Positions 1-64,000 of a stretch of 64,000 nucleotides of DNA are shown here, piece after piece; positions within the stretch are counted from its first letter, which is position 1, and every line of letters starts with the position of its first letter. Source of the DNA: Candidatus Spechtbacterales bacterium (GTDB lineage: Bacteria; Patescibacteriota; Minisyncoccia; Spechtbacterales; 2-12-FULL-38-22); the NCBI GenBank assembly GCA_040902285.1, contig JBBDXP010000007.1, positions 1,042 through 65,041 of the forward strand, written 5' to 3'. Under the pieces are notes generated by a model. That model was not told where the DNA came from, searched no databases, and saw only the letters and a list, made by a program, of their open reading frames with translations. A program made the position numbers and the translations under genes.

Positions 1-398
1 CCGAACTGATAAAACTGGCGAAACCTGCCGCGCTGAGGGCGGTCGTGCCTGAACATTGAAGATATATAGTACAGTTTTACCGGCGATGTCCATTTTTTCA
101 TGCCGTGCTGTATGTACGAGCGGACTATCGGGGGCGTTCCTTCCGGGCGCAGGGTTAAAGCGTCTCCTCCCCTGGTTTTTAGGTTATACATTTCTTTTTC
201 CACAATGTCTGTTCCCTGTCCCGTTCCTTTTCTAAAAAGATCCGTAAATTCCAAGGCGGGAGTATCTATCCTGCGGAAATTATAAAAAGACGCGAGTTCT
301 TCAGCGATTTTGTAAAAATGCTGCCAGATGTGCTGTTCCGAAGGCAAAATATCATGCATTCCGCTGGGGGTTTGAAATTGTTTGTTTTTTGTTGCCAT
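1..398 (-). CDS. hisS: histidyl-tRNA synthetase, N-terminal part (gene runs off the window start)
   Basis: The minus-strand frame reads MATKNKQFQTPSGMHDILPSEQ...LRPEGTPPIVRSYIQHGMKKWTSPVKLYYISSMFRHDRPQRGRFRQFYQFG. This matches HisS motifs (LRPEGT, PVKLYYxxxMFRxERPQxGRxRQFxQxG). The ATG is at 398-396 and there is no stop before position 1. It is absent from the ORF track because it is truncated. Confidence 0.8.
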   Translation of the reverse strand, partial: MATKNKQFQTPSGMHDILPSEQHIWQHFYKIAEELASFYNFRRIDTPALEFTDLFRKGTGQGTDIVEKEMYNLKTRGGDALTLRPEGTPPIVRSYIQHGMKKWTSPVKLYYISSMFRHDRPQRGRFRQFYQF

Positions 399-402
399 AA
401 AT

Positions 403-1008
403 TTATGATTTAGAATACGCGGGTCCGTCTATGATGCCCGCATTATAAAAGGGCCACGCCCGGAAAAACACTTTGCCTATTATAAAACGTTCGTCAAGAG
501 AGCCCCATCTACGTGAATCGTGGCTGGCATTTCTGTTATCTCCCAGTACAAAATATTCGGTTTCTCCGAGAACAATCTCCATATCACCGAAAAACGATTC
601 TTTTACATACTTTTCTTCGATTAAAAATCCTTCGGGGTAATCTGCGTTTTTTATAGTGACATTCCCGTTTCTTACTGTGACAGTTTCTCCGGGAAGCCCT
701 ATTATCCTTTTAATATAGAAAATGGAAGTGTTGCCCGGAAATTTAAATATTATCACATCGCCGCGGTTAGGTTCCGACAGGCGGTATGATATTTCGTCTA
801 CCAAAAGATAATCCCCCTGATGATATGACGGCTCCATACTGGCGCCGCGGACAAAAAAGGGTTGCACCAAAAAGTACCGTATCGGTACTATGATAAGCAG
901 GGATATAATGATAATCTTAAATATATCCCACAAAAAATTTACAACACTACCAAGGGGTGATTTCTCAAGCATTAGCCGAATTCTAACACATAAAAATTGG
1001 TTGTGCAA
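403..1008 (-). CDS. lepB: signal peptidase I
   Basis: It has an N-terminal TM segment and the GASMEPS...RIIGLPGETV...GDNRNASHDSRRWG motifs of type I signal peptidase. Confidence 0.9.
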   Translation of the reverse strand: MHNQFLCVRIRLMLEKSPLGSVVNFLWDIFKIIIISLLIIVPIRYFLVQPFFVRGASMEPSYHQGDYLLVDEISYRLSEPNRGDVIIFKFPGNTSIFYIKRIIGLPGETVTVRNGNVTIKNADYPEGFLIEEKYVKESFFGDMEIVLGETEYFVLGDNRNASHDSRRWGSLDERFIIGKVFFRAWPFYNAGIIDGPAYSKS

Positions 1009-1028
1009 TCATCCGTTAAAACGCAAAA

Positions 1029-2009
1029 ATGTTTGAATTTAAAGCAAAAACAGCGCTAATAACGGCAGGTATTATACTGGGCATGCTTGCTTTGGCGGCG
1101 GGAGCAAGCTGGATATCGGGTATAGCCAAAAATGCTTCCGAAAATATAAAAAATAGCCAAATGGAGGAAAATAACCAGTTCGGCCTCCCAAAAACAGAAT
1201 TGAAAAAAGACAAAGAAAGAACAAATATGCTGCTTTTGGGAATAGGCGGACCGGACCATACTTCAGGAACACTGACCGATACGCTTATATTCGCGAGCGT
1301 GAAAACAGAAACTAAAGAGGCCAATTTTATATCCATTCCCCGCGACATGTGGGTTTTTTATGAATCCGAAGATTATCCCAAAGAAGGGGTTTCCCGATTC
1401 ACATACCAGGATGGGTGGCAAAAGATAAATGAAATTTATCACTTATCCGGCGGGCAGGAAAAACCAAACATAGAAGCCGCGCGGCATGTAGCCAAAAAAG
1501 TATCTGAAGTTACCGGACAGCCCGTACACTACGCGGTAATTATAAACCTTAATGGCGTAGAAAAAATCGTGGATATACTCGGAGGCATTGAGGTTGACGG
1601 AGTACATATGACAGGTAATGACGCTGTAAAATACATAAGAGACCGGAGCGGGCCGGGAAGCGATTTTGACAGGATGAAACACCAGCAAGCCGTATTGCTG
1701 GCAATACAAAATAAATTGACAAAACAAGAGGAACTGGGCCTTTCAAAGTTATTGGAATTATATAATGCGGCACAGGAAAATATCGTGACAGACGCGGGTT
1801 CAGACGAATTCCTTGGATTTTACGAACTTATGGGAAAAATAGACCCGGAAAATACAAACATGCACACCATAGCAATAGCCGGCAACAATCTTTTGAGCGA
1901 AGAGTACATAGATCTTAACGGGCAAAACATATACACTCTGCGCCCGTCAGCCGGCAAGGAAAACTATGAAGAAATTCAAAAATTTATCGGCGAGATATTG
2001 GGGATGTGA
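1029..2009 (+). CDS. LytR-CpsA-Psr (LCP) family cell-envelope phosphotransferase
   Basis: It has an N-terminal TM segment. NMLLLGIGGPDHTSGTLTDTLIFASV...ISIPRDMWV resembles the LCP core. Confidence 0.75.
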   Translation: MFEFKAKTALITAGIILGMLALAAGASWISGIAKNASENIKNSQMEENNQFGLPKTELKKDKERTNMLLLGIGGPDHTSGTLTDTLIFASVKTETKEANFISIPRDMWVFYESEDYPKEGVSRFTYQDGWQKINEIYHLSGGQEKPNIEAARHVAKKVSEVTGQPVHYAVIINLNGVEKIVDILGGIEVDGVHMTGNDAVKYIRDRSGPGSDFDRMKHQQAVLLAIQNKLTKQEELGLSKLLELYNAAQENIVTDAGSDEFLGFYELMGKIDPENTNMHTIAIAGNNLLSEEYIDLNGQNIYTLRPSAGKENYEEIQKFIGEILGM

Positions 2010-2070
2010 GATTTGAGATTATGGAGAACTCTTTAGATAAGAAGTATCGGAACTTTCCTATTAAATTTTT

Positions 2071-2667
2071 ATGAACAAAATTTTAATTGCGGGTCTGGGA
2101 AACCCCGGAAAACAATATAAGAATACTCCTCATAATATAGGTTTTGAGGTGCTGGACAGATTATTGGAGGCCTTCGAAAACGGTGGCGGCGCAATAAAAG
2201 AAACTCACGCCCGTGAAGCTGCTGTTTGGGAGCTGTCAACGGAAAACACAAAACTTATACTGGTAAAACCTTTACTTTACATGAATCTCTCCGGGATTCC
2301 CGTAAGCCGGGTGGCCAAAAGCCATGAAATAGATGAATCTAACTCTCTTTGGATAGTACACGATGATGTGGACCTGGACGCCGGAGTTATAAAAGTTAAA
2401 AAAGGCGGGCGAAGCGCCGGGCATAAGGGCGTGGAAAATATAATAAAAGCTCTTGGAAAAAATGATTTCTGGAGATTTAGAGCGGGCATAAGGCCGGCCG
2501 ATTCTCCTGCAAAAAGGCCTCCGGGATTTATGGAAGAATTCGTGACAAAAAAACTTCTTGGCGAGGATTTAAAAACAATGCGCAAATCGGCGGATGTATG
2601 CGCCGAGATGGTATTGGAATCACTGGAAAATGGGATTAGGAATAAAAAAAGGATATTAGGAGTGTGA
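2071..2667 (+). CDS. pth: peptidyl-tRNA hydrolase
   Basis: MNKILIAGLGNPGKQYKNTPHNIGFEVLD is the classic Pth N-terminus. Confidence 0.9.
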   Translation: MNKILIAGLGNPGKQYKNTPHNIGFEVLDRLLEAFENGGGAIKETHAREAAVWELSTENTKLILVKPLLYMNLSGIPVSRVAKSHEIDESNSLWIVHDDVDLDAGVIKVKKGGRSAGHKGVENIIKALGKNDFWRFRAGIRPADSPAKRPPGFMEEFVTKKLLGEDLKTMRKSADVCAEMVLESLENGIRNKKRILGV

Positions 2668-2713
2668 AATAAAAAACTTTACATATAAAAAATAAATGTT
2701 ATAGAAATATAGC

Positions 2714-4684
2714 GTGGACACAAAACAGGTAAAATCCGCAGGAATAGTCCGCATATCCCCCCATATATTAAAAAGGGGGCAATTTTGGTTTGAAAAAAAC
2801 GAAGGCAAAATAAAATCCGAGGCCAAAAAAATAACAAGCTGGTGGAACTCAAATTATAGAAGTATTCAGGTTGACGAAAAATTTCCGCTTGGCGCTATGC
2901 TAAGACAATTAGATGATTGGGGTTATATAAAAACCTCGTTTGTAAAAAGTCCCGGAGAATTCGCGTCAAGGGGCGGGATAGTTGATGTGTTTCCGGTTAA
3001 CTTAAAAAACGCTGTTCGTTTTGAATACTTTGGAGACCTGATAACATCCATCAGTGTTTTGGAAAATGTCTTAAATAAAAATCCCCAAGAAGAACTTAGG
3101 AAAATAATTTATCGTTATCCCGAATCGGCAAAGAGCGGGAAGGCGGAAAATAAAATTCCGGCCAATTTTAAAATAGGCACATTTGTGGTGCACATAGACC
3201 ACGGAATTGCGAGGTTTGCGGGTATGGAAAAAGAAGAATTGATGGTGCTTGAATACGCGAAAGGAGACCGTTTACTTGTGCCAATTTCTGTTTCTGAAAA
3301 AGTATCGCCATATTTGGGATTCGGAGAGCCCAAATTAACGCGCCTGGGCGGCAATATTTGGGAAAAAACAAAAAGAAAAGTTAAAGAAGACCTTGTAAAA
3401 ACAGCGAAACATCTGGCAAAAATATATGCCAAGAGAGAAATGACGTTGAGGCCGGCGTATAACCCGGATATTGATGTTGCCGGCATAGGCGCGGAAACCT
3501 TTGAATACATGGAAACGCCGGGGCAAATCCAGGCCATAGAAGATATAAAAAAAGATTTTTCCAGAACAAGGCCCATGGACAGGATAATCTGCGGAGATGT
3601 GGGTTTTGGAAAAACAGAAGTTGCCATAAGAGCGGCCAGCTATGCGGTGGGGGCGGGATATCAAGTCGCTATAATAACGCCTACCACTGTTTTGGCGCAT
3701 CAGCATTTTAAAACATTCCAAAAAAGATTAGAGCAATCTTCGTATCCGCTTAACGTCGAAAAATTAACCCGCATAGAAAAGCCCGCCGAACAAAAAACAA
3801 TAAAAGAAGACATAAAAAATAACAAATGTGATATTGTTATAGGAACGCACCGGCTTTTACAGAAGGACATAGAATTCAACCGCTTGGGTTTGCTTATAAT
3901 AGACGAGGAGCAGAAATTTGGCGTTAAACAGAAAGAATTTTTTAAAGAAAAAAGATCCGAACTGGATGTGCTTTCTTTATCCGCCACCCCCATTCCCCGG
4001 ACTTTGTATTTTGCGCTTAACGGCATACGCGACCTGAGCATAATTTCGACACCTCCCGTGGGAAAAAGACCAATAAAAACTTTTGTAAGGCCCAAGAGTA
4101 AAAAAATAATCAAGCAGGCAATAGAGAAAGAACTTGGGCGAAACGGACAAATTTATTATCTTCATAACCGGATAGGTTCCATGCCGCTTGCCGCGGAAAA
4201 TTTGAAGCAACTGGTACCCTCGGCTAAAATTGAATACTTGCACGCTAAAATGCCGGAGGAAAAGATTATAGAGATTATGGATAAGTTTGAAAGCGGAAAA
4301 ATTGATGTATTAATGGCAACCACTATAATGGAAAACGGATTGGATTTCCAAAACGCGAATACCCTTATAGTGGAAAACGCGACCGGCCTAGGCCTTGCAC
4401 AAGCCCACCAAATAAGAGGAAGAATAGGCCGGAAAAACAAACAGGCGTACGCGTATTTTCTGTATCCGGGAAAGAAAATGAAAGGCAAGGCGAAAAAACG
4501 TATGCTGGCGCTTGAAGAGGCCGACTACCTTGGAGCGGGGTATGAAGTAGCCATGAAAGACCTGGAAATAAGAGGAGCCGGAAATTTACTGGGCCGGGAA
4601 CAAAGCGGAAATATTGCAAAGGTTGGCTTTAATTTGTATTGCCAGATGCTTGCTGAAGCATTAGAAGAATTACGCTCTGCGTAA
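2714..4684 (+). CDS. mfd: transcription-repair coupling factor, short form lacking the N-terminal UvrB-homology module
   Basis: An RNAP-interaction-domain-like segment (FKIGTFVVHIDHGIARFAG) is present. The SF2 helicase motifs are GDVGFGKTEVAIRAA and DEEQKFG, followed by a C-terminal translocase region. At 656 aa it is far shorter than the usual ~1100-aa Mfd. Confidence 0.75.
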   Translation: MDTKQVKSAGIVRISPHILKRGQFWFEKNEGKIKSEAKKITSWWNSNYRSIQVDEKFPLGAMLRQLDDWGYIKTSFVKSPGEFASRGGIVDVFPVNLKNAVRFEYFGDLITSISVLENVLNKNPQEELRKIIYRYPESAKSGKAENKIPANFKIGTFVVHIDHGIARFAGMEKEELMVLEYAKGDRLLVPISVSEKVSPYLGFGEPKLTRLGGNIWEKTKRKVKEDLVKTAKHLAKIYAKREMTLRPAYNPDIDVAGIGAETFEYMETPGQIQAIEDIKKDFSRTRPMDRIICGDVGFGKTEVAIRAASYAVGAGYQVAIITPTTVLAHQHFKTFQKRLEQSSYPLNVEKLTRIEKPAEQKTIKEDIKNNKCDIVIGTHRLLQKDIEFNRLGLLIIDEEQKFGVKQKEFFKEKRSELDVLSLSATPIPRTLYFALNGIRDLSIISTPPVGKRPIKTFVRPKSKKIIKQAIEKELGRNGQIYYLHNRIGSMPLAAENLKQLVPSAKIEYLHAKMPEEKIIEIMDKFESGKIDVLMATTIMENGLDFQNANTLIVENATGLGLAQAHQIRGRIGRKNKQAYAYFLYPGKKMKGKAKKRMLALEEADYLGAGYEVAMKDLEIRGAGNLLGREQSGNIAKVGFNLYCQMLAEALEELRSA

Positions 4685-4699
4685 TTCTTCTAATGCTTC
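4655..4699 (+). terminator. perfect 21-bp stem-loop overlapping the mfd stop codon
   Basis: GAAGCATTAGAAGAATTACGC pairs with GCGTAATTCTTCTAATGCTTC around a TCT loop. There is no U-run directly after it, so intrinsic-terminator function is uncertain. A tandem GTAGTAAGTAG repeat and a second small hairpin with a T-rich tail follow. Confidence 0.45.
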
Positions 4700-4766
4700 A
4701 AGTGAGTAGTAAGTAGTTGGTAGTAAGTAGTAAAAATAAAAAACACCCTTTTGGGGTTTATTCTTC

Positions 4767-5435
4767 ATGGGGTCGCGAGTTAAAAATTACAATATGAAAT
4801 TAAAATTAAAAATAAAACTCATTGCTTTTGATGTAAACGGAACGATATTGAACGACTTCGATATATTTAGCAACGCGCTAAATAGTATTTTTGATTATTT
4901 TAAAAAGCCCCGTATGAGTGAGGTGCAATTTCGCGATGAATTTACCCAGCCCTGGACCGATATTTACAGAAAAAGAGGTATTTTAGAAGATGTGGCATCG
5001 GAAAAATTTTTATATACTTTATATAATAAAGCATATCAAGCCCAAGATGATCCAAAACCATTTAGCGATTTGGAGCCAGTATTAAAACAAATACAAAAGC
5101 GTGGGTTAACCACTGCCATAATAACTACTCAGCAAAACATTATCACGGACGCGCTTTTGAATAAATATGATTTGGGTAAATATTTTGATTTTCACTTAGG
5201 GGGCGTGGCAGATAAAACCAAAGCATTGCAAAAATTAATAGAAAAGGTAAACATACAACCAAAGCAGACGATGTATATTGGCGACCAAGACAGCGACATG
5301 CGCTTTGCAAAAAACGCATCATGTATTGCTGTGGGTTTCACGGGCGGAACGCACTCAAAACAAAAACTGCAAAAAGCGGGCGCGGATTATATAATTGATA
5401 ACTTTACAGAGCTTGTTAATTTATTAGATATATGA
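4767..5435 (+). CDS. HAD-superfamily hydrolase (phosphatase)
   Basis: IAFDVNGTI (motif I DxD-like) and GDQDSDM (motif IV) are present. Confidence 0.65.
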   Translation: MGSRVKNYNMKLKLKIKLIAFDVNGTILNDFDIFSNALNSIFDYFKKPRMSEVQFRDEFTQPWTDIYRKRGILEDVASEKFLYTLYNKAYQAQDDPKPFSDLEPVLKQIQKRGLTTAIITTQQNIITDALLNKYDLGKYFDFHLGGVADKTKALQKLIEKVNIQPKQTMYIGDQDSDMRFAKNASCIAVGFTGGTHSKQKLQKAGADYIIDNFTELVNLLDI

Positions 5436-6316
5436 AAAACTCTATTTTTGAATTAAAAATTACCGACGCCGAATATCCAAAAATACTAAAGGAAATCCCC
5501 CACCCCCCAAAACTTTTATATTACAGGGGCGATTTGGACGCATTGAACAAGCAACCCGCAATCGCGGTAGTCGGAACAAGAAGATGTTCGGAATACGGAA
5601 AAGAAACAACTAAAAAAATTGTCTCGGGGCTGGCAAAAGCGGGAGTGTGCATAGTAAGCGGAATGGCCAGGGGCATAGATTCATACGCGCATAAAGAAGC
5701 TATAGAAAATGGCGCGCTTACCGTAGCGGTACTCGGCTCTCCGGTTGACGATGAAGAAATATATCCCCAATCAAATGTTAAGCTGGCACACAAAATAATA
5801 GAATCGGGGGGCATTGTTTTGAGCGAATATAAAAAAGGCGAACCCGGACACCCCGGACAGTTTCCGGCAAGGAATAGAATAGTTGCGGGGCTCTCTGGAG
5901 GCACGCTTGTAACGGAGGCACCCATAAAAAGCGGCGCCATGATAACGGCGCGCCTGGCGCTGGACAGCAACAGAGATGTGTATGCGGTTCCCGGAACGAT
6001 ATTTTCGTATCTTTCGGCGGGTTGTAATAAATTGATAGCAAGCGGAGCTAAATGCGTAATGAGCCCGGAAGATATACTGGAGGACCTGGGCTTAAATTAT
6101 GAAATAAGCATAGACGGACTGAAAAATACGGATAATTTAGATGAAGCGGAATTAAAAATTTTAAATGTAATAAATAAATCGCCAAACGCCGTACATATTG
6201 ACCAACTTACCAGAAGTGTTGGGCTTGATACAGAAAAGGTATCGCAAGCAGTAACATCGCTGATGCTGCAGGATTTGATAAAAGAATCAGGCGCAAATTC
6301 ATACATTGCCTTATGA
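5432..6316 (+). CDS. dprA: DNA processing protein DprA (Smf)
   Basis: AIAVVGTRRCSEYG...SGMARGIDSYAHKEA matches the DprA Rossmann core. The dprA-topA adjacency is conserved. Confidence 0.85.
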   Translation: MKNSIFELKITDAEYPKILKEIPHPPKLLYYRGDLDALNKQPAIAVVGTRRCSEYGKETTKKIVSGLAKAGVCIVSGMARGIDSYAHKEAIENGALTVAVLGSPVDDEEIYPQSNVKLAHKIIESGGIVLSEYKKGEPGHPGQFPARNRIVAGLSGGTLVTEAPIKSGAMITARLALDSNRDVYAVPGTIFSYLSAGCNKLIASGAKCVMSPEDILEDLGLNYEISIDGLKNTDNLDEAELKILNVINKSPNAVHIDQLTRSVGLDTEKVSQAVTSLMLQDLIKESGANSYIAL

Positions 6317-8370
6317 AAAATTTAGTAATAGTGGAATCGCCCACAAAAGCGAAGACGATAACAAAATTTCTTCCCGACAACTATACTGTCGTTTCTTCGT
6401 ATGGCCATGTTCGCGATTTGCCAAAAACTGAACTGGGCGTGGACACAGAAAATAATTTTGAGCCCAAATATATTATTCCGACAAAGGCGAGGAAAAAAGT
6501 TGGTGAACTTAAAAAAGAATCCAAGGATAAGAATGTAATACTTGCCACCGATGGAGACCGCGAGGGAGAAGCCATAAGCTGGCACCTTGTTGAGGCGCTT
6601 GGATTGACGGAGGAAAAAACAAAAAGAATAGAATTTCACGAAATTACCAAAGAAGCGATTGAAAAAGCGCTAAAAAATCCGCGCAAAATAAATATGGATC
6701 TGGTAAACGCTCAGCAAGCGCGCCGGATATTAGACAGGCTCGTGGGGTATAAATTATCTCCTTTTCTTTGGAAAAAAGTCGTGAAGGGCCTTTCGGCGGG
6801 ACGAGTGCAGTCGGTTGCGGTCCGGATAATAGTAGAGCGCGAAAGAGAAATACAAAAATTTAAACCGGAAGAATACTGGAGTATTGTCGCATTATTGAAC
6901 AAAGACAAAGAAGATTTTGAAGCATCTTTAAACGCGGTTGACGGTAAAAATTTGGATAAACTGGAAATTAAAAACAAAAAAGAGGCGCAAGAAATATTAG
7001 AAAATCTAAATAATGCCGAATGGAAAGTATCAAATCTTGAACAAAAAGAACACCGGCGCAATCCCCTGCCCCCGTTTACAACAAGTTCCCTGCAACAAAC
7101 CGCGTGGTCAAGATTGCATTACCCCGCAAAACGCACAATGATGTTGGCTCAAAATCTTTACGAAAGAGGTTTAATAACATACCACAGGACCGACTCTTTA
7201 AATGTATCGAGTATAGCGATTGGGGCGGCACGTGAATATATAGAGAATGAGTTTGGAAAAAATTATATACCGGACAAACCCCGTTTTTACAAAACAAGAA
7301 GCAAGGGCGCGCAGGAGGCGCACGAAGCAATAAGGCCCACTTCTCCCCAAAACAATCCTGAAAAGCTTAAACTGGAGGGCCCGCAAAAAAAATTATACAC
7401 ACTAATATGGCAACGTTTCGTGTCCAGCCAGATGGAGCCGGCTATATTTGATGCGGCAACTGTTGATGTGAAGGCAAAAAACCATGTTTTTCGCGCGAAT
7501 GGACAACTTATGCGTTTTGACGGTTTCTTGAGGGTTTATCCTATAAAATTTGAAGAAGCCGAACTTCCGCTGTTAAAAGTAGGAGACAATTTGAATCTTA
7601 AGAAAATAACGCCAGGTCAGCATTTTACAAAACCGCCCGCCCGATACAATGAAGCAAGTTTGGTAAAGGCGCTTGAAAAGCATGAGATAGGAAGGCCTTC
7701 AACATACGCGTCTATAATATCTACCATACAAGAGAGAAACTATGTATTTAGAAATGACCAAAGGCAACTGGAACCCAATGAAATTGGTTTTGTTGTTAAC
7801 GATATACTGGTGGAACATTTTCCGGATATAGTTGATATAGATTTTACGGCAAAAATGGAAAATCAACTGGACAGAGTAGCTCACGAAAAAGAAGATTGGA
7901 CGCAACTTTTGCATGATTTTTACAAACCCTTTGAAAAAACGCTTAAAGAAAAATATGGGGAAGTAAAAAAGGCGAATATGGTAAAAGAAACCGATAAAAA
8001 ATGTCCTAAGTGCGGTAAAAACTTGCTAAAACGCATGGGCAGATTCGGATGGTTTTACGGATGCAGCGGATTTCCGGAATGCAAACACACAGAACCCTTA
8101 AAAGAAAATCCTGATCTAAAGGTGCACTGCCCAAAGTGCGCGGAAGGAGAAGTCGTTGAAAAAAGAACGAGACGCAAAAAAATATTTTACGGATGTTCCA
8201 GATATCCTGATTGCGATTTCGCCCTGTGGGACAAACCCCATATAGAAAAAGTAAAAGGAACCACAAAAAACCATATATCAAAGTGCCCAAAATGCAGTTC
8301 TGTTTTGGTGGAAAAAAAGAACGGCATTAGTTGTTCTAACAGAGAATGTTCGTACGAGAAAAAAGATTAA
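6313..8370 (+). CDS. topA: DNA topoisomerase I with C-terminal zinc ribbons
   Basis: It has the MKNLVIVESPTKAKTI TOPRIM start and a catalytic Tyr region. The C-terminus has four CxxC...CxxC zinc-ribbon repeats. Confidence 0.92.
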   Translation: MKNLVIVESPTKAKTITKFLPDNYTVVSSYGHVRDLPKTELGVDTENNFEPKYIIPTKARKKVGELKKESKDKNVILATDGDREGEAISWHLVEALGLTEEKTKRIEFHEITKEAIEKALKNPRKINMDLVNAQQARRILDRLVGYKLSPFLWKKVVKGLSAGRVQSVAVRIIVEREREIQKFKPEEYWSIVALLNKDKEDFEASLNAVDGKNLDKLEIKNKKEAQEILENLNNAEWKVSNLEQKEHRRNPLPPFTTSSLQQTAWSRLHYPAKRTMMLAQNLYERGLITYHRTDSLNVSSIAIGAAREYIENEFGKNYIPDKPRFYKTRSKGAQEAHEAIRPTSPQNNPEKLKLEGPQKKLYTLIWQRFVSSQMEPAIFDAATVDVKAKNHVFRANGQLMRFDGFLRVYPIKFEEAELPLLKVGDNLNLKKITPGQHFTKPPARYNEASLVKALEKHEIGRPSTYASIISTIQERNYVFRNDQRQLEPNEIGFVVNDILVEHFPDIVDIDFTAKMENQLDRVAHEKEDWTQLLHDFYKPFEKTLKEKYGEVKKANMVKETDKKCPKCGKNLLKRMGRFGWFYGCSGFPECKHTEPLKENPDLKVHCPKCAEGEVVEKRTRRKKIFYGCSRYPDCDFALWDKPHIEKVKGTTKNHISKCPKCSSVLVEKKNGISCSNRECSYEKKD

Positions 8371-8382
8371 AAAAAGGAGTGC

Positions 8383-8673
8383 TTACTCCTTTTTTTTATC
8401 CAGAAGGTTGGTTACATAAATACCTATCAGAACGACTATTAAAGTCACGATTACCGCATAAATAAACTTGGCGGATACGGAATTGCCGTCTTTTGGAAAA
8501 AAATATTCTATTAAAGATTTTATTGCGTCGTTCCACGCCAAACCGGCAACTAGCCCAAATCCTCCGATTATATATGTTGCGGTTCGTTTTCTTATATCTT
8601 TTTTAATTTCGGCAACTTCTTTCGCCACTCTGGCTCTTTTGTTTCTTTTTTTATTTAAATCATTATTTACCAT
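8383..8673 (-). CDS. small membrane protein, hypothetical
   Basis: The ORF has a basic N-terminus and two predicted TM helices. The start was moved to the internal Met (MVNNDL...) to avoid overlapping the rel start. No recognisable family. Confidence 0.35.
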   Translation of the reverse strand: MVNNDLNKKRNKRARVAKEVAEIKKDIRKRTATYIIGGFGLVAGLAWNDAIKSLIEYFFPKDGNSVSAKFIYAVIVTLIVVLIGIYVTNLLDKKKE

Positions 8674-8746
8674 ATAATAAATTGTATCGTTGCCTGTTTT
8701 AATTTGCAAAGACAAATAACTTATAATACGATGTTTTATTAAAAAC

Positions 8747-10909
8747 ATGACAGCTAAAAACAAAACAAAAGCACACGGGGACATTGAAGAAATAAAAAAC
8801 TTTTTTGCGAATAAGGATGATAAAGAGCTGATACAAAAGGCCTTCGAAAAAGCGCTTAGCGCGCATGAAGGGCAAAAAAGAGAATCGGGAGAAGCTTATA
8901 TAATACACCCTCTTTACGCCGCGCAAACTTTGGCCGAACTAAAAATGGACGCGCAAACCATAGCGGCCGCGCTTCTGCACGATGTTGTGGACGACACCCA
9001 CGTAACCCTAGACGATATAGAAAAAGAATTCGGAAAAGACATATCCTTTTTGGTATCGGGGGTAAGCAAACTTGGAAAATTGAAATACCGCGGAGTTGAA
9101 AGACATGCTGAAAATTTAAGGAAAATGATGGTAGCCATGGCTGAAGATGTAAGGGTCATACTTATTAAATTTGCGGACCGGCTGCACAATATGAAAACGC
9201 TTAACGCGCTACCTGAAAGAAAAAGAAAAAGGATAGCTCTTGAGACCCTGGAAATCTACGCGCCGATAGCAATAAGATTGGGAGTGGCGGATATTGGAAA
9301 AAAACTTGAAGACCTGGCTTTTCCGTATGTATACCCGGATAAATACGACTATGTAAAAAAAGAAAGCGGCAAAAGGTTGCTGAAGGCCGAGGATTATCTA
9401 AAAAGATTATCGCCCAAATTAAAACGGGAACTCGCGCGTGAAAACATCAAGCCGCTAAAAATAGAAATGCGAACTAAGCACCTATACAGTTTGTGGGTAA
9501 AACTGGAAAAAGATAACTATAATTGGGACCAAATAATGGATTTGATGGCCGTAAGAATAATAGTGGATTCGGTTGAAGAGTGCTACAAAACTTTGGGAAT
9601 AATCCACAAACTCTGGCACCCGGTACCCGGAAGAATAAAAGATTATATAGCTCTTCCGAAACCAAACGGCTACCAAAGTTTGCACACGACAGTTTTTTGC
9701 ATAGATGGAAAAAGAACCGAGTTTCAAATAAGGACGCTAAAAATGCACGAAAATGCCGAGTATGGAATAGCGGCGCACTGGAGATATAAGGCAGATGAAA
9801 AACAGTCCGATAAAAGATTAAATAAAACTTACGGCTGGGTGCGCCAGCTTCAAGAATGGAAAAAAGATACATCTCCAAGCGATGAGTTTTTGAATAGTTT
9901 AAAAATAGACGTGTTCAATGATCGCATATTCGTGTTTACTCCTTCCGGCGATGTTATAGATTTGCCGGCGGGAGCCACCCCCATAGATTTCGCTTACAAC
10001 ATACATTCTGATGTGGGCGATAAATGCTCAGCCGCGATACGAAACGGCAAGATGATATCCTTGGGAACAGAATTGCATAACGGAGATGTTTTGGAGATAT
10101 TAACTTCCAAAAACAAGACCCCCTCGCAAGCATGGCTACATTTTGCAAAAACAAGAAGCGCGCGGGCGCATATAAAAAAATGGTTTCATAGCCAGAACAG
10201 AGAACAGCATGTGGAAGCCGGCTTAAGTATGCTCAATGAGGAATTGGAATCCATAGAAGGTAAAAATTGGGACGGGCTTCAAGAAAAAACACGCCGCAAA
10301 ACCTTGGAAAGATTCTCTATGCACAACGCCGAATCACTCTTTGCGGCCATAGGCAGAGGGGATATTTCCATAACAAGAATAACAAATAGTTTGCTTGAAG
10401 AAGCACCGCAGCGGAAAAAGGTTGCTCCCAAAACTTCAAAAAAAACCTCGGTGAAATCGGTTTCTATAGCGGGAGTAAGCGGTTTGAAAATGCGCATGGC
10501 ACAATGTTGCAGCCCCGCCTACCCCGAAAGCATAGTGGCATACATAACTGTAGATAAAGGCGCCAGCATACACAAAACCGCATGCCCGAATATTCACGAA
10601 AAAACATGGGCGGAAAAAATATTGCCCGCTTACTGGAGTAGTGCTGAAAGAAATTATAGTATTCCTCTGACAATAAAAACAACCAACAGGGTTGGTATGC
10701 TTCAAGACATAAGTAAAATTATTGCGGATTTTAACGCGAATATAGTATCTATAAACGCCGGGGTAAATAAAAATAAAACCTCATCCGCAAAAGACGGAGA
10801 GGTTGAGATAAAAGCGGATATAGAAATTGAAGATATTCAGCTTCTAAGAAAAATTATAGAAAAAATAAAAATGACCGACGGGGTCGTGGAAATAAAAAGG
10901 CGCGTTTAG
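8747..10909 (+). CDS. rel: bifunctional (p)ppGpp synthetase/hydrolase Rel
   Basis: An HD hydrolase domain (IIHPL...HDVVDDT) is followed by a RelA/SpoT synthetase domain, a TGS domain and a C-terminal ACT-like domain. Total length is 720 aa. Confidence 0.9.
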   Translation: MTAKNKTKAHGDIEEIKNFFANKDDKELIQKAFEKALSAHEGQKRESGEAYIIHPLYAAQTLAELKMDAQTIAAALLHDVVDDTHVTLDDIEKEFGKDISFLVSGVSKLGKLKYRGVERHAENLRKMMVAMAEDVRVILIKFADRLHNMKTLNALPERKRKRIALETLEIYAPIAIRLGVADIGKKLEDLAFPYVYPDKYDYVKKESGKRLLKAEDYLKRLSPKLKRELARENIKPLKIEMRTKHLYSLWVKLEKDNYNWDQIMDLMAVRIIVDSVEECYKTLGIIHKLWHPVPGRIKDYIALPKPNGYQSLHTTVFCIDGKRTEFQIRTLKMHENAEYGIAAHWRYKADEKQSDKRLNKTYGWVRQLQEWKKDTSPSDEFLNSLKIDVFNDRIFVFTPSGDVIDLPAGATPIDFAYNIHSDVGDKCSAAIRNGKMISLGTELHNGDVLEILTSKNKTPSQAWLHFAKTRSARAHIKKWFHSQNREQHVEAGLSMLNEELESIEGKNWDGLQEKTRRKTLERFSMHNAESLFAAIGRGDISITRITNSLLEEAPQRKKVAPKTSKKTSVKSVSIAGVSGLKMRMAQCCSPAYPESIVAYITVDKGASIHKTACPNIHEKTWAEKILPAYWSSAERNYSIPLTIKTTNRVGMLQDISKIIADFNANIVSINAGVNKNKTSSAKDGEVEIKADIEIEDIQLLRKIIEKIKMTDGVVEIKRRV

Positions 10910-11775
10910 TCCAGCAAACTTTCTATCCAGCGGCGAAGATCGTTTTTGGACGAAAAATGAACCGCGAGATTTGCTCTTTTATCCGTTGTTCTGGCTTTGG
11001 CATCCAGCACTTCAAAAGTTTCCTTGAACCTTCGTAAAAGCTCTGCCATTTCGTTATCTTTCATGCTTCTTGATCCGACTGCCGCGGGTTCTTTTTTCGG
11101 TTTCAATTCCCTGGCCCTCTCTTCCGCCTGCCTTACCGTATAATTACTTGCCAATATTTCTCCAAATAATTTTTCTTGTGCGCCTTGTTCCAAACTCAGA
11201 AGAGGCCGCGTGTGGCCTTCTGATATTTCTCCTCGCTTTAAAGCATCCGTTATACTTGAGGGCAAAGATAAAATTCTAATGGTATTTGCGACATAAGGGA
11301 CAGACCTGGACACTCTGTTTGCGATCTCGCTTTGCTTCATGCCGAATTCTTCCTGGAGTTTTTTAAACGCCTCCGCCTCTTCAACAGCGTTTAAATCGTT
11401 TCTTTGTATGTTTTCTATGAGAGAAACTTCCAGTTTTTGCTTATCTGTTGAATGTCTTATTATAGCCGGCACCCTCGGCAATTTAGCCATTTTGGCGGCA
11501 CGCAATCTTCTTTCTCCGGCTATCAGTTCGTAATCCACTTCCCTGCCTTCCGGCACGTATCTTTCCACCTTGCTTACGATTAAGGGCTGTAAAATCCCGT
11601 AAACTTTAATCGAGTCAGCAAGGTCTTTTAAAGCGTTGAGATCAAATTCGCGCCGCGGCTGGTACGGGTTCGGCTTTATTTGTTCAACATCTATAAGAAA
11701 CACGCTCTCTTTTTTGTCTATTTCGGAGCGTTCTTCGGGTTTTCTTTGTGGTATTAATGATTCTAATCCGCGCAT
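10906..11775 (-). CDS. parB: chromosome partitioning protein ParB
   Basis: GERRLRAAKMAKLPRVPAI is the ParB box. An HTH region is also present. Confidence 0.88.
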   Translation of the reverse strand: MRGLESLIPQRKPEERSEIDKKESVFLIDVEQIKPNPYQPRREFDLNALKDLADSIKVYGILQPLIVSKVERYVPEGREVDYELIAGERRLRAAKMAKLPRVPAIIRHSTDKQKLEVSLIENIQRNDLNAVEEAEAFKKLQEEFGMKQSEIANRVSRSVPYVANTIRILSLPSSITDALKRGEISEGHTRPLLSLEQGAQEKLFGEILASNYTVRQAEERARELKPKKEPAAVGSRSMKDNEMAELLRRFKETFEVLDAKARTTDKRANLAVHFSSKNDLRRWIESLLD

Positions 11776-11785
11776 TTTTTTATTT

Positions 11786-12553
11786 TTAAAAAGAATTTAT
11801 TCTTTGTATTGTTTCTTTTGCCAGTTTTCGGTATGCTTCGGCGCCGGTTGAATACGGATCATATTGGTAAATTGATTTTCCGTATCCTGGAGCTTCCGCC
11901 AAAGATATGTTTCTGGGTATCACAGAATCAAAAACATATCCGGGAAAATTATCTTTTACATTTTTGAGCACATTTCTGCTCAATTTATTTCTTTTATCGT
12001 ACATGGTACACACCGCCCCCAAAATTTCAATATTCCTGCCCAGATTGTCTCTTATTAAGTATACAGTATTTAATAGTTGTCCCAAACCTTCCAGCGCGTA
12101 GTATTCGCATTGAACCGGAGTTAGAATATAATCGGCGGCAACAAGGCCATTAAGCGTGAGAAGACCCAAACTGGGCGGACAATCTATAATAACAAAATCG
12201 TAGTTGTGTTTGACCTGTGCTATGCTGTCCAACAACCTGTATTCCCGCTCTTTTTGGGAAACGAGCTCTATGTGCGCCCCCGACAAATCCGGATTGGAAG
12301 GCAAAATATCAAGAGAAAAAAGCCCGGTCGCGTGTATGGTATCACCAGCCAATACGCCGCCAATTAGTGTATGATACACGTTTGTAGACAGATTGCCGGG
12401 AGAACGGAAAGTCGAAGTTGCGTTGGCCTGCGGATCCATGTCCACAATCAATACTTTTTTGCCGTATGCAGCCAAATACACGGCCAAATTTACAGCCGTA
12501 GTGGTTTTACCGGTTCCTCCTTTTTGGTTGGCTATGGTTATAGCTACTCCCAT
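11786..12553 (-). CDS. parA: chromosome partitioning ATPase ParA/Soj
   Basis: MGVAITIANQKGGTGKTTTAVNLA is a deviant Walker A. The start was trimmed from the 327-aa track ORF to this Met. A plausible TTGTCA-N16-TAAGAT promoter lies just upstream on the minus strand. Confidence 0.88.
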   Translation of the reverse strand: MGVAITIANQKGGTGKTTTAVNLAVYLAAYGKKVLIVDMDPQANATSTFRSPGNLSTNVYHTLIGGVLAGDTIHATGLFSLDILPSNPDLSGAHIELVSQKEREYRLLDSIAQVKHNYDFVIIDCPPSLGLLTLNGLVAADYILTPVQCEYYALEGLGQLLNTVYLIRDNLGRNIEILGAVCTMYDKRNKLSRNVLKNVKDNFPGYVFDSVIPRNISLAEAPGYGKSIYQYDPYSTGAEAYRKLAKETIQRINSF

Positions 12554-12743
12554 ATGGCTAAATCTTACCACAAATGGGCCGATTGACAAATGAATACACG
12601 ATGCTATGTTGGGAATATGAAACATGCCCGGGTGGGTGAAATTGCGAGCAGTGCGCAGCAAGTTCACGGGTTCAAAAGAACCCCGGACCACCACCCGGAA
12701 CAGTTTTTTGTCTAAGTCCTGCGGAGCAGGACGAGAAATATAT

Positions 12744-12830
12744 GCCCGGGTGGTGGAACTGGCAGACACGCTGGACTCAAAATCCAGTGGTAGAAATACC
12801 GTGGAGGTTCAACTCCTCTCCCGGGCACCA
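12744..12830 (+). tRNA. tRNA-Leu (anticodon CAA), type II with long variable arm, CCA encoded
   Basis: The acceptor stem GCCCGGG pairs with CCCGGGC. The anticodon loop is CTCAAAA and the variable arm is long. The T-arm is GGTTCAACTCC and the sequence ends ACCA. Confidence 0.85.
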
Positions 12831-12869
12831 TTTAAGAAATTAAAATTTAATAAAAAAATATTTTAAATC

Positions 12870-13733
12870 ATGCAAAATTTGAACAAAGCAATAATTGATT
12901 TTATTTTGCCGTGGCTTCTGGAACACGGCATCCGTATAGCCATTATAGTGGTTGGTCTTTGGATAGCGCATAAATTCGCGGAGGCAATACTAAGCAAGAC
13001 CATAAGAAAAATGGTCAAAACAGACAGGTTTGCAAGCGAAGAAGAAGAAATAAAAAGAGAGGACACGATTATAAATATAATGGTTATATCTATACATGTG
13101 GCCATATGGGTCCTTGGCGGACTTATGATTCTGTCCGAAATAGGAATAAATATAACCCCGCTAATAGCCGCGGCCGGAATAGGAGGCCTTGCTTTCGGTT
13201 TTGGAGGACAATATCTTATAAGCGACCTTATAAGCGGTTTGTTTATAATACTTGAAAACCAATACAGGATTGGGGATGTGGTATGTTTTGACAAGACATG
13301 CGGATTGGTGGAAAAGATAACGCTTCGCAGAACAATTCTCAGGGACTTAGACGGCACAGTACACAATGTACCCAATGGCCAAATAAAGACCGCTTCCAAT
13401 CTGTCTCATGAATACGCCCGTGTAAACTTGAACATAGGGGTTGATTATTCAACAAATTTGGAAAAAGTAATAAAAGTAATAAACAGAGTTGGTAATGAAC
13501 TGACCGAAGATAAGAATTGGAAAGAAGACATAATAAAAACACCTCAATTTCTTCGGGTTGATGAGTTTGCGGATTCAGCGATAGTAATTAAAATACTCGG
13601 AGAAACAAAACCTCTCAGACAATGGGATGTAACCGGCGAATTAAGAAAACGGCTTAAGATCGCTTTTGATAACGAAGGTATTGTAATACCCTTCAATCAG
13701 CTTGTTTTGCATAAAGCTCCGGAGAACGGCTAG
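12870..13733 (+). CDS. mscS: small-conductance mechanosensitive channel (MscS family)
   Basis: It has N-terminal TM helices and the MscS beta-domain segment GDVVCFDKTCGLVEKITLRRTILRDLDGTVHNVPNGQI. Confidence 0.8.
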   Translation: MQNLNKAIIDFILPWLLEHGIRIAIIVVGLWIAHKFAEAILSKTIRKMVKTDRFASEEEEIKREDTIINIMVISIHVAIWVLGGLMILSEIGINITPLIAAAGIGGLAFGFGGQYLISDLISGLFIILENQYRIGDVVCFDKTCGLVEKITLRRTILRDLDGTVHNVPNGQIKTASNLSHEYARVNLNIGVDYSTNLEKVIKVINRVGNELTEDKNWKEDIIKTPQFLRVDEFADSAIVIKILGETKPLRQWDVTGELRKRLKIAFDNEGIVIPFNQLVLHKAPENG

Positions 13734-13736
13734 AAT

Positions 13737-14975
13737 CTAAGAACCTTCGGGCACTGATCCGGCGGTTTCTTTGGCAATTTCCATGGGATCGATTTCCATC
13801 GGATCTTCTTTCATTAAAATAAATCCCAAAGAAAGAAATCCTGCCATTAAAAACACTATTGCCAAGTTGTCGGTAAACAAAAACACTAAAGCTAAAAATA
13901 AAAGAAAGACCCCGCGGGAAACATTTAAAGCTATCTCGCGCACTATTACGAGCCGGTCCCGGGTCGTTTTATATTTTCCGGCCCAGTCATAAAATATGGC
14001 GGCAAAAGGTATAAAGGCGGAATACGAACCGAAATTATGCAAAGTGTGAGCCAAAAAAGCATCGAAGGGTGTTCGTACAAACATTTTTATGGGCCAGAAA
14101 ACGGCGTTCAGAATGGATCCTATGGTCAGCAATTTCTCCGGCCCCATTTTATCCGATGCCTTGCCTATGAAGTATATAAATATCATTCCTATTACAAGAG
14201 CGGAAGAAATAATGGCGCCCAATTCTTCAAAACTTATTGCCAGCATAAAAAGATATAGAGGCCATATATAAGCATGGACGGCAAATTCCGCGCCCGCAAA
14301 CCCGAGAGCTGCAACTTTCGCCCTCCTGTTCTTTTTTAAAGTTTCTCTAAAGGCCTGCGTGAAATCATCCGGGTATTCTTCTTTTATTTCTTGGGATAAA
14401 AACAATGGTATTGTGGACGCAAATAATAAGGCAAGAACAATGGCGAAAAGTTCCGGAAATCCAAAAAATGTTATTACTAACCCCCCAACAAGCGGTCCAA
14501 AGGCCGAGGCAAGTGAAATAACGATATTGGCAACTCCCACTTCCTTGCCGCGCTTACCTTGTTCGGAAAATCTGGCAAAATCAATATGGAAAGCCGGCCA
14601 GTAGAGCAGGTTATGCATGACATGAAACGGAATAAGTATCAGAAAAAAGATACCTAATTTTTCTATTTGCCAAAGAGCCAGAAAATATAAAAACAGAAAC
14701 GGAACACTCCAGAGCATTGCGTGTTTTATGCCTAGCCGTGTGAGCATTTTTCCTCCAAAAGGCGCAAGCACACCGAACAAAATGGATACAATCGCAAAAT
14801 AAAGAAGAGTTAATGGAATAGATCTGTCAAAAAAAAGGAAGATATATATTGGTTCGAATATACCTACTAAAGAAATTGCAAACCCCCGTATAGCAGTAGA
14901 AGCATATAATTCTCCAAGTTCTTTATTGAAATGCGGCGATAGCCGGGCAAGATGCCCGTGCGTTAATAAAGCCAT
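13737..14975 (-). CDS. MFS-type transporter
   Basis: A 412-aa polytopic membrane protein with about 12 predicted TM helices and MFS-like loop motifs. Confidence 0.55.
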   Translation of the reverse strand: MALLTHGHLARLSPHFNKELGELYASTAIRGFAISLVGIFEPIYIFLFFDRSIPLTLLYFAIVSILFGVLAPFGGKMLTRLGIKHAMLWSVPFLFLYFLALWQIEKLGIFFLILIPFHVMHNLLYWPAFHIDFARFSEQGKRGKEVGVANIVISLASAFGPLVGGLVITFFGFPELFAIVLALLFASTIPLFLSQEIKEEYPDDFTQAFRETLKKNRRAKVAALGFAGAEFAVHAYIWPLYLFMLAISFEELGAIISSALVIGMIFIYFIGKASDKMGPEKLLTIGSILNAVFWPIKMFVRTPFDAFLAHTLHNFGSYSAFIPFAAIFYDWAGKYKTTRDRLVIVREIALNVSRGVFLLFLALVFLFTDNLAIVFLMAGFLSLGFILMKEDPMEIDPMEIAKETAGSVPEGS

Positions 14976-14981
14976 AACGAA

Positions 14982-15629
14982 TTATAAATTTAGTTTTTTG
15001 CCGAATATATTTGACATTTTTTCGAGCGTTGTCTGGTTCATGCGCAGAACCAGGGGTTCATCTCTGGTTATATCCAAAACGGTCGAAGGTTCTGCGGCAG
15101 AAATATCTCCGGCATCCACAACAAGATCGGGCAGTACGGAATGTTCTTTAAATTGAGCCAGTATTTCGGAAATATTTCCCGTCGGCTGCATTCCCGATAC
15201 ATTCGCGGAAGAGCCCGTAACAGGTCCTCTAAATTCATTTAACAGAGCCCGGCAAAAATCGCTATCGGGAACACGCAAACCCACTTTTTGGGTGTTAGCC
15301 GACAGACGCAAGCTTATTTTGTTTTTTTTGAAAAGCACTAAAGTGAAAGGGCCCGGCCAAAATTTGTTCAATATGCTATCCTGTCGGCTGTCTATAAAAG
15401 CCAGCTCTTTCGCCATTTTGATACCTTTAACAAAAATTGGCACGGGTTTGTTCGCGGGCCTTTTTTTAAGATAAAACAATCTCTCTATCGCGTCTTTACG
15501 CAAGGCATCCGCTCCCAAGCCATATAAAGTATCGGTTGGGAAAATAATAACGCGCCCTTGCTTCAAAGCATTTGACGCTTTTTTAACCGTATCTAAAAAA
15601 TTTTCTTCAGTTAATTTTATCCGCTCCAT
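14982..15629 (-). CDS. tsaC: L-threonylcarbamoyladenylate synthase (YrdC/Sua5 family)
   Basis: VIIFPTDTLYGLGADA is the YrdC signature. Confidence 0.8.
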   Translation of the reverse strand: MERIKLTEENFLDTVKKASNALKQGRVIIFPTDTLYGLGADALRKDAIERLFYLKKRPANKPVPIFVKGIKMAKELAFIDSRQDSILNKFWPGPFTLVLFKKNKISLRLSANTQKVGLRVPDSDFCRALLNEFRGPVTGSSANVSGMQPTGNISEILAQFKEHSVLPDLVVDAGDISAAEPSTVLDITRDEPLVLRMNQTTLEKMSNIFGKKLNL

Positions 15630-15635
15630 TTAATA

Positions 15636-16649
15636 TTATAAGTTCATCAATTGTTTCATTATATCCGCCAATTTATCCGAATCGTGCCGTATAAGAGTTC
15701 TTCTTAAAGCATCGTTGGGATCGTGTTCCGGTATTTTACTGTCTAAAAGATCTGTTCCCGCGAATCTTTTATCTTTTTCTTCGTTTTTTATGACAAGCGG
15801 CTGGTCTGTTGTGTTAAGTTTTTCCAAAATTCTGCCGCTTATGTTTGCGGTATTGTATACAACATGATCAAAAACGTCTCCGCCAAAAAGTTTTTTAAAA
15901 TGCAATAGGTAATCATTTATCGAATAATCCTTGGTGGATTTTTGCTGATTCATCAAATTTGCCGTATAGATCTTTTTAGCCCTGCTCTTTTTTATACCGG
16001 ACCTGATGCCCCTTACCATTAATGGCGGCGTTAAACTGGCAAAAAGATTTCCCGGTCCTATTAATATAAAATCCGCTTCCTTTATAACTTTTTCGGTCTT
16101 TGGGTTGGCAGCTCCCCGCGGCGTCAATTCAAGTTTATCAAGCTTTTTATTCAATCCTTTTATTTTAGTTATGCGCGCCTCCCCTTTTATTTTCCTTCCG
16201 TCTTTCAAGTGGGCCCATATATCAGTGGGGTATGTTGTAACGGGAACGATGGAATGTTCGGACCCGAAAATTTTCTCTGCCTCTTCTATCGCTTTTTGAA
16301 AATCTCCGTGATGTTGCCACAATATTGCTAAAAATAAATTTCCAAATGTATGCCCCTTTAAACTCCCGCCGCCAAATCTGGTGTTGAAATGAGAGAGTAT
16401 TGGATGATTGTGGTCATTAAGCGCGACAAAACATTGCCTGGCGTCTCCCGGAGGAACCATGCCTATTTCCTTTCTTAACCTACCGGAAGAACCTCCCGTA
16501 TCAGCTGTTGTTATAACGGCCGATAATCTAAGCGGCAGTTTTTTAAGGCCGCGCAAAAGTATAGAGGTACCTGTACCTCCGCCTATAACTACGACTTTCT
16601 TTTTTCTGACATTTTCCATTTTGTTTAGTATAACATTGCTTCGTTTCAC
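15636..16649 (-). CDS. yvcK: YvcK/UPF0052 (CofD-like) family protein, gluconeogenesis factor
   Basis: VVVIGGGTGTSILLRGLK is the N-terminal motif of the family. Confidence 0.8.
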   Translation of the reverse strand: MKRSNVILNKMENVRKKKVVVIGGGTGTSILLRGLKKLPLRLSAVITTADTGGSSGRLRKEIGMVPPGDARQCFVALNDHNHPILSHFNTRFGGGSLKGHTFGNLFLAILWQHHGDFQKAIEEAEKIFGSEHSIVPVTTYPTDIWAHLKDGRKIKGEARITKIKGLNKKLDKLELTPRGAANPKTEKVIKEADFILIGPGNLFASLTPPLMVRGIRSGIKKSRAKKIYTANLMNQQKSTKDYSINDYLLHFKKLFGGDVFDHVVYNTANISGRILEKLNTTDQPLVIKNEEKDKRFAGTDLLDSKIPEHDPNDALRRTLIRHDSDKLADIMKQLMNL

Positions 16650-16696
16650 ATGCTTATGTTATAAGTAAGCCAGTTGTTTTACAACAGGAGAATACG

Positions 16697-17302
16697 GTGA
16701 AATTATTCCTGCGACTTTTAATACACCGCGTTCGTGGCGTAAAATTCATAAGCACAACAGGCGTTTTTATAGGACCCAAAGTGCAAATATCAAAAGGTGC
16801 GATTATTTATCCCAATGTGTACATAAACGGTGATTCTTACATTGGAAAGGATACCGTTATATTGCCTAATGCCAAAATAGAGGACTCGTATATAATGGAT
16901 AATTGCGTTATTGGCGCAGAGGTGATTCGTTCCATATTACACAATGATGTCAATGCAAAACATTCGTGCTATATAGGCGATGCGTCTATAGGGCAAGGAT
17001 GCAACATCGGAGCCGGGGTCGTTTTTTGTAATTATAACGGTTATGAAAAAAATAGAATAATTGTGCAAAGAGATACTTTCATCGGCAGCGGCTCGATGCT
17101 AATAGCTCCTCTTTTGATAGGAAGAACGAGTTATATTGCGGCCGGGTCCGTTGTAAAATTAACAGTAAATCCCAATACGCTTGTTATTGCGCGTGGGCAA
17201 CAGCACAAGCACGCGGCGCAAGATAGCGATGTAAAAAATGAGATTCATAAATCAAACTATGTGCGCAAAATTAAGGGCAAGTGGCACCTTGGAACCAGTT
17301 GA
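16697..17302 (+). CDS. stand-alone left-handed beta-helix acetyltransferase resembling the GlmU C-terminal (GlcN-1-P acetyltransferase) domain
   Basis: It has hexapeptide repeats and NYNGYEKNRIIVQRDTFIGSGSMLIAPLLIGRTSYIAAGSVV, which resembles the GlmU C-terminus. It is divergent from glmS. Confidence 0.55.
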   Translation: MKLFLRLLIHRVRGVKFISTTGVFIGPKVQISKGAIIYPNVYINGDSYIGKDTVILPNAKIEDSYIMDNCVIGAEVIRSILHNDVNAKHSCYIGDASIGQGCNIGAGVVFCNYNGYEKNRIIVQRDTFIGSGSMLIAPLLIGRTSYIAAGSVVKLTVNPNTLVIARGQQHKHAAQDSDVKNEIHKSNYVRKIKGKWHLGTS

Positions 17303-17311
17303 TTGATATAC

Positions 17312-17337
17312 AAAATCCGCTCATGTGAGCGGATTTT
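17312..17337. terminator. bidirectional hairpin terminator between the GlmU-like gene and glmS
   Basis: AAAATCCGCTCA-TGTG-AGCGGATTTT is flanked by A- and T-runs. Confidence 0.5.
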
Positions 17338-17339
17338 AT

Positions 17340-19172
17340 TTATTCAACTGTAACTGATTTTGCCAAATTTCTTGGTTTATCAACATTTAATCCTCTAAAT
17401 ACTCCGACATAATAAGCGAAAAGCTGGAGCGGAATAACAGAAATAATCGGAGTTAGCATTTCCAATGTCTTTGGGATATATATTACATCTTTACTCAAGT
17501 GTCCAACGGATTTGTTGCCGCGGGTTGTTACAGCGATAATGGGCCCGCTTCTCGCTTTTAGTTCTTCGATATTGGATACCATTTTTTCATACACGCTGTC
17601 TTTGGGCATAATTGCCATAGTCGGAAAACTTTCTTCTATAAGAGCAATGGGGCCATGCTTCATTTCGCCCCCGGCATAACCTTCGGCATGCATGTATGAT
17701 ATTTCTTTTACCTTAAGCGCGCCTTCAAGAGCTATCGGATAGTTGTATTTTCTTCCAAGATAAAGCATGTTCGGATAATTTTTGTACTTGCGGGCAAACT
17801 TTTTTATTTTTTCTTTTTCGGCAAGAACGCTCTCCACTAATTTGGGTAATTTTTCTATTTCTTCAACTATTCTTTTTCCCATAGTGTGCGACATTTGCCT
17901 TTGCCTGCCCAAAAACACGGTTAACATCGCGAGTGCCGTAAGCTGGGATGTAAGCGCCTTGGTGGAAGCAACTCCGATCTCGGGTCCGGCGTGGTTGTAA
18001 ACTCCCGCGTCCGTTTCTCTGGCAATGGTGGATCCTACAACATTAACTATGCCGAGCGTTAAAACACCCCTGTTTTTTGCTTCTTTTAGGGGAGCTATTG
18101 TATCTGCTGTCTCCCCTGACTGCGATATGCAAATAACGGCGCTGTCTTTTTTGTCAAAAATCGGCTTTCTGTATCTGAATTCCGAACCCAGTTCAACTTC
18201 GGTAGGTATTCCGGCATATTCTTCAAGCATGTATTTTCCCACCATGCCCGCATAGTAAGCTGTGCCGCAAGCTATTATGTGCAGTTTTTTGATTTGTTTT
18301 AATTTTTCCTGCACAAGCTCCAAACCGCCTAATTTCACATTGCCGTCCCGCAAAATCAATCTGCCTCTGAATGTCTCGCGAATAGAGGACGGTTGTTCCA
18401 TTATTTCTTTGAGCATAAAATGCGGATATCCCCCTTTTTGGGCTTCTTCCAAATTCCATTCAATTTCTTCCACTTCGGGTTCTTTAAAAGTATTTTTGTT
18501 CAAAATATGCATTTCGTCCGCATTTAGTTTGGCTATCTCGCCGTCTTCCAAATAAACCACCTTTTTTGTGTGAGCCAATATTCCCGCCGGATCGCTTGCC
18601 ACAAAATGCCCGTCTTTTGCCACTCCTATTAAGAGCGGGCTTCCAAGCCGCGCAGCTATAAGTTCTCCAGGCGCCTTGGACGAGATTACAGCAATACCGT
18701 ATGTTCCCGTAACTCTCGCCAAACTGACTTTAACCGCGTTAAATAAATCACCCTTAAAGTTGTGTTCTATCAAATGTACCAGTACTTCCGTATCGGTTTC
18801 GGACTTAAAAGAATGCCCTTTGTTTTTTAGCCAATCTCTTAATTGCAAATAATTCTCTATGATACCGTTGTGTGCAAGATAAAAATTTCCCGTGCAATCG
18901 GCGTGAGGATGAGCATTTTTTTGAATCGGAGCCCCATGTGTCGCCCAGCGCGTATGATATATAAAAGGCGAACCTTCAAGTTTTTTTGCATTTAATTTAT
19001 TTTCAAGAAATGAGATCCTGCCCACCGCTTTATTTGCCGTAATTTTTTTAGTTTTAGAATTATAGTACGCCATTCCAGCGGAATCATATCCCCTGTATTC
19101 AAGGCGCTTTAAAGCATCCAAGCCGATCCTTGGGTCGTTTTTATGCCCCACATAGCCGATTATTCCACACAT
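17340..19172 (-). CDS. glmS: glutamine--fructose-6-phosphate aminotransferase
   Basis: It has an MCGIIGY N-terminal nucleophile, two SIS domains and a C-terminal ...KSVTVE. Confidence 0.92.
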   Translation of the reverse strand: MCGIIGYVGHKNDPRIGLDALKRLEYRGYDSAGMAYYNSKTKKITANKAVGRISFLENKLNAKKLEGSPFIYHTRWATHGAPIQKNAHPHADCTGNFYLAHNGIIENYLQLRDWLKNKGHSFKSETDTEVLVHLIEHNFKGDLFNAVKVSLARVTGTYGIAVISSKAPGELIAARLGSPLLIGVAKDGHFVASDPAGILAHTKKVVYLEDGEIAKLNADEMHILNKNTFKEPEVEEIEWNLEEAQKGGYPHFMLKEIMEQPSSIRETFRGRLILRDGNVKLGGLELVQEKLKQIKKLHIIACGTAYYAGMVGKYMLEEYAGIPTEVELGSEFRYRKPIFDKKDSAVICISQSGETADTIAPLKEAKNRGVLTLGIVNVVGSTIARETDAGVYNHAGPEIGVASTKALTSQLTALAMLTVFLGRQRQMSHTMGKRIVEEIEKLPKLVESVLAEKEKIKKFARKYKNYPNMLYLGRKYNYPIALEGALKVKEISYMHAEGYAGGEMKHGPIALIEESFPTMAIMPKDSVYEKMVSNIEELKARSGPIIAVTTRGNKSVGHLSKDVIYIPKTLEMLTPIISVIPLQLFAYYVGVFRGLNVDKPRNLAKSVTVE

Positions 19173-19223
19173 ATATTTAATCTAACATCATTATCTAAAA
19201 ATACAACAAAAACGTAAATAGGA

Positions 19224-21683
19224 TTAGATAACCAGATTAACGACTTTGTTTTTGACCGCTATAGTTTTTTTAGGTTTTTTATCTCCCAAAATTTCCTTTA
19301 TTCTTTCGCTTTCCAAAGCGCTTTTAATTAAACGGCCTTCTTCCGTGTTGTTTTCCACTTCGATTTGAGCCCGTAGTTTTCCATTAATCTGCACGGGCAC
19401 GGTTATAATTTCCTGCTTCGTAATTTTTGCGTCAAACTCAGGCCAGACAGCATCGTGCACGCTTCCTTTTTGGCCTAAGCGTTCCCATAGTTCCTCTGTA
19501 ATATGCGGAGCGAAAGGCGCCAGCAAAACAAGCAGAGTTTCTATATCTTCGGGCGAGTGTTCATTTTCATAAAGCGCGTTCACATATGCCATCATAGCGG
19601 CAATAGCGGTGTTGTAATGCAAGCGTTCAATATCTTCCGTTACTTTTTTTATTGTCTGATGTTTTATCTTTTGTAAATTCTGTTTTGAGTTTGTCTCTTG
19701 CCTGCCTGCCGAAGCCTCTGCGGAGGCAGGTTGCTTGCCTGCCTGCCCCGTACTGGACTTGTCCTGGTACGGGGTTGTTTGTCTCTGAACGAGCCCCCAT
19801 ACTCTTCCTAAAAATCTATGAACTCCGCGTATGCCTTCGTCCTGCCAATCTCCCCCTTCGGCTAAAGGACTTAAAAACATAAGGTATGTGCGAAGAGTAT
19901 CGGCGCCAAATGCTTCAAAAAGCTCATCGGGATTCACAATATTTCCTTTAGATTTGCTTATTTTTGACCCTTCTTTTACCAGAAGGCCATGCGCCCTAAA
20001 TTTCTTAAAGGGCTCTTCGAAATTAAGAAGTTTTTGATCGCGCATAAACATAGTTATAAAGCGTGCATACATTAAATGAAGCACGGCATGTTCCTGGCCT
20101 CCAATATACATATCCACCGGCAGCCATCTTTCGGTTATTTTTTTATCCCATGCTATATTTTTTTCTCCGGAACTGGGATAGCGCAAAAAATACCATGAAG
20201 AATCCAGAAAAGTGTCCGAAACATCCGTTTCTCTTTTTGCCCTGCCCGCGCACTTGGGGCATTTTACATTTACAAATTCTTCAACGGCGGCAAGCGGAGA
20301 TTTATCGGTGCCTGTCGGCTGGAAATTTTCCACATAAGGCAGCAGCACGGGCAAATCCTTTTCGGCTACGGGTACCGTGCCGCAATTGTCGCAATATATT
20401 ATGGGTATTGGAGGCCCCCAATAGCGTTGGCGCGATATGAGCCAATCACGCAAATGATAGTTTACCTGAGGAATACCGCCTACGCTTTTTCCAATTTTTT
20501 CCCTAGCTTCTGATGAGGATATGCCATTGAATTTTTCCGAACCAACCAGATGGCCTTCTCCTTCATACGCTTTTTCCAAGACCGGGCATATTTTTTCCGG
20601 ATAATTCTGGCATATTACCTGTTTTGAAGGCAAGCCGTATTTTTTCGCAAATTCAAAATCTCTCTGGTCATGCGCGGGAACCGCCATTACAGCACCTGTT
20701 CCATATTCAGCTACAACATAATCCGATATCCAAACCGGTATTTCTTCTTTATTGGCGGGATTTATGGCGCTGATACCCTTCAGCTCAATCCCCGTTTTTT
20801 CATTGTTCTTGGTCTGTTTTTTGCTTTCGGATTTGTTTATATATGTTTCAATCTCTTTTTTATTGGTGATTGGTAATTGGGAAATTAGTTCATGTTTTGG
20901 GGACAACACAATATATGTCGCTCCGAACAAAGTATCCGCTCGTGTTGTGAAGATTTCGATTGAAAATTGAGAATTGAAAATTGGAAATTTTATACGGTAC
21001 CCCGTGCTTTTGCCTATCCAGTTGCGTTGCGCGATCTTTGTGTGTTCGGACCAGTCAATATTTTTAAGATTTTCCAATAATCTGTCCGCATAATCGGTTA
21101 TTTTTAAAAACCATTGGTTTAAATTTTTGCTTTCAACAACCGAATCGCATCTTTCACATCTTCCCGATATCACCTGCTCGTTAGCGAGAACGGTTTTACA
21201 ACTCGGGCACCACTGAACGGGAGCTTCTTTTTTGTACGCAAGACCTGCTTCGTAGAATTTTAAAAAAATCCACTGGGTCCACTTATAATATTCCGGATCA
21301 GTGGTGTTTATTATGTTATCCCAGGAATAGATGTTCCCGATGTATTCCAATTGTCTTCGAAAATTATCCGTACTTTTCTTTATTAGTTCCCTTGGGTGTA
21401 TGCCTTTTTTTAGAGCAAAATTTTCGGAATGAATCCCGAACGCGTCAAATCCTATTGGTTCAAAAACATCGTATCCTTTCTGCCGCATATAGCGTCCGTG
21501 TATATCCGAACCCACAAACGCGTAAAGATTGCCTATATGCAAGCCCTCCGCCGAAGGATAGGGAAACATCATTAGGTTATAATAGGGCTTTTTGTCCCCT
21601 TTTATATCAACCTGCCACCTCGCGTCGCGTATCCATTTTTCCCGCCACTTTTTCTCTATTTTTTGCGGATTATATTGTTCCAT
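19224..21683 (-). CDS. leuS: leucyl-tRNA synthetase carrying an in-frame GC-rich repeat insertion
   Basis: HIGNLYAFVGSDIHGRYMRQKGYDVFEPIGFDAFG is the HIGH region and a KMSKS-like SKSKGN is present. The low-complexity insert STGQAGKQPASAEASAGRQETNSKQ is encoded by the repeat at 19690-19790. Confidence 0.9.
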   Translation of the reverse strand: MEQYNPQKIEKKWREKWIRDARWQVDIKGDKKPYYNLMMFPYPSAEGLHIGNLYAFVGSDIHGRYMRQKGYDVFEPIGFDAFGIHSENFALKKGIHPRELIKKSTDNFRRQLEYIGNIYSWDNIINTTDPEYYKWTQWIFLKFYEAGLAYKKEAPVQWCPSCKTVLANEQVISGRCERCDSVVESKNLNQWFLKITDYADRLLENLKNIDWSEHTKIAQRNWIGKSTGYRIKFPIFNSQFSIEIFTTRADTLFGATYIVLSPKHELISQLPITNKKEIETYINKSESKKQTKNNEKTGIELKGISAINPANKEEIPVWISDYVVAEYGTGAVMAVPAHDQRDFEFAKKYGLPSKQVICQNYPEKICPVLEKAYEGEGHLVGSEKFNGISSSEAREKIGKSVGGIPQVNYHLRDWLISRQRYWGPPIPIIYCDNCGTVPVAEKDLPVLLPYVENFQPTGTDKSPLAAVEEFVNVKCPKCAGRAKRETDVSDTFLDSSWYFLRYPSSGEKNIAWDKKITERWLPVDMYIGGQEHAVLHLMYARFITMFMRDQKLLNFEEPFKKFRAHGLLVKEGSKISKSKGNIVNPDELFEAFGADTLRTYLMFLSPLAEGGDWQDEGIRGVHRFLGRVWGLVQRQTTPYQDKSSTGQAGKQPASAEASAGRQETNSKQNLQKIKHQTIKKVTEDIERLHYNTAIAAMMAYVNALYENEHSPEDIETLLVLLAPFAPHITEELWERLGQKGSVHDAVWPEFDAKITKQEIITVPVQINGKLRAQIEVENNTEEGRLIKSALESERIKEILGDKKPKKTIAVKNKVVNLVI
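19690..19790. repeat. GC-rich palindromic CCTGCC/GGCAGG element, copy A (two hairpin units), in frame inside leuS
   Basis: TTTGTCTCTTGCCTGCCTGCCGAAGCCTCTGCGGAGGCAGG + TTGCTTGCCTGCCTGCCCCGTACTGGACTTGTCCTGGTACGGGG + TTGTTTGTCTCTG. It is flanked by a TTTGTCTCT direct repeat. GC is much higher than the surrounding AT-rich coding sequence. Confidence 0.55.
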
Positions 21684-21800
21684 CCCGTACGAAACAGGTC
21701 GCGGCCGCTATTAATAAAATAATGGCCAAACCTGGAATTTATAATTTATAATATTTTATTTTGTTCTGCCCCGTAAACCGTGACCGCTGTTTCGTACGGG
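21682..21800. repeat. ~21-bp imperfect inverted repeat bracketing an AT-rich spacer between tatD and leuS
   Basis: CCCGTACGAAACAGGTCGCGG ... CCGTGACCGCTGTTTCGTACGGG. The spacer contains TATAAT-like boxes and is a likely leuS promoter region. Confidence 0.35.
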
Positions 21801-21810
21801 ACCATATTAA

Positions 21811-22668
21811 CTATTCTACACTAAAATCCACCCCAAAAACTCTTTTCGAATTTTCAGTAGTTTGTTTTTCAATCTCCTGAAGGGCAATTCCTTTTAATTC
21901 AGCAACTCTTCGGGCTATATATTTTATGTTAACCGGTTCATTTCGCAAATCTCCAGCTTCCGGCGGGGTTAAATAGGGAGAGTCCGTTTCAAGTAGCATT
22001 CTTTCAAGCGGGACGGCCTTTACCGCATCGGCCATCAAATCCAGCTTAAAAACAAGACCGTTTATTCCTATGCAGTAGCCCATCTTTAAAAATTTATTTA
22101 ATTGTTTAACGCTTCCGGTGTAAGAATGTATAACCCCCGGTCCTCCGGCTGGCGGATTATTTGTGATGGGGTGTTCCGCCAACAATCTCAACATATCCTT
22201 GTGAGCGACTCTGCAATGCAAAATAACCGGTTTTTTTAATTCCAACGCTAAATCAAGCTGCATTTTTAATGTTTCTATTTGTTTTTGAGCATAAATGCTC
22301 CCTTCTTCTTTGTTTTTGGGACGGTTCCAATAATCAAGACCCACTTCGCCCACGGCCACTGTTTGTGGAGATTTTGCCAATTCAAAATATTTATCTTTGT
22401 TAAACTCTTCTTTATAAAACGCCTGTGTTGTTTTTGTTTCGGAGCTGTCCGCTTCTCCGCTCTCTAAGTGTATGGGGTGCAATCCGACAGCGGCCCAGAC
22501 GCGGCCGTCATTTAATTTTTCGGACAATTCCACTCCTTTTTTAGAACTCTCATATTGAGTGCCGGGCATTATAATGCCCATGTCGGAATTTAACGCGCTT
22601 TTAAGCACATCGGTAAAATCAGCTTCGAAGGCACTAAAATTCAAATGTGCGTGAGTGTCAATAAACAT
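21811..22668 (-). CDS. tatD: TatD-family metal-dependent hydrolase/DNase
   Basis: MFIDTHAHLNF... is the His-rich TIM-barrel motif series. Confidence 0.85.
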   Translation of the reverse strand: MFIDTHAHLNFSAFEADFTDVLKSALNSDMGIIMPGTQYESSKKGVELSEKLNDGRVWAAVGLHPIHLESGEADSSETKTTQAFYKEEFNKDKYFELAKSPQTVAVGEVGLDYWNRPKNKEEGSIYAQKQIETLKMQLDLALELKKPVILHCRVAHKDMLRLLAEHPITNNPPAGGPGVIHSYTGSVKQLNKFLKMGYCIGINGLVFKLDLMADAVKAVPLERMLLETDSPYLTPPEAGDLRNEPVNIKYIARRVAELKGIALQEIEKQTTENSKRVFGVDFSVE

Positions 22669-22704
22669 AATATGTTTTTAACATGCAGTTGAACAAAATA
22701 CAAA

Positions 22705-22728
22705 GGCCCCCGATTTATATCAGGGGCC
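22705..22728 (-). terminator. GC-rich hairpin terminator of the GC-rich gene (read on the minus strand, followed by a TTTGTATTTTGTT tail)
   Basis: GGCCCC-CGATTTATATCA-GGGGCC. Confidence 0.45.
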
Positions 22729-22735
22729 GAATGAC

Positions 22736-23266
22736 CTACTGTGGACAGTGCTTGTCTACGGCGATGAACCAGCAAAGCGGGCCCCACTTGCCGGTGTGGC
22801 TTTGGGCCAGGCTAATCCTGCGTACGGCAAAGCTGTTGTAGGCGCTGACCGTATGGGGGGGCAGTACGGATCCCAGCATCACTACAGGCACCTCTGTCCT
22901 AAGTTCCGGATACGCGGCGACAAGTTCAAGATATTCATGTATCGTTCCAGGCCTAAGCCCCGTCTCATTCAGCGCGCCTCTGGCCTCGTCTGTAGAAATT
23001 TCCCGATCGAACCGCACCAGGCGTACTGACCGGCGCTGCTCCCAGGGGGAATGACAACTACAAATAGGTGCTCTCGCCATATTATAATCGTTAATCATGG
23101 GTTCAACTTCCGACAAATCGTACTCGGCCCTTGAAAGAAGTTCGGGCAAAGTTGCCAGGAAACCAATTTTTACCTGTCTCGACACGCTGTCCAGCGCGCT
23201 GATTACAGAATCTCTCACGGTGTCCTCCTGTGTAAGATTTAAAGAACAGCAGTTTACACTGCGCAT
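22736..23266 (-). CDS. hypothetical protein encoded on a GC-rich island (GC island a)
   Basis: The 176-aa ORF has no recognisable motifs. Its GC is visibly much higher than the neighbouring genes, most strongly in the 3' half. It sits between metG and tatD, which are commonly adjacent. It has its own terminator. The start codon is uncertain (MRSVN or the internal MINDYNM). Confidence 0.45.
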   Translation of the reverse strand: MRSVNCCSLNLTQEDTVRDSVISALDSVSRQVKIGFLATLPELLSRAEYDLSEVEPMINDYNMARAPICSCHSPWEQRRSVRLVRFDREISTDEARGALNETGLRPGTIHEYLELVAAYPELRTEVPVVMLGSVLPPHTVSAYNSFAVRRISLAQSHTGKWGPLCWFIAVDKHCPQ

Positions 23267-23301
23267 ACTCTATCACACTTATTTGAATTAGGCAAGATTA
23301 A

Positions 23302-24786
23302 TTACTGTAATCTTGGGAAAAGAGATTCTCCCTTTTTCATTTTGAATTTCCAGTTATCTTTTGAGTTAGATTTAATACCCAATTGCCGGAATATTTTTTC
23401 CGAACTGGCGGGAATTGCAGGATAAAGCATCCAGGCAACATTGGCCAGAATGGTTGCGACATCGCTAAGTTCCGCTTCAAACTTTTTATTGTCGTTTTGC
23501 GCAAGCTCCCACAATTTAACGTCGTTTATCCTTTTGTCTCCGTAACTCATAAGAGAATATGCCTCTCTTATGGCATCCGAGAATTTCATTTCTTCCATAT
23601 TTTTTGAATATGTTTTCCAAGATTTTTCAATTTTTGTTTTAGTTGCCGCGTTTGTAATGCTTTTTAAGGGCTTTTTCAGGTGTCTTTCGCCCAAACCGAC
23701 AATTCTTGCCATAAAATTACCTAATCCCGAGGCCAAATCCCCGTTATATCTTGCTTCGAACTTTTCTTTAGAAAAGTCCCCGTCGCGAGTCGGCATAATT
23801 TCAGTTAAAAGATAGTGTCTAAAAGCATCAACGCCGTATTCATTCACAATATCTACAGGAGCGATTATATTTCCTAAGGATTTAGACATTTTTTTGCCGT
23901 CAACATTTATAAAACCATGCACAAATAGTTTCTTGGGCAAAGGCAGACCCAAACTTAAAAGCATCCCCGGCCAAATAGCGGCATGAAAGCGCAATATGTC
24001 TTTCCCTATCACATGCACATCCGCCGGCCAATATTTTTTAAATTTTCCGCTGTCTTTTTCCCCCCAACCCAACGCGGAAATATAATTCGTAAGAGCGTCG
24101 GCCCAAACATAAATGGTCTGAGTTTTATCTCCCGGCACCGGTATTCCCCATTTTAAATCCTTCCTCGGGCGCGAAAAACTAACATCCTCCAGACCCCCCT
24201 CCAAAAGGCGCAGTATCTCATTTTCTCTTTCTTTGGGAGTTATCTTCATTTCGCCCTTTTTTATGCTCGCCTTTATTTGTTTTGTATATTTTGAGAGTTT
24301 AAAAAAATAATTTTCTTCCTCTATTTGTTCCGGTTTTTGTCCGTGCATTTCGCATTCTCCGTTTTTATTAAGATCTTTGGTCGTCACAAATGCTTCGTGA
24401 CCGTAGCAGTAAAGCCCTTTATATTTATTTTTATAAAGGTCGCCGTTTTTTTCCAAAACGCGCCATACTCTTTTTACAACAGGCCAATGGCGCGTTTTAT
24501 TGGTAGTACGGATAAAATAATCGTAAGAGATATCCATGTCTCTCCATAAATTTTCGAATGCTTCCGCGTTTTTGTTCGTAAATTCGACTACGGACTTTTG
24601 CGCGTCTTTTGCCGCCTTTGCGTTTTTTGCCCCGTGTTCATCCGTTCCAGTCAGGAAAAAAACATCAAATCCGCCAAGACGTTTATACCTTGCCGTTATG
24701 TCCGCCTGCACTTTTTCCAAGACATGCCCAAGATGAGGTTTTCCGTTAACATAATCTATGGCTGTTGTTATATAAAACTTTTGCAT
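23302..24786 (-). CDS. metG: methionyl-tRNA synthetase (short form)
   Basis: AIDYVNGKPHLGHVLE is the HLGH motif and KMSKSLGN is the KMSKS motif. Confidence 0.92.
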   Translation of the reverse strand: MQKFYITTAIDYVNGKPHLGHVLEKVQADITARYKRLGGFDVFFLTGTDEHGAKNAKAAKDAQKSVVEFTNKNAEAFENLWRDMDISYDYFIRTTNKTRHWPVVKRVWRVLEKNGDLYKNKYKGLYCYGHEAFVTTKDLNKNGECEMHGQKPEQIEEENYFFKLSKYTKQIKASIKKGEMKITPKERENEILRLLEGGLEDVSFSRPRKDLKWGIPVPGDKTQTIYVWADALTNYISALGWGEKDSGKFKKYWPADVHVIGKDILRFHAAIWPGMLLSLGLPLPKKLFVHGFINVDGKKMSKSLGNIIAPVDIVNEYGVDAFRHYLLTEIMPTRDGDFSKEKFEARYNGDLASGLGNFMARIVGLGERHLKKPLKSITNAATKTKIEKSWKTYSKNMEEMKFSDAIREAYSLMSYGDKRINDVKLWELAQNDNKKFEAELSDVATILANVAWMLYPAIPASSEKIFRQLGIKSNSKDNWKFKMKKGESLFPRLQ

Positions 24787-24787
24787 G

Positions 24788-25465
24788 CTATTTTTTATTT
24801 ACAATAATAACGAATTCTCCTTTTACATTGTCTTTTTCCAATTTTTCGGCGACCTCTTCCACGGTGCCTCTATACACAGTTTCAAATTTCTTGGTTAATT
24901 CACGGGCAACCATTATTTTGCGGTCCTTTTCCAACACATCTCGCAGATCCTTTAGAGAGCGTAATATTCTGTGGACGCTTTCGTATAATATAACGGGGGT
25001 GTTGCATTCGGAAACCCTCATAAAAAATTTGGCTCTTTTATTTTTAGAAGGAGGATATCCTAAAAACAAAAATTCATTCATGGGCATCCCCGATATGCTA
25101 GCGGCCGCGGCCAACGCCGTGGGCCCGGGTATGGGGACTATGTCCACCTGTTCCGGCAATTCTTCCAAGATGCGCGCTATAAGTTCGTTCCCGGGATCGG
25201 ATATGCCGGGGGTTCCGGCATCTGTAACAAGAGCAAGGTGTTTTCCCTCTTTAATTAAGTTTATTATTTGCTCTTTTTTGGCAAGAGAAGAATGTTGGTG
25301 ATAACTGACAAGCGGTCTTTTAATCTTATAATGCGCCAAAAGCTTGCTTGTAACGCGGGTATCTTCGCAAAGAATAAAATCCACTTCCTTGAGAGTACGA
25401 AGCGCTCTTGAAGATATATCTTCAAGATTTCCTATGGGAGTCGCTACTACATACAATACGGACAT
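24788..25465 (-). CDS. rsmI: 16S rRNA (cytidine1402-2'-O)-methyltransferase
   Basis: MSVLYVVATPIGNLEDIS is the RsmI tetrapyrrole-methylase-like N-terminus. Confidence 0.88.
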   Translation of the reverse strand: MSVLYVVATPIGNLEDISSRALRTLKEVDFILCEDTRVTSKLLAHYKIKRPLVSYHQHSSLAKKEQIINLIKEGKHLALVTDAGTPGISDPGNELIARILEELPEQVDIVPIPGPTALAAAASISGMPMNEFLFLGYPPSKNKRAKFFMRVSECNTPVILYESVHRILRSLKDLRDVLEKDRKIMVARELTKKFETVYRGTVEEVAEKLEKDNVKGEFVIIVNKK

Positions 25466-25472
25466 ATAAGAA

Positions 25473-26504
25473 TTAAAAAACCTTCCTACTTTTTAAGTCA
25501 CGAGCAAATTCGGCCAGCGCCGCAGTAAGAGGAATGGCTAATATAACCCCCCAAAACCCGGCAAGCCTTGCTCCAATGAGAACAGCCACTAAAACTGCTA
25601 CCGGACTTATGCCTATAGCGCGGGACATTACAGAAGGTATTATCAGTATTTGTTCAAGTTGTTGCAATAAAAGAAATAAAAGCACAGCCAAAAATCCAAG
25701 CGCCAATGATTCAGTAGAAGCAACCGAAAATATAAGCAATCCGGCTAAAAATGGTCCCACATACGGAACTATTTCCAAAAGGCCCGCTGCCAGCCCAAGA
25801 GTTAAAGCGAATTTGACTCCCAATAAATACATTATGGCAAAAGTGGAAACGCCCATTAGGGTAGCCAATATAAACATTGCCTGCAACCACCTACCCGTTC
25901 TTTTTTGCATACGCTTGAACAAATCGCTTACATATTCTCTGTGGCGCTCGGGAGTGATGAAAATAATAGCTTTTTCGGAATCATTTTTGCTGAGAGAAAA
26001 ATAGAATGAAAACACAATAATAAGCAAAAATGAGATTAGACCTCCGAATATAGCTGTTATAAAATTGAATAGATTTGGAATTAATTGGCCCAGCTGGTCT
26101 TGCAAGCTGACAACAAGCTGATCTAGAGCAGGGATCAAAAAGCCAAGTCCATCGAATGCTCCCGAATGTATGAATTCTTGTACGAAATTTTCATATTGCC
26201 CCGGCAAACTTTGCGACAATAAATAAATTTCGTTAAACAAACTGGGTAAAATAGCGTAAAAAACGCCCAAAAACGCGCCCAAGGAAACAAGGTATAAAAA
26301 TGGAACCGAAATTATACGGGGAATCTTTTTTCTTTCCAGCCAGTTTAGAGTCGGCTCGAGTGCTGCGGCTATTACTACCGCCATAAATAAACTGGCGACC
26401 ACCTGCCATATTTTAAGAAAAAGAAAAACCGCAACAATAAGCCCTATGGCTTTTACTATGGTTCCGGTTGTAATTTCTGTTTTAAATAATTGCATTCTTG
26501 GCAT
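25473..26504 (-). CDS. AI-2E family transporter (PerM-like permease)
   Basis: A 343-aa protein with about 8 TM helices and AI-2E family topology and motifs. Confidence 0.7.
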   Translation of the reverse strand: MPRMQLFKTEITTGTIVKAIGLIVAVFLFLKIWQVVASLFMAVVIAAALEPTLNWLERKKIPRIISVPFLYLVSLGAFLGVFYAILPSLFNEIYLLSQSLPGQYENFVQEFIHSGAFDGLGFLIPALDQLVVSLQDQLGQLIPNLFNFITAIFGGLISFLLIIVFSFYFSLSKNDSEKAIIFITPERHREYVSDLFKRMQKRTGRWLQAMFILATLMGVSTFAIMYLLGVKFALTLGLAAGLLEIVPYVGPFLAGLLIFSVASTESLALGFLAVLLFLLLQQLEQILIIPSVMSRAIGISPVAVLVAVLIGARLAGFWGVILAIPLTAALAEFARDLKSRKVF

Positions 26505-26531
26505 AGAAATGTGAGATTCAGTATCTTAATA

Positions 26532-27815
26532 TCATACCCGCAATAAACCTTCAAATTCAGCATCGTTTTCATGCGGACCTATGAGCGCTAAGTGTATATT
26601 GCCGTCTTTAAATATGTCTCCGGCAACCTCGACAATGTCTTGAGCATTAATTTCCTTAATCTTTTTTATGTACTCTATCGGGGTTATTATCTTTTTTAAT
26701 AAAATTTCCGATACGCCAAGTTCGTGCGCAACCGCGTGGGAGGCCTCTATTTCCAAAAGCGTTGACCCTTCGATATGGTTTTTGGCTTTTTCAACTTCAG
26801 TTTTTGCAGGAGGGTTTTCCGCTATTTTTTTAAATTCTTCAATTACAACTTTTATGGCCTCCGGCGCTTTTTCGTTTGCAACTCCGGCTCTTGCCAAAAA
26901 ATACCCAAAATCGGTTCCAAGATCGGCTCCGGCGTGTACATAATACGCCAGTCCCCTTCTTTCTCTCACTTCGTGGAAAAGCCGCGAACTCATTCCACCT
27001 CCAAGTATTGTCGCCAGTAAGTCCAGGGCGTATCTTCTTTCGTCGACAAGCCCAAAGGCCTTGGAGCCGACAACAATATGTGTTTGGTCTGTTTTTTTAT
27101 TCTGAATCAATATTTTTTTCCCGTAATTCAAATCTTTTACCGGCGGTTTTTTATACGGTTTTCCTTCAGGAATGTCTCCTATATATTTTTCCGCCATTTT
27201 TCTTGCTTCTTCGTGGGAAATATTTCCCGCGAATACCGCCACTATATTTCCCCCTCCGTACTGCTTTTTAAAATAATCCTTTATGTCTTTGGGCATTATA
27301 TTGGATACGGTTTTTTCTGTTCCTCCTATTTTTGCGCCTGCCTGTTGGTCTCCGTAAAGCACTTCTTTGAAAAGATCCAATACATGCCGTTTCGGCGTAT
27401 CATAATACATTCTTAATTCTTCCAATATTACCCCTCTTTCTCTTTCTATTTCTTCTGTTTTGAAAAGAGGATTTTTCAAAAAATCACTCATTACATCCAA
27501 TGCCACTTCTGTCTTGTCCTTTACCGTCTTTATGTAAAAACCTGTTATTTCATCATCCGTAAAAGCATTGTATTGGGCGCCCAATCCGTCTAATATGGTG
27601 CTTATTTTAAGAGCATTGGGATACTTTTTGGATCCCTTAAAAACAAGGTGCTCTAAAAAATGGGAAACGCCTCCGAGTTCCCTTTTTTCATAATGAGAAC
27701 CGGTACCCACCAATATTAAAGCGGTAACGGCGGCGGTGCTCTCAAGACGCGCGCTTATAACACGCACGCCATTTTTTAAAGTTGAAGTTTTATAATCCAA
27801 TTCCAGACCAGGCAT
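26532..27815 (-). CDS. M16-family zinc peptidase (pitrilysin-like)
   Basis: HFLEHLVFKG is the inverted HxxEH zinc motif. Confidence 0.8.
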   Translation of the reverse strand: MPGLELDYKTSTLKNGVRVISARLESTAAVTALILVGTGSHYEKRELGGVSHFLEHLVFKGSKKYPNALKISTILDGLGAQYNAFTDDEITGFYIKTVKDKTEVALDVMSDFLKNPLFKTEEIERERGVILEELRMYYDTPKRHVLDLFKEVLYGDQQAGAKIGGTEKTVSNIMPKDIKDYFKKQYGGGNIVAVFAGNISHEEARKMAEKYIGDIPEGKPYKKPPVKDLNYGKKILIQNKKTDQTHIVVGSKAFGLVDERRYALDLLATILGGGMSSRLFHEVRERRGLAYYVHAGADLGTDFGYFLARAGVANEKAPEAIKVVIEEFKKIAENPPAKTEVEKAKNHIEGSTLLEIEASHAVAHELGVSEILLKKIITPIEYIKKIKEINAQDIVEVAGDIFKDGNIHLALIGPHENDAEFEGLLRV

Positions 27816-27848
27816 ACATTATTATTATAACATCCTTATTTAATAAAT

Positions 27849-27874
27849 AGCCCCCCGGCTTAAGCTAGGGGGCG
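27849..27874 (-). terminator. GC-rich hairpin terminator of the RNase J-like gene
   Basis: GCCCCCC-GGCTTAAGCT-AGGGGGC, followed on the minus strand by TATTTATT. Confidence 0.4.
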
Positions 27875-27880
27875 TAAAGT

Positions 27881-29242
27881 TCACAACAAGATTACTTCGT
27901 GTTCCTGCACAATGAGAACACTCCTTTGGGGAAACATCTCGGCCACCATAGAGCGGCGATTTCTCCCTGCGTGCACCGGAAGAATCTTTTGAGGATTGTT
28001 CAACTCAACGATCCTCTTGAGATCTTCTCTGTGCCCGTGTCCCGACACATGGAACATGCCGGACACAGCGCGTCCGCCTGCGTGTTCGGCGAGGCGGTGA
28101 GGCGAACCATCCGGCTCGGAAGCCAGATATATAGCGCACCCGGTTCTGGACAGTTTGTTCAACAGAGCTTCCACATCGGGCTCGTTGCCCGGAATGGTGC
28201 TTGCCGAAAATATCACCGCGTCCCTGGGGCCAAGCCGCAGAGGATGAGGCGAAATCTTTTCAAGGCGGTTCAGAACCGCGTTCGGTTCTCCCTGCGAGCC
28301 GGTAACAAATATTACCGCGTCGCGCGGCACGCTGTCATGCCAGGACTTTTTGGGATACCTTTTCAAATCAAGGCCGCTGATTCCCCTGCTACTGTGCATA
28401 TACAGGGAGCGCCCGTTGATGAAAATAGGCCTGTCCGTATGTTCCTCGACCATGCGGGAGATTTCCCACACTCTCTCAACATGCGAAGCGAACAAAGCGA
28501 CCAGAATCCTCTCGTGGTTGCTCTCGCGGATAGCGCGAGCCACCTCAAACGATGCTTCGTAGTCCGGAGGTGAAAACCCGTCCTTATCCGCACCTGTCGA
28601 ATCCAGCAAAAGGACATCCGGAGACCTGACCTCGGGCCTTTGAAGATCCGCTTCAAAGGTTTCAGTCGCGGCGATGAACCCCCGCCACTCGGAGTTCCCC
28701 CACAACTTGCAATCTCCAAGATACACAATGCGCTTGCCGCCGAGTTTAACGGCACAGCCCATGGCGCCCGGAATGGAATGTATAACCGGAAAGAAGAAGA
28801 ATTCGGCATCGCCCACGGTAAGGGTTTCGTACTCCCGGACAATTTCCAGAAAATCCTCAACTCTCTCGTGGACAGGAACCTCTTCCTTCTTCCAGCGCTC
28901 TATTGTCCTTATCACCCTTGCCGAATACTCGGAAACAAGAACTTTTGGCATGCGCTTTAGCGGGAAAGTTCTCTCATAAAACGCTCGGAATTTTCCAAGC
29001 GCTCCAATATGGTCCAAATGGGCATGGGAAATGAATATCGCCGCCACTTCTGTGGCTTTATCAATTATATGAGAAAAATCCGGCACATGTTGAGGACCGA
29101 ACTCTTCATCCCCATCGGGTATCTCCTGCCCGCAGTCAAAAATATATGCCTTTCCATTAAGAATCAAGACCTTGCAGTTCTTGCAGCCAACATCAGATTG
29201 GCCACCCAAAGATATAAACCGGACTTCGTCGGGCATTTTCAC
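27881..29242 (-). CDS. RNase J-like metallo-beta-lactamase/beta-CASP ribonuclease on a GC-rich island (GC island b)
   Basis: VRFISLGGQSDVGCKNCKVLILNGKAYIFDCGQEIPD...HVPDFSHII...AIFISHAHLDHIGALGKF matches the RNase J N-terminus. At 453 aa it lacks the RNase J C-terminal domain. GC is strongly elevated, especially in the 3' half. Confidence 0.7.
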   Translation of the reverse strand: MKMPDEVRFISLGGQSDVGCKNCKVLILNGKAYIFDCGQEIPDGDEEFGPQHVPDFSHIIDKATEVAAIFISHAHLDHIGALGKFRAFYERTFPLKRMPKVLVSEYSARVIRTIERWKKEEVPVHERVEDFLEIVREYETLTVGDAEFFFFPVIHSIPGAMGCAVKLGGKRIVYLGDCKLWGNSEWRGFIAATETFEADLQRPEVRSPDVLLLDSTGADKDGFSPPDYEASFEVARAIRESNHERILVALFASHVERVWEISRMVEEHTDRPIFINGRSLYMHSSRGISGLDLKRYPKKSWHDSVPRDAVIFVTGSQGEPNAVLNRLEKISPHPLRLGPRDAVIFSASTIPGNEPDVEALLNKLSRTGCAIYLASEPDGSPHRLAEHAGGRAVSGMFHVSGHGHREDLKRIVELNNPQKILPVHAGRNRRSMVAEMFPQRSVLIVQEHEVILL

Positions 29243-29436
29243 CCTCCTTTCTTTGCCTTAGGCAAAAGCATTGCATACATCCTTTGTATGCACCGATGGA
29301 CTTTCCTTTTAAGAAATGCCTATCGGCGCATACAAAAAATATTTTAAAAGTACTTAACTTGTGCCAAATTGTACCACATAAAACAAAAATACGCAATATT
29401 ATTGCGTGTTTTTACGAATTTATAAGGGCAACCAAT

Positions 29437-30408
29437 TTAAATGGGAAAACCTCTGTCCCGCAAAAATTCTTTAGGATTAGCAGTGGATGTGTCGGTATTT
29501 TGCGTCAAAATATCAACAAATAGTTCAAAACGCGCCAAAGCATCAGAAGGAATGCTGTTTCTCGGCATTTCCCGCATTTCTCTGTATGTTTTTTTGAATG
29601 GTTCCCAGCCAATTCTGTCTTTTAATTCCAATAAGTGGAATGTCTGCGGGTCTCCATGCCCGCCCGCCAGTTCGGCGGAGCCCTGAATATTTACCGTTTC
29701 CAATTCTCCCGATTCAATCGCTTTACTGCGATAATATTCTTTTATGTGCGGGTGCAGCGAAGAAGAACTATATTTGTTTCCACCCTGCCATACTATCATC
29801 TCTGGTATTACGTCCATTCCATATACCATTTTCCAGTTTGCAGACATTTCGGCATCCCATGTCCAAAAATAACCGTCCTGTCCGTCGCTATGCACGCTGT
29901 CAAAATTGTGCCCTATTTCGTGCAGAATTCCGAAAAGCCAATCCCCATTATTAACCTGATACAAAGCGTTTGGTATTCCATTGGGACTCCACTTTATAGG
30001 ATTTCCTGCGATCGCCCAATATTGAGCGTACTCATCTGTTTCCAGAATAACATTTTTTTCTCCCCCATAAGGGACTCCTCCCACCAAGTCTGATAAAGTT
30101 TCATAATAACGATCCAGTTGTTCCAGCCATTTCCCGCTGTTTAAAAGCATCGCCTGGTGTTCCAAACTCAAATCAAGAATAAAATGCTCACTTTCTGTTG
30201 CATCTTTGGGTATTATTTGTGTGGCGGGTATTTCTTCCGGCTTTTGTTCCCGGGATGCCTGTTCATTGTTTGGATTGGCGGTTTCAAGGCCTTGCGGAAG
30301 CGAGTCCGGCTTATTCAGCCCGCTATATACACCAAAGACGATACCGACAACAAGGGGCACTGCCACCAAAGAAAGAACGCTGATAAGCGCCCACTTTTTA
30401 CTAAACAT
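29437..30408 (-). CDS. secreted/membrane-anchored HExxH zinc metallopeptidase (M60-like?)
   Basis: It has an N-terminal TM/signal segment. ILHEIGHNFDSVHS...DAEMSANW fits a gluzincin pattern (HExxH plus a downstream Glu). Confidence 0.5.
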   Translation of the reverse strand: MFSKKWALISVLSLVAVPLVVGIVFGVYSGLNKPDSLPQGLETANPNNEQASREQKPEEIPATQIIPKDATESEHFILDLSLEHQAMLLNSGKWLEQLDRYYETLSDLVGGVPYGGEKNVILETDEYAQYWAIAGNPIKWSPNGIPNALYQVNNGDWLFGILHEIGHNFDSVHSDGQDGYFWTWDAEMSANWKMVYGMDVIPEMIVWQGGNKYSSSSLHPHIKEYYRSKAIESGELETVNIQGSAELAGGHGDPQTFHLLELKDRIGWEPFKKTYREMREMPRNSIPSDALARFELFVDILTQNTDTSTANPKEFLRDRGFPI

Positions 30409-30545
30409 TTTTGAATTTTTTGCTGCAAGTTCGCTATGACCTGATCCTTGTTCCAGCCATTTTTTATTAGTTCTTGGGCTATCTGCCCATCGGGCACATT
30501 TTGGCTACGCCTATCGTTTATATATTTTTGTAAGTTCGGGTCCAT
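30315..30545 (-). CDS. small ORF overlapping the peptidase start by ~94 nt, either a separate gene or an N-terminal extension joined by a frameshift in an A-run
   Basis: MDPNLQKYINDRRSQNVPDGQIAQELIKNGWNKDQVIANLQQKIQK, then the frame change occurs at CAAAAAATTCAAAAATG. Confidence 0.3.
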   Translation of the reverse strand: MDPNLQKYINDRRSQNVPDGQIAQELIKNGWNKDQVIANLQQKIQKCLVKSGRLSAFFLWWQCPLLSVSSLVYIAG

Positions 30546-30577
30546 GGTTTTTATTTTAGCATGGAAAGAATTATGAT

Positions 30578-31150
30578 TTACTTCTTATTTAAAATTTCTT
30601 CCAATGTTTTATCCGCACTTAATTTGACAGCCCATTTTTTTAAATATTCCATGTCAAGTTTTTCTCCCGAAATATCCAAAACAGATTCAATGTCTTCAGT
30701 GTGACGGGTTGAATGTGATTTCGCATGCCACAACAGTTTTATCAAGATTAAATCCTCAGGAGAAGTAAAATAAACCTTTTGCCCGTTTATATCTTTGGAC
30801 ATTCTTCTTGCCAAGCGAGATTTATCAAAAGGAGTATTTCGGGCGATCCAAAAATCAACCTTCATTCCTGTTTCCCCATCCACAAAATTAAATTCGCCAT
30901 CGTTTCTTATAGCATCTCGCATTGCATCCTCACTAATATATCCATGTTCTCCCAATTCTCTTAACGCTTTTGCCAGCTTATCCACGTCTTTAGAATCCAT
31001 TTCCACGACAGTATCAATATCCGCCGTATATCTTGGCCTCCCCCATACCACTACTGCCAACCCGCCGGTCACCATGTATTTCATATTCAATCTTTCAAAA
31101 ATTTTGGCGATGTCTACCAGGATGTTTCTTGGGTCTGTTGTCTCTTTCAT
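30578..31150 (-). CDS. minimal nucleotidyltransferase-fold protein (Pol-beta superfamily)
   Basis: TGGLAVVVWGRPRYTADIDTVVE is a GG-x14-DxD nucleotidyltransferase motif, followed by a C-terminal helical domain. A 61-aa ORF (31095..31280) overlaps its start. Confidence 0.5.
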   Translation of the reverse strand: MKETTDPRNILVDIAKIFERLNMKYMVTGGLAVVVWGRPRYTADIDTVVEMDSKDVDKLAKALRELGEHGYISEDAMRDAIRNDGEFNFVDGETGMKVDFWIARNTPFDKSRLARRMSKDINGQKVYFTSPEDLILIKLLWHAKSHSTRHTEDIESVLDISGEKLDMEYLKKWAVKLSADKTLEEILNKK

Positions 31151-31303
31151 TTTTATTTAAATTTAATTCATCGGCCAAAAAGCGCATACCAAAGGCAAGC
31201 TCTATTTTTTTGTAAGCAGGCATGTTCATAAATATTTTATCCTGAATTTCTTGCGCTCTTTTTTGATGATATATTTTCATGTTGTTTTCATTTTAACAAA
31301 AAA

Positions 31304-32242
31304 CTATTCAATAAACTTAAATGTGGAGAGAATTTGGTCCATATACGGATAGGTCTGTACCGAATCTGGATATGAAGCATAGCCCCCAAATATCATTTCC
31401 ACCGTTTGATCTCCTGCCGGTATGCGAAATACATAATTAATAATTCCTTGCCCCGCATAAAGACAGACCGGAACTTCTATGCCAGCAACGGTAACCGAGG
31501 CTTGTGACAGAGAAGCAAACTCGCATTCTGAACTAGTTGCATCCAATACTTCAACGCTTAAACGTCCGCCGGGCATGTAAATTTCCAAATTATTAGAATG
31601 TATCTCTTCTGAAGCAGAAATAGATACAACGCCAGAGGAATCCTTCCCACTCCCTAAGGTCCAAAAATCAGGGTATTTAAACTCAAACCTCGCAGATTCG
31701 TCGATAAATATTTCCCAGTCCGAAACATTGGTTGCTCCAGTTTGTGCGTTGGGCTTAAACACGTTAATTGTAGATCTGATTTTGTCATATAAATCATGTG
31801 ATGAATCCCCACTGACAAATTCTAGATACAAAGAATCATAACCCAATTTAAAATATGTTCTTATAAGATCATTATCAGCACCAACCAACGTGTATTCTAT
31901 GACCTCCGTACCATTTATGGTGAATTCTTTTGGTTGGTATCTTTTGAGAAAGCCGTCATCACTTTGTGCTATTGACAATTGTTGTCCGCCAATAATAGAT
32001 AGCGTAATGAGTTTTGTAGACAAAATTATTCCTCTTTCTGGAAATTTCACCTCAAACCCATACTCTTCATTGCGGTACTTCTGCCACCCGGCGAATTCAT
32101 CGTTTTGCTCTTCCTGTTCCTGCGGCGCGACTTTAATCTCATTAAGCAAATAATTTTTAGCAAAAAGCGCGACCAAAAGCGCGCTTGCCGAAATGAGAAG
32201 CAGGGTTGTAAGAACTATTAATACTATTTTGTGCTTTAGCAT
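31304..32242 (-). CDS. secreted hypothetical protein with two internal repeats (PsbP-like?)
   Basis: An N-terminal TM anchor is followed by duplicated W..Y.NEEYGFEVKFP and WEIFIDESARFEFKYP modules. Confidence 0.4.
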   Translation of the reverse strand: MLKHKIVLIVLTTLLLISASALLVALFAKNYLLNEIKVAPQEQEEQNDEFAGWQKYRNEEYGFEVKFPERGIILSTKLITLSIIGGQQLSIAQSDDGFLKRYQPKEFTINGTEVIEYTLVGADNDLIRTYFKLGYDSLYLEFVSGDSSHDLYDKIRSTINVFKPNAQTGATNVSDWEIFIDESARFEFKYPDFWTLGSGKDSSGVVSISASEEIHSNNLEIYMPGGRLSVEVLDATSSECEFASLSQASVTVAGIEVPVCLYAGQGIINYVFRIPAGDQTVEMIFGGYASYPDSVQTYPYMDQILSTFKFIE

Positions 32243-32275
32243 TGCTTTTATCTTAGCACGGTTTAAATACCTAAA

Positions 32276-33661
32276 TTATTTCCCCAAAGATGCAAAGTCC
32301 TCACCTTTGTAAAATTTGCCTAAAGTATCGCTTAGCATTTCGGCTTTAATGCGGATTTGTTCCATGGAGTCCCTGTCGCGAATTGTGACGGTATCGTCTT
32401 TTAAAGTATCGTGGTCAACGGTTATGCAAAGCGGAGTGCCTATTTCATCATGCCTTCTGTACCTTCTGCCTATCGCTCCCCCGTCATCGTATTGCACAAC
32501 ATAATCCGCTCTTAATTCTTCGGCGATTTTTTTTGCTTTTTCAACCAATTTTTCGTCATTGGACAGCAAAGGAAACACCGCTACCTTAACGGGCGACATC
32601 CAGCGCGGAAACTTTGCCACAACCCTTGTGCCATCTTTTACCTTTTCTTCTTGGTAAGATTCGAGCAAAGCCACAAGCAATGTTCTTTCCAGCCCGAAAC
32701 TCGGCTCTATGACATGCGGTATAATTTTTTCGTTTGTTTCAGGATCGGTATAACTCAAATCCTGGCCAGAATGTTCCATATGCTGGCGCAAGTCATAATC
32801 CGTGCGGTACGCAAGGCCGTATAATTCCTTTTTTCCAAAAGGAAAATCGTACTCAATGTCTATCGTGCGCTTGGAATAGTGTGCCAAATCATCTTTCGGT
32901 GTTTCATAATCGTGCACGTGTTTTTTATCTATGCCGCAATGCTGGAGCCATTTATGCATTTCGTCCAGCCAATATTTAAAATGGTCTTCCCATTCATTTT
33001 CGCGGCAAAAATATTCTATTTCCATCTGCTCAAACTCCCTTGTGCGAAAAATAAAATTGCCCGGTGTAATTTCGTTCCTAAATGATTTGCCCACTTGCGC
33101 TATGCCGAACGGCAAACGCACCCTGTTTGTATCAAGTATGTTTTTAAAGTTTACAAACATCGCCTGGGCCGTTTCGGGCCTCAAATACACCGCGTTGTCT
33201 TCATCAGCCACGGGGCCCAAATGCGTTTTAAACATCATATTGAACATTTTGGGCTCCATCAGTTCGTTCCCTTTAGGGCTTTTTAGTTTCATTTCTTTCA
33301 ATTTTGCCGTCATTTGCTCCAAACTCATTCCCCCTACATCGACGCCGGCCTCTTGGAGTAAATGGTCTAAACGATACCGTTCGTGCGTTTTTTTGTCCTC
33401 AACAAGCGGATCATTAAAGTCCTCCAAATGTCCGCTGGCTCCCCATACTTTGCTGTTCATTATTAAAGCCGCGTCAATTCCAAGCATGTCCGCACGCTGG
33501 CGCACAAACACACGCCACCATTCGGCGCGAATGTTGTTTTTTAATTCCGTTCCAAGAGGCCCAAAATCCCAAGAATTGGCAAGCCCGCCATAAATTTCGG
33601 AGCCGGAGTACACAAACCCTCTCCTTTTCGCCCACGATAATACTTTGTCCATTAAATCCAT
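32276..33661 (-). CDS. glyQS: glycyl-tRNA synthetase (alpha2 dimeric type)
   Basis: MDLMDKVLSWAKRRGFVYSGSEIYGGLANSWDFGPLGTELKNNIRAEWW is the class II GlyRS N-terminus. Confidence 0.9.
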   Translation of the reverse strand: MDLMDKVLSWAKRRGFVYSGSEIYGGLANSWDFGPLGTELKNNIRAEWWRVFVRQRADMLGIDAALIMNSKVWGASGHLEDFNDPLVEDKKTHERYRLDHLLQEAGVDVGGMSLEQMTAKLKEMKLKSPKGNELMEPKMFNMMFKTHLGPVADEDNAVYLRPETAQAMFVNFKNILDTNRVRLPFGIAQVGKSFRNEITPGNFIFRTREFEQMEIEYFCRENEWEDHFKYWLDEMHKWLQHCGIDKKHVHDYETPKDDLAHYSKRTIDIEYDFPFGKKELYGLAYRTDYDLRQHMEHSGQDLSYTDPETNEKIIPHVIEPSFGLERTLLVALLESYQEEKVKDGTRVVAKFPRWMSPVKVAVFPLLSNDEKLVEKAKKIAEELRADYVVQYDDGGAIGRRYRRHDEIGTPLCITVDHDTLKDDTVTIRDRDSMEQIRIKAEMLSDTLGKFYKGEDFASLGK

Positions 33662-33670
33662 ACTTATATT

Positions 33671-35320
33671 TTAATTTGATACCGTTGTTTCTCCTATATT
33701 TTGCTCCAGAAAAAGTCCCGTGTATGTGTCTATGCCCGTTAATTTTGTTTGAAGCAAAAGAACTGTATTCGCGCCCTTTGCGTTGGCAGGAGTCGGTTCT
33801 ACGCCTATGCTGAATTCTATTTGCTCGGCGGGGTAAATGTAGCCCAACCCATTTGCGGCCGTGTCCAGAGTCCAAACAACGGTATTTGTTGACGGCACAT
33901 ATCTTATCTCGCCATTGGTGGCGCTGGACTCCCCCATCCACGAAGCGTATGCGGGCAAAGCGGCCTCTATTTTAAGAGACCTTGCCGGATTTATGGTATT
34001 TTTAACGATCCAGCGCACGGTATAGGTTGATAGTGTTCCGGCCTGAGGAGGATGCGGTCCCTGCTGGGAAAACTTCCCTCCCCTATACACATCCTGCTCT
34101 AATTCCAAATCCGTAGATATCTTTAAACTTACAGATTCCCGCGCCTGTAAAACCTTGCCGTCTAAAACAATTGAATCGAAAAAGGTTTCCATAAAAATAT
34201 TCTTATTTTTATCAGATTCGCTTTTGGATATAAGACCCTCTGCAACATTGAACGAAACAAAAACGCCCCCGCTTTCGTCAATATCCACAAATTTAAGATC
34301 AGGCGTGTTTGCGACATTCCATTCAATAACGCTCTCGGCGGCGTTATAATCTCCGTTTGTGTACAAAGTAGAAAAATCTATCAAACCTTTTGGCAAAGAA
34401 GTTTTTATAATCGCATCCTTAACCAGAAATTCGGACTTGTTTATATAAAATATCCCCATTTCAACCCTGGTGCCCGCTTTTATTTCACCGTTAGGTGGAG
34501 ATAATAACCGATGTTCCAAAATAATCGGCACGTCTGTAATTTCAACCGTAGCTTCAGCGGAATTAAGAGGAATAAATCTGACTCCGTTCAGTATGCCGAG
34601 CTGGACTCCGAATACCGGGTTTTCTGTTTTCGGTAAAAGCGTGCCTCTGAATTCTCTTTTTATGGTCTGCCCACTCTTTAAGCTGCCTAATTGCCACACG
34701 GTATCGTAATAAAAATCAGTGCTCCTATATGTTATATTAAACCCCTCGGGAACATTCAGTTTTAAGAATATGGGAGAAATCTCTATATCGGAATTAGCGG
34801 TTAGATTTATGGTTCCTTCGACCTCCTGACCCTTATACACCTTTTTGGGCATATCAAGAGATATGGACGCGTCAAAGCTTCCTATCACCACCTCCAAGGA
34901 AGCCGTCGTGACAAATCTTGCCGAAACGCCTCTTGGAGAATAATCAACGCGAGCATTGATTATTTCCGTGTTTTTTATGCTGGAAGCGGTCAAAGAAAAC
35001 TCAATCGACTGTTCTTGACCCGGGGGCACATTGCCGAACCCCTCATCAAGTGCGTCCCTGCTCCCCGATATTTTAAGCGATTCGGGAACGTCAAACGACA
35101 AGTTTATCTCTTCCAACTCTTCGGGAGAATTATTTTTGACAACAATATGGAATTTTTCCGTTTTGCCGTTTTCTATTTGGGAAGGTCCTTCTATATGCAA
35201 GGACACATTGCGCGTAGAAAAGTCGCCCCTCTCCATCCACACAAAAACAGCCAGACCTAAAAGCGCAAGGAGAGATAGCGGCATTAAATGCCATGCTTTT
35301 AATTTAAATCCTATTTTCAT
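33671..35320 (-). CDS. large secreted/cell-surface hypothetical protein with repeated beta-sandwich (DUF11/CARDB-like) modules
   Basis: An N-terminal signal/TM segment is followed by a repetitive beta-rich composition. No catalytic motif is present. Confidence 0.4.
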   Translation of the reverse strand: MKIGFKLKAWHLMPLSLLALLGLAVFVWMERGDFSTRNVSLHIEGPSQIENGKTEKFHIVVKNNSPEELEEINLSFDVPESLKISGSRDALDEGFGNVPPGQEQSIEFSLTASSIKNTEIINARVDYSPRGVSARFVTTASLEVVIGSFDASISLDMPKKVYKGQEVEGTINLTANSDIEISPIFLKLNVPEGFNITYRSTDFYYDTVWQLGSLKSGQTIKREFRGTLLPKTENPVFGVQLGILNGVRFIPLNSAEATVEITDVPIILEHRLLSPPNGEIKAGTRVEMGIFYINKSEFLVKDAIIKTSLPKGLIDFSTLYTNGDYNAAESVIEWNVANTPDLKFVDIDESGGVFVSFNVAEGLISKSESDKNKNIFMETFFDSIVLDGKVLQARESVSLKISTDLELEQDVYRGGKFSQQGPHPPQAGTLSTYTVRWIVKNTINPARSLKIEAALPAYASWMGESSATNGEIRYVPSTNTVVWTLDTAANGLGYIYPAEQIEFSIGVEPTPANAKGANTVLLLQTKLTGIDTYTGLFLEQNIGETTVSN

Positions 35321-35907
35321 TTTTTATATTCGGGGTACCGTTGTAATCCAAAAAAATTAACAGGGCGCTCAAATTTATCCTGCAACATCTTCTTAATGTA
35401 TATGTCCAGACGAGAAGCGGAACTTATACTGTTCAATTTCAATTTATCCGGTTTTAATCCCATCACCGCCAAAAGTGTAAGTAGCCATGCTTTCTCCATA
35501 CGCCATAAAATTTTCCCTGGGTCGCGGCGCTTTGCGGCGCCGGATGCTTCCTCTAAAACTCTCGTCAAAAGATTCCACAATTTTTCATCCCTTTGACCGT
35601 CCCGCAAAATTGAATCGCATATCCTAAAAAATGAAATAACAAACCCAAGAGCAAAAATATTGCCGGATATTTCACGATATTCCCTTACACTTTTTATACC
35701 AGAAAGTACATACCCTCCGCGAGTGGTAACAAACCCGCAGCGCACAATAGAAGGCGTATGCAAAAAATTGCCCTGCTTTGTTGTAATTTTTTTAGCTGCC
35801 CTGACTTTTAACAAAAGTTTTCCGAAATCTTTCGTATAAATGTTTATCAATTCGTCCGCTTCTCCGCTTTTTCTGGTATTTAAAATTATCGCGTCTGTTT
35901 CGTGCAT
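35317..35907 (-). CDS. recO: DNA repair protein RecO
   Basis: IILNTRKSGEADELINIYTKDFGKLLLKVRAAKK is the RecO OB-fold N-terminus. Confidence 0.8.
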   Translation of the reverse strand: MHETDAIILNTRKSGEADELINIYTKDFGKLLLKVRAAKKITTKQGNFLHTPSIVRCGFVTTRGGYVLSGIKSVREYREISGNIFALGFVISFFRICDSILRDGQRDEKLWNLLTRVLEEASGAAKRRDPGKILWRMEKAWLLTLLAVMGLKPDKLKLNSISSASRLDIYIKKMLQDKFERPVNFFGLQRYPEYKK

Positions 35908-35908
35908 A

Positions 35909-38900
35909 TTATTTTTTTATTATGCCTATTTTCATGTTGCCTCTGCCGTAATCTTCCGCTGCCCAGGGAAATTCCGCGGTTGCGTCATATTTTTTGCCGT
36001 CTAAACTATATTCCATTATCTTGGATGTGTTTGTATCTGAAATTATCCTGCTTTCCATTTTATACAAAGTTCCGCGCAACTGTTCCGGTAAAGAATAATG
36101 CACTATTATTTTTTTATCGGGCTTTAGGCCTAAAGATTTTCTTAATTTTTGTATGTGCCTTATAATTTCTCGCACCTGTCCCTCGAGCACTAAATCGGGA
36201 GATAAAACCGTTTTTAGCGCTGTGTTTCCGGCGTTAGTTTTTTCATATGCCCAATCTTTTTTATTTTTTATATTTGGCGATAAAACAATCTCTCTTACAT
36301 TCAGTTCTTCTTTTAGAAGAACTTGGTATTGTTTTTCCATACCTTTGGGCACGGCAAAAGATTCCAGGGGCTGACGAACTTTTATGGAATTTTCGGCTCT
36401 TAATTTTAATCCTGTTCCGGCCAGCTCTCTTACAAGTTCCATTTTATCCAACGCGCTCTTTTCCGCCTTTGATAATTTTTTGTAAACCGGAAATTTTTCC
36501 CAATGCACGCTCTTTGAATCGTCCGCGTTTACTTCCTGCCAAATATGTTCGGAAAGAAACGGGATAAAAGAGGCCGACATCTTGGATGTTTCGCCTAAAA
36601 CAAATGCCAATGTTCCGGCGGCGTCTTTAAGCGAATTTTTATCTTCGGGCCTCTGTAATCTTTCGCGGGAACGCCTTATGTACCAATTTGAAAGGTCTTC
36701 CACAACAAAATTATCCAACCCACGAGCCGCGTCAAGCACATTATACGCATCCATATTGCCGGCTGTTTTTTCTCCAAGTTCCCTTAAGCGCAACAGTATC
36801 CATTTGTCCAAAATATGTTTTGAATTTATTTTATTAATCAATTTGGGCGCTTTTTGCTTTGGCGCGTATGTTTTGAGAAAAACAAGAGAATTGTACAGTG
36901 TGGAAATAAATTTCTGCATGCGCTCCCGGACATCTTTTTCACTGAAGCGTTTAACAAACCCGGGACCGTTAACCGTAAAAAAGTACCATCGGACAGAATC
37001 CATTCCGTATTTTTCGGCCAAATAAAAAGGATCTACTATATTACCTTTGCTTTTAGACATTTTTTGGCCTCTTTCGTCCAAAACATGTCCTAAAGATATA
37101 ACATTTTTATAAGATGGCGCCTTTCCAAGAACCGCCGAAACGGCAAGCATTGTATAAAACCATCCCCTTGTCTGATCCACAGCTTCGGCTATATAATCGG
37201 CCGGATATATTTTTCCTTTTTCCAAATTTCTTTTATTTTCAAAAGGATAATGCGCCTGCGCAAAAGGCATCGCGCCCGAATCAAACCACACATCGGCCAA
37301 ATCCTCCACCCTGCGCATTACGCCGTTTTCGGAATTGCAAGCGGTACAAGGAAAATTTATAGCGTCTATATACGGCCTGTGAAAATCCAATTCTCCGAAC
37401 TTGTTGTAAGGAAACTTGCTGTATTTTATTTTACGCAGCCGGCCCACAAGCGGATAATTCTTGCTCCTTCTTGCAAATGCTTCTTTGGTTGTAAGACCCA
37501 AAAGCGCGCTTTCCAATAGCCATAAAGGGTCTCCATGGCTAATTATCAATATCTTTTTATTTTTATATTTGTTTTCCAGTTCGTTCGCGACTTTCAGCAT
37601 GCGCGCCTGAACGCTTATAAGGTTTTCGCCTTTCGGCGGAGCTTTGGTAAACCTTTCTTCGGTAGAAGAAAAAATGCCAAGATAATCCTTTTCAGAGTGG
37701 CCTTCAAAAATTCCTACGCTCACATCGACAAGGCGTTGATCATAAATAACTTTTTTTCCAAGCTCTTTTGCCACAATTTCCGCAGTTTGACGAGTGCGGG
37801 TTAGTGGAGATGCAACGATAATATCAACGCCGCCCAGTTTTTTAAGCTCCTTTGTCGCGCGCCTTATATCATTTATGCCCTTTGGGATTAGGCCATATTT
37901 GAGCCCCTTTTCGGGATATCTGCTTGCCAGTATGTTTTTAACGTTTCTTTCCGACATGCCATGCCTTAAAAAATAGTATTTATTCGCGCTCTTTGTCATT
38001 TTTGCTATATCCGCGCGCGAACCTATAACTTCTGTGTGTGCGCATTCGGCGCATTTCCATATGGGAAGAGGGGTGCCCCAATATCGGGAGCGTGAAAAAG
38101 CCCAATCCTTAACATCGCGCAGCCACTCCCCGAATCGCCCCTGCTTTATATATTCGGGAAACCAATTTATTTTTTCATTTGCCGCAAGCAGCGTTTTTTT
38201 AAGGTCGCCCATGCGCACAAACCATGATTGCATCGCGTAGTAAAGAAGAGGCGTGCCGCATCTCCAGCAAAAAGGATACGAGTGTTTGTAAGGAGAGGAT
38301 TTGTATAACAAATCTTTCGTTTTCAAATAATCTATTATTCCGGTCTCGGCGTTTTTTACGAATTGTCCCTTAAAATCTTTTACCCTGTCTGTAAAAAGGC
38401 CGTTTTCATCTACGGTGTGAATTTTTGGAAGGTCGAACTTTTCAGCCAATTTATAGTCGTCTTCTCCATACATAACGGCCGTGTGCACGATACCCGTACC
38501 GTCTTCCGTGCTGACAAAATCCGCATTCACAACTATGTGCTTGTTTACCGAATCAACGTCCTTAAGAGAATCGAACAGTGGCTCGTACTCAATATTCATG
38601 GCGGACAGTTCTTTTCCAGATATCTCCTTTACAAGCTCGTACTTTCCGTTCAAAACGCTCAGCAAATCTTTTGCCAAAATGTAATATTCATTCCCCTGCT
38701 TTGCTATAACATAAGTTATTTTAGAACCCACTGCCAAAGCCACATTTCCGGGCAATGTCCAGGGAGTTGTTGTCCAGGCCAAAAGATATGTCTTTGCCTT
38801 AAAATTATAAGAGGACGGATTTTTAACCCTGAATTTTACAAAAACCGATTCTTCCACAATGTCTTTATACCCCTGCGCCACCTCGTGAGAAGAAAGTCCC

Positions 38901-39436
38901 GTGCCGCATCTCGTGCACCTGGGGGTTACTTTGTGCCCCTCATAAAGAAGATTATTTTCCCAGGCATTTTTAATAACCCACCAAAGCGTTTCCATGTATA
39001 AAGGGTCATAAGTTATATACGGATCTTTCATATCTATCCAAAAACCCATTCTTTCGGTTAAAAATTCCCAATCGCTCTTATATTTCCAAACGGATTGGCG
39101 GCATTTTTCATTGAATCTCGCTACTCCGTATTTTTCTATGTCTTTTTTATTCTTTAATCCCAATGCCTTTTCCACTTCCAGTTCCACGGGCAATCCGTGC
39201 GTGTCCCAGCCGGCCCGCCTCTCAACTCTAAAACCGCGCATTGTTTTATAGCGGCATACTATGTCTTTAAAAGAACGTGCCAGAACATGGTGCAGTCCGG
39301 GCCTTCCATTCGCAGTCGGGGGACCTTCATAAAATATAAATTGCCTTTTTTTCGGCCTTCCCGAAACGCTTTTTTCAAATGCTCCGATGCGTTTCCAGTT
39401 TTCCAATATCCTGTTTTCGAGTTTGTTAAAATCCAT
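35909..39436 (-). CDS. ileS: isoleucyl-tRNA synthetase with a histidine-phosphatase-like domain inserted in the zinc-knuckle loop
   Basis: It has HHVLARS HIGH-like, KMSKS (QKMSKSKGN) and WCISR-like motifs. Total length is 1175 aa. Between WKCAEC (aa ~461-466) and CTAC (aa ~697-700) lies a ~220-aa insert with YYFLRHGMSE and ILIISHGDP motifs. Confidence 0.9.
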   Translation of the reverse strand: MDFNKLENRILENWKRIGAFEKSVSGRPKKRQFIFYEGPPTANGRPGLHHVLARSFKDIVCRYKTMRGFRVERRAGWDTHGLPVELEVEKALGLKNKKDIEKYGVARFNEKCRQSVWKYKSDWEFLTERMGFWIDMKDPYITYDPLYMETLWWVIKNAWENNLLYEGHKVTPRCTRCGTGLSSHEVAQGYKDIVEESVFVKFRVKNPSSYNFKAKTYLLAWTTTPWTLPGNVALAVGSKITYVIAKQGNEYYILAKDLLSVLNGKYELVKEISGKELSAMNIEYEPLFDSLKDVDSVNKHIVVNADFVSTEDGTGIVHTAVMYGEDDYKLAEKFDLPKIHTVDENGLFTDRVKDFKGQFVKNAETGIIDYLKTKDLLYKSSPYKHSYPFCWRCGTPLLYYAMQSWFVRMGDLKKTLLAANEKINWFPEYIKQGRFGEWLRDVKDWAFSRSRYWGTPLPIWKCAECAHTEVIGSRADIAKMTKSANKYYFLRHGMSERNVKNILASRYPEKGLKYGLIPKGINDIRRATKELKKLGGVDIIVASPLTRTRQTAEIVAKELGKKVIYDQRLVDVSVGIFEGHSEKDYLGIFSSTEERFTKAPPKGENLISVQARMLKVANELENKYKNKKILIISHGDPLWLLESALLGLTTKEAFARRSKNYPLVGRLRKIKYSKFPYNKFGELDFHRPYIDAINFPCTACNSENGVMRRVEDLADVWFDSGAMPFAQAHYPFENKRNLEKGKIYPADYIAEAVDQTRGWFYTMLAVSAVLGKAPSYKNVISLGHVLDERGQKMSKSKGNIVDPFYLAEKYGMDSVRWYFFTVNGPGFVKRFSEKDVRERMQKFISTLYNSLVFLKTYAPKQKAPKLINKINSKHILDKWILLRLRELGEKTAGNMDAYNVLDAARGLDNFVVEDLSNWYIRRSRERLQRPEDKNSLKDAAGTLAFVLGETSKMSASFIPFLSEHIWQEVNADDSKSVHWEKFPVYKKLSKAEKSALDKMELVRELAGTGLKLRAENSIKVRQPLESFAVPKGMEKQYQVLLKEELNVREIVLSPNIKNKKDWAYEKTNAGNTALKTVLSPDLVLEGQVREIIRHIQKLRKSLGLKPDKKIIVHYSLPEQLRGTLYKMESRIISDTNTSKIMEYSLDGKKYDATAEFPWAAEDYGRGNMKIGIIKK

Positions 39437-39446
39437 AATTTCTTGT

Positions 39447-41042
39447 TTACATCTTTTCTGGAGCTTTAATGCCTAAAAGCGCAAGACACTGCCTCATTAC
39501 AATTCCCGTAGCAACAGCCAGAGCATATCTGGCTTTTTTGTCGTTTTCGTCTTCTGTCAGCACTTTGAAATCTCTGTAAAATTGATTAAATTCCTGAGCC
39601 AGTTCCGTAACGTAACCCGATAGGCGATGCACCTGGTAATCCTCGGCTGTGTCTTTCGCAACATCGGGAAAAGCCGATATTTTGCGTACCAAATCAAACT
39701 CGCCCGCTTCTTTTAAAGCGCCGAGGTCAGATTTTTGTATTTCCTCTGTTATATTTATTTTTCTTAATATCCCGCATATTCTGGCATGCGTGTACTGTAT
39801 GTAATAAACCGGATTTTTTTGAGATTGCTTTTGAGCAAATTTAATATCAAATTCCATTTGGCTATCCAGGGATTTGGTAAGATAAAAAAACCTAACAGCA
39901 TCCAGACCTACGGTATTTATAAGATCCTCCACAGTAACGATTGTTCCTTTTCTTTTGGACAATTTACCGCCCCCTTTTAAAAGGACGACTTGCGCAATTA
40001 GCATAGTCACATTCTTTATGCCTAAAATTTTAAGAGCCGCTTTCATTCTGCCCACATGCCCGTGATGATCGGCGCCCCATATATCTATTATTTTTTTATA
40101 TCCCCGTTTTGCTTTATTGCGATGATATGCTAAATCCGGCAAAAAATAGGTCGGTTCTCCACTGCTTCTTACAAGAACCTGGTCTTGTTTGTCTCCGTAT
40201 TTTGAGGTTTTAAGCCAAAGCGCGCCTTCGTTTTTGTACACAACACCTTTTTTTTCGAGATCTTTTACGATTTTGTCCACTTCTTTCTTTTTGTATAAAT
40301 CTTCTTCTTCATACCACACATCGAACTTTACCTCCGCCTTGTTATCGAGAATACTCTTTATGTCTTCTTGTATTTTATTGGCGATAAAGTGTCCGGCCGC
40401 CCCGTAATCTTTAAATCGTTTAAGAGATTTGGCGTACTGTTTCATTTTTTTGCTTAAATAAGGGCCTTTATATGAGCTGCCCTTCCCAAGAACGGTTTTT
40501 CCAAGTTCTTTTATCTGCGAACTTTGCCGCGCATTGTTCACATAATATTCTCTTATTACCTTAAAGCCGGCAAATTCCATCACAGACGCCATAACATCCC
40601 CGTAAAAAAACGTGCGCGCGTGTCCGACATGCAATTCTCCGGTAGGATTAACAGAGCCAAATTCAATATTCACGCTCTTTTTTTTTGCGTTAGAGCTTCC
40701 GTACTGCTTGTCTTTGAATACTTTATTCAATTCTTTGAGCAAATAATCTTCGGATAAATAAAAGTTTATAAACCCGGGAGGGGCAACGCGTATATCTTTT
40801 ATGGCTTTGGCAAGCTTTTCATCTTTTAAAAGTTCCTCGCGCAGTATTTTGGCCACCGTTTTGGGTTTTCTGCCGGAAAAAGATGCTATTTGCATGGCAG
40901 TTGAAACCGAATAATCCCCGAAATCTCTTCTTTGAGGCCTTTCAACCCGCACATTAAAAGACGCGGGAGGGACATCTCCCTTGTTTTCCAGCTCCTGAAT
41001 TGATTTTTTTACGCTTCTTTGTATAGTGTCACGTACAGCCAT
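39447..41042 (-). CDS. argS: arginyl-tRNA synthetase
   Basis: HVGHARTFFYGDVMASVMEFAGFKVIREYYVNNARQ is the HVGH motif. A C-terminal DALR-type anticodon-binding domain is present. Confidence 0.9.
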   Translation of the reverse strand: MAVRDTIQRSVKKSIQELENKGDVPPASFNVRVERPQRRDFGDYSVSTAMQIASFSGRKPKTVAKILREELLKDEKLAKAIKDIRVAPPGFINFYLSEDYLLKELNKVFKDKQYGSSNAKKKSVNIEFGSVNPTGELHVGHARTFFYGDVMASVMEFAGFKVIREYYVNNARQSSQIKELGKTVLGKGSSYKGPYLSKKMKQYAKSLKRFKDYGAAGHFIANKIQEDIKSILDNKAEVKFDVWYEEEDLYKKKEVDKIVKDLEKKGVVYKNEGALWLKTSKYGDKQDQVLVRSSGEPTYFLPDLAYHRNKAKRGYKKIIDIWGADHHGHVGRMKAALKILGIKNVTMLIAQVVLLKGGGKLSKRKGTIVTVEDLINTVGLDAVRFFYLTKSLDSQMEFDIKFAQKQSQKNPVYYIQYTHARICGILRKINITEEIQKSDLGALKEAGEFDLVRKISAFPDVAKDTAEDYQVHRLSGYVTELAQEFNQFYRDFKVLTEDENDKKARYALAVATGIVMRQCLALLGIKAPEKM

Positions 41043-41134
41043 AAGATTGGTTAAACCACTAATTTACTTTATAACCCAATTTCGGCCACATAAAAAGAGC
41101 TTTCATTGTTATTTGCTAAGCCAATAGTTATTAT

Positions 41135-41608
41135 ATGAGTGTCACTCCTATGTCAGAAAAAGTTTACGCAAAAAATAAAAAGGCGTTTTTTGACTATAAT
41201 ATCCTTGATACTTATGAGGCAGGAATAAAGTTAAAGGGATATGAGGTCAAATCAATAAAAAAGGGGCTTGCGGATCTGCAGGGCAGTTTTGCAATTATAC
41301 GGGGGCAGGAAGCATACATAACAAATATGGCCGTGCCACCTTACCAGAAAGAAAATATACCTCAAAATTATGACGCCGAGCGCACAAGACAGCTTCTTTT
41401 GCATAAAAAACAGATAAAAGAATTGGAAGAAACGCTCAAAAGAGGCGGGTTGACTTTAATACCCCTTAAATTGTATAATAAGAAAGGTCTTGTGAAGGTT
41501 GAATTGGCGCTTTCCCGTGGAAAAAGAAAATACGACAAAAGACAGACAATAAAGAAAAGGGAAGACGAAAGAAAGATACGAAGATCATTGAAAAGATCAG
41601 GAGTGTGA
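41135..41608 (+). CDS. smpB: SsrA-binding protein
   Basis: KKAFFDYNILDTYEAGIKLKGYEVKSIK... is the conserved SmpB core. Confidence 0.9.
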   Translation: MSVTPMSEKVYAKNKKAFFDYNILDTYEAGIKLKGYEVKSIKKGLADLQGSFAIIRGQEAYITNMAVPPYQKENIPQNYDAERTRQLLLHKKQIKELEETLKRGGLTLIPLKLYNKKGLVKVELALSRGKRKYDKRQTIKKREDERKIRRSLKRSGV

Positions 41609-41632
41609 GATTCTGTTCGAATCTCACACTCC
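41600..41632 (+). promoter_or_regulatory. perfect 14-bp hairpin spanning the smpB stop codon and abutting the tmRNA 5' end (terminator or processing structure)
   Basis: GGAGTGTGAGATTC-TGTTC-GAATCTCACACTCC. Confidence 0.4.
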
Positions 41633-41635
41633 TAT

Positions 41636-41986
41636 GGGAGCGGCTTACGCGGCTTCGATAAGTTCTTATTAGTATAAATTGCAGATCGAGTGCGCCTGAA
41701 TCTCGCAAAACTTCGGGCAACCCTTTAAGTGCAAACAAACAACCAGCACTTGCTTACGCATAAATTCCGTAAGCCATCGCACTAAATGATTCCTGATAGT
41801 TTAGATGCGGTGTCATTCATCAGGATAGCCAAACGCTCGTCCGCGCGTTCGGTGAAAATTAGGGCTAGGATATTACGGTGTTTTGTTTATTTTTTAGCCG
41901 TTTTATCCGAACAATAAAAATAAACTATATCTGTAGACATTTATGCCGATACGGCTTACACAGGGGTTCGAATCCCCTCGCTTCCA
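41636..41986 (+). ncRNA. ssrA: tmRNA (ssrA), ~351 nt
   Basis: The 5' GGGAGCG pairs with the 3' CGCUUCC, including a G3:U70 alanine identity pair. The T-arm is GGGGTTCGAATCCCC, then discriminator A. The internal tag ORF GCA AAC AAA CAA CCA GCA CTT GCT TAC GCA TAA encodes ANKQPALAYA* at 41731-41763. It is located immediately after smpB. Confidence 0.8.
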
Positions 41987-42014
41987 CATTAGTGTTAAAA
42001 ATTTAAGTTAAAAT

Positions 42015-42548
42015 TTGATACCCTATAGAAATTTCCAAAAAAATAATCAATCTCGCAAAAACGAGCAGATTAAGGCGCCTGAAGTACGCCTTTTAGATGA
42101 AAAGGGAAATAATTTAGGGATTGTAAAAACAATAGAAGCTATAAATAAAGCCCGCGAAAGTGGGCTTGATTTGATTGAAATATCCCCAAAAGCTAACCCT
42201 CCTGTGGCGCGTATAATGGACTTTGGAAAATATACATACCAACAGGAAAAAAAGCAAAAAGACGCCAAAAAGAAGCAGGAAATAGGAAATGTGATGAAAG
42301 GCGTTCGCATAGGTATGCAAACATCTGAACATGATACAGGCATAAAGGCCTCCAGAGTAGACAAGTTTTTAAAAAAAGGTTATAAAGTCAGGGTTGAATT
42401 GATAATGCGGGGCCGAGAAAAAGCTCTTGAAGACATGGCTAACACGAAGATAAATAATTTTTTATCCTCTCTCGGTGAAGAACATGAGGTTGAACAGGGT
42501 CCTAAAAAAAGCCCGCGTGGAATATACCTGATACTTAAAAAGAAATAA
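42015..42548 (+). CDS. infC: translation initiation factor IF-3
   Basis: KAPEVRLLDEKGNNLGIVKTIEAINKARESGLDLIEISPKANPPVARIMDFGKY is the conserved IF-3 N-domain. Non-ATG start (TTG in the track; true start uncertain). Confidence 0.88.
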   Translation: MIPYRNFQKNNQSRKNEQIKAPEVRLLDEKGNNLGIVKTIEAINKARESGLDLIEISPKANPPVARIMDFGKYTYQQEKKQKDAKKKQEIGNVMKGVRIGMQTSEHDTGIKASRVDKFLKKGYKVRVELIMRGREKALEDMANTKINNFLSSLGEEHEVEQGPKKSPRGIYLILKKK

Positions 42549-42760
42549 TGGCACGAATTACAAAACAAAAACTTAAAACAAAAAAGGCCGTAGCAAAGCG
42601 TTTTAAAATAACGGCCAAAGGAAAAGTTATGCGCAGGCGTGCCGGCATAAGCCATTTAAACGCGAAACAGTCCGGAGCGCAAAGAAGAGAAAAAAGAAAA
42701 TGGAGCCGAGTATCCAAAGCTGAAGAAAATAAATTAAAAAAACTTTTGCCTTATAGCTAA
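42548..42760 (+). CDS. rpmI: 50S ribosomal protein L35
   Basis: MARITKQKLKTKKAVAKRFKITAKGKVMRRRAG matches L35. It lies in the infC-rpmI-rplT operon. Confidence 0.88.
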   Translation: MARITKQKLKTKKAVAKRFKITAKGKVMRRRAGISHLNAKQSGAQRREKRKWSRVSKAEENKLKKLLPYS

Positions 42761-42782
42761 CAAGTTCAGGCTTTAAAAAACT

Positions 42783-43127
42783 ATGCCTAGATCAAAACGA
42801 GGAACATTAAGAACCAAAAAAAGAAAAAAAGTATTACAACATACCAAGGGCTTCAAATGGCGAAGGAAAAATGTTTTCCGTTTGGCTAAAGACGCGATGC
42901 GTCATGCCATGGCAAACGCGTTTGTTGGAAGAAAACAGAAAAAAAGAAATATGCGCCAGTTGTGGCAAATAAAGATAAACGCCGCATCCCGCAAAAATGA
43001 CACTACATACAGCAAATTCATGCATGCTTTAAAGCAGAAAAATATCGAACTGGATAGAAAGGTTTTAGCCGATCTTGCCGAAAACGACCCCGAAGTATTC
43101 GCTAAGCTCGTCGAAAAAGTAAGGTAA
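42783..43127 (+). CDS. rplT: 50S ribosomal protein L20
   Basis: MPRSKRGTLRTKKRKKVLQHTKGFKWRRKNVFRLAKDAMRHAMANAFVGRKQKKR matches L20. Confidence 0.9.
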   Translation: MPRSKRGTLRTKKRKKVLQHTKGFKWRRKNVFRLAKDAMRHAMANAFVGRKQKKRNMRQLWQIKINAASRKNDTTYSKFMHALKQKNIELDRKVLADLAENDPEVFAKLVEKVR

Positions 43128-43147
43128 AAACAAAAGCAGTCAATATT

Positions 43148-43173
43148 AAATCCCTCCTTGCAAGGAGGGATTT
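43148..43173. terminator. bidirectional hairpin terminator between rplT and the convergent vWA operon
   Basis: AAATCCCTCC-TTGCAA-GGAGGGATTT. Confidence 0.55.
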
Positions 43174-44258
43174 TAGTAAAATTTTCTATAAAATGAAAGA
43201 ACTAATACGGACAACCAAAGAGGGAAAAAGAGCAACCATGCCATGTCGGTTGCGCGCAATACCTCGCTAGTTTGTATAACTTGATAGTCCGAGGACAGGG
43301 TGGAATTTATATAAGAAATTATTTCTTCCGATTGCTTATAGTTAAAGTATTGTCCTTCGGTTCCATCTGAAATTCTCGCTAAATTCTCTTCTTCCAATAC
43401 CGAATTGAATACTCCGACATTCGTTAACTTAGCATATTCCCCGGTAAACACTCCGTTATCATCGAACAGGGGGATTTTCCATCCGTTCTCGGATCCTATT
43501 CCTACTGAAATTACCGAGAGGTTGGCCTGGCGAAGCAAACTAATCGCTTCACCAAATCCTTGCGACGGACTCTGGCCGTCAGCAAGAAGTATGACATGTG
43601 ATACATTTGCCAATTCGGGAACCGACATCTTTTTTTTTGCAACCACCGCCAAAGCGTTGGGTAAAGTTGATCCTTCGTGCGATATAATGCCAACATGCAA
43701 GCTGTTTTTGACCGCATCCGTTAAACTTTCATAATCCGAAGTCAAATTAGTCAAAGAAAATGTTAATCCGGAAAATCCGTAAATCTGAAACCTTGCTGTT
43801 CCTGTTTCGTCTATGATTTTCTGAACCAACTGGCGCGCAAGCCCCATCTGGCTTTCTCCATCAGGTGTTGGTCTCGCATCCATACTGCGCGAAACATCCA
43901 CCATGATTATGTAATCTCCCCGAGGAGTTGTTTCAGGAGGACCATATTCTACAATTTGAGGGCCTACTATCAGGGCGCTTAAGCTTCCGAGCAAAATGCC
44001 CCATGTAACTGCCAAAGCAACATATATTTTGAATGATCCCGCTCGCATCTTAAACGCTCTTAGGAAAGAATTATCAGCCCTGCGAGAATAAAAGAATATA
44101 AGCGTTGCAACAATGGGAATAAAGATTAACAGGACAAGAAATTCCGGGCGGGCGAATTCTATCTGCCCGCCCCTTGAAAGAGCTTTAATAACTTCGTTCA
44201 TTGCCTTCATTCCTTCCCGGTTTTTCACCATCCCCGGGATACTGCTCATAAAACTCAT
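43173..44258 (-). CDS. membrane-anchored von Willebrand factor A domain protein (BatB-like)
   Basis: N-terminal TM helices are followed by a vWA MIDAS motif (IIMVDVSRSMDA). Confidence 0.65.
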   Translation of the reverse strand: MSFMSSIPGMVKNREGMKAMNEVIKALSRGGQIEFARPEFLVLLIFIPIVATLIFFYSRRADNSFLRAFKMRAGSFKIYVALAVTWGILLGSLSALIVGPQIVEYGPPETTPRGDYIIMVDVSRSMDARPTPDGESQMGLARQLVQKIIDETGTARFQIYGFSGLTFSLTNLTSDYESLTDAVKNSLHVGIISHEGSTLPNALAVVAKKKMSVPELANVSHVILLADGQSPSQGFGEAISLLRQANLSVISVGIGSENGWKIPLFDDNGVFTGEYAKLTNVGVFNSVLEEENLARISDGTEGQYFNYKQSEEIISYINSTLSSDYQVIQTSEVLRATDMAWLLFFPLWLSVLVLSFYRKFY

Positions 44259-44724
44259 CTATCATCTGCTGAGCATCCTCGGGATTTTCACCCCTCTTGG
44301 CAAGTTCTTTCTGCAATGTTTCAAGCAGAAGATTCTGCACCAATTCCAGATTTTTTCTTATATCCGTATCTTGAGGACTGCCCCTTAGAGCTTCCTCCAG
44401 AATGTTTCTGATTTGGAAAAGAGCATCGGAATCCAGATCATCTCGGTAAAGCATTGCCAGCGCAAGGTTGTACTTAGCGCTAACACTTATATCGGGTTCA
44501 TCGGATGCGGAAATAATCGCTTCGGCGAATCTTTCCTGCGCCTTTTCTATCTCTTGTTTTTCCAAAAGCGCCACTCCGTCGTTGTAAACGGAGTGCGGGC
44601 CGGACTCGCCAAACATAATTGAAAAAGCGGCTGAAACAGCTAAAACCAATCCCAGAATGGCGAGAAGAATGATAGCAGCTTCTCTCCATAAATGTCTAAA
44701 CAACTGTTTTGCCGAGCCGATCAT
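44185..44724 (-). CDS. TPR-repeat membrane protein (BatC-like)
   Basis: A TM helix is followed by TPR-like helical repeats (AKYNLALAMLYRDDLDSDALFQIRNILEEAL). The start was trimmed to MIGSAK so that it abuts the upstream vWA gene. Confidence 0.45.
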   Translation of the reverse strand: MIGSAKQLFRHLWREAAIILLAILGLVLAVSAAFSIMFGESGPHSVYNDGVALLEKQEIEKAQERFAEAIISASDEPDISVSAKYNLALAMLYRDDLDSDALFQIRNILEEALRGSPQDTDIRKNLELVQNLLLETLQKELAKRGENPEDAQQMIDEFYEQYPGDGEKPGRNEGNERSY

Positions 44725-44725
44725 T

Positions 44726-45772
44726 CTATCCACCTCCTCTCGCTCGCCTAAGTAACATTTCGCCAGCAATGGCAAAAATAAACAGGAATCCAAAAACTGC
44801 CAGTCCTGTCTGCAACCTCAAATCATTTTTCTCCGCGGGTACCACCTCTTTTATGATAAGAGGGGAAGATTCCAATTCGGAGATGCGCTCGTATGCCTCA
44901 GACATATCCGCTCCCAAACTCGCATTGAACACCCAAACCCTCGGGTTTTTTGCCATCCTTTGCCTAAACATATCAATCGTTTTTTCATTGCGGGAATTTG
45001 CCAAGACATACACTCGTATGCCGTTTTTGGTAAGAGAGTTAATTGCCTCCTCAACTTCTCCCAGGCGATCCTGCAGGTCCGTCAGAAGAATAACAGCTCC
45101 GTCCCTAAGGCCCTCTTCCACATATATGTCGTAGAATACTTGCCCCGCGGCATAAAGTGCCCTGGGCGTATGCGTGCCACCGGAAAAAATAGACAATTGC
45201 GATCCGCCAAATTCCCCGTAGGGTCCTCTCATCGGACGATTGATATTCATGTACGCCAACTCCCTTGCCAAATCTTTGGTTTCGAGCGTCGGGCGGCGCC
45301 ATATGAGAGACCAATCGGAATAGAATATGAATCCGGCCCGTATATTTTCCTGCGACTCAAGAAAGTCAACTGCTTGATCTCTCGACATTTCAAAGACGGT
45401 TTGTTCCCCGGAGGGACTTTTTAACTTCATGCTCCCTGAGACGTCAAGCGCCACCATTATTGTGCGTACATTCTCTATGGTACGCGTTCTGGAAATCTCT
45501 CCAACATTCTGGCTGTAAGGCCCGGCTGTTGTCGCTCCAATACCTACAATCGCTAATGCCAAAAAGAACATGCGCATATAAGAGGCGGTTCTGGCTTTTC
45601 TGATTTGCTTCTTGTAAATATCCTTCAATTCAGCGAGGCCGATATCTCCCTTTTGGCGTTTTTTCATTTGGAGCAATTTTACTGTTACAAGCAAGCCGGC
45701 CAAGAAAATTCCCGCCAGTAAGAAAACTGGGGAGGCAAATTGAAGGTCTTTCAACTCAAGTAAAAGATCCAT
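44726..45772 (-). CDS. membrane-anchored vWA domain protein (BatA-like)
   Basis: Two N-terminal TM helices are followed by a vWA MIDAS motif (IMVALDVSGSM). Confidence 0.65.
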   Translation of the reverse strand: MDLLLELKDLQFASPVFLLAGIFLAGLLVTVKLLQMKKRQKGDIGLAELKDIYKKQIRKARTASYMRMFFLALAIVGIGATTAGPYSQNVGEISRTRTIENVRTIMVALDVSGSMKLKSPSGEQTVFEMSRDQAVDFLESQENIRAGFIFYSDWSLIWRRPTLETKDLARELAYMNINRPMRGPYGEFGGSQLSIFSGGTHTPRALYAAGQVFYDIYVEEGLRDGAVILLTDLQDRLGEVEEAINSLTKNGIRVYVLANSRNEKTIDMFRQRMAKNPRVWVFNASLGADMSEAYERISELESSPLIIKEVVPAEKNDLRLQTGLAVFGFLFIFAIAGEMLLRRARGGG

Positions 45773-45775
45773 TTT

Positions 45776-46756
45776 TTACCTCCCCTCTTTCTGACGAACA
45801 GAATTGAGCAGTTTCTTGAGTCCCAGCACCGCTTGCGTTATGCTTGCGGAGTCGGGGCCCCTCTTGGTGTACGAAGTCCTCAAAAGATCGAGCACTTCCG
45901 ACCATCTTGGGTCTCGATTCGCCCAAAAAGCTCTTGGAGAAACAACTCCGAACAAATCGTTTGCCATTTGAATAGCAAGTTCTTCCAATTCACGCATGCG
46001 AATTCTCAACTGTTCGGAATCAAGATTATCCCACTTTCTTTTTTCAAAGTGGGCAAGCTTGTCCGCAATACTTTCGTACGGAACCTTTTCGCGCACTATT
46101 TTCGGCTTGGGAGCTTCTTTCCAAATACGAACCAGCAGTCCGGTAAAAATAAAAGCAAGAATAGAACTTATCCCAAAAAGTATGCTCTTCAGTAGGATAT
46201 TAGACGCAAACATTGTTTTTGGAGGCCTGAGATAGGCATTCTCGGTATTGTCTCCGTAATAACTCCCTACCTGAAGCGGCATCTGAGGCGCGATATCGGC
46301 TGATTCTATCTTGCCGCTCGATATTACCTCATACTTCAGAACTATCGGCTTTAGAGCGTATTCCTGTCCGGTCATAGCTCTTATTGCAACCAATTCAACC
46401 TTATATATGTATTCGGACACGTTGTCGTTCGTTCTACGGTGGTAAACTGTAGCACCTGTAAGATCAAACGGTTCAAAAGAAGCATTCTTGATAGATTCAA
46501 TGTCGGGAATAATTTTGTCATCCCTATACTGAATCACGAAAGTGATGTTAAAGGCCTCTCCGAGCATGTGCGCGGAATCCCAGTCTATATATCTTACAGT
46601 CATAATCTTGTCAGAACCGATAAAAATTCCCTCGCGCTCCCCCGCTCTTTCTTTATCACCAAATATAGGCAAAAAGAAAGCGGAAAGCGCAAAAATACAC
46701 AGCAGTACAGCCGTTAGTGACACGGCTATTCTGATGTTTGGCGTTCGCCTGATCAT
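45776..46756 (-). CDS. hypothetical membrane protein (BatD-like position in the operon)
   Basis: It has a signal/TM segment, a beta-rich ectodomain, a TM helix and a C-terminal helical tail. No motif is recognised. Confidence 0.4.
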   Translation of the reverse strand: MIRRTPNIRIAVSLTAVLLCIFALSAFFLPIFGDKERAGEREGIFIGSDKIMTVRYIDWDSAHMLGEAFNITFVIQYRDDKIIPDIESIKNASFEPFDLTGATVYHRRTNDNVSEYIYKVELVAIRAMTGQEYALKPIVLKYEVISSGKIESADIAPQMPLQVGSYYGDNTENAYLRPPKTMFASNILLKSILFGISSILAFIFTGLLVRIWKEAPKPKIVREKVPYESIADKLAHFEKRKWDNLDSEQLRIRMRELEELAIQMANDLFGVVSPRAFWANRDPRWSEVLDLLRTSYTKRGPDSASITQAVLGLKKLLNSVRQKEGR

Positions 46757-46775
46757 CTGCGCTCTCCTTTCTTTC

Positions 46776-47717
46776 CTAGTGTTTGCTTATGCGATGCAAA
46801 GTTCTCCTGAGAGTGCCTCTTATCTCCTCTAAATCCATAGAAGAGATATGCACCCAAAGAAGACGATTACGGAAAAAAGTGTCTTTAAGCTTAGAAAACC
46901 GCTGTTCGTGTTCCCGCCTGATGCTTTTGGCTTCAGTACGGCTTATGGATATGATGTCACAGCCACCGGTCTCAACTTCTAAGACATTCAGCGACACGCC
47001 CCCCCTTGGTACATCCACAGGAAAAGAATATTCCAAATCATCTTGAATGACGACCGGAACAACCTTGTATCCGTACAACCTTTCCTCAAACAGAGACGTG
47101 AGATTTTCGTCATCACTGCCGAGAAAGTCGGAAATAACGAATACAGCTGAGCCCTTGGGCAGGGTCTTTCGCCATGTTCTAAGGGCCAAATTACCCGATC
47201 GTTTTCTTTTAAGACCCTTAACCAAGCCGATCCCTTCGCAAATAGACACTTCCAGCGCTTCTTTAACACGATAGAGCTGTTTATCACCCAATCTTGGCAT
47301 AAACTCTGCCGTTTGATACCTATCTGCAATGAACATGCCACACGGTATGCGCTGTCGAATAGCGTTTACAAATATCATAGCGGCCGTCAAATATGCCGTT
47401 TTCATTTTGTCCCTGAGAAACATGGAAGAAGATATATCCAAAATAACAAGGGCTCTATCTTCTCTCAATTCCTTTTTTTTGACAACTATCGGCTTTCCCG
47501 CCCGTATGCTTGCGCCCAAATGTATCCTTTTGGGATTGTCTCCGGGAACATATTCAGACAACTCCTCAAAATCAAATCCTTCTCCCGTATGCGGGCTGTC
47601 CCAGTCACCGAAAAATTGGCTTTTCGCAGACCGCGGCTTTAAAGCCAGGTGCGAAGAGCGGGCAGATTCGAAAAGCTCATCAAGTTCTGACCTTTCCATT
47701 ACTCCCTTCCCATCCAA
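46776..47717 (-). CDS. DUF58 family protein (vWA-like, MoxR partner)
   Basis: ALVILDISSSMF is an MIDAS-like motif typical of the DUF58 proteins found downstream of MoxR. Confidence 0.65.
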   Translation of the reverse strand: MDGKGVMERSELDELFESARSSHLALKPRSAKSQFFGDWDSPHTGEGFDFEELSEYVPGDNPKRIHLGASIRAGKPIVVKKKELREDRALVILDISSSMFLRDKMKTAYLTAAMIFVNAIRQRIPCGMFIADRYQTAEFMPRLGDKQLYRVKEALEVSICEGIGLVKGLKRKRSGNLALRTWRKTLPKGSAVFVISDFLGSDDENLTSLFEERLYGYKVVPVVIQDDLEYSFPVDVPRGGVSLNVLEVETGGCDIISISRTEAKSIRREHEQRFSKLKDTFFRNRLLWVHISSMDLEEIRGTLRRTLHRISKH

Positions 47718-48666
47718 AGACCTGGCGGATTATCTCTTCCATCGCCTCGCTAAACACAGAATCGTACTCATCAGGCATAAATCTGTCTTCAAAAACAACT
47801 CTGTGACAAAGCACAGGTTTAGAAAGTTCTATCAGATCCTCCGGCAGGACATAATCCCTGCCGCGCAAAACAGCCAGCGCTTTTGCGCTTCGCACAAGGG
47901 CCATGGGCACCCGCGTTGAACCGCCTGTAGAAAAGTTCTCTTTCGAGACATCGGAATTTTCCGGGCGGGTCAGTTCAACCATTGTAACTGCCTTATCGAC
48001 CAAAACCGGATCTATCCTAACTTCTTTTTCTATAAGTTTCTGAATGGAAAGGATATCAGAACCGTCCATGATCTTTTCGACCGGACCCGGTTCGGAAGAC
48101 ATGGTCGCTATTCTTACGGTTTCCTCATGGCTTGGATAGCCAACAAACACCTTCATAAGAAAGCGGTCTTCCTGGGCTTCCGAAAGAGGATAGGTACCCT
48201 CCTGTTCGATCGGGTTTTGTGTCGCAAAAACCAAAAATGGCCTGGAAAGCGCTTCGGTGCCTTTTTCCGATGTAACTTGCCTCTCCTGCATTGCTTCCAA
48301 AAGCGCGCTTTGCACTTTAGGACTCGTGCGATTAAGCTCGTCTGTCAGAAGAAAGTTGGTATAAATTGGACCGGGCAAAAAAGCGACTTTGCCGTCTTCT
48401 TTTATGTGTGGAACCGACCACAGGTCGCGAGGATATAGGTCAGGGGTCATCTGGATCCTTTTGAAGTCCACATTCGTGGCCTGCGCAAGGGTATTGATGA
48501 GATACGTCTTTCCGGTGCCGGGCACTCCTTCAAGAAGAACGTGCCCGTCGGCAAAGACCGCGACGAGAAGATGATCTATTACATCATCCATGCCCACAAT
48601 TCTCCTGTGGACCTCATCCCTAACAGTACCCATCAATTCATGGGCTTTCTGTAGGCCTTTAATCAT
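47680..48666 (-). CDS. MoxR-family AAA+ ATPase
   Basis: HVLLEGVPGTGKTYLINTLAQ is the Walker A motif and LLTDELNRTSPKVQSALLEAMQERQV is sensor/arginine-finger-like. Size is ~320 aa. Confidence 0.85.
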   Translation of the reverse strand: MIKGLQKAHELMGTVRDEVHRRIVGMDDVIDHLLVAVFADGHVLLEGVPGTGKTYLINTLAQATNVDFKRIQMTPDLYPRDLWSVPHIKEDGKVAFLPGPIYTNFLLTDELNRTSPKVQSALLEAMQERQVTSEKGTEALSRPFLVFATQNPIEQEGTYPLSEAQEDRFLMKVFVGYPSHEETVRIATMSSEPGPVEKIMDGSDILSIQKLIEKEVRIDPVLVDKAVTMVELTRPENSDVSKENFSTGGSTRVPMALVRSAKALAVLRGRDYVLPEDLIELSKPVLCHRVVFEDRFMPDEYDSVFSEAMEEIIRQVFGWEGSNGKVRT

Positions 48667-48719
48667 GTCTTTCTCCTTAAATTGTCAAGAAAACTGTGCT
48701 AACTATACCTAAAATAAAA

Positions 48720-48748
48720 AGAGGAGTCAATGTTTTATTGACTCCTCT
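48720..48748 (-). terminator. perfect 12-bp hairpin terminator
   Basis: AGAGGAGTCAAT-GTTTT-ATTGACTCCTCT, followed on the minus strand by TTTTTATTTT. It overlaps the stop of a small basic ORF. Confidence 0.5.
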
Positions 48749-48897
48749 TCAATTTTTACGGACTCGGTTCTTGTAAACTTTTTATACAGACGTTCGATTT
48801 GTTCTTGGCGTTCATCAACAGAAGAAAATTCCCGCCTTATCCGGGATTTTTCTTTGCGTATATGTTTCCTAATGCTGTAAGATAATTTGGCTTTCAT
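48727..48897 (-). CDS. small basic hypothetical protein (56 aa)
   Basis: MKAKLSYSIRKHIRKEKSRIRREFSSVDERQEQIERLYKKFTRTESVKIEEESIKH. It is shorter than the track cutoff and has no recognisable family. It lies between murE and its terminator. Confidence 0.3.
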   Translation of the reverse strand: MKAKLSYSIRKHIRKEKSRIRREFSSVDERQEQIERLYKKFTRTESVKIEEESIKH

Positions 48898-48900
48898 TTT

Positions 48901-50247
48901 CTAAAGATATAATTTACTGAACTCTTCCCTTGCTACCTGCCTGTCATCCCACGGCACAGGCCCCTTAGCGGTCATCATTAAGGGCTCCGCACCCTTTCCG
49001 GTTATAATTACATTATCGCCTTCTTTGGCTTTTTTCAATGCTTCTCTTATTGCCTGTCGCCGATCTAAGATTTTTTCGTAGTTTATTTCTTGTTTCTTGT
49101 CTGCCTGCCGAAGCCCTGTCCGTCCGGCAGGCGGGCTCGGCGCAGATAGGTATCTTGTGTCTTCAGAAAGTCCCGATTCAATATCCTTTAGAATACTTTC
49201 GGGATTTTCTGTGTAGGGATCTTCGTCCGTTAAAATTATTTCATCGCAATGTTCGCTTGCGATTTCTCCAAGCTTGGGTCTTTTCCATTTGTCCCTGCCT
49301 CCGCCTGCGGCTCCCAGAACGCATATAGTTCTTCCACCCTTTTTTTGCCGTAATTGCTCCGATACCGTGTTGTAAACTTTCTCCAAAGCATCGGGTGTAT
49401 GGGCATAATCAACAACAACATTAAATGGCTCGCCTATAACTACTTCAGCTCTGCCCGGCACGCCCGGAAAGCTTGATAATATATCGGCCATTTTATCCAT
49501 GGGTATTCCCTGCGCTCTGCCTGCGCCTATCGCGGCTAAAACATTATACGCGTTAAATTTCCCGAGAATGGGAATTGAAAATTTATTATCCCTTATATAA
49601 AAATTTATGCCCCTGTCCTCCAGTTTTAATTTTTCGGCAAGTATTTCCTCTGTGCCAAGTGAAGCACTGCCGGGATTGAGCGTATATCCAATTTTTTCAA
49701 TAGCCGGAAATTGCAGGAAATAATTGGCATTTTCATCGTCCAAGTTTACCACGGAAGCCCTGTGGCGCAAAGAAAAGAATTTGCCTTTCGCGTTTTTGTA
49801 ATTTTCAAAAGAACCGTGGCTCTCTATATGTTCGGGGGTCAAATTAGTAAATACGGCGGTATCAAATTCAATAAATTTATGTCTGTTTTGCCTAACGCCC
49901 TCGCTTGTAACTTCTATTACCGCGAACTGGCAACCGGCATCCGCCGCCTTGCGCAAAAACAGATGCAGTTTCATCCTTCCCGGCATTGTCATTTTAAGCT
50001 TGTTGGGCCATTCTTCGTTGCCTATTTTAAATCGCAGCGAAGAAATAGAAGCAGTTTTATAACCGGCGTTTTCCAGCAAATAAGAACAAAGATGTGCTAC
50101 GCTTGTTTTGCCGTTAGTGCCAGTGATACCGATAACTTTTATTTCTTTTGAAGGGTGTCCGTAAAGAAAAGCGCCCAAAGCGGGCCATGCGGAATGATAC
50201 GCTTCCAATACTGAAGGTGGGATAAATTTTTTGATTAGTTCTTTCAC
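48901..50247 (-). CDS. murE: UDP-N-acetylmuramoyl-tripeptide ligase MurE, probably L-Lys-adding type, with an in-frame GC-rich repeat insertion
   Basis: GITGTNGKT is the P-loop. TNLTPEHIESHGSFENYKNAK is the Mur central domain. LGAAGGGRDKWKRPKLG...ILTDEDPYTENP occupies the place of the DNPR motif. The C-terminal GKGAE motif is present. The insert LSAPSPPAGRTGLRQADKKQ sits near the C-terminus. Confidence 0.75.
   Translation of the reverse strand: MKELIKKFIPPSVLEAYHSAWPALGAFLYGHPSKEIKVIGITGTNGKTSVAHLCSYLLENAGYKTASISSLRFKIGNEEWPNKLKMTMPGRMKLHLFLRKAADAGCQFAVIEVTSEGVRQNRHKFIEFDTAVFTNLTPEHIESHGSFENYKNAKGKFFSLRHRASVVNLDDENANYFLQFPAIEKIGYTLNPGSASLGTEEILAEKLKLEDRGINFYIRDNKFSIPILGKFNAYNVLAAIGAGRAQGIPMDKMADILSSFPGVPGRAEVVIGEPFNVVVDYAHTPDALEKVYNTVSEQLRQKKGGRTICVLGAAGGGRDKWKRPKLGEIASEHCDEIILTDEDPYTENPESILKDIESGLSEDTRYLSAPSPPAGRTGLRQADKKQEINYEKILDRRQAIREALKKAKEGDNVIITGKGAEPLMMTAKGPVPWDDRQVAREEFSKLYL
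49095..49146. repeat. GC-rich palindromic element, copy B, in frame in murE
   Basis: TCTTGTCTGCCTGCCGAAGCCCTGTCCGTCCGGCAGGCGGGCTCGGCGCAG is near-identical to copy C. Confidence 0.55.
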
Positions 50248-51158
50248 AGGATATTTTTTATTCTATATAAAATATACCAAAAACGGCTAATAGGAAGATC
50301 GAAACTGCCCAAGTATTTTACTTCTTTTCCACCGAAACCTTTTTTAAAACGAGTTAAGCCGGGCCATTTTTTTTCATTAATTCCCCAAAGGTCATAATAC
50401 CCCAGAGATTCTCTTTTTGCATCTCGGATTATTTTCCAGTGCATAAGATAAGGCGCCATATGCTTTCTTAATTTGTAATCGGACGCTCCATGCAAATATG
50501 TGGCTGTGTTTCCGGCAAATACGACTATCGCGGCGGATGCGAGCTTGCCGTCTTTATACGCGATATATAGGCGCGCAATATCCATATCCAAAAGCTTTTT
50601 GTAATAATCTTTTGTATGCGTACTGAATTTATCGCGAAGTGCTGTGTCCAAAATCAACGACCACCACATATTAAAATCGGTCTGTTTATTTTTTGATAAA
50701 ACCGCTTCAACTCCCCGTTTTTGGGCCACGCGCAAATTGTATCTGGTCTTTTGTCCCATTTGCCCAAGAAGCTTTTCTTCGCTTTCTTTAAGATCTAAAA
50801 CTATGGTTTTCTGCGGCTGGAGTTCTTTGCTCGATTTAACAAAACCAAGCCGGCTTAATCCTTGTCTCTTGCCTGCCTGCCGAAGCCCTGCCCGTCCGGC
50901 AGGCGGGCTCGGCGCAGGCAGGTTGTTTGTTGCTTGTTGTTGTACAAGTGGCTCCCACTTAAAAAATATCGCGCCCTCAGCGCGTCCGATATTTTTTATT
51001 TCCTCCAAATATTCAAGCGCGTCGGGATAATTGGAATACAGATAACTTTTTCCCAAAGGAACATCCAGCTTAATCATGTACCCCGCGCCTAAATCAAAAC
51101 TCTTGCGCCCGGTGCTTTCCTGAAATTTTCTCCATTGTGGCAAGTTAAGAAAACTCAT
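50244..51158 (-). CDS. FemAB-family peptidoglycan interpeptide-bridge aminoacyltransferase (putative) with an in-frame GC-rich repeat insertion
   Basis: Length and composition fit FemX/FemAB GNAT-fold transferases. It is adjacent to the Lys-type murE. The insert NNLPAPSPPAGRAGLRQAGKRQ is encoded by repeat copy C. Confidence 0.5.
   Translation of the reverse strand: MSFLNLPQWRKFQESTGRKSFDLGAGYMIKLDVPLGKSYLYSNYPDALEYLEEIKNIGRAEGAIFFKWEPLVQQQATNNLPAPSPPAGRAGLRQAGKRQGLSRLGFVKSSKELQPQKTIVLDLKESEEKLLGQMGQKTRYNLRVAQKRGVEAVLSKNKQTDFNMWWSLILDTALRDKFSTHTKDYYKKLLDMDIARLYIAYKDGKLASAAIVVFAGNTATYLHGASDYKLRKHMAPYLMHWKIIRDAKRESLGYYDLWGINEKKWPGLTRFKKGFGGKEVKYLGSFDLPISRFWYILYRIKNIL
50862..50945. repeat. GC-rich palindromic element, copy C, in frame in the femAB-like gene
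   Basis: CTTGTCTCTTGCCTGCCTGCCGAAGCCCTGCCCGTCCGGCAGGCGGGCTCGGCGCAGGCAGG followed by a TTGTTTGTTGCTTGTTGTTG tail. The arms are inverted repeats (CTGCCTGCCGAAGCCC.../...GGGCTCGGCGCAGGCAG). Confidence 0.55.
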
Positions 51159-51736
51159 TATTTTTGGCCCAAAATTTTTAATGCCTCTTTTACTTTATCT
51201 TCCGTGCGTTCCAAGTCCTCGGGTATTTGTTTTAAAACACTTTGCGCCTGTTGCCTAGAATACCCCAAACTCTCCAGCGCTTCAACAACATCACTCTCTC
51301 CTCGTATGTCTCCGGCAAGAGCGCCCCATTCGGTTCCAAATTTGTCTTTTAGTTCAAGTATTATTTTTTGGGCTATTTTATTTCCTATGCCGGACACCCT
51401 GGTCAGTATGGAGGTATCGCCTTCGGCAATGGCCCTCTGAAGCATGTTTATGGGCGCCGCGTTCAGAATATTTAGAGCGCCTCTTGGGCCCACGCCTGAA
51501 ATTTTAATTAGAATTTCGAACATATTGCGTTCTTCCTTCTCTAAAAATCCGTAAAGCTCGGCTGTGTTTTCGCGCAAATAATAATGTGTAAACACTTCTA
51601 TGTCTTGTCCTGTTTTTTTAGATAAATCATCCGCTGTTCTTGCCGCGCATTGAATCTCATATCCTACGCCTCCAACCTCGACAACAGCCGAATTTTTACC
51701 CGTTTCTCTAATTGTGCCTTTTAACAAAGCTATCAT
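51158..51736 (-). CDS. ruvA: Holliday junction branch migration protein RuvA
   Basis: MIALLKGTI...VVEVGGVGYEI is the RuvA domain I motif. HhH motifs are present. Confidence 0.88.
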   Translation of the reverse strand: MIALLKGTIRETGKNSAVVEVGGVGYEIQCAARTADDLSKKTGQDIEVFTHYYLRENTAELYGFLEKEERNMFEILIKISGVGPRGALNILNAAPINMLQRAIAEGDTSILTRVSGIGNKIAQKIILELKDKFGTEWGALAGDIRGESDVVEALESLGYSRQQAQSVLKQIPEDLERTEDKVKEALKILGQK

Positions 51737-51746
51737 GTTTTTATAG

Positions 51747-51834
51747 TCGAGGATACGAGCGAAAAGAAAAAGATTAAATCATAGAAAGCTTGCTTTCAAA
51801 GATTTAAGATTTTTCTTTTCCGAGCGCCGCAGAC
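51747..51834. repeat. AAAAGAAAA hairpin element, locus 1 (upstream of ruvA)
   Basis: CGAGGATACGAGCGAAAAGAAAAA-[38-nt insert containing the GAAAGCTTGCTTTC palindrome]-ATTTTTCTTTTCCGAGCGCCGCAGAC. It shares about 45 nt with locus 2 at 60591-60650. Confidence 0.45.
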
Positions 51835-51856
51835 TATATAGTATTACTTAATAGTA

Positions 51857-53611
51857 TTACTTATATTTTAACATCCGTAGGAACTTATTGAGAGGAAGCG
51901 TGTTTATAATATCACTTTTCTTTGCCCAGCCACGGCGCGCCTGCGCTATTCCGTATTCCAAAAACTTAAAATGCTCCTTCGCATGCGCGTCCGTGTTGAT
52001 GCACATTTTTGCCCCGATTTTTACGGCCATGAGTATGTACTCGTCACGCAAATCAAGACGTTCCGGACTTCCATTTATCTCAAGAATGGTGCCGGTTCTT
52101 TTTGCCTCCCTTATTATTGCTTCCATATCCACATCGTAAGGGGGCCTTATATTTATACGCCTGCCTGTAGGATGAAACAACATATCCACATTCGGATTAT
52201 TCATCGCCTTGATTATGCGCTCGGTCTGCTCTTTTCTGGATAAATTAAAATGGGAATGCACAGATACGCCGACAACATCCAGTTGTTTTAAGACCTTATC
52301 CTCTATATCCAAAGAGCCATCTTTTAAGATATCGCATTCTGTGCCGGCAAGAATAGTTATGCCCTTTAGTTTTTTGTTTAATTTTTTTATTTCAGCTTTT
52401 TGTTTCAATATCTTTTCTCCGTTAAGTCCATTTGTCATCGCAAGATTTTTGGTGTGGTCCGTTATGGCTATATATTCAAGGCCTTCATCTTTTGCGACTT
52501 TTGCCATTTCTTCTATGCTGTCTTTTCCGTCTGTCCAATTTGTCTGCACCTGCAAATCGCCCTTAATTTCGCCGTATTTAATTAGATTGGGCAATTTTTT
52601 CTTTTGCGCCAATTCTATTTCGCCAGAATCAGTGCGCAATTCGGGAGGCATACATTCCATGCCGAGTTTTTTGTAAATCAAGCATTCATCAGTACCCGGA
52701 GCCACATTTTCTCTACCTTTAAAAAGCCCGTATTCGTTCAGTTTGTATTTTTTTGATATGGCTATTTTTCTGAGTTTTACATTGTGGTCTTTGCTTCCCG
52801 TAAAATATTGCAATGCGGCCCCATAACTCTCTTTTGAAACAACGCGTATATCAATATCAAACCCCCGTTTTAAATGCACGGATATTTTGGTTTTCCCTCT
52901 CCCCCACACCTTAACAACGCTTGGCAGATTAGCCGCATAATCCAAAACCTTTTTGCTATCTGATGCTTGTCCTGAGCCCGCCGAACGGACGGCAACAAGT
53001 ATATCCACATCTCCTATGGTTTCCTGTCTGCGTCTTAAAGAACCCGCTTCTGAAACTTCTATTACTCCCTTAATCTCTTTTATTTCTTCAATCAACTCGC
53101 GAGAATATGGCAAAATTCCTCCCAAGGGTATTCTGCCCCCGGAACTTTTTACAAACTCTATTCCTTGCGCTATATTCTCTTCCGTCTTTTTGCCCAATCC
53201 CTCCACCTTGCTAAGTTTTCCTTTTTTTACCGCATCTTCCAAATCTTTCAGAGTTTTTATGTTAAGTTCTTCATAAAGTTTTTTGGCCGTTTTAGGGCCT
53301 AGACCTTCAACGGAAGTAAGTTCTTCAAGATTAGCGGGCATTTCTTTTTTCAGCTTTTCATATTCTTTCACATGCCCTGTTTTTATATATTCCTCTATTT
53401 TTTCGGACATGCCTTTTCCAATGCCCGCCAAAGCATCCAGGCCTTTAAGTCCGTTTTCTTTGTAGATAAGTTTTAAATCTTGCGCCAAATCGCTTATGGT
53501 TTGTGCTCCTCTGTGTAGTGCGCGCTGGCGAAACCTGTCGTTTTTAATCTCATACAGCAAGGCCATTTCTTCAAATATATGGGCTATTTCTTTGTTTGTT
53601 TCAAGAGTCAT
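51857..53611 (-). CDS. polX: family X DNA polymerase with C-terminal PHP phosphoesterase domain
   Basis: It has HhH motifs. GSLRRRQETIGDVDILVA is the Pol-beta nucleotidyltransferase motif. The C-terminal PHP domain carries ITDHT. Confidence 0.85.
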   Translation of the reverse strand: MTLETNKEIAHIFEEMALLYEIKNDRFRQRALHRGAQTISDLAQDLKLIYKENGLKGLDALAGIGKGMSEKIEEYIKTGHVKEYEKLKKEMPANLEELTSVEGLGPKTAKKLYEELNIKTLKDLEDAVKKGKLSKVEGLGKKTEENIAQGIEFVKSSGGRIPLGGILPYSRELIEEIKEIKGVIEVSEAGSLRRRQETIGDVDILVAVRSAGSGQASDSKKVLDYAANLPSVVKVWGRGKTKISVHLKRGFDIDIRVVSKESYGAALQYFTGSKDHNVKLRKIAISKKYKLNEYGLFKGRENVAPGTDECLIYKKLGMECMPPELRTDSGEIELAQKKKLPNLIKYGEIKGDLQVQTNWTDGKDSIEEMAKVAKDEGLEYIAITDHTKNLAMTNGLNGEKILKQKAEIKKLNKKLKGITILAGTECDILKDGSLDIEDKVLKQLDVVGVSVHSHFNLSRKEQTERIIKAMNNPNVDMLFHPTGRRINIRPPYDVDMEAIIREAKRTGTILEINGSPERLDLRDEYILMAVKIGAKMCINTDAHAKEHFKFLEYGIAQARRGWAKKSDIINTLPLNKFLRMLKYK

Positions 53612-53749
53612 ACGAATTCAGTATAAATCAAAAAAGCCCGCCTATAAAGGCAGGGGCCAAAACTGCAAGAACAAGTTTTTTCGGTTCACAATAATTGCCC
53701 AGAAAGATCTTATCCTAAAACAATTCATCTTGAAAAACAAAATGCGGCC

Positions 53750-55915
53750 TCAAAATCCAAACATCCTAAAGTATAAATCCCAATCAGGATTATTGGCGAA
53801 TATTCCTTCATTATAAGGATCTTGGTCGCTATAAGCAACCCTAATAGAAGCAAATCCCTCGGGTCTTATGGAAAGTTTGTATTGCATATTCGGAGTAAGC
53901 TCGGTTAATTCGGGAAAAGCAAGGGTAACATCTTCAAAAACATCCACGGCAATTAAAGAAGAACGAAAAAAGCGCGATTGCAGTATGTTGTTATTTTCAT
54001 CCATTATGGCGACAGAGAAATTGCCGGTACTTAATGCTGTTCTTGATAATTTGAGTATTACTCTGTCAATAAAATGAATATCGTCAGGTAAAATAAATGT
54101 TTGTGTTCTGGAGCCCGTGAAATTGCTCACCGTTAAGTTTTGCATGTACTGTGTTTGACTGATAATTTCTTGCGGAAACGGGGGAGATGCGGGAGACGGC
54201 GAACTTGAATCTTTGGATATAAAATCAATGTAGCCCATATTATCTTCTCCGGAAATATTCGCCATTAGAAGTACTGTATCTAATGCTTCAAAGGGATCCA
54301 CAAGATTCGTGCTGTTGTACGCCGACCAAGGATTATCATCTAAGCGGAATCTGCATGCCTGTAAATCCTTATCCCATTCAATGGATATTCTATACCAATG
54401 GTCGCGGATTAATGTTTCGCCTCCGGGCATTTCTACATCGCCAACCGGATTTGCCCCTCTTGTGTTTCCTATGATTCTGTTGTTTCCACCGTCTAAAATA
54501 GCTTCGCAATAAGGACTTACGCCAAATTTACCAATATCTTGAGATAGACGAAATGTAAGACGTAAATCACCCAACATTTTAGCCCAGTACTCAATATGAC
54601 CCGATTCCACAGGAGATTCTAATCTTTTCGCGCTGGCCAAACTCCTTGGGACAAAAACACATTTATTGCCGTCTATGCACCCTGTGTCCACCACTTGCCA
54701 TTTAAGAGGACCCGGGCCGGAAGAGGATTCCCATCCTCCTTGGCCGTGAAGATCCCCCACAAGATAATCTTCAAATGAATCTTCAAAAATAGTTGGAGAA
54801 CAATTTAGAGCTTCTTGATGGCACACGGCGGAATGGGCATTTAGGCGCGGACCTATGGGTTGGTCTGTGCTTATTGGGTCCCCAGTTTCTATTAGGATTT
54901 GTTTAATTTCTGCTGGAGACAGGTCGGGGTTTATTGCCTTTAGCAGACCCGCCACTCCGGTGACGAAAGGAGCGGAGGCGGATGTGCCGGAGAAGCCACC
55001 AAAAGTTATCCCAAGCAATTCACTGGGTTTATCATAATCATTACCTGGCTTAGGGGCATATACGTGCTTCCCAGGAGCAGATATATTTACAGTAGCGCCA
55101 AAATTTGAAGAACCCAAAAGGCCTAAAAACCACTTAGCCCTTTCATCCTTTAAATCAGTAGCGCCAACGGTTATTAAATTATTTGCCTCAATTATTCTGC
55201 TGTCTGTATAAACGGCGCCTCCAGGTATATGATTTGACGCGTCAACTCCCTCGTTTCCCGCACTCATTACAAATAAAACTTGTGGAAAATTAGCAAAAAC
55301 TCCTTGAAAATAACTTTTACCCTCATTAAAATCCTCATCAGAAATACAATTTATAGGTTCTTTGATAAAAAGAATTTTAAATGAGCATTTGGTCAGTCCT
55401 CCGCTAATATTGACTATTTCCATACCCTGTTCAAGGCCTCTCTCCAATTCAAACATATAATCAAAATCACTGTTATCTATAGCATAGCGAGAAGTTATTT
55501 TATAATTATCGGTAGCACCAGGTATAATACCGTTCATCTCTCTATTATCTTTAATGTTGGGTGCATTATTATTTGCACCAATAATTCCAAGCACTTGAGT
55601 CCCGTGCCCGCCGGTTTTATGGTCAACAAAGCTATCGGTATCTATAACCACTCTATCAAACTCTAAGTGCGAACTTTCAAACCCTGTATCTAAAATGCCG
55701 ATGTTTACAGTTGTATTGCTCAATGACTCTCCGCTATCCAAAATCTCCTCCCAAGCATCTTGAACTTTAACTATATCATAAGCTCGTACAAGGAGAGGGT
55801 CTTGTTCTCTAAGATTTTCCAAATCAAATCTTATATCCTGCGCGTAAACTACGCTCGCAGTTAAAATAGCGAATGCAAAGACAATTATTAATAATGTGTA
55901 TTTTTTATTAAACAT
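53750..55915 (-). CDS. secreted subtilisin-like serine protease (S8) with C-terminal beta-rich domains
   Basis: It has a signal peptide. The catalytic triad motifs are GILDTG (Asp), HGTQVLGIIGA (His) and GTSASAPFVTGVAGLL (Ser). Confidence 0.85.
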   Translation of the reverse strand: MFNKKYTLLIIVFAFAILTASVVYAQDIRFDLENLREQDPLLVRAYDIVKVQDAWEEILDSGESLSNTTVNIGILDTGFESSHLEFDRVVIDTDSFVDHKTGGHGTQVLGIIGANNNAPNIKDNREMNGIIPGATDNYKITSRYAIDNSDFDYMFELERGLEQGMEIVNISGGLTKCSFKILFIKEPINCISDEDFNEGKSYFQGVFANFPQVLFVMSAGNEGVDASNHIPGGAVYTDSRIIEANNLITVGATDLKDERAKWFLGLLGSSNFGATVNISAPGKHVYAPKPGNDYDKPSELLGITFGGFSGTSASAPFVTGVAGLLKAINPDLSPAEIKQILIETGDPISTDQPIGPRLNAHSAVCHQEALNCSPTIFEDSFEDYLVGDLHGQGGWESSSGPGPLKWQVVDTGCIDGNKCVFVPRSLASAKRLESPVESGHIEYWAKMLGDLRLTFRLSQDIGKFGVSPYCEAILDGGNNRIIGNTRGANPVGDVEMPGGETLIRDHWYRISIEWDKDLQACRFRLDDNPWSAYNSTNLVDPFEALDTVLLMANISGEDNMGYIDFISKDSSSPSPASPPFPQEIISQTQYMQNLTVSNFTGSRTQTFILPDDIHFIDRVILKLSRTALSTGNFSVAIMDENNNILQSRFFRSSLIAVDVFEDVTLAFPELTELTPNMQYKLSIRPEGFASIRVAYSDQDPYNEGIFANNPDWDLYFRMFGF

Positions 55916-56282
55916 TATGCCTTGGTCTAACTTTAATAAATATTTTTTCTGTCAAATACCAAAATATATACATTAAACCTGTCCAAAAAATACCGTTTAG
56001 CAAATATAGTGCTATAGAAATATAATTAGGTCCTCGATAAGGGATACATAGTGGAACTGGAGAAAGATTATTTTTAATTCTTTCATCTTGATCTAAGTGT
56101 TTCCAGGTGCCTGTATAAGCTATAGGAAAACCAGATGGATCTCCACAATCAATATATTTACCTTCTCCTAAAACTAAACCGTCAAAAGGCACATAATGAG
56201 CCCAAGCTGATGTTATGAAAATTGCTACAATAAATAATAAAGCTATTTTTAAAATTTTGTTACGCATATTTTTATGATTCAT
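55908..56282 (-). CDS. small membrane protein, hypothetical
   Basis: It has N- and C-terminal TM helices and no recognisable family. Confidence 0.35.
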   Translation of the reverse strand: MNHKNMRNKILKIALLFIVAIFITSAWAHYVPFDGLVLGEGKYIDCGDPSGFPIAYTGTWKHLDQDERIKNNLSPVPLCIPYRGPNYISIALYLLNGIFWTGLMYIFWYLTEKIFIKVRPRHNV

Positions 56283-56287
56283 TAATT

Positions 56288-57418
56288 TTAAAATAATCCC
56301 ATCATATAATCTTTTGTAATACTTTCTATTCTTGAATCATTCAGGTCTTCAAGTTTTTCTATAGCTTCTTCTAATTCTTCTATCGTTTCTGTGGTTATCT
56401 CTACCTTATACCTATTTATGGTTACAATATGGCCTATTATGGTACCGTCTATAACTTCGACCAATTCAATAGCATCCTGAGGTGTAGAGGTCTCAGAAAG
56501 CGCAAAAGTTATCTCATTTACTAAAAAACGCGCTCCATCATCTCCCTGAACTACCTTGGTTAAATCACTTTCTTTAACAAAACTAAACTCCCTACTCAGC
56601 ACACTCCCCTCTCCAACATTAATATCGCCGGCGAGTATCTGGCCGCGGAATACGGTTTTGTTTCCGATTTGTACTCTTGAGTCGGGAGCGAGTATTTTTG
56701 CGGTAATAAAAGAGTTTTCTCCGATATTTGTGGGGGATTTTCCAATGTAGTTTATTTGAAATTCTGTTGTTGAGTTTGAGTTGGGATTGCTTGAGGCGAT
56801 TAAGGTGTTGTTTTGGATTTGGAGCTGGTTTTTTATGTTTATCGTAGTTTCTCCGGAGTATATGAGTTTTGAGTTGTTTCTTAGAGTTAACCTATTTATA
56901 TTGTATATTCCCGGATTTAGCGTAAGAATTGCGTTTTCTTTTACTTCAATTTCATTGTAGTTTCCGGGGTTCAGGGTTGTATCCTCCTGTATTATGTAGT
57001 TTATACTTCCTGTTTGAAAATCCGGTATTTGGGGCAATTCCACTACGTTTCTACTAATGTTTTTTGTTTCTTCTCCAAATACCTCTGCTGTTTCGGATTT
57101 TATAAGTTTGTTGAAAGTTGCGCTCCCGTTTATTAAGACGCCGTTTGCAAGTTGTATTCTGTCGGAAAACAGATTTCCGTTCACAATTGCATCTTCCGAT
57201 ATGCGTATGTCTTTGTTTGAAGCGATATCTCCGCTTGATATTTGGGTATCTGTTGCCAAATGTATGCTGTTTTGGGCCACTAAAACAAACGGCCCGGTAT
57301 CTGTTATTGCGGGACCGTTGTTCCCCAGTGTTATTACAGCAAAAGAAAAAAGAGTCGCCACAAAAAGCGGTCCCGCAAGTGTCAGCTTTTTCCTGTGGGT
57401 TTTCAAAAACTGCTCCAT
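56288..57418 (-). CDS. membrane-anchored beta-helix repeat protein (bactofilin-like/polymer-forming fold?)
   Basis: An N-terminal TM helix is followed by degenerate beta-helical repeats rich in Asn/Gly/Ile (SGDIASNKDIRISEDAIVNGNLFSDRIQLANGVLINGSATF). Confidence 0.4.
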   Translation of the reverse strand: MEQFLKTHRKKLTLAGPLFVATLFSFAVITLGNNGPAITDTGPFVLVAQNSIHLATDTQISSGDIASNKDIRISEDAIVNGNLFSDRIQLANGVLINGSATFNKLIKSETAEVFGEETKNISRNVVELPQIPDFQTGSINYIIQEDTTLNPGNYNEIEVKENAILTLNPGIYNINRLTLRNNSKLIYSGETTINIKNQLQIQNNTLIASSNPNSNSTTEFQINYIGKSPTNIGENSFITAKILAPDSRVQIGNKTVFRGQILAGDINVGEGSVLSREFSFVKESDLTKVVQGDDGARFLVNEITFALSETSTPQDAIELVEVIDGTIIGHIVTINRYKVEITTETIEELEEAIEKLEDLNDSRIESITKDYMMGLF

Positions 57419-57505
57419 GTTTTCATTTTAACCTTGATTTTAGATATACAGTAAGACAGCCTATCCACAATATTTAGCGGAGATAGTTTTAATTCGCAGC
57501 AAAGG

Positions 57506-58429
57506 TTACTTATTTTTATTAAGCCACAAATATATGTCTTCAAGAGCTTTTACACCGTCGCCCATGGAAATATTATTCTGTTTATAAGGCACATCTGACA
57601 CATCTCCCGCCGCCCATATTCCCTCCTTAGAAGTTCGGGCATATTTGTGGTCTATAACAATTTCTCCATAATTATTTACATCCACCAAATCTTTGGCAAA
57701 ACCGCTGTTTGGTATGGAACCTATTTCAACAAACACTCCCTGTAATTCCAATTCATGTCCTTTTCCTTCCTTGTCCCTGTAAATAAGCCCGCTTACAAAC
57801 TTGTCTCCTTTTATTTCTGTAACCTCAACATTTTTAACGGCCTTAAATTTGTCGCTCTTTGAAACATTTTCTACCGTTATAGGATCTGCTTTAAATTTAT
57901 CGCCCGCCTCCAGCAGTGTGACTTCCGTCGCATAATCCAAAAGCTGCTGAGCCGCCTCAAAGCCGGCGTTCCCCCCGCCTATCACAGCCACTTTCATATC
58001 TTTGAAAAGAGGTGCGTCGCAGGACGCGCAATAAGATATGCCTTTGTTGTCCAAACGTTCCGCCCCTTCAACTTTCAATTTTCTCCTGCTGCTTCCGGAA
58101 CCAACCATAACAGCTCTTGCCTGATACTTATTCCCTTTATTGCTTTCGGCTTCAAAACCTCCTTCTATTTGTTTTAAAGAAGTTATTTTTTCTCCTTCAA
58201 CAATATTTAAAACATCACTCGCATACGCCTGCAAATGTTCTTTGAAACGTTTTGTTAATTCTGTTCCCGGTAGCGATGTTATGCCTATAAAGTTCTGCAC
58301 ATCGGGAGATACCACCGATTGTCCGCCAAAATCGTATGTAACCAAAGCGCTTTTTATTTTTTTTCTGGCCGCGTATACTCCGGCCGCCACACCAGCGGGC
58401 CCGCCTCCTATAATTAGCAAATCATGCAT
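57506..58429 (-). CDS. trxB: thioredoxin-disulfide reductase
   Basis: LIIGGGPAGVAAGVYAARK is the FAD GxGxxG motif. The CASCDAP redox-active CxxC is present. A second NAD(P) GGGNAG motif is present. Confidence 0.85.
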   Translation of the reverse strand: MHDLLIIGGGPAGVAAGVYAARKKIKSALVTYDFGGQSVVSPDVQNFIGITSLPGTELTKRFKEHLQAYASDVLNIVEGEKITSLKQIEGGFEAESNKGNKYQARAVMVGSGSSRRKLKVEGAERLDNKGISYCASCDAPLFKDMKVAVIGGGNAGFEAAQQLLDYATEVTLLEAGDKFKADPITVENVSKSDKFKAVKNVEVTEIKGDKFVSGLIYRDKEGKGHELELQGVFVEIGSIPNSGFAKDLVDVNNYGEIVIDHKYARTSKEGIWAAGDVSDVPYKQNNISMGDGVKALEDIYLWLNKNK

Positions 58430-58432
58430 AAT

Positions 58433-59473
58433 TTATATTTTTTTATTATTATCTTTTTTCCCGTTAATTTGGTTTACATTCATCATATACAACGCTCCCG
58501 ATGCCATCAAGCCAATGCCTTGGCGCAAAAGAATAATTACCCCCAAAGAAACAACAATTATATCGAAGGTTCTTATAATCAAACTTAAGGCAAGCCCCTG
58601 CTGGCCGCCCCATCCAAGAGCCGAAAACATAACACTTTGCACTCCTTCCTGTATGCCGAGGGCTCCGGGAACGGGCGTTATAAATCCCACGTACAGAGCC
58701 CCAAGCGACATGAGAGAAGCGGTTAACTGTATTCCTCTGCCAAGCAAATATATAAGCAATATGTGTCTTAGCAAAAACACGGCTTGTGTCAGCATGCTTG
58801 AAGCAAAGCTTTGCCACATAAACTTGGAACGAAAAGTAAAAAATTCTATAACATCATCCTCTGTTTTTTGTATAAAATATCCAAGCTTGGTTTTGTGTAA
58901 AAACAAGGCCTGCAAAGTATGTGTCATAAATTTCTTATTCTGAAAAACAAGCGCGTAAAAAAGAGCGAAAATTAAAAAGACAACGCCTATCACAGAAACG
59001 CTCCATATAACGGAACGGGTCAAATCCGACGGGCCTATATGATAGACAAAAACAGCGGCACCTATGACTACCATGAACAAAAAAGAAGTAAGGTCGATTA
59101 TTTTATCTATAACTATAAATGAAGCTATTTTGTCTTTGGGAACGCCAAATTTGCGGCCAAGCAAATACGCCTTAACCCCTTCGCCCCCCAAATAGGCCAT
59201 TGGGGTCATATAACTAAAAGCGTTTCCCGCCAGCCATATTCCGAAAAGCCGCCAGAAAGAAAAATTTATTCCTTGCGCGCGCAAAATTATCTGCCCGCGC
59301 AAGTTGGTTGCGAGCACTCCGGCAAAAGTAAGAAAAAACAAACCCAAAAACCCCGGCGGACTGATGCTGAAAACAGAAGACAGCACTTGGTTAAAATCTA
59401 TTTTTACCGCAAGAACAACCGTAAGCACGGCCCCCGTTATAAATAGAACTGTTCCTATGGTAAATTTTCCCAT
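58433..59473 (-). CDS. flippase-like/UPF0104 (lysylphosphatidylglycerol-synthase TM-domain) family membrane protein
   Basis: A 346-aa polytopic membrane protein with UPF0104-like topology. Confidence 0.45.
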   Translation of the reverse strand: MGKFTIGTVLFITGAVLTVVLAVKIDFNQVLSSVFSISPPGFLGLFFLTFAGVLATNLRGQIILRAQGINFSFWRLFGIWLAGNAFSYMTPMAYLGGEGVKAYLLGRKFGVPKDKIASFIVIDKIIDLTSFLFMVVIGAAVFVYHIGPSDLTRSVIWSVSVIGVVFLIFALFYALVFQNKKFMTHTLQALFLHKTKLGYFIQKTEDDVIEFFTFRSKFMWQSFASSMLTQAVFLLRHILLIYLLGRGIQLTASLMSLGALYVGFITPVPGALGIQEGVQSVMFSALGWGGQQGLALSLIIRTFDIIVVSLGVIILLRQGIGLMASGALYMMNVNQINGKKDNNKKI

Positions 59474-59474
59474 A

Positions 59475-60911
59475 CTATTTCCTTATATAACTATACCCCG
59501 CCCCCAGCAATATCCAGAACATAAGCCCGCCCTGCTGTATGGTCAGGTAAAAATGGTCAAAAAGCCCTCCAGTGATAATAAACACTGTTGCCGAAATGTA
59601 AAATAATCCCAATATGTCTTTTTGTGCCGAATATTTTTTTAAAAAATATCCAAACATTACCGTTATAAATAAAATAAAAACGATGAGCGCGAGTACTCCC
59701 GATTCGGCCGCCAAAAGCAAAAATATATTGTGTACCGGCTGATACAGGCGGTCGTGCAGACCTGAAAAAACATCGCGCAAATAAAGCGTGTAATTTCCCG
59801 CGCCAACGCCGAAAAAGTTCTGAGATATAACCTGCAGGGAAAGGTTATTAAAAAATAATCTTTCCCTGATGGCCAGGTCGCCACGGGCAAAAGCGGTCAA
59901 AACTCTGCTGTAAACTTCGGGCCAGAAAATTAAGGTGAACAAAAACGCCGCCGAAAACATTGGCGCCAGGGCAAAAAACATTTTTTTCTTTAAATGCCCA
60001 AATTGTCTTGAAAACAAGATCGCAAAAATATAAAAAATTACAACCAGTAAAAATGCAAAAATAACGGCTCTGGAAAAAGTAAGTATCAGTCCTATTCCGA
60101 TTATCACCGTTCCCGTCCATGTAAAAAACAGTTGTTTGCGCACTGGTCCTTTTTTCCAAAAAAACCATGTGAGCAAGAAAAGAAACGAAATCCCCAAAAA
60201 TGCCGCAAGAACATTGGGACTGCTAAATGTTCCATATGCACGCATAAAGCGGGCGCCAAAAGCGACAAATTCGGCAACTTCCTGCCGGCCGGCTACAAGG
60301 TGTGGCTCGCCTAAAAGATAAAAACCCAGAGATTTTTGGAATGCAAACTGGCCAATAGCTAAAATCCCCTGAAAAATTCCGGATAAAGAAAACGCAAGCG
60401 CAATTTTTAAAAACGACACGCGTTTTAGGATATCTGCGGTATAAAAGAACAAAAAAATAAATTCTATAAGTTTTATAAATCGATAAACCGCAACGCCTTT
60501 GTACCCTGCAAATAGTATGGAAATACCAACAAGAATTACAAAAAGAACTAACCAAAATATGGGCCTTTTAAAAATCCTAAATCCAAAATCTGGGTGCCGA
60601 GGATAGTGAGCGAAAAGAAAATTCATTTTCTTTTCCGAGCGACGCAGGCATAAACGCAAGTGCTCAATCCGAAACAAATTCCAATGACCAAGATTAAAAA
60701 TTCCAGTTTTTTTTCTTGTAAACAAGGGCTTTAGTCGTCTGGATATCCAAAAACAAAAAAGCAGCGCAATCAGTATATCCGTTCCATACAAAAAAACGCT
60801 CTGCCACTCGTTAAACCCCTCAACCGCTCCCGCGCCCCACAAAAAAACCCTCGTTTGAAAAGGGATTGAAAAAACAAGCAATAAAAATACAAGTTTTTCT
60901 AATTTCAACAT
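59475..60911 (-). CDS. O-antigen ligase/polymerase-like (Wzy_C) polytopic membrane protein
   Basis: A 478-aa protein with more than 10 TM helices and a large periplasmic loop. Its N-terminal region contains the AAAAGAAAA hairpin repeat (locus 2) in frame. The alternative start MNF at 60626 sits exactly in the hairpin loop. Confidence 0.45.
   Translation of the reverse strand: MLKLEKLVFLLLVFSIPFQTRVFLWGAGAVEGFNEWQSVFLYGTDILIALLFCFWISRRLKPLFTRKKTGIFNLGHWNLFRIEHLRLCLRRSEKKMNFLFAHYPRHPDFGFRIFKRPIFWLVLFVILVGISILFAGYKGVAVYRFIKLIEFIFLFFYTADILKRVSFLKIALAFSLSGIFQGILAIGQFAFQKSLGFYLLGEPHLVAGRQEVAEFVAFGARFMRAYGTFSSPNVLAAFLGISFLFLLTWFFWKKGPVRKQLFFTWTGTVIIGIGLILTFSRAVIFAFLLVVIFYIFAILFSRQFGHLKKKMFFALAPMFSAAFLFTLIFWPEVYSRVLTAFARGDLAIRERLFFNNLSLQVISQNFFGVGAGNYTLYLRDVFSGLHDRLYQPVHNIFLLLAAESGVLALIVFILFITVMFGYFLKKYSAQKDILGLFYISATVFIITGGLFDHFYLTIQQGGLMFWILLGAGYSYIRK
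60591..60650. repeat. AAAAGAAAA hairpin element, locus 2
   Basis: CCGAGGATAGTGAGCGAAAAGAAAA-TTC-ATTTTCTTTTCCGAGCGACGCAGGC is near-identical to locus 1 apart from the loop length. Confidence 0.45.
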
Positions 60912-60956
60912 CTTATACTGATTTTAACATGTGCGAATGCACATACAAAAGAAAAA

Positions 60957-60990
60957 GCCGAGCCCCGCTTAAAGCGGAACCCGGCTTTGG
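60957..60990 (-). terminator. GC-rich hairpin terminator of GC island c
   Basis: AAAGCCGAGCCCCGC-TTTAA-GCGGAACCCGGCTTT is an imperfect hairpin. On the minus strand it is followed by TTTTTCTTTTGT. Confidence 0.4.
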
Positions 60991-60998
60991 TGACAAGA

Positions 60999-61412
60999 TC
61001 ACGCACGGTAGTGCATGATCTTGTCGAGCGAGTTGAACTTCTGGTCTGACCAGTAGAACATCAGCGTCCACCGGCCGTTCGTCCAGGCCAGATACGGAAC
61101 TCGAAGCGAACCGGTCCGGTCGCGCCACAGAGTGGCGGGAAAGACCAGGTTGAACCTCTGCCGGTGTTCCGGGATCAGGTCCTGGTGATCCACAAACCAT
61201 TCGGCCGTCATCATGCCGACGTTGGCGCCGAACCATATGGCTCTCTTGCGTAGCTCCTCCAGCCAGACGTATTGCTCGTCGGGAAGAAGGAAGCCGATGG
61301 GGGTGTAGTCACCAAAGCGGTGATCCGGACCTTCCTGAACAAGTTCCCAGCCCTTTTCGATGTAGATTTCGTCCGGGGCCAGGTCCTTATGTTCCGACAC
61401 TATGCGTGCCAT
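60999..61412 (-). CDS. hypothetical protein on GC-rich island c (138 aa from MARIVSEHK)
   Basis: GC is strongly elevated. An AGGAAGGAG RBS lies 7 nt upstream of the ATG at 61412. No known motif; the protein is Trp-rich (WELVQEGPDHRFGDY...WTNGRWTLMFYW). Confidence 0.45.
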   Translation of the reverse strand: MARIVSEHKDLAPDEIYIEKGWELVQEGPDHRFGDYTPIGFLLPDEQYVWLEELRKRAIWFGANVGMMTAEWFVDHQDLIPEHRQRFNLVFPATLWRDRTGSLRVPYLAWTNGRWTLMFYWSDQKFNSLDKIMHYRA

Positions 61413-61480
61413 GGCAAACTCCTTCCTCAGAAATTGCAAAGTGCAATGCAGATTCTTTGTCTGCAATGTCTATATTATAT
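61413..61480 (-). promoter_or_regulatory. promoter (-10 TATAAT) plus two palindromic operator-like sites in the 5' UTR of the island c gene
   Basis: Minus-strand sequence is TTTATGATATAATATAGACATTGCAGACAAAGAATCTGCATTGCACTTTGCAATTTCTGAGGAAGGAG. The palindromes are TGCAGA-N7-TCTGCA and ATTGCA-N3-TGCAAT. Confidence 0.35.
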
Positions 61481-61525
61481 CATAAATAAAAATAAAAAAC
61501 AAGGTTTTAGCTTGCTTTTTGGGGA

Positions 61526-61669
61526 GATACGCGCAGTATTGTTTTTAACGACCGCGGTTCTGTTTTTCCTGCGAAAACAGACCGCTCCCTCTCGGCATTT
61601 TCGCCTCGCTACACTCGGACCAAGCCGAAAATGCCTCCGAGAATCGTTAAAAACAATACCGCGCGTATC
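61526..61669. repeat. 144-nt highly structured imperfect inverted repeat (candidate ncRNA or MITE-like element) directly downstream of the zinc-ribbon gene
   Basis: GATACGCGCAGTATTGTTTTTAACGA ... TCGTTAAAAACAATACCGCGCGTATC is a 26-bp stem with one mismatch. Inner arms are CTCGGCATTTTCG/CGAAAATGCCTCCGAG. A nested hairpin CTGTTTT-TCCTGCG-AAAACAG is also present. Confidence 0.45.
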
Positions 61670-61675
61670 CCTTTA

Positions 61676-62188
61676 CTACTTGGGCCACCAAACACGCACC
61701 CGTGCCGTATCCTCCCCTTTCGAAAATTGTATATCCACCTCAGCACCCTTGTGTGCTTTTTCTATTTCTTTACCAATGGCCATTGCAAGCTGGTTCTCCG
61801 ATGTTTTTATTTCAATTTTGTCGCCCAAATAATGAAAATCCAATATCCTGTCCAAAACATCTCTTTGGTGGGCGCGCTCGGCTATGTTGTTGACTTGATT
61901 CAGCACCTCTTTGCCAAGTCCCACTGGTATGTTTTCGATTATTACTTGCCCCTCAAATAATCCTTTCTTTTTCATATCATCCGCCGGACAAAGAACAAAT
62001 TTTATTCGCTTATCCGGATTTGCGCGCCGATATTCTTCCAAACCGTGGTGCCAGCTTTTTTCAAAATACACGGCGTTGCACTCCGGACATATTAAAATAT
62101 CCTGTTTGCCCGGGCCGAATTCCTGCTCTTCCTTTTTGGGGCGAGGAAATTCTCCGTGAAACGGTTGTGATGGTATTTTGTCTGTCAT
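61676..62188 (-). CDS. hypothetical protein with an N-terminal CxxC...C zinc-ribbon-like motif
   Basis: ICPECNAVYFEKSWHH...FVLCPADD. 170 aa with no confident family. Confidence 0.4.
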   Translation of the reverse strand: MTDKIPSQPFHGEFPRPKKEEQEFGPGKQDILICPECNAVYFEKSWHHGLEEYRRANPDKRIKFVLCPADDMKKKGLFEGQVIIENIPVGLGKEVLNQVNNIAERAHQRDVLDRILDFHYLGDKIEIKTSENQLAMAIGKEIEKAHKGAEVDIQFSKGEDTARVRVWWPK

Positions 62189-62307
62189 TTTAAATTTTAG
62201 AACTTGGGAATTTTCTTTTCAAAACCTTGGGGTGGTTGGGCGGGGTACATAACTTGCGGGCCGCAATTCGTTTTAGGTTTTTAAAAGAAAGATTCCTAAG
62301 GTCTGTA

Positions 62308-63444
62308 TTATCTAAACACTATATTTATAATCTCATAAATTCCCCCTGCTATCAAAGCGAGAGATATTGCCCATATTGCCGGCTTTGGAATATTTAAAGA
62401 AAATGACGGCTTTCTGTCGCCCGCTTTTTTCACTTTGCCGAATAAAACAGCTATCATAACTCCCAATACCGCCCCCAAAACGGCACCCGTAACAGAAATA
62501 ACCTGAATAAAACTTTGTATGCCGGCCAGTATAAGGACCATAGGCAAAGTCACTACTAAAAAATTGCTCCAAAAACGAGACAAATTTCTGTCGTACATAA
62601 AAGATTCTTTCAGATTAACGCCGATTACCAAGTACGATGTGGCAATAGCTAAAATTCCGAACAAAGCACCGGTAAACACTATCTCTTTGCCCATAAAGGG
62701 TATCAGGCCTCCTATCGCCTCCTCTGTGGAATTATTTCCGCTTATGCCAACAACAACAAACGCAAAAGCGAAAGTTAAAAAGGCGGCGGTCAAAACTCCC
62801 CAGATAACCGCTTTTTTAAATCCCCTTTTTTCTTTGCCGAATATTGCGTTCATTTCGGGTATCGCCTGAAATCCTCCCAAAGAAAAAAGTATAACGCCGT
62901 AAGGCACCAGCACGCTTGCCCAGTTCACCCCTTCAAAATTAGAACTGTCCACCAGCGGCAAGCCGCGCAAAATAATTATTCCCAAAACAGCTACCAGCAA
63001 AAACAGCATTGCAATTTCCAAACGGGATATTGTTTTTAATCCTTTGAGTATTCCGGTGCTCAAAAGTATCCAGAAAACAACCCCCCAGGCAAGTTCGTTT
63101 GAAAACAACGGACCAAAGAGTATGTTTAAAAATTGATTAGCGATAAGAATATACGCTATCAGTGCACCGTAAGCACCTACTACAACCGTCAACGCCACAA
63201 AATTTCCCGCATATTTACCCAGATACAAGCGCGCATATCCCATTTCTCTGTGCGATGCGGAAGTTCTTTCCACTATTTCGGCATACATAAGGTGCAAAGC
63301 AAGCATTATGGCCGTGAGTGAAACAAAAAGAGCAGTTCCGGCCCAAAAACCAGCTTGGGCAAAAACAAAGGGCACTCCAAATATGCCCGCTCCCACTATG
63401 GTGCCGACCAGGGCGGCAACAGCACCTACAAATCGCTTATCCAT
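62308..63444 (-). CDS. amino-acid permease (APC superfamily, aromatic/hydroxy amino-acid-permease-like)
   Basis: It has about 11 TM helices and an N-terminal GxxVGAGIFG-like motif (LVGTIVGAGIFGVPFVFAQAG). The start was set at MDKRF, which has an AAGGAG RBS and abuts the mgtC stop. The longer track ORF would overlap mgtC. Confidence 0.55.
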   Translation of the reverse strand: MDKRFVGAVAALVGTIVGAGIFGVPFVFAQAGFWAGTALFVSLTAIMLALHLMYAEIVERTSASHREMGYARLYLGKYAGNFVALTVVVGAYGALIAYILIANQFLNILFGPLFSNELAWGVVFWILLSTGILKGLKTISRLEIAMLFLLVAVLGIIILRGLPLVDSSNFEGVNWASVLVPYGVILFSLGGFQAIPEMNAIFGKEKRGFKKAVIWGVLTAAFLTFAFAFVVVGISGNNSTEEAIGGLIPFMGKEIVFTGALFGILAIATSYLVIGVNLKESFMYDRNLSRFWSNFLVVTLPMVLILAGIQSFIQVISVTGAVLGAVLGVMIAVLFGKVKKAGDRKPSFSLNIPKPAIWAISLALIAGGIYEIINIVFR

Positions 63445-63445
63445 G

Positions 63446-63907
63446 TTAGAATCTCCTTCTTTTGTGTAACAGCCATTCTTCAATATCAAATTTACCCAAA
63501 AATTCCAAAACTCCAAAAACCAGAATTGTCGTAAATATGGCCAGACCATACATTTCGACTCCAACGGCCATTCCGATTCCGGCGGAAACCCATAGCCCCG
63601 CGGCCGTAGTAAGGCCCTCAACCCTAACACCTCTAAGAATAATTACTCCGGCTCCCAAAAAACCTATTCCCACAACAACATTGGAAGCAATGCGGGAAGG
63701 GTCATATCTGGAAGCATCTACTAAAAATTGGTTAAATCCGTTTATAGAAATAGTTGTGAAAAGAGCGGCACCCACGGCAACAAGAGAATATGTCCTCAAG
63801 CCGGCCGCTTTTCCCGTATATTCTCTTTGGGCGCCCAAAATAGAACCCAGCAAAAGGGCTAATAATATCTGCCAATAAGGTTGTGGTATTAATTCAAATA
63901 TAAACAT
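63446..63907 (-). CDS. mgtC: MgtC/SapB family membrane protein
   Basis: LGSILGAQREYTGKAAGLRTYSLVAVGAALFT is the MgtC signature. Confidence 0.75.
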   Translation of the reverse strand: MFIFELIPQPYWQILLALLLGSILGAQREYTGKAAGLRTYSLVAVGAALFTTISINGFNQFLVDASRYDPSRIASNVVVGIGFLGAGVIILRGVRVEGLTTAAGLWVSAGIGMAVGVEMYGLAIFTTILVFGVLEFLGKFDIEEWLLHKRRRF

Positions 63908-64000
63908 GGGATATTATCGTCACATCTCCGCCGCTTGTTTGTTGTTTTCCGCTTCTTTTTTGCGCGTGGGCAGTTCTATTACCTTTTCCTTTTTAACAAG

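What the first reader, a model, noticed from the sequence alone, without database searches (positions are those of the whole stretch)
50862..50945. Family of GC-rich palindromic elements inserted IN FRAME into protein-coding genes (RPE-like), copy C in femAB-like gene
Three copies of a CCTGCC/GGCAGG-rich imperfectly palindromic element occur inside ORFs: 19690-19790 in leuS, 49095-49146 in murE and 50862-50945 in the FemAB-like gene. All three host genes are on the minus strand and the element has the same orientation in each. It is therefore read in the same frame each time and adds related peptides (LPAPSPPAGRAGLRQAGKRQ, LSAPSPPAGRTGLRQADKKQ, QAGKQPASAEASAGRQ). The ~55-nt core (CTTGTCT(CT)TGCCTGCCGAAGCCCTG(C/T)CCGTCCGGCAGGCGGGCTCGGCGCAG) is almost identical between copies B and C. 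It can fold into a long hairpin. Its GC content is far above the host coding sequence. This resembles the Rickettsia palindromic elements that colonise ORFs while keeping the frame open. Two of the three hosts are adjacent cell-wall genes (murE, femAB).
Basis: seen in the sequence. Interest (0 to 1): 0.75.

Follow-up and report, generated by a model that had tools for sequence, protein, structure and literature searches.

The report
Nested GC-rich mini-hairpins inserted in genes
A 51-base, very GC-rich double hairpin has been inserted in frame into a cell-wall enzyme gene of an uncultured Spechtbacteria (CPR) bacterium, and its 30-base and 21-base modules recur almost unchanged in genes and spacers of many unrelated bacterial phyla, which suggests an extremely small, undescribed kind of spreading DNA.

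Summary
Three related elements of 73-80% GC sit in frame in leuS, a murE-type ligase gene and a FemAB-type gene of a 42%-GC Candidatus Spechtbacteria genome. Orthologues lack them, and an independent assembly reproduces them base for base.

Copy C is 51 nt (50872-50922). It is a 30-nt hairpin, CCTGCCTGCGCCGAG|GCTTCGGCAGGCAGG, with a 21-nt hairpin, CCCGCCTGCCGGACGGGCAGG, inserted in its loop. It lies in a CAA-rich 7-nt repeat tract. It encodes LPAPSPPAGRAGLRQAG, which AlphaFold2 models as the only disordered loop of the protein.

Both modules occur separately in many phyla. They are found in spacers, nested in other palindromes, inside heptamer arrays, and in frame in enolase, ahcY, murB, gltX, priA, leuS and hsdM. 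Their lengths are multiples of three and all six frames lack stop codons.

The behaviour resembles Rickettsia RPEs, but the elements are not RPEs, tagged REPs or MITEs. The closest analogue is the cyanobacterial small dispersed repeats.

The way they spread is not shown. One lead is that the core palindrome lies next to, or flanks, small mobile GIY-YIG nuclease genes at tRNA-Leu loci.

The parts
50872..50922 (-). Copy C: 51-nt compound hairpin (30-nt outer module plus nested 21-nt module) in the FemAB-type gene. It encodes (L)PAPSPPAGRAGLRQAG, roughly residues 80-96.
   Evidence: Removing the inner 21 nt leaves exactly CCTGCCTGCGCCGAGGCTTCGGCAGGCAGG, which is identical to copies in L002, L106 and L240-L243. 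GC is 0.80. The fold is -38.3 kcal/mol, z -4.0. pLDDT is below 50 only at residues 77-92.
50887..50907 (-). Inner 21-nt module of copy C, CCCGCCTGCCGGACGGGCAGG (sense), inserted in the loop of the outer hairpin.
   Evidence: The full 21-mer is present at nearly all of these places.
50923..50941 (-). CAA-rich 7-nt repeat tract upstream (sense) of copy C: CAACAAG CAACAAA CAA.
   Evidence: After removing the hairpin, period 7 fits best (0.60). The orthologue L111 has (CGACAAG)x4 at the same site.
50858..50871 (-). Continuation of the 7-nt tract downstream (sense) of copy C: CAAGAGA CAAGGAT.
49100..49150 (-). Copy B: the same compound hairpin, more degenerate, in the murE-type ligase gene. It encodes (L)SAPSPPAGRTGLRQAD. 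The inner module is at 49115-49135 (the CGGACAGG variant).
   Evidence: 4 mismatches to C. Orthologues L109, L110 and L111 lack about 20 residues here.
49086..49099 (-). Heptamer tract (CAAGAAA)n flanking copy B.
   Evidence: TRF reports 49086-49100, period 7, 2.1 copies. After excision, period 7 fits best at 0.63.
19701..19730 (-). Copy A: 30-nt outer-type hairpin CCTGCCTCCGCAGAGGCTTCGGCAGGCAGG in leuS, with 2 mismatches to the canonical form, read as PASAEASAGR.
   Evidence: phase 0, against phase 2 for B and C.
19734..19774 (-). Second part of A: the unrelated hairpin CCCCGTACCAGGACAAGTCCAGTACGGGG followed (sense) by a lone GGCAGGCAGGCAAG arm.
   Evidence: Hairpin X has no other copy in 1.7 Mb of fetched loci.
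19689..19698 (-). 10-nt direct repeat AGAGACAAAC (sense) flanking insertion A. The second copy is at 19777-19786.
   Evidence: Read from the sequence.
50244..51158 (-). Host gene: FemAB/FemX-type aminoacyltransferase, 304 aa.
   Evidence: Pfam PF02388 at 7.9e-37. 100% match to a Candidatus Spechtbacteria MAG protein.
48901..50247 (-). Host gene: MurE-type Mur ligase, 448 aa.
   Evidence: Pfam Mur_ligase_M and Mur_ligase_C.
19224..21683 (-). Host gene: leucyl-tRNA synthetase, 819 aa.
   Evidence: Pfam. PDB 1h3n at 4e-218. The insert lies in the variable linker before the anticodon-binding domain.

Best explanation
Copy C is selfish or neutral repeat DNA, not an ancestral part of the enzyme.

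Anatomy. It is two nested members of a superfamily of tiny GC-rich palindromic modules built on the stem (CCTG)2...(CAGG)2. A 30-nt hairpin was copied into a CAA-rich heptamer tract in the hypervariable linker of the FemX-type enzyme. A 21-nt hairpin sits exactly in its loop. The pair either arrived as a unit or the 21-mer was added later.

Why it is tolerated. Both modules have lengths that are multiples of three, and no frame on either strand contains a stop codon. An insertion therefore cannot break a reading frame. The copies that persist lie in permissive loops and are mostly read in the one cysteine-free sense frame. Here the product is a 17-residue Pro/Gly/Arg-rich disordered surface loop.

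Spread. The modules are copied within genomes and carried between phyla. They land preferentially at the centres of existing palindromes and inside 7-nt tandem arrays.

Mechanism (inferred, not shown). A nuclease-made break at a hairpin or cruciform tip is repaired using another copy as template. The best candidate nuclease and inter-phylum vehicle is a 77-82-aa stand-alone GIY-YIG gene that is found either between the palindrome's two arms or beside it at tRNA-Leu loci.

What is shown: insertion status, modular anatomy, wide distribution, nesting, disordered-loop location, and physical linkage to GIY-YIG. What is inferred: that the insert is translated, that spread is copy-and-insert, and any role of the nuclease.
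For: Insertion status:
- The 35 other FemAB orthologues aligned, chosen partly for unusual length, lack the peptide, and the site is hypervariable.
- MurE orthologues lack copy B.
- At the codon level, orthologue L111 has (CGACAAG)x4 at the site of copy C.

Anatomy:
- C minus the 21-mer equals the canonical 30-mer exactly.

Distribution:
- About 35 of 108 genome hits carry the full 30-mer. They come from Patescibacteria, Verrucomicrobiota, Nitrospira, Omnitrophica, Kiritimatiellae, Ignavibacteria, Gamma- and Deltaproteobacteria and Bacteroidota MAGs.
- A 21-base pattern covering the inner module (its last 20 bases plus the next G) matches exactly in at least 120 metagenome contigs; the full 21-mer is present at nearly all of them.
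- The 20-nt perfect palindrome occurs at 18 further sites in 16 of the fetched loci, against about 3e-6 expected.

In-frame hosts:
- Enolase carries an exact 10-residue gap relative to PDB 1iyx.
- Other hosts are ahcY, murB, gltX, priA, leuS and hsdM.

Nesting and arrays:
- Excising the 21-mer restores a stem of at least 6 bp in 15% of cases against 0.4% of controls. It restores in-phase arrays in 5 cases, all of period 7.

Frames and orientation:
- All six frames are open. 9 of 12 sense copies use the Cys-free frame (p = 0.004). Sense versus antisense is 12:1 (p = 0.003).

Structure:
- Mean pLDDT is 91.7, and only residues 77-92 fall below 50.

Assembly:
- The sequence is identical in the Logan assembly of SRR27977660.

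GIY-YIG link:
- In L029 hsdM the ORF lies between the arms CCTGCCTGCGCCGCG...CGCGCGGCAGGCAGG and is absent from orthologue L046.
- 5 of 6 contexts retrieved by protein homology alone carry the palindrome within 60 nt of the ORF (p about 7e-6).
Against: - No transposition event or closely related empty/filled pair (above 95% ANI) was seen. The nearest orthologues are only 65% identical.
- No GIY-YIG or transposase gene lies in the window or its 10-kb flanks, and the window's tRNA-Leu locus is empty.
- Most 21-mer insertion sites (about 80%) are neither palindrome centres nor arrays.
- The collection scans were exact-pattern searches, so variation, copy numbers and flank preferences are biased. 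The CAAG tail and the following G were forced by my own patterns.
- All full-length genome hits are from MAGs, none from cultured isolates.
- Translation of the insert is assumed, not shown.
- Homing by a GIY-YIG nuclease does not by itself explain how ORF-less hairpins reach non-homologous sites.
Confidence: 0.7

Rival explanations
1. The same kind of element, but moved as single-stranded hairpin DNA by a Y1/HUH transposase supplied in trans (REP/REPIN-RAYT or IS200/IS605-like), inserting into the lagging-strand template.
For: The modules are 20-40-nt imperfect palindromes like REPs. REPs inside ORFs are documented (PMC3733652). There is an orientation bias relative to genes of 12:1. All three window copies lie on the sense strand of genes that appear to be co-oriented with replication, judging from the GC skew.
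Against: There is no GTAG or CGTC tag. No RAYT or TnpA was seen in the Pfam listings for the window's flanks. No REPIN-type inverted doublets are present. Identical modules across phyla are not a known REP property, since REPs are specific to a lineage and its RAYT. The orientation bias can equally come from selection against cysteine-coding frames.
Confidence: 0.12
2. Not mobile. The segments arose in place by replication slippage or palindrome growth in low-complexity linkers, and similar sequences arose repeatedly.
For: The copies sit in 7-nt tandem tracts and between direct repeats. The stem is itself a tetranucleotide repeat, (CCTG)2/(CAGG)2.
Against: An idiosyncratic imperfect 21-mer (one C.A mismatch and one G.T wobble) recurs exactly in at least 120 unrelated contigs. 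The canonical 30-mer is identical between phyla. Boundaries are precise, with an exact 10-residue gap in enolase. GC is 0.80 inside a 0.40 gene.
Confidence: 0.06
3. A selected functional structure: an mRNA hairpin that pauses translation or stabilises the message, or a DNA/protein-binding site or peptide motif, kept for the host's benefit.
For: The folds are very stable, with a UUCG-containing loop on the sense strand. Some intergenic copies are followed by T-runs like intrinsic terminators (L134, L209, L231). There is a sense-orientation bias.
Against: The hosts are unrelated and the sites are variable loops. Close orthologues function without the insert. Copy B is decaying, with 4 changes, 3 of them in stem arms. 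There is no Rfam match. The peptide is predicted to be disordered.
Confidence: 0.07
4. Assembly or sequencing artefact. The module sizes 21 and 33 and the ~55-nt compound resemble common assembler k-mer sizes.
For: The 21-nt size matches a default k. All full-length genome hits come from MAGs.
Against: The modules occur in records whose contig names point to several different assembly workflows (k141-style, NODE-style, RIFCSP scaffolds, Logan contigs and MFD bins); the assemblers themselves are my reading of those names. They are always in frame at variable loops. Copies diverge (B against C). The sequence must come from reads, not from graph logic.
Confidence: 0.03
5. The segment is removed before the mature protein is made, for example as a mini-intron, by ribosomal bypass as with the 'byps' of yeast mitochondria, or by protein splicing.
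For: Because the modules are multiples of 3 and stop-free, in-frame status does not prove translation. GC-rich mobile byps are a precedent (my own knowledge: Lang et al. 2014).
Against: No take-off/landing codon pairs, ribozyme or intein motifs are present. There is no Rfam hit. The bias towards the Cys-free frame implies that the peptide is exposed to selection, which means it is translated.
Confidence: 0.02

Closest known systems
Rickettsia palindromic elements (RPE; Ogata et al. 2000, as summarised in PMC3733652)
   Same: Palindromic repeats inserted in frame into ORFs of functional, often essential, proteins in a small genome. They are tolerated as extra peptide segments.
   Different: RPEs are roughly 100-150 bp (my own knowledge), carry a CGTC end tag (PMC3733652) and are confined to Rickettsia. 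The present modules are 21 and 30 nt, have no tag and no sequence resemblance, are far more GC-rich than the host, nest in one another and are shared across phyla.
Small dispersed repeats of Nostoc and other cyanobacteria (SDR; Elhai et al. 2008, Genome Res 18:1484). The paper is not held, so details are from memory plus PMC4390886.
   Same: Units of 21-27 nt, some of them hairpins, are treated as mobile despite their size. They insert precisely into other repeats (SDR5 between nucleotides 3 and 4 of the HIP1 palindrome; PMC4390886). Their genomes are also rich in heptamer tandem repeats.
   Different: SDRs are cyanobacterial. Their sequences could not be compared here. In-frame colonisation of housekeeping genes and cross-phylum identity are not features I know to have been reported for SDRs.
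REP / REPIN elements with RAYT transposases (PMC3116915, PMC3733652)
   Same: 20-40-nt GC-rich imperfect palindromes in high copy number, occasionally inside ORFs.
   Different: No GTAG or CGTC tag, no doublet organisation and no RAYT were seen. REP families are lineage-specific and mainly lie outside genes.
GC clusters and 'byps' of yeast mitochondrial genomes (my own knowledge), and the palindromic microsatellite-like repeats of Fusarium mitochondrial genomes (PMC7218506)
   Same: Short GC-rich palindromic mobile clusters that invade AT-rich compact genomes, including coding regions, next to homing-endonuclease-rich mobile DNA.
   Different: They are organellar, their sequences are unrelated, and byps are skipped by the ribosome rather than translated.
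PARCEL palindromic amphipathic repeat coding elements (PMC2996958)
   Same: Palindromic coding repeats that are open on both strands and horizontally distributed among distant microbes.
   Different: PARCELs are longer tandem coding repeats that build surface proteins. They are not single 21-30-nt hairpins inserted into enzymes.
Homing-endonuclease genes of the GIY-YIG class (PMC3943268)
   Same: A small GIY-YIG ORF shows presence/absence at a fixed site: tRNA-Leu, or between the palindrome arms in hsdM.
   Different: There is no intron or intein. The ORF is only the ~78-aa catalytic domain, with no DNA-binding domain. The link to ORF-less hairpins is an association only.

Membership tests
Rickettsia palindromic elements (RPE) | In-frame insertion into ORFs without disrupting them | tested here: met
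Rickettsia palindromic elements (RPE) | Element length of roughly 100-150 bp with an RPE consensus | tested here: not met
   The modules are 21 and 30 nt, and 51 nt when compounded.
Rickettsia palindromic elements (RPE) | CGTC tetranucleotide tag at one end (PMC3733652) | tested here: not met
   The ends are CCTGCC... and ...GGCAGG.
Rickettsia palindromic elements (RPE) | Host restricted to Rickettsia | tested here: not met
   The host is Candidatus Spechtbacteria, and the modules occur in many phyla.
REP / REPIN-RAYT | 20-40-nt imperfect GC-rich palindrome | tested here: met
REP / REPIN-RAYT | GTAG (or CGTC) unpaired tag | tested here: not met
   Sequence.
REP / REPIN-RAYT | Cognate RAYT (Y1 transposase) gene flanked by the repeats | tested here: inconclusive
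   None appears in the Pfam listings for window coordinates of about 9-32 kb and 42-64 kb. The rest of the genome was not available.
REP / REPIN-RAYT | Mostly extragenic, often as inverted doublets | tested here: not met
   All 3 window copies are inside genes and none forms an inverted doublet.
Small dispersed repeats (SDR, Elhai 2008) | Unit of 21-27 nt dispersed in many copies | tested here: met
   A 21-base pattern covering the inner module (its last 20 bases plus the next G) matches in at least 120 contigs. The 30-mer is slightly larger.
Small dispersed repeats (SDR, Elhai 2008) | Precise insertion into other repeats or palindromes | tested here: met
   (insertion at palindrome centres and in the loop of the 30-mer).
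Small dispersed repeats (SDR, Elhai 2008) | Sequence identity to SDR1-8, and a cyanobacterial host | not testable with these tools
   The paper and its sequences are not held. The hosts here are not cyanobacteria.
MITE | 70-300 bp with terminal inverted repeats and a fixed-length target-site duplication | tested here: not met
   The element is too short. No constant duplication is seen. Flanking direct repeats vary from 7 to 21 nt.
Intrinsic terminator | GC hairpin followed by a U-run at the end of a gene | tested here: not met
   The window copies lie inside ORFs and are followed by CAAG.., not by T-runs. Some intergenic copies elsewhere do have T-runs.
Known RNA families (Rfam 15) | Match to a covariance model | tested here: not met
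   (only tmRNA and tRNA in the window).

The most novel reading that the evidence does not exclude
The (CCTG)2...(CAGG)2 modules are the smallest known horizontally spreading mobile DNA, at 20-30 nt. They form a pan-bacterial population of 'coding-compatible' hairpins, with lengths that are multiples of three and no stop codons. These colonise essential genes of compact genomes. They are the empty sites or miniature derivatives of a cross-phylum selfish element that encodes a ~78-aa structure-specific GIY-YIG nuclease and resides at tRNA-Leu genes. Repeated break-and-repair at these hairpins would also generate the unexplained 7-nt tandem arrays seen in CPR, Bacteroidota and cyanobacteria.
Probability: 0.3. 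Interest if true: 0.85.

Novelty: new variant of a known kind. Interest (0 to 1): 0.68.

Why it matters
Three consequences would follow if this holds.

1. DNA units of only 21-30 nt would be shown to spread between phyla and settle inside essential enzymes such as enolase, tRNA synthetases and Mur and Fem enzymes. That would make them a steady source of new surface loops and of gene-length variation in the most reduced bacterial genomes.

2. It gives annotators and structural modellers a concrete reason for the odd Pro/Gly/Arg/Gln-rich inserts seen in proteins from CPR and other metagenome-derived genomes.

3. The link to a small GIY-YIG gene at tRNA-Leu loci gives a testable candidate for the enzyme behind very small dispersed repeats. 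That question has been open since the cyanobacterial small dispersed repeats and heptamer repeats were described.

Tried and rejected
- Rfam, at gathering and E-value thresholds: nothing at the elements.
- Peptide searches failed. An 18-aa query was too short. A 40-aa concatenate found no shared words, which cost one search. A 33-aa window peptide against 1.84 billion representatives gave 0 hits.
- Plasmid collection: only weak matches, probably chance, in high-GC replicons.
- Viral contigs: the modules are present but rare, in 7 and 4 stretches, so phages are not an obvious main reservoir.
- Literature searches by sequence, peptide and concept found no description of these modules. The Elhai 2008 paper is not held.
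- I first took the CAAG tail, and a G after the 21-mer, for target-site preferences. Both were forced by my own search patterns, and copies found without that constraint do not show them.
- The enolase alignment shows that the true outer module is 30 nt, not 33-34 nt.
- The coincidence of 21, 33 and 55 with assembler k-mer sizes was considered and rejected, because the contig names point to several different assembly workflows.
- Hairpin X of copy A has no other copy in 1.7 Mb of fetched loci.
- The window's own genome was not among the species representatives scanned, so no genome-wide copy count was possible.
Full report
**Observation**

The window is a 42%-GC stretch of a Candidatus Spechtbacteria (CPR/Patescibacteria) genome. 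The FemAB-type protein matches an NCBI MAG protein at 100%. They lie inside long minus-strand ORFs identified by Pfam as leucyl-tRNA synthetase, a MurE-type Mur ligase and a FemAB-family transferase.

The shared motif TGCCTGCCGAAGCC occurs three times against 0.34 expected, and none of 100 shuffles reached three. A 26-mer is shared by all three copies, and B and C match at 85% over 81 nt. The sense strands fold at -24.6 to -38.9 kcal/mol, with z-scores of -3.0 to -4.0. No other copy of the family lies in the 64 kb.

**Are they insertions?**

Thirty-five FemAB orthologues, chosen partly for unusual length, lack the peptide. The site, between the EP motif and the LxxxGF helix, is hypervariable and holds other odd inserts in other lineages. 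Synteny (ruvA-femAB-murE-moxR) let me read the orthologous murE genes, and these lack about 20 residues where copy B sits.

At the codon level, orthologue L111 has a pure heptamer repeat, (CGACAAG)x4, at the site of copy C. The window has CAACAAG CAACAAA CAA-[hairpin]-CAAGAGA CAAGGAT. After the hairpin is removed, a 7-nt period fits best for both B and C.

The leuS insert lies in the variable linker before the anticodon-binding domain.

An AlphaFold2 model of the FemAB-type protein is confident overall (mean pLDDT 91.7). Only residues 77-92 fall below 50. These residues cover the first 13 residues of the insert plus three before it, between strand 63-68 and helix 94-103.

A Logan assembly of run SRR27977660 contains A, B and C base for base. 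This speaks against an assembly artefact, although reads were not inspected.

**Anatomy**

Copy C is 51 nt, at 50872-50922, with GC of 0.80 in a gene of 0.40. Removing the 21-nt string CCCGCCTGCCGGACGGGCAGG leaves exactly CCTGCCTGCGCCGAGGCTTCGGCAGGCAGG. Copy C is therefore a 30-nt hairpin with a 21-nt hairpin inserted in its loop.

Copy B (49100-49150) has the same compound structure with four substitutions. One of these is the CGGACAGG variant of the inner module.

Copy A contains the 30-mer with two mismatches (19701-19730). It also has an unrelated hairpin followed by a lone GGCAGGCAGGCAAG arm, and the whole is bracketed by a 10-nt direct repeat, AGAGACAAAC.

B and C are read as LPAP/LSAP...LRQAG (phase 2). 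A's 30-mer is read as PASAEASAGR (phase 0).

**Distribution**

A species-representative genome scan with the 3' arm plus CAAG returned 108 loci. About 35 of them carry the full 30-mer. They come from MAGs of Kaiser-, Pacei-, Doudna- and Saccharibacteria, Verrucomicrobiota, Nitrospira, Omnitrophica, Kiritimatiellae, Ignavibacteria, Gamma- and Deltaproteobacteria and Bacteroidota. Local GC ranges from 0.24 to 0.62.

A metagenome scan used a 21-base pattern covering the inner module (its last 20 bases plus the next G). Although these loci were selected for other patterns, they also contain the perfect 20-nt palindrome CCTGCCTGCCGGCAGGCAGG at 18 sites, against about 3e-6 expected. One of these sites is intergenic in the Spechtbacteria relative L111.

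The modules are rare in viral contigs and essentially absent from plasmids of cultured bacteria. All full-length genome hits are from MAGs, which is a caveat.

**Behaviour**

In long ORFs the 30-mer sits in unrelated conserved genes:
- hsdM (Verrucomicrobiota and Nitrospira)
- S-adenosylhomocysteine hydrolase
- enolase
- the N-terminus of leuS
- murB, gltX and priA

Against a solved enolase, the insert is an exact 10-residue gap: ELRDGD[LPSLKLRQAG]KKRYGGKGV. This sets the module length at 30 nt and shows that the CAAG 'tail' there is native sequence.

Both modules are multiples of three, and all six frames are free of stop codons. Twelve of 13 in-ORF copies are in the sense orientation (p = 0.003). 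Nine of those 12 use the only cysteine-free sense frame (p = 0.004). This frame bias argues that the peptide is exposed to selection, which means it is translated.

Excising the 21-mer restores a stem of at least 6 bp in 15% of 117 sites, against 0.4% of controls. Often this regenerates the 20-nt palindrome at its exact centre. In five cases excision restores perfectly phased tandem arrays, all of period 7. Other sites show flanking direct repeats of 7-21 nt.

The same compound of 30-mer and 21-mer occurs once more, in an unrelated contig, L158.

**Ascertainment limits**

The scans were exact-pattern searches. The apparent CAAG tail and the G after the 21-mer were imposed by my patterns, and unconstrained copies lack them. 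Copy numbers and variation therefore cannot be estimated from these data.

**A lead on mechanism**

In the Verrucomicrobiota hsdM (L029), a small GIY-YIG ORF lies in frame between the arms CCTGCCTGCGCCGCG...CGCGCGGCAGGCAGG. The Nitrospira orthologue lacks the whole block.

The Spechtbacteria relative L111 has a 78-aa GIY-YIG gene about 28 nt from the 20-nt palindrome. Homologues of this protein are 62-81% identical across Bacteroidota, Ignavibacteriota, Balneola, Saprospiraceae, Absconditabacterales and Pacebacteria, and many lie on short contigs. Both points indicate a horizontally mobile gene.

I fetched six further contexts by protein homology alone. All six abut a tRNA-Leu gene. Five carry the palindrome (in L262 a variant form) within 60 nt of the ORF (p about 7e-6). 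The clearest cases (L246, L261, L265 and its copies L266/L268, and L111 itself) place it inside a duplicated partial tRNA-Leu copy, exactly in the D-loop: GGCGGAA^[palindrome]^TTGGTAGAC. L272 has only a GGCGGAA fragment next to it, and L262 has it in the T-arm of a duplicated 3' half.

Other GIY-YIG copies are flanked by a different inverted repeat (L183).

The window itself has no GIY-YIG gene, and its tRNA-Leu(CAA) locus next to parA is empty.

This establishes physical linkage and a plausible vehicle between phyla. It does not show that the nuclease moves ORF-less hairpins.

**Interpretation**

The best-supported reading is that copy C is a neutral or selfish compound of two tiny palindromic repeat modules. 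It has been copied into a permissive repeat-rich linker and is translated as a disordered loop. It belongs to a superfamily that spreads within and between bacterial genomes.

The mechanism is inferred. I favour nuclease-initiated breakage at hairpin or cruciform tips followed by templated repair, with the small GIY-YIG nuclease as the candidate enzyme. REP/RAYT-like single-strand transposition is the main alternative.

Origin by slippage in place, a selected RNA or peptide function, an assembly artefact and removal before the mature protein are each disfavoured by specific results given under the rival explanations.

**Comparison with known families**

The behaviour matches Rickettsia RPEs and intragenic REPs (PMC3733652). 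Membership of those families fails on length, end tags, organisation and host.

The closest analogue in size and in precise nesting is the cyanobacterial small dispersed repeats. Elhai 2008 is not held, but PMC4390886 records the precise insertion of SDR5 into the HIP1 palindrome. Heptamer tandem repeats are known in cyanobacteria, Beggiatoaceae and other bacteria (PMC4679880 and PMC4692102).

I found no paper describing these modules, their occurrence across phyla, their in-frame colonisation of housekeeping genes in CPR bacteria, or the link between GIY-YIG, tRNA-Leu and the palindrome.

I rate the finding as a new variant of a known kind, with interest 0.68.

Noticed in passing
L111:14341-14713; L246, L261, L262, L265/266/268, L272/274 (GIY-YIG loci): Small GIY-YIG ORFs of 77-82 aa, 62-81% identical across distant phyla, always abut a tRNA-Leu gene. 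They are accompanied by a duplicated partial tRNA-Leu copy that carries the 20-nt palindrome CCTGCCTGCCGGCAGGCAGG precisely in its D-loop, or in L262 in its T-arm. This looks like an undescribed selfish element that targets tRNA-Leu.
   Followed up: partly
L029 (Verrucomicrobiota hsdM ORF, about aa 490-590) compared with L046: A GIY-YIG domain lies in frame inside a type I methylase gene. It is bracketed by the two arms of the 30-nt hairpin (LPAPRPG...RARQAGG) and is absent from the Nitrospira orthologue. The same gene also carries a simple 30-nt hairpin insert further upstream.
   Followed up: partly
window 12744-12830: A tRNA-Leu(CAA) gene next to parA/parB/relA has no GIY-YIG gene and no palindrome. 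In the CPR loci L261 and L266/267 the equivalent parB-adjacent tRNA-Leu site holds the GIY-YIG element.
   Followed up: yes
window 20959-20989, 20862-20880, 4701-4733, 60571-60590: Further 7-nt tandem arrays occur in the window. ATTGAAA x4.4 and ATTGGTA x2.7 lie inside leuS (the first encoding ..FPIFNSQFSIEI..), and AGTAAGT x4.7 lies elsewhere. Heptamer arrays inside coding sequence appear to be a general feature of this genome.
   Followed up: no
L111:5100-6476 (murE orthologue, aa ~200-230): At a different site of murE there is a different GC-rich hairpin, CCTGCCTACCGGCTCGCCTCGCTCCCTCGGCGGAGCGGGCAGGCAGG. It is flanked by (AATTTCA)x3 and a TTCAAA-rich tract and is read as PAYRLASLPRRSGQAG. 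The architecture is the same but the loop content differs.
   Followed up: no
Alignment A1, columns 130-175 and 300-345: The FemAB linker is a hot spot for inserts. P0002 has an AT-rich tandem tract (IPISKSQFPNKSQILIIKQ), P0011 has PSHEATAGTANKEQ, P0036 has LRQAQGK, and P0006 has a 40-residue insert. P0009 and P0021 carry inserts at a second site.
   Followed up: no
L116:6728-8670: Three tandem paralogous genes each carry the 21-nt module at the same N-terminal position (..HESHGN PPAGRTGR ENWKSYFWEF..). The module was therefore duplicated together with its host gene.
   Followed up: no
L126, L146, L179, L184 (GC 0.60-0.63 metagenome contigs): The 21-nt module is inserted inside another well-populated repeat (..GTCATCCCGAGCGAGGC.. 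/ ..GATCTGCTGTTC..). The composite TTCCGCCcgAGGCG-[21-mer]-GATCCGCCTttGGCGGAA recurs in more than 10 contigs.
   Followed up: no
window 8-16 kb: GC skew changes sign and gene orientation converges around 10.9-13 kb (cumulative skew maximum), next to parA/parB and the tRNA-Leu gene. All three elements lie in the region where genes and negative skew run together.
   Followed up: no
window 44146-44172 and L109:16942-16968: A GC-rich hairpin, GGGCGGGC...GCCCGCCC, is conserved at the same position between VWA-domain genes in two Spechtbacteria genomes. It is unrelated to the family studied.
   Followed up: no
window 50244-50247: The stop codon of the FemAB-type gene and the GTG start of the murE-type gene overlap by 4 nt. 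L109 has the same arrangement, which suggests translational coupling of the two cell-wall genes.
   Followed up: no

Follow-up and report, generated by a model that had tools for sequence, protein, structure and literature searches.

A dispersed palindromic element, probably mobile, at the polX–ruvA junction and inside a Wzy_C gene of a Candidatus Spechtbacterales genome

Why should a recombination gene and an envelope gene of one bacterium carry the same hairpin? In 64,000 nt of DNA from a Candidatus Spechtbacterales host, the whole stretch analysed here and called the window below, a sequence-only reading had picked out two matching hairpin loci, one upstream of ruvA and one within an O-antigen-ligase-like reading frame. 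Both are present and share a core of about 50 nt, at 51743–51837 (locus 1) and 60594–60651 (locus 2), laid out as CGAGGATA..GAGCG-AAAAGAAAA-loop-TTTTCTTTT-CCGAGCGNCGCAG, with the blocks CGAGGATA, GAGCGAAAAGAAAA, TTTTCTTTTCCGAGCG and CGCAG common to the two. Each arm occurs exactly twice in the window, and the 64 kb hold only two copies of the element. When up to two mismatches were allowed, GAGCGAAAAGAAAA was found 7 times versus a mean of 2.1, a count that dinucleotide shuffles never reached; the right arm had no further close match in the window. A covariance model built from other genomes scored locus 2 at 66.2 bits (E = 3e-17) and locus 1 at 33–39 bits (39 bits at 51746–51833), and the rest of the window stayed within noise. 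The genes here all lie on the minus strand and the well-formed hairpin on the plus strand, antisense to the ruvA and ligase mRNAs.

The core hairpin of locus 2 (60597–60648, plus strand) runs from a 5′ loop (CGAGGATA) through a short middle stem of 2 bp, tandem G·A, a G-C pair and a bulged C to a 10-bp stem (GAAAAGAAAA/TTTTCTTTTC) and a 3′ loop (GACGCA). The terminal loop had been given as the five nucleotides TTCAT; a loop is there, but it has four, TTCA. The complete hairpin of locus 1 (51743–51837, plus strand; −32.9 kcal/mol, z = −6.1) has the same core with an extended tip: in place of the 4-nt loop stands an insert, previously counted as 38 nt and in fact of 40 nt (51771–51810, plus strand), that is itself a hairpin, capped by GAAAGCTTGCTTTC (51784–51797) with a CUUG tetraloop closed by G-C. 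When this tip was sought in all fetched DNA, only the 14-mer GAAAGCTTGCTTTC matched, in L009, where it also caps a neighbouring hairpin; the long form may be ancestral or may be a nested insertion. Copy-specific outer stems prolong both hairpins past the common core, ATAGTC/GACTAT in locus 1 and TGCC/GGCA in locus 2.

Locus 2 lies in frame within a full Wzy_C/O-antigen-ligase-like gene of 478 aa (59475–60911, minus strand), recognized by its Pfam Wzy_C domain and a conserved N-terminus. The in-frame ATG reported in the hairpin does exist, although it spans the last stem base and the loop (60626..60624, minus strand), and NCBI takes it as the start of a 383-aa product, P0001, which begins MNFLFAHYP (60626–59475 is 1,152 nt, or 383 codons plus stop). 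A start codon placed where a 10-bp stem meets its loop, already adopted by the public annotation, invites the view that the membrane protein begins there, that the hairpin sequesters its start and that ruvA carries an equivalent device. However, 60 residues upstream of this ATG are kept as protein in 20 homologues of 440–490 aa (SIPFQTRVFL..EGFNEWQS.FLYGTDIL), which indicates that the gene starts at 60911. The stretch encoded by the hairpin sits in a length-variable, hypervariable linker and is missing from the closest homologues; the linker between transmembrane segments TM1 and TM2 aligns contiguously with that of P0018 once 22 aa are deleted. The mRNA, moreover, holds the poorly folding complement of locus 2 (−12.7 kcal/mol, z = −0.96), and relatives lack the ruvA copy. 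Nor is the ATG kept among copies of the element: across at least 60 of them the loops read TTTA, CTTG, CAAG, TTAA, TGAA and others, and an ATG falls at the stem–loop junction in mRNA sense only where the loop is TTCA (TGAA on the mRNA strand), as in locus 2, L007 and L048. With the upstream residues conserved as protein and the hairpin stretch variable among ligase homologues, the outcome named beforehand as a refutation, a sequestered start, the first of two alternatives offered earlier, is left with next to no probability.

The segment missing from the closest homologue corresponds to a 66-nt block of 22 codons (LRLCLRRSEKKMNFLFAHYPRH; 60598–60663, minus strand, in frame) made up of the element, a tail of 11 nt and a second copy of GTGC, the first being at 60594–60597; the edges of the block are putative rather than proven. 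Locus 2 thus appears to be a lineage-specific insertion that adds 22 translated residues to the TM1–TM2 linker. The nearest ligase homologues, 43–70% identical, gave no clean empty site at the nucleotide level, and MAFFT did not usefully align their linker DNA. Of the second alternative, an intergenic-type regulatory hairpin captured in a coding region, the capture holds and the word regulatory falls away. The loop ATG is incidental, supplied by the insert, and the NCBI call is truncated by 95 residues. The element has in this way misled the public annotation, and similar start errors are likely wherever such palindromes land in genes.

Locus 1 lies between ruvA (51158–51736, minus strand; Pfam RuvA_N/HHH_5/RuvA_C from residue 1) and, upstream of it, a polX-like gene (51857–53611, minus strand; assigned by Pfam) that comparison of C-termini showed to be 2 codons longer than in relatives. 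The ruvA ATG, once placed about 22 nt downstream of the hairpin, actually lies on the mRNA 6 nt past the outer stem and 11 nt past CGAGG. In L091 and L089 the polX stop codon and the ruvA ATG are 4–5 nt apart, versus about 122 nt in the window, and alignment with these two relatives defined a block of about 122 nt (51742–51863, plus strand) that their junctions lack. It consists of the hairpin and a tandem 13-mer, ATAGTATTACTTA (51838–51850 and 51851–51863), with the polX stop codon now within the second 13-mer. A covariance-model search of L088–L092 found no copy of the element, and L092 has another, different palindrome inserted at the same polX–ruvA junction. Because polX and ruvA are only 4–5 nt apart in relatives, locus 1 is a lineage-specific, recent insertion; the edges of both window insertions rest on relatives that are only 43–77% identical. 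Were the expression of ruvA or polX affected, this would be an incidental consequence of the stable hairpin now in the mRNA and not its purpose. The recency of the ruvA copy also means that its pairing with an envelope gene, which had been taken as a common cis-element, reflects dispersal of a repeat and not co-regulation, and the apparent regulatory link between recombination and envelope genes is thereby removed.

How far does the element extend beyond the window? Exact-core pattern scans returned 37 genome loci and 49 metagenome loci, and together with the covariance model they yielded 71 full-length copies in 59 sources, mostly Patescibacteria and with unrelated flanks; all were fetched by the window's own stem sequence, so that some of the conservation seen reflects how they were selected. 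The sources outside Patescibacteria are a few metagenome-assembled genomes, with the taxon as labelled. An exact-pattern scan of IMG/VR gave no matches, and neither 50,697 phage nor 72,556 plasmid records gave a blastn match, although low-complexity filtering may have hidden the A/T stem. We found no description of such elements in CPR in the literature.

One strand of the copies can form a three-tier hairpin. On the outside lies a copy-specific stem; inward from it come a conserved internal loop and a covarying 2–3-bp stem, then tandem G·A, a single G-C pair and a bulge of one pyrimidine, and finally an A/T-rich stem of 10 bp with a 4-nt loop. The tandem G·A motif is invariant and symmetric (5′-YGAR-3′ facing 5′-YGAR-3′); G12, A13, G91 and A92 do not vary in 67 distinct copies, the flanking pair is always Y-R, and the two G·A are predicted to be sheared pairs. 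Paired cells made up 94%, with double changes in 12 of 14 pairs; none of 500 shuffles scored as high, and slid controls gave 36–72%. G-T wobbles outnumber A-C (19 versus 5), so the fold is strand-specific. In L038, L005, L007 and L037, compensatory substitutions alter the stem sequence itself. The loops, by comparison, flip: reverse-complement pairs occur within subfamilies and between orthologues, namely CGCT (L020) versus AGCG (L021), CTTG/CAAG and TTCA/TGAA. The outer stems are variable and copied from the flank, and stems of at least 6 bp occur in 55% of copies versus 18% of mismatched-flank controls. Direct repeats of 4–18 nt flank the copies; they differ in length, are imperfect and can be detected in no more than a minority of copies, with repeats of at least 9 nt at 14% versus 2% in controls and of at least 12 nt at 6% versus 0.1%.

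About 60 of 70 copies are intergenic, with occasional in-frame copies in tolerant protein loops. Two Wzy_C genes carry in-frame copies and have intact open reading frames; the copy in L014 is read in another frame and occupies a different loop of another Wzy_C gene, from which it follows that the element is not a protein motif. Gene 3′ ends, spacers between convergent genes (11 convergent versus 3 divergent contexts) and open reading frames account for most copies. Where the genes on both sides run in the same direction, the structured strand is antisense to them in 15 cases and sense in 5, and it is antisense in both clear copies inside open reading frames. Copies adjoin tRNA genes in about 15 of 60 loci, an enrichment, and that in L079 lies 40 nt upstream of the 16S 5′ end. 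The genes neighbouring the copies are unrelated housekeeping genes: 148 open reading frames within 3 kb had no common gene family, and in a Pfam census no family occurred in more than 3 of them.

Close relatives differ in whether they have the element. L038, a syntenic relative of the window, has two copies at sites other than those of the window; one is bracketed by a duplicated target of about 17 nt, ATTATAAATATAGTGTTT, and the window holds the corresponding empty site with a single ATTATAAATATAGTGTTT. We therefore consider it probable that both window loci are copies of a non-autonomous, non-coding palindromic insertion element of about 50–65 nt, of the REP/RPE kind, dispersed in Patescibacteria. 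Such an element may spread as DNA, by way of a single strand that folds, and two routes are candidates: a trans-acting enzyme might recognize the G·A/bulge hairpin, or the nascent strand might fold back and switch template. Fold-back switching would account for the short inverted copy of the left flank that follows the core and for the direct repeats of about 9–18 nt that bracket many copies.

Among the 148 neighbouring open reading frames within 3 kb, the Pfam families listed include no transposase or integrase, and no RAYT/TnpA gene was seen; neither an autonomous parent element nor a parent insertion sequence (IS) was found. The lack of a candidate enzyme near the copies and of an autonomous parent counts against a mobile element, as do flank repeats that are variable, imperfect and limited to a minority. 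So, too, do cores that are near-identical across deep lineages and an invariant G·A/bulge, which exceed what a selfish palindrome needs; these could point to a selected RNA or protein-binding function.

One account built on such a function holds that the element is mainly a structured RNA, either a small RNA gene or a cis-acting motif (a processing site, terminator, stabilizer or protein-binding hairpin), duplicated around the genome, and that the tandem-G·A/bulge hairpin would be bound by a conserved Patescibacteria protein. Its strand-specific, invariant non-canonical features and covarying helices agree with this, as does the clustering beside tRNA genes and, in L079, near 16S. In the structured orientation, many copies also have a further small hairpin behind them that ends in a U-rich tail (L037, L022, L018, L009/L036, L035 and L002), and a TATAAT-like hexamer, read from the sequences, lies 12–18 nt upstream of the core in L009, L012, L036, L014 and locus 1. 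Yet promoter-like and terminator-like sites are missing from the plus strand at the window copies, where a scan for sigma-70-like promoters found none at either element, and the prevalence of antisense placement speaks against this account. No Rfam family matches: at gathering thresholds, the window and 19 loci returned only tmRNA, tRNA and rRNA, and at permissive E-values locus 1 and the L024 array gave only sub-threshold matches driven by the hairpin, the best being Clostridiales-1 at 28 bits versus 48. The flipping of loops also weighs against an RNA role, though it says little if the loop is not what is recognized, whereas presence or absence in close relatives and the flank duplications show mobility whatever that role. 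A functional RNA as the main explanation is accordingly unlikely in our judgement.

Far less credible still is a double-stranded operator, GGAAAAGAAAA-N4-TTTTCTTTTCC, through which a dimeric transcription factor would co-regulate ruvA, the ligase-like gene and others. The perfect 10-bp inverted repeat with its fixed 4-nt spacing, conserved across lineages, would suit such a site, and some copies do lie in divergent promoter regions (L012, L003 and L053). But the bulk of the placements described above are the wrong ones for an operator, and a duplex has no role for the one-strand asymmetry of G·A, bulge and G-T wobbles, or for covarying flanking stems; the compensatory stem substitutions in L038, L005, L007 and L037 also count against it. 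Neighbouring genes share no common function, and there is neither a conserved co-occurring regulator gene nor consistent promoter positioning.

Other candidates were set aside on their own features. Neither window locus has an intrinsic terminator on either strand, and U-rich tails follow some copies in other genomes. The bulge size or consensus bases needed for a K-turn, a hammerhead core or group II intron domain V are not conserved across copies, nor, as the sequences read, are the features required of a small open reading frame with an AGGAG Shine–Dalgarno or of a CsrA GGA site. Locus 1 resembles Rfam RF01699 (Clostridiales-1) in that its long hairpin, tipped by GCUUGC, can be aligned with hairpin one of that model (28.3 bits, E = 2e-4). 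The score falls short of the gathering threshold (48), the two further hairpins in the model's three-way junction find no counterpart and would fall in polX coding sequence, and locus 2 has no match to the model.

Among known systems, REP/BIME sequences, mobilized by RAYT (a Y1 HUH enzyme), and the end hairpins of IS200/IS605 are small imperfect palindromes of which one strand is recognized in folded, single-stranded form; each REP family is specific to a species or genus, and REP and IS200/IS605 insertions are not known to duplicate their target. The element is like them in being an imperfect palindrome, mostly extragenic or at gene 3′ ends, with kept mismatches and bulges and an orientation bias relative to genes and replication. 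Unlike REPs, it lacks a GTAG-type tetranucleotide 5′ of the hairpin (only a loose YARG is found, columns 1–8), its core is near-identical across deep lineages, and many copies are bracketed by 9–18-nt repeats. Integron attC sites, too, are imperfectly palindromic and work as folded single strands; they have conserved extrahelical or mismatched bases, and their terminal structure varies. The element is likewise an imperfect palindrome with conserved bulged or mismatched bases and a variable terminal structure (a 4-nt loop in locus 2, a 40-nt hairpin in locus 1), but it lacks the R/L box consensus (GTTRRRY), the R″/R′ core sites (RYYYAAC ... GTTRRRY), cassette arrays and an integrase context, and its outer flanks are copy-specific.

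Rickettsia palindromic elements (RPEs) are repeats of about 150 bp, confined to Rickettsia and described as encoding a conserved peptide; they are also described as non-coding palindromic repeats, intergenic and in frame in unrelated protein genes, whose mobilizing enzyme is unknown (PMC10969869). Like them, the element is a short palindromic repeat that has no coding capacity itself, is scattered through a reduced genome and occurs between genes as well as in frame within them, where it is translated as an extra peptide. By description it is set apart from RPEs by its size of about 50–65 nt, its mostly intergenic placement, its occurrence in several Patescibacteria lineages, the window's host being Candidatus Spechtbacterales, its invariant tandem-G·A/bulge core and an encoded peptide that changes with frame between copies. 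The bacterial comparison group of MITEs (Correia/NEMIS, ERIC, RUP, BOX and Chunjie) is defined by the terminal inverted repeats of a parent IS and a fixed-length target duplication (PMC10969869). The element resembles MITEs in being non-autonomous, multi-copy, hairpin-forming once transcribed, mostly intergenic and occasionally in frame; it differs in that the whole unit is one hairpin with no parent IS known, long variable flank repeats and an added short inverted flank copy.

There is a bolder form of the mobile-element reading, which we hold only tentatively and as possible: an undescribed mobile hairpin whose conserved tandem-G·A/bulge structure would be recognized, as folded single-stranded DNA or RNA, by a Patescibacteria-wide factor, and which would spread by fold-back or template switching that leaves three marks, the inverted flank copy, the long variable direct repeat and the loop flip-flop. 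It would prefer places rich in hairpins, among them the 3′ ends of tRNAs, the T-loops in fragments of tRNA genes, junctions between genes and other palindromes. CPR genomes are thought to be poor in mobile DNA; if this form is true, they carry a nested layer of mini-palindromes that remodels intergenic junctions and protein loops. Whether mobile DNA or RNA, an invariant G·A/bulge hairpin that spans deep lineages and lies outside Rfam offers a handle for finding its recognition factor. Mini-palindromes that insert into gene junctions, into each other and into proteins in frame are a source of variation in membrane-protein linkers and loops and a cause of operon-junction expansion. At least three kinds occur in Patescibacteria: the present element, a G+C-rich CCTGCCTGCC..GGCAGGCAGG type, and AATTGTTCCACGTGGAACAATT in Moranbacteria. 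Palindromes of other kinds are nested in or beside copies of the element in L080, L067/68 and L014/32.

The repeat seen at two places in the window is real. Both loci, one between the polX-like gene (51857–53611, minus strand) and ruvA (51158–51736, minus strand) and the other inside a Wzy_C/O-antigen-ligase-like gene (59475–60911, minus strand), contain CGAGGATA, GAGCGAAAAGAAAA, TTTTCTTTTCCGAGCG and CGCAG, and for each hairpin arm the 64 kb hold exactly these two occurrences, a count that shuffled sequence did not reproduce. A covariance model made from copies in other genomes scored 66 bits at the ligase copy (locus 2) and 33–39 bits at the ruvA copy (locus 1), and found no place in the window beyond these two. 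The locus 2 loop is TTCA, not TTCAT as in the sequence-only reading, and the supposed 38-nt loop insert of locus 1 is a 40-nt extra tip (51771–51810). At both loci the better-formed structure is that of the plus strand, antisense to the surrounding genes, which all lie on the minus strand.

Read in plus-strand orientation, every copy begins with an outer stem of copy-specific sequence, followed inwards by an internal loop (with the loose consensus YARG.. in its 5′ half and ..CGCM in its 3′ half) and a freely covarying middle stem of 2–3 bp, whose innermost pair is CG 35 times, UA 20 times and UG 12 times. Next comes G-A opposite G-A, invariant in 67 distinct copies and always flanked by a pyrimidine–purine pair; the symmetric 5′-YGAR/5′-YGAR context favours tandem sheared G·A pairs in DNA and RNA alike. 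The structure is completed by a lone G-C pair, a one-base bulge (C in 63/67 copies) and a 10-bp, A/T-rich innermost helix. Paired cells reach 94% overall and 12 of 14 pairs changed on both sides (0/500 shuffles as high; slid controls 36–72%), in an alignment that was fitted to the model and with covariation of a kind also expected of a DNA palindrome. Fully compensated stems occur in L038, a syntenic relative (UAAAGAAAA/UUUUCUUUA and AAAAUAAAA/UUUUAUUUU), and in L037 (AAAAACUAAAA/UUUUAGUUUUU). With 19 G-T wobbles to 5 A-C mismatches, the fold belongs to one strand.

At the polX–ruvA junction, two relatives whose RuvA is 70–77% identical to that of the window, L091 (GCA_033721955.1) and L089, have only 4–5 nt between the polX stop and the ruvA ATG (..ATGTTAAAATAAAGTATATG.. 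and ..ATGTTAAAATAAACATATG..), and the covariance model found no element copy in these polX–ruvA relatives. Aligned to them, the window has ~122 extra bases (51742–51863), made up of the hairpin and of ATAGTATTACTTA, a 13-mer in tandem; the polX stop now comes from its second copy. In a third relative, L092, the same junction is a spacer of 163 nt that holds a different palindrome, CCTGCCTGCCGGTAGGCAGG. As the relatives' junctions lack the element, locus 1 is an insertion and not a conserved ruvA control region, and the suggested cis-element common to ruvA and an envelope gene reflects dispersal of a repeat. In the window lineage polX and ruvA once nearly abutted. On the mRNA, the predicted hairpin between them (about −31 kcal/mol) ends 6 nt before the ruvA ATG and may alter coupling, processing or stability.

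For locus 2, it had been proposed that the loop ATG is the true start of the ligase-like protein and is sequestered by the hairpin; the NCBI annotation of the MAG (Candidatus Spechtbacterales) also begins there (383 aa, MNFLFAHYP). The full 478-aa frame is covered by 20 homologues of 440–490 aa each, in which its first 60 residues are strongly conserved (SIPFQTRVFL..EGFNEWQS.FLYGTDIL). The hairpin-encoded residues lie in the linker between hydrophobic segments 1 and 2, which ranges from 0 to ~60 residues among homologues, and the closest homologue (P0002, 62% identical, from L038) has a gap there. Removal of the 22 inserted residues (LRLCLRRSEKKMNFLFAHYPRH, 60598–60663) leaves GHWNLFRIEH joined to PDFGFRIFK, which aligns without interruption to GHLNLFRIS--IFGFRIFK of the homologue P0018. 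As mRNA, the segment gives only a weak fold (−12.7 kcal/mol, z = −0.96), and an ATG in the loop does not characterise the other copies of the element. The homologue alignment, named beforehand as the refuting test, thus went against the start-codon idea, because homologues keep the upstream residues while the hairpin segment is variable linker: the genuine start is at 60911, with the loop ATG incidental. Apart from 22 additional linker residues, most of them basic, the protein is intact. The NCBI call for 59475–60911 (minus strand) is 95 residues too short, its start ATG supplied by the inserted element. Beside the insertion (60540–60600 and 60660–60720), the linker also holds short imperfect repeats (GGAATTT/GGATTT/CGGATT, encoding NLFRI..FGFRIF), and that of P0018 (L088 1395–1500) a tandem TTCGGATTTCGA unit; these repeats suggest older, repeat-driven linker growth.

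Exact-core scans of one genome per GTDB species and of JGI metagenomes gave 37 and 49 loci, respectively, and the covariance model, with divergent copies included, 71 full-length copies in 59 sources. Going by record labels, the hosts belong chiefly to Saccharibacteria, Moranbacteria, Nomurabacteria, Sungiibacteriota and other Patescibacteria, with some Bacteroidales MAGs and three MAGs labelled 'Gammaproteobacteria' besides. Flanks differ in each copy, and the 148 ORFs neighbouring copies have no family in common. Intergenic copies make up about 60 of 70; 11 copies lie between convergent and 3 between divergent genes, and where both neighbours are co-directional the structured strand runs antisense to them 15 times and sense 5 times. 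The second clear in-ORF copy, in L014 (Moranbacteria), also sits in a Wzy_C-type gene, with a protein loop and reading frame (ALARKRKLIFFSLTSL) different from those of locus 2, which rules out selection on the encoded peptide. No frame of the core's antisense strand is closed by a stop codon, while TAG and TGA occur on the structured strand; this accounts for the orientation in which in-ORF copies have survived.

Several copies have unusual surroundings. The 705-aa Wzy_C-like ORF that holds the L014 element (4040–6154, minus strand; Moranbacteria GW2011_GWC2_37_8) also carries a 22-nt palindrome, AATTGTTCCACGTGGAACAATT, about a dozen times in all three frames (IVPRGTI, LFHVEQL, CSTWNN). In Bacteroidales-labelled MAGs (L024 5335–5572; L053 2791–2923), the same architecture with longer stems forms tandem arrays of ~87-nt period between genes, for which Rfam gave no match. 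In L079 (1695–1746) a copy lies ~40 nt upstream of the 16S rRNA gene 5′ end (..AGAGTTTGATCCTGGCTCAG), in the same orientation. The tRNA-adjoining Saccharibacteria copies (L001, L005, L007, L022, L030 and L006/L026) lie within 150–190-nt modules, sometimes in tandem arrays, whose edges are duplicated tRNA 3′ ends of 16–18 nt; in L022, L007 and L030 the element sits in the T-loop of an incomplete second tRNA copy adjoining the intact gene, and a tRNA 5′ end is part of the duplicated flank in L020/L021 and L066.

Signs of mobility are found within the family. L038 has a ligase gene without the element and two copies elsewhere, one after its amino-acid transporter gene, where the orthologous spacer of the window is empty; ATTATAAATATAGTGTTT is present once in the empty spacer and as an imperfect copy on both sides of the element in L038. 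Direct repeats of 10–18 nt flank copies in L001, L005, L007, L015, L021, L022, L026 and L066. Repeats of at least 9 nt surround 14% of copies versus 2% of mismatched-flank controls, and those of at least 12 nt 6% versus 0.1%.

The loop flips while the asymmetric hairpin base stays unchanged: within one subfamily the 4-nt loops are reverse complements (CAAG in L046, L060 and L076; CTTG in L047, L058 and L080), as they are at the orthologous loci L020 (CGCT) and L021 (AGCG). The flank supplies the outer stem: the sequence immediately following the core repeats, inverted, the sequence immediately preceding it (locus 1, ATAGT/ACTAT; locus 2, GTGC/GCAT; L038, TAA/TTA; L020/L021, 14 nt); outer stems of at least 6 bp are found in 55% of copies versus 18% of controls. 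Other palindromes are nested in or lie beside copies (L080, L067/68, L014/32), and at locus 1 the loop is replaced by a 40-nt hairpin whose CUUG-capped tip, GAAAGCTTGCTTTC, is found unchanged on a neighbouring hairpin in L009. Of the window's two strands, the structured one is C-rich and, by GC skew, lagging. Loop flip, flank-built stem, nesting and strand bias together fit a hairpin acting at the DNA level. We suggest that a single strand with the core, either nascent or displaced, could fold back, copy a handful of its flanking bases and then re-prime upstream. A dedicated enzyme recognising the G·A/bulge hairpin is an equally possible mobiliser; none was found near copies.

The main rival to such DNA-level action is that the element is a functional RNA. 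The core is conserved beyond the needs of a selfish palindrome, a terminator-like hairpin of matching orientation follows many copies, a TATAAT-like hexamer precedes several, and copies are enriched near tRNA genes (~15 of 60 loci). Against this stand the antisense bias of the structured strand and the flipping of the loop; moreover, a scan of both window copies showed no promoter or terminator features, and the element has no Rfam match. The hairpin's asymmetry between strands, the 3′-end positions of copies and the lack of relation among the genes beside them make a duplex operator unlikely.

REP/BIME-type palindromes, which are extragenic, imperfect, strand-specific hairpins, are also close to the element in behaviour. 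Closest are the Rickettsia palindromic elements, whose in-frame insertions leave host genes intact (PMC10969869), such gene-sparing insertion being common to both. Since the element lacks the defining features of Rickettsia palindromic elements, REP/BIME, MITEs and attC sites, and the literature searched does not describe such elements from CPR bacteria, we file it among small palindromic insertion repeats as a variant not described before. Membership of Clostridiales-1 was rejected, the match being weak (28 bits against a threshold of 48) and covering the first hairpin only.

The window also holds a separate G+C-rich repeat family (..TTGCCTGCCTGCCGAAGCCCTG.CCGTCCGGCAGGCGGGCTCGGCGCAGGCAGG..; 49083–49163, 50855–50935 and 19691–19716), with sites inside a Mur-ligase ORF (48901–50247, minus) and a FemAB ORF (50244–51158, minus). 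The window FemAB has ~19 residues (..ATNNLPAPSPPAGRAGLRQAGKRQG..) more than its L091 orthologue, and this family is therefore also an in-frame insertion. Related short palindromes (CCTGCCTGCCGGCAGGCAGG) are inserted in the L080 copy of the hairpin element and in the polX–ruvA spacer of L092. Plus-strand GC skew changes sign at ~8000–16000, from +0.10 (1–8 kb) to −0.09 to −0.14 (16 kb onward); the change could reflect a replication terminus or origin, or merely a gene-strand switch. A tmRNA gene (41636–41989, tag ANKQPALAYA) and a tRNA-Leu(CAA) (12744–12830) are unrelated to the element.

What the first reader, a model, noticed from the sequence alone, without database searches (positions are those of the whole stretch)
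60940..61675. GC-rich island c: self-contained cassette (structured IR - promoter - palindromic operators - Trp-rich ORF - terminator)
Reading the minus strand, the cassette has five parts in order. First a 144-nt structured inverted repeat. Then a TATAAT -10 box. Then two short palindromes (TGCAGA-N7-TCTGCA and ATTGCA-N3-TGCAAT) between the promoter and a strong AGGAAGGAG RBS. Then a 138-aa GC-rich ORF of unknown function. Then a GC-rich hairpin terminator. The palindromes look like operator sites for a dimeric regulator, possibly autoregulation or a trans factor encoded elsewhere. The whole ~730-bp unit is compositionally distinct from its flanks and looks like an acquired regulated cassette.
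Basis: seen in the sequence. Interest (0 to 1): 0.6.

Follow-up and report, generated by a model that had tools for sequence, protein, structure and literature searches.

The report
Orphan retroelement-target lectin gene, frozen
The GC-rich "cassette" is a stand-alone gene for a small lectin-fold protein from the family that Patescibacteria (CPR) bacteria normally hypermutate with diversity-generating retroelements, but this copy has no reverse transcriptase or template nearby and its once-variable binding surface is fixed.

Summary
All five listed parts are in the sequence. The 137-aa ORF (60999-61412, minus strand) is a real gene: dN/dS is 0.16 against a syntenic Candidatus Spechtbacteria ortholog. 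It belongs to a large Pfam-less family of Patescibacteria (CPR) proteins (744 cluster representatives). In 7 of 30 homologous genome loci, the last ~112-132 nt of the ORF has an 80-87% identical copy downstream. Of 152 mismatches, 135 sit at adenines of that copy, and in 6 loci an RT gene with YADD/LGNLTSQ motifs follows. The family is therefore the variable protein of CPR diversity-generating retroelements (DGRs).

The window copy has no template repeat and no RT in 64 kb plus 7 kb. All 11 positions that templates encode as Asn are identical between the two orthologs, while 13 of 36 other positions differ. The former variable region is frozen.

GC-richness lies in third codon positions (GC3 0.75 against a window median of 0.42). 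It is a family trait (29 of 30 loci; the RT genes are host-like), not a sign of recent acquisition.

Palindrome 1 is a conserved 5'-UTR hairpin with one compensatory change. Palindrome 2 is not conserved. The 144-nt inverted repeat (IR) is highly structured but lineage-specific, so it is not part of the conserved unit, and its nature is unresolved.

Verdict: new member of a known kind, moderate interest.

The parts
60999..61412 (-). ORF of 137 aa (ATG at 61412, TGA ending at 60999). It is a domain-only member of the CPR DGR variable-protein family, with a C-type-lectin-like fold.
61002..61133 (-). Former variable region (codons 94-137), homologous to the VR of DGR-linked family members. It is now fixed.
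   Evidence: Alignment with VRs and TR-encoded peptides. The window and its ortholog differ at 0 of 11 template-Asn positions but at 13 of 36 other positions. Other family pairs differ at 8-9 of 11. No TR-like copy was found in the window or in L011.
61474..61502 (-). Promoter: -35 TTGTTT (61497-61502), a 17-nt spacer, and an extended -10 TGaTATAAT (61474-61482).
   Evidence: Read from the sequence. The block CCTTGTTTTTTATTTkTATTTATGATATAATAT is nearly invariant in the window, L002, L055 and L056, although dS is 1.4.
61447..61465 (-). Palindrome 1: a 5'-proximal stem-loop of the predicted mRNA (GCAGA / TCTGC stem).
   Evidence: It is conserved as GCAGAT/ATCTGC in L055 and as GTAGAT/ATCTAC in L002/L056, which is one compensatory pair. 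Hairpins occur at the same place in nearly all family 5' UTRs.
61433..61447 (-). Palindrome 2 (ATTGCA-N3-TGCAAT).
   Evidence: Only a 4-bp TTGY/RCAA pairing is kept in the orthologs. The minimum-free-energy fold of the window UTR instead pairs GCAA...TTGC across the SD. Not supported as a conserved element.
61419..61427 (-). Shine-Dalgarno sequence AGGAAGGAG, 6 nt before the ATG.
   Evidence: An AAGGAG-type SD is found in nearly all family members.
60992..61025 (-). 15-bp hairpin with a 4-nt loop spanning the stop codon.
   Evidence: Only a 7-bp core is kept in L002. It may be a relic of the inverted repeat that follows DGR variable regions; that is inference.
60944..60988 (-). Intrinsic terminator: a 16-pair hairpin followed by a T-run.
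   Evidence: L002 has a hairpin of different sequence followed by a T-run at the same place.
61494..61514 (-). Small hairpin CAAG-N7-CTTG followed by a T-run. It is the likely terminator of the upstream 170-aa gene and overlaps the -35.
   Evidence: It is conserved and has a longer stem in relatives: CAAGGA...TCCTTG in L002 and CAAGG...CCTTG in L055.
61524..61671 (-). 144-148-nt structured inverted repeat forming a three-way junction. It is a lineage-specific insertion between the stop codon of the upstream gene and that gene's terminator. It is not a conserved part of the unit.
   Evidence: The gene-sense (minus) strand folds at -86.8 kcal/mol (z -11.2); the plus strand folds at -73.0. It is absent from L002/L056. 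L055 carries a ~240-nt insert whose first ~30 nt match one arm in inverted orientation. No Rfam match. No other copy was found anywhere.

Best explanation
The ORF encodes a small, probably cytoplasmic ligand-binding protein with a C-type-lectin-like fold. It is a vertically inherited member of the protein family that CPR/Patescibacteria diversify with diversity-generating retroelements (DGRs). In DGR-linked relatives, an error-prone reverse transcriptase (RT) copies a template repeat (TR) and rewrites the last ~125 nt of the gene (the variable region, VR) at positions that are adenines in the template. The window copy lacks the usual ~60-aa N-terminal extension. No TR or RT is within reach, and its former VR is fixed and under purifying selection. 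It now most likely acts as a fixed-specificity binding protein, a retired or domesticated DGR target.

The gene is expressed as its own monocistronic unit, with these parts in order:
- an extended -10 promoter;
- a short stem-loop close to the 5' end of the mRNA (mRNA stabilisation or translational tuning; inferred);
- a strong SD;
- the ORF;
- a stop-spanning hairpin;
- an intrinsic terminator.

The high GC content lies in third codon positions. It is a trait of the target-gene family that has persisted through more than one synonymous substitution per site, so it is maintained rather than imported.

The 144-nt IR upstream is a separate, lineage-specific structured insertion in the 3' region of the preceding gene. 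It is probably a MITE-like (miniature inverted-repeat element) palindromic element, or a structured 3'-UTR RNA read on the gene strand.

Shown: family membership, DGR linkage of homologs, absence of TR/RT in the window, fixation of the VR, purifying selection, synteny, the GC3 pattern, and non-conservation of the IR. Inferred: ligand binding, cytoplasmic location, the role of the 5' hairpin, and the nature of the IR.
For: Family and fold:
- The exhaustive profile search gave 744 representatives at E <= 1e-3 and 232 at E <= 1e-10. There is no Pfam family and no PDB sequence match.
- Almost all named or titled hits are CPR lineages; three loci come from one MAG labelled Gammaproteobacteria.
- The AF2 model on 83 sequences has pLDDT 89.3 and pTM 0.83.

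DGR linkage of homologs:
- 7 of 30 genome loci have a VR/TR pair of 112-132 nt at 80-87% identity.
- 135 of 152 mismatches are at TR adenines.
- 6 loci have an RT ORF with YADD and LGNLTSQ motifs.
- The RT-less paralogs L021 and L028 match the TR of L024 in the same MAG, with 19/21 and 19/20 mismatches at A.

The window copy:
- No similar DNA elsewhere in the window or the extra contig end.
- No RT by motif scan or by tblastn with six DGR RTs.
- Only one family member in the window.

Fixation:
- The residues TSRATMYQNLD at the 11 template-Asn columns are identical in the window and the Spechtbacteria ortholog. 13 of 36 other columns differ (Fisher p = 0.02).
- Five other family pairs compared differ at 8-9 of 11 columns; one of them is a pair of targets of the same template repeat.
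- Close variants of the ortholog vary no more in the VR than elsewhere.
- dN/dS is 0.16 overall and 0.21 in the VR part; dS is 1.41.

Synteny and composition:
- Synteny and neighbour identities of 62-89%.
- GC3 is 0.75 in the window and 0.66 in L002, against about 0.42 in neighbours. This is the top of 58 window genes.
- Family mean GC3 is 0.70, against 0.47 for neighbours and 0.42 for RT genes. The target gene is higher in 29 of 30 loci.

Regulatory parts.

Published description of CPR DGR targets as lacking TM or other known domains, and of remote targets: PMC8144416 and PMC5758913.
Against: - Only 64 kb plus 7 kb of the genome could be examined. A DGR elsewhere in the genome cannot be excluded, and RT-less family members can be genuine remote targets.
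- The persistent high GC3 is unexplained. It might mean the gene is still exposed to whatever process shapes active targets; one divergent RT-less member (L051) has host-like GC3.
- No ligand, localisation or expression data exist.
- The MITE reading of the IR lacks its key support: no second copy was found and no clear target-site duplication is visible.
Confidence: 0.72

Rival explanations
1. The gene is still an active remote target. A DGR elsewhere in this genome supplies mutagenised cDNA that rewrites codons 96-137, and the stop-spanning hairpin serves as the target-recognition inverted repeat.
For: - RT-less paralogs in another MAG are clearly written from a distant TR.
- Remote targets are documented (PMC5758913; PMC8144416).
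- The gene keeps the family's high GC3.
- A 15-bp hairpin with a 4-nt loop sits at the end of the VR-equivalent.
Against: - 0 of 11 canonical variable positions differ between orthologs separated by dS 1.4, against 8-9 of 11 in the other family pairs compared.
- Close variants show no excess variation in the VR.
- Scaffold residues that templates keep invariant have changed: W to F, WL to WS/WA, and RLV to K/R-I-M.
- Met and Gln codons at template-Asn positions cannot arise from AAC by adenine changes alone.
- The 3' flank lacks the CGCAAG-TAG-CGG... sequence shared by many family members, including DGR-linked ones.
- No TR or RT in 71 kb.
Confidence: 0.13
2. One reading: a recently acquired, regulated cassette whose two palindromes are operators for a dimeric repressor, with the IR as part of the mobile unit.
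For: - The ORF is the strongest compositional outlier of the window.
- The unit has its own promoter and terminator.
- Palindrome 1 is conserved and lies just downstream of the -10, where repressors often bind.
- Family members occur in unrelated contexts, for example between mraY and murD in L012, so the unit has moved or duplicated in the past.
Against: - The gene is syntenic and has diverged as much as its neighbours in Spechtbacteria relatives.
- The GC3 bias is family-wide and has survived saturated synonymous change.
- The IR is missing from, or replaced in, the orthologous loci.
- Palindrome 2 is not conserved.
- The change in palindrome 1 is compensatory. Other family members carry hairpins of unrelated sequence at the same position, which argues for RNA structure rather than a shared operator.
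- No regulator gene is adjacent.
Confidence: 0.08
3. The 144-nt IR is a functional structured RNA, such as a 3'-UTR stabiliser, an insulator or terminator for the upstream gene, or a small RNA, rather than a transposon relic.
For: - The fold is extremely stable (z -11.2).
- The gene-sense strand is 13.8 kcal/mol more stable than the antisense strand, because the imperfect positions are G-U pairs on that strand.
- The arms are nearly perfect (27 of 28 pairs), which suggests either maintenance or youth.
- It lies exactly between a stop codon and a conserved terminator.
Against: - It is not conserved in the orthologous loci. L055 has a weakly structured insert (z -1.8), and L002/L056 have about 28 nt.
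- No Rfam family matches.
- No homolog in the collections scanned.
Confidence: 0.3

Closest known systems
Variable (target) proteins of CPR/Patescibacteria diversity-generating retroelements: 'DGR clade 2' of Roux et al. 2021 (PMC8144416), and the CPR set with ungrouped or 'UVR' variable-region classes of Wu et al. 2018 (PMC5758913)
   Same: - Sequence homology: E about 1e-20 to 1e-28 to family members, and tblastn 1e-22 to the DGR-linked locus L016.
- A small protein with no TM segment or known domain.
- The conserved C-terminal module ends the ORF.
- Own promoter, strong SD and high GC3.
   Different: - No cognate TR or RT within 71 kb.
- The canonical variable positions are fixed across species.
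- Several scaffold residues are replaced.
- It lacks the ~60-aa N-terminal extension.
- It lacks the 3' flank shared by many family members, including DGR-linked ones.
Structurally solved DGR variable proteins: Mtd of Bordetella phage BPP-1 (1yu0) and TvpA of Treponema denticola (2y3c)
   Different: - No detectable sequence similarity.
- Much smaller (137 aa).
- No FGE-sulfatase-type Pfam signature.
- Structural similarity is weak by Foldseek.
Remote (non-adjacent) DGR targets, for example those of Treponema and of Lineage 4 DGRs (PMC5758913)
   Same: A target-family gene located far from any RT. This was shown here for L021 and L028 relative to L024.
   Different: Remote targets keep adenine-specific differences to a TR and vary between strains. 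This gene shows neither within the data available.
Miniature inverted-repeat elements and other palindromic intergenic repeats (for the IR only; from general knowledge)
   Same: - 26-28-bp terminal inverted repeats.
- About 150 nt, non-coding and intergenic.
- Presence/absence polymorphism between related genomes, and a related arm in inverted orientation in L055.
   Different: - Single copy in all the data searched.
- No clear target-site duplication.
- The interior folds into two independent hairpins rather than one long stem.
5'-terminal stem-loops that stabilise bacterial mRNAs, such as ompA, ermC and aprE leaders (from general knowledge)
   Same: A short hairpin within a few nucleotides of the predicted 5' end, followed by an unpaired SD region.
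   Different: The transcription start is only predicted. No decay data exist. The hairpin has only 5-6 bp.

Membership tests
DGR variable-protein (target) family of CPR bacteria | Sequence homology to proteins whose C-terminal region is demonstrably a VR | tested here: met
   A profile built from the window protein plus its ortholog finds the family at E down to 1e-28. tblastn finds 30 genome loci. Seven of these have VR/TR pairs, and six have an RT.
DGR variable-protein (target) family of CPR bacteria | C-type-lectin-type fold carrying the variable residues | tested here: met
Active DGR target (functional membership of a DGR system) | A cognate template repeat with adenine-specific mismatches to the VR | tested here: not met
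   No similar DNA in the 64-kb window or in the 7 kb of extra contig. Alignments to seven TRs of other genomes are weak and not adenine-biased: 9 mismatches at A against 15 at other bases. The rest of the genome could not be tested.
Active DGR target (functional membership of a DGR system) | A DGR-type reverse transcriptase in the genome | tested here: not met
   No ORF with the YxDD plus [ILVM]GxxxSQ motifs, and no tblastn hit with six DGR RTs, in the window, L011, L001 or L002. This could not be tested genome-wide with these tools.
Active DGR target (functional membership of a DGR system) | Hypervariability confined to template-adenine codons between strains or orthologs | tested here: not met
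   0 of 11 differences at template-Asn columns, against 13 of 36 elsewhere. Other family pairs differ at 8-9 of 11. Close variants show no VR enrichment.
Active DGR target (functional membership of a DGR system) | An IMH sequence at the 3' end of the VR, followed by an inverted repeat | tested here: inconclusive
   A 15-bp hairpin with a 4-nt loop spans the stop codon. An IMH cannot be defined without a TR. The 3' flank shared by many family members, including DGR-linked ones, is absent.
Operator-controlled (repressor-regulated) promoter | Palindromic sites conserved in orthologous loci | tested here: inconclusive
   Palindrome 1 is kept, but through a compensatory pair change. Palindrome 2 is reduced to 4 bp in the orthologs. 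No regulator gene is adjacent. Protein binding is not testable here.
MITE / palindromic mobile element (IR only) | Terminal inverted repeats | tested here: met
   26-nt arms at 96% complementarity, extending to 28 pairs.
MITE / palindromic mobile element (IR only) | Multiple copies in the genome or in related genomes | tested here: not met
   No second copy in the window or the contig. No hits to a 23-mer of the arm in the genome or metagenome collections. The viral hits and the metagenome core hit are chance matches. The only relative is one arm-like stretch at the same site in L055.
MITE / palindromic mobile element (IR only) | Target-site duplication and a clean empty site in a relative | tested here: inconclusive
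   A possible AAAG on both sides. The orthologous 'empty' site in L002/L056 holds about 28 unrelated bases, so the junctions are not clean.
Known RNA families (Rfam 15) | A match at or near the gathering score for the IR or the 5' UTR | tested here: not met
   The window has only a tmRNA and a tRNA at gathering score. The region has nothing meaningful at E <= 10. Twenty family loci gave only one tRNA.

The most novel reading that the evidence does not exclude
CPR DGR target genes are under nucleotide-level selection that keeps third codon positions G/C-rich along the whole gene. Mean GC3 is 0.70, against 0.47 for neighbouring genes and 0.42 for the adjacent RT genes. This signature outlives the retroelement: in the window lineage a retired target has kept GC3 at 0.66-0.75 through more than one synonymous substitution per site, while its former hypervariable surface became the most conserved part of the protein. 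If true, high GC3 together with the conserved structured leader would mark a requirement of DGR targets at the DNA or RNA level that has not been described. Possible requirements are target recognition, protection from off-target adenine mutagenesis, or mRNA stability. The window gene would then be a clear case of a DGR variable protein domesticated into a fixed-specificity receptor.
Probability: 0.25. Interest if true: 0.6.

Novelty: new member of a known kind. Interest (0 to 1): 0.4.

Why it matters
- It gives a family identity to a gene that NCBI records annotate only as 'hypothetical protein', and to about 740 clusters of unannotated CPR proteins that have no Pfam model. They are DGR variable proteins or their descendants.
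- It shows that a GC-rich island in an AT-rich CPR genome need not mean recent horizontal transfer.
- It gives a concrete, testable example of a DGR target after the retroelement stops writing it: the binding surface is frozen and conserved.
- Two family-wide regularities could help find remote or orphan DGR targets that RT-centred surveys miss. These are high GC3 restricted to the target gene, and a promoter followed by a structured leader and a strong SD. Both may point to unknown requirements of the mechanism.

Tried and rejected
- Rfam, on the whole window and permissively on the region: no family for the IR or the UTR.
- Pfam on the ORF and on 50 family members: nothing.
- PDB by sequence profile: only spurious repeat-protein hits.
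- Integron attC reading of the IR: considered from memory and rejected. The arms do not fit the RYYYAAC/GTTRRRY cores, no integrase is nearby, and the IR is independent of the ORF in the orthologs.
- Hammerhead or other small ribozyme: the junction strands (U, GGA, GG) lack the conserved cores, and Rfam is silent.
- Retron ncRNA or DGR TR-spacer RNA: no RT is adjacent.
- Exact-pattern scans for the IR arm: genome and metagenome collections gave 0 hits. Viral contigs gave 3 + 2 hits that share only the seed and are chance. Hairpin 2 gave 0 hits.
- The core shared with L055: one chance hit inside a coding region of an unrelated GC-rich contig.
- The first structure prediction, with 2 sequences, was unusable (pLDDT 53).
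- Look-up of the NCBI MAG protein P0228: not on record.
- Paul et al. 2017 could not be read.
- Adenine avoidance as the cause of GC-richness: rejected, because T is as depleted as A at third positions (0.13 and 0.12).
- Expression-linked codon bias: not supported by one ribosomal-protein comparison, L19 GC3 0.40 against 0.84 for the family member in L053.
Full report
**1. What is in the sequence**

On the minus strand the region reads as follows:
- The stop codon of a 170-aa zinc-ribbon-like gene ends at 61676.
- A 144-148-nt inverted repeat (IR) follows at 61524-61671.
- A small hairpin with a T-run lies at 61494-61514.
- The promoter has a weak -35, TTGTTT (61497-61502), and an extended -10, TGaTATAAT (61474-61482).
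- Two short palindromes lie at 61447-61465 and 61433-61447.
- A strong Shine-Dalgarno (SD) sequence, AGGAAGGAG, lies at 61419-61427.
- The ORF has 137 codons (61412 to 60999).
- A 15-bp hairpin spans the stop codon (60992-61025).
- A 16-pair terminator hairpin with a T-run lies at 60954-60988.

As RNA the IR folds into a three-way junction at -86.8 kcal/mol, z = -11.2. It is the only repeat of this kind in the window. The ORF is 57-60% G+C in a ~41% G+C background. The protein has 8 Trp in 137 residues. The observation therefore stands, with two corrections. Only the ORF is GC-rich. Six-bp palindromes are not unusual on their own (51 inverted pairs in 851 nt).

**2. The ORF is a real, vertically inherited gene**

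The word-index search found only the protein itself and a 69%-identical protein of Candidatus Spechtbacteria. That ortholog lies in exactly the same gene order: MgtC, Trp/Tyr-type permease, 173-aa gene, ORF, Wzy_C, LPG-synthase.

Neighbour proteins are 62-89% identical between the two genomes, and the ORF is 69% identical. Nei-Gojobori counts give dS = 1.41, dN = 0.23 and dN/dS = 0.16. An NCBI MAG protein from Candidatus Spechtbacterales has the same sequence with an upstream TTG start, which places the window in that CPR lineage.

**3. The family**

An exhaustive profile search found 744 cluster representatives at E <= 1e-3 and 232 at E <= 1e-10. None has a Pfam domain, and no solved structure matches by sequence. 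Almost all named or titled hits are Patescibacteria/CPR; three loci come from one MAG labelled Gammaproteobacteria.

Typical members are 175-195 aa: a variable ~60-aa N-terminus followed by a conserved ~115-aa module that ends the protein. The window protein is the module alone. Some MAGs have several copies.

**4. The decisive evidence is genetic**

Thirty homologous loci were fetched from CPR genomes.
- In seven of them, the last 112-132 nt of the ORF has an 80-87% identical copy 290-420 nt downstream.
- Of 152 mismatches, 135 lie at adenines of the downstream copy. The others cluster at the 3' boundary.
- In six loci an ORF with the DGR reverse-transcriptase (RT) signatures YADD and LGNLTSQ follows.

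These are canonical variable-repeat (VR) / template-repeat (TR) / RT arrangements. In one MAG, two RT-less paralogs on other contigs (L021, L028) match the template of the third locus (L024), with 19 of 21 and 19 of 20 mismatches at adenines. Family members without a neighbouring RT can therefore be real remote targets.

This matches published descriptions. CPR DGRs form their own clade, and their targets lack transmembrane or other known domains. RT-centred surveys miss remote targets (PMC8144416). Wu et al. list 126 CPR DGRs with mostly ungrouped variable regions (PMC5758913).

**5. Status of the window copy**

- No other stretch of the window, or of the extra 7 kb of its contig, resembles the ORF.
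- No RT is detectable by motif or by tblastn with six DGR RTs.
- The family profile hits only this ORF in the window.
- The VR was aligned with the peptides encoded by seven templates, which defines 11 columns that templates encode as Asn (AAC), the classical hypervariable codon.
  - At those columns the window and the Spechtbacteria ortholog have identical residues (TSRATMYQNLD). They differ at 13 of the other 36 columns (Fisher p = 0.02).
  - Five other family pairs compared differ at 8-9 of the 11 columns; one of them is a pair of targets of the same template repeat.
- Variants within 90% identity of the ortholog vary no more in this segment than elsewhere.
- Residues that templates hold constant have changed: W to F, WL to WS/WA, and RLV to K/R-I-M.
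- Some codons at former Asn positions (ATG, CAG) cannot derive from AAC by adenine changes alone.

The simplest reading is a retired target whose former variable surface is now the best-conserved part of the segment. An active DGR elsewhere in the genome cannot be excluded with 71 kb of sequence. I give that about 13%.

**6. Composition**

The G+C excess lies in third codon positions: GC3 is 0.75 in the window gene and 0.66 in the ortholog, against 0.40-0.46 in their neighbours. The ORF ranks first of 58 window genes, whose median GC3 is 0.42. A and T are equally depleted at third positions.

Across the 30 loci that have neighbouring ORFs to compare with (the window, L002, L012 and 27 of the fetched genome loci), the target gene exceeds its neighbours in 29. 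Mean GC3 is 0.70 for target genes, 0.47 for neighbours and 0.42 for the adjacent RT genes.

A ribosomal protein gene next to one member has GC3 0.40, against 0.84 for the member. One divergent RT-less member has host-like GC3.

The signature has survived dS > 1 in two lineages, so it is maintained and not a mark of recent import. Its cause is unexplained.

**7. Regulatory parts**

The block from the small hairpin through the -10 is almost invariant in the window and three Spechtbacteria loci, despite saturated synonymous change. This argues that it is functional as the terminator of the upstream gene plus the promoter.

Palindrome 1 is kept as GCAGA/TCTGC, GCAGAT/ATCTGC and GTAGAT/ATCTAC, which is one compensatory pair. 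Palindrome 2 shrinks to four pairs in the orthologs.

Nearly every family member has a TTGACA/TATAAT-type promoter, then a 60-125-nt leader with at least one strong hairpin of subgroup-specific sequence, then a CA-rich linker and an AAGGAG SD. A hairpin of changing sequence at a constant place fits an RNA element better than a shared operator. It may stabilise the 5' end or tune translation. Protein binding was not testable.

**8. The IR**

- It is absent from the L002/L056 orthologous loci, which have about 28 nt at that place.
- A third genome (L055) has a ~240-nt, weakly structured insert there (z -1.8).
- The first ~30 nt of that insert match one IR arm plus adjacent bases in inverted orientation. 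The local score is 27, against 10.9 +/- 1.6 in shuffles, with 0 of 300 shuffles reaching it.
- The spot is therefore an indel hot spot, and the IR is not part of the conserved unit.
- The gene-sense strand folds 13.8 kcal/mol better than the antisense strand, because of G-U pairs.
- No Rfam family matches, and no further copy was found.
- A MITE-like element and a lineage-specific structured 3'-UTR RNA remain about equally open.

**9. Verdict**

The finding is real, but the interpretation changes. It is neither an acquired operator-controlled cassette nor a gene of unknown function. It is an orphan, fixed member of the CPR DGR variable-protein family with its own expression signals, next to an unrelated structured insertion.

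It is a new member of a known kind. The persistent GC3 signature and the conserved leader architecture of DGR target genes are the most interesting leads.

Noticed in passing
L016-L045 (30 CPR genome loci), L012, L053; window 60999-61412: Genes of the DGR target family have much higher GC3 than their neighbours (mean 0.70 against 0.47, higher in 29 of 30 loci). The adjacent DGR RT genes are host-like (0.42). The excess covers the N-terminal, core and VR parts alike. One divergent RT-less member (L051) is host-like.
   Followed up: partly
5' UTRs of L012, L016, L021-L026, L028, L034, L036, L037, L040, L041, L043, L044: DGR target genes share leader motifs by subgroup:
- a GNRA-capped hairpin, ATCGAGGGTC-GCGA-GATCCCGAT (L021, L024, L037, L040);
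- ATTGCAGC...GCTGCAAT hairpins (L022, L023, L036);
- ATAGTACCYT just after the promoter (L022, L023, L034, L044);
- GTTCTTTAC near the 5' end, which can pair with the AAAGGAG SD (L012, L016, L041, L043);
- a CCACAACCAA linker before the SD.

No Rfam family matches.
   Followed up: partly
3' flanks of L022, L023, L025, L026, L036 (and L012/L016 as a second type): The sequence just after the stop codon is conserved between different genomes (CGCAAG-TAG-CGG..CCTAGGACTCTTGGTTCTTGGATCCCTTGG) and is followed by a strong terminator. It may be the extended target-recognition region of these DGRs. The window gene lacks it.
   Followed up: no
window 61494-61676; L002 4864-4960; L055 1147-1400; L056 1364-1400: The short space between the stop codon of the 170/173-aa gene and its conserved terminator exists in three states in related genomes: about 28 nt, a ~240-nt weakly structured insert with 14-17-nt terminal inverted repeats, and the 144-nt IR.
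   Followed up: partly
L012 5626-6904: A family member with its own promoter sits between mraY and murD inside the cell-wall gene cluster. It is flanked by large intergenic gaps that hold repeated hairpins of the type TGTCATCCCCCCGA...TCGGGGGGATGACA.
   Followed up: no
L020 1993-2383, 2758-3300, 3667-4120: The family gene appears as tandem copies in one 'Saccharibacteria' MAG contig. One copy is 85% identical over 458 nt, and a more diverged copy lies upstream.
   Followed up: no
window 61047-61049 (codon 122): Residue 122 is a scaffold Leu in the family (WL). It is the most variable site among the window protein and the Spechtbacteria variants (S, A, A, G, T), although the former hypervariable positions are fixed.
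   Followed up: no
window 27881-29242 (-): A 451-453-aa metallo-beta-lactamase/RNase J-like ORF is the second most GC3-rich gene of the window (GC 0.53, GC3 0.59).
   Followed up: no
window 22736-23266 (-): A 176-aa ORF with raised GC (0.53) and GC3 (0.58), third in the window. It is not a member of the DGR target family by profile search.
   Followed up: no
window 41636-41989 (+) and 12744-12830 (+): A tmRNA (tag peptide ANKQPALAYA) and a tRNA-Leu(CAA). These are the only Rfam or ARAGORN hits in the window.
   Followed up: yes
window 4654-4700: A perfect 22-bp inverted repeat with a 3-nt spacer (TGAAGCATTAGAAGAATTACGC / GCGTAATTCTTCTAATGCTTCA). It is the longest perfect hairpin in the window.
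   Followed up: no
L015 6001-6954 and 12923-12954: A 317-aa family member with an N-terminal signal-peptide-like segment and an extra domain lies in a region of small unannotated ORFs near an rve-type integrase fragment.
   Followed up: no
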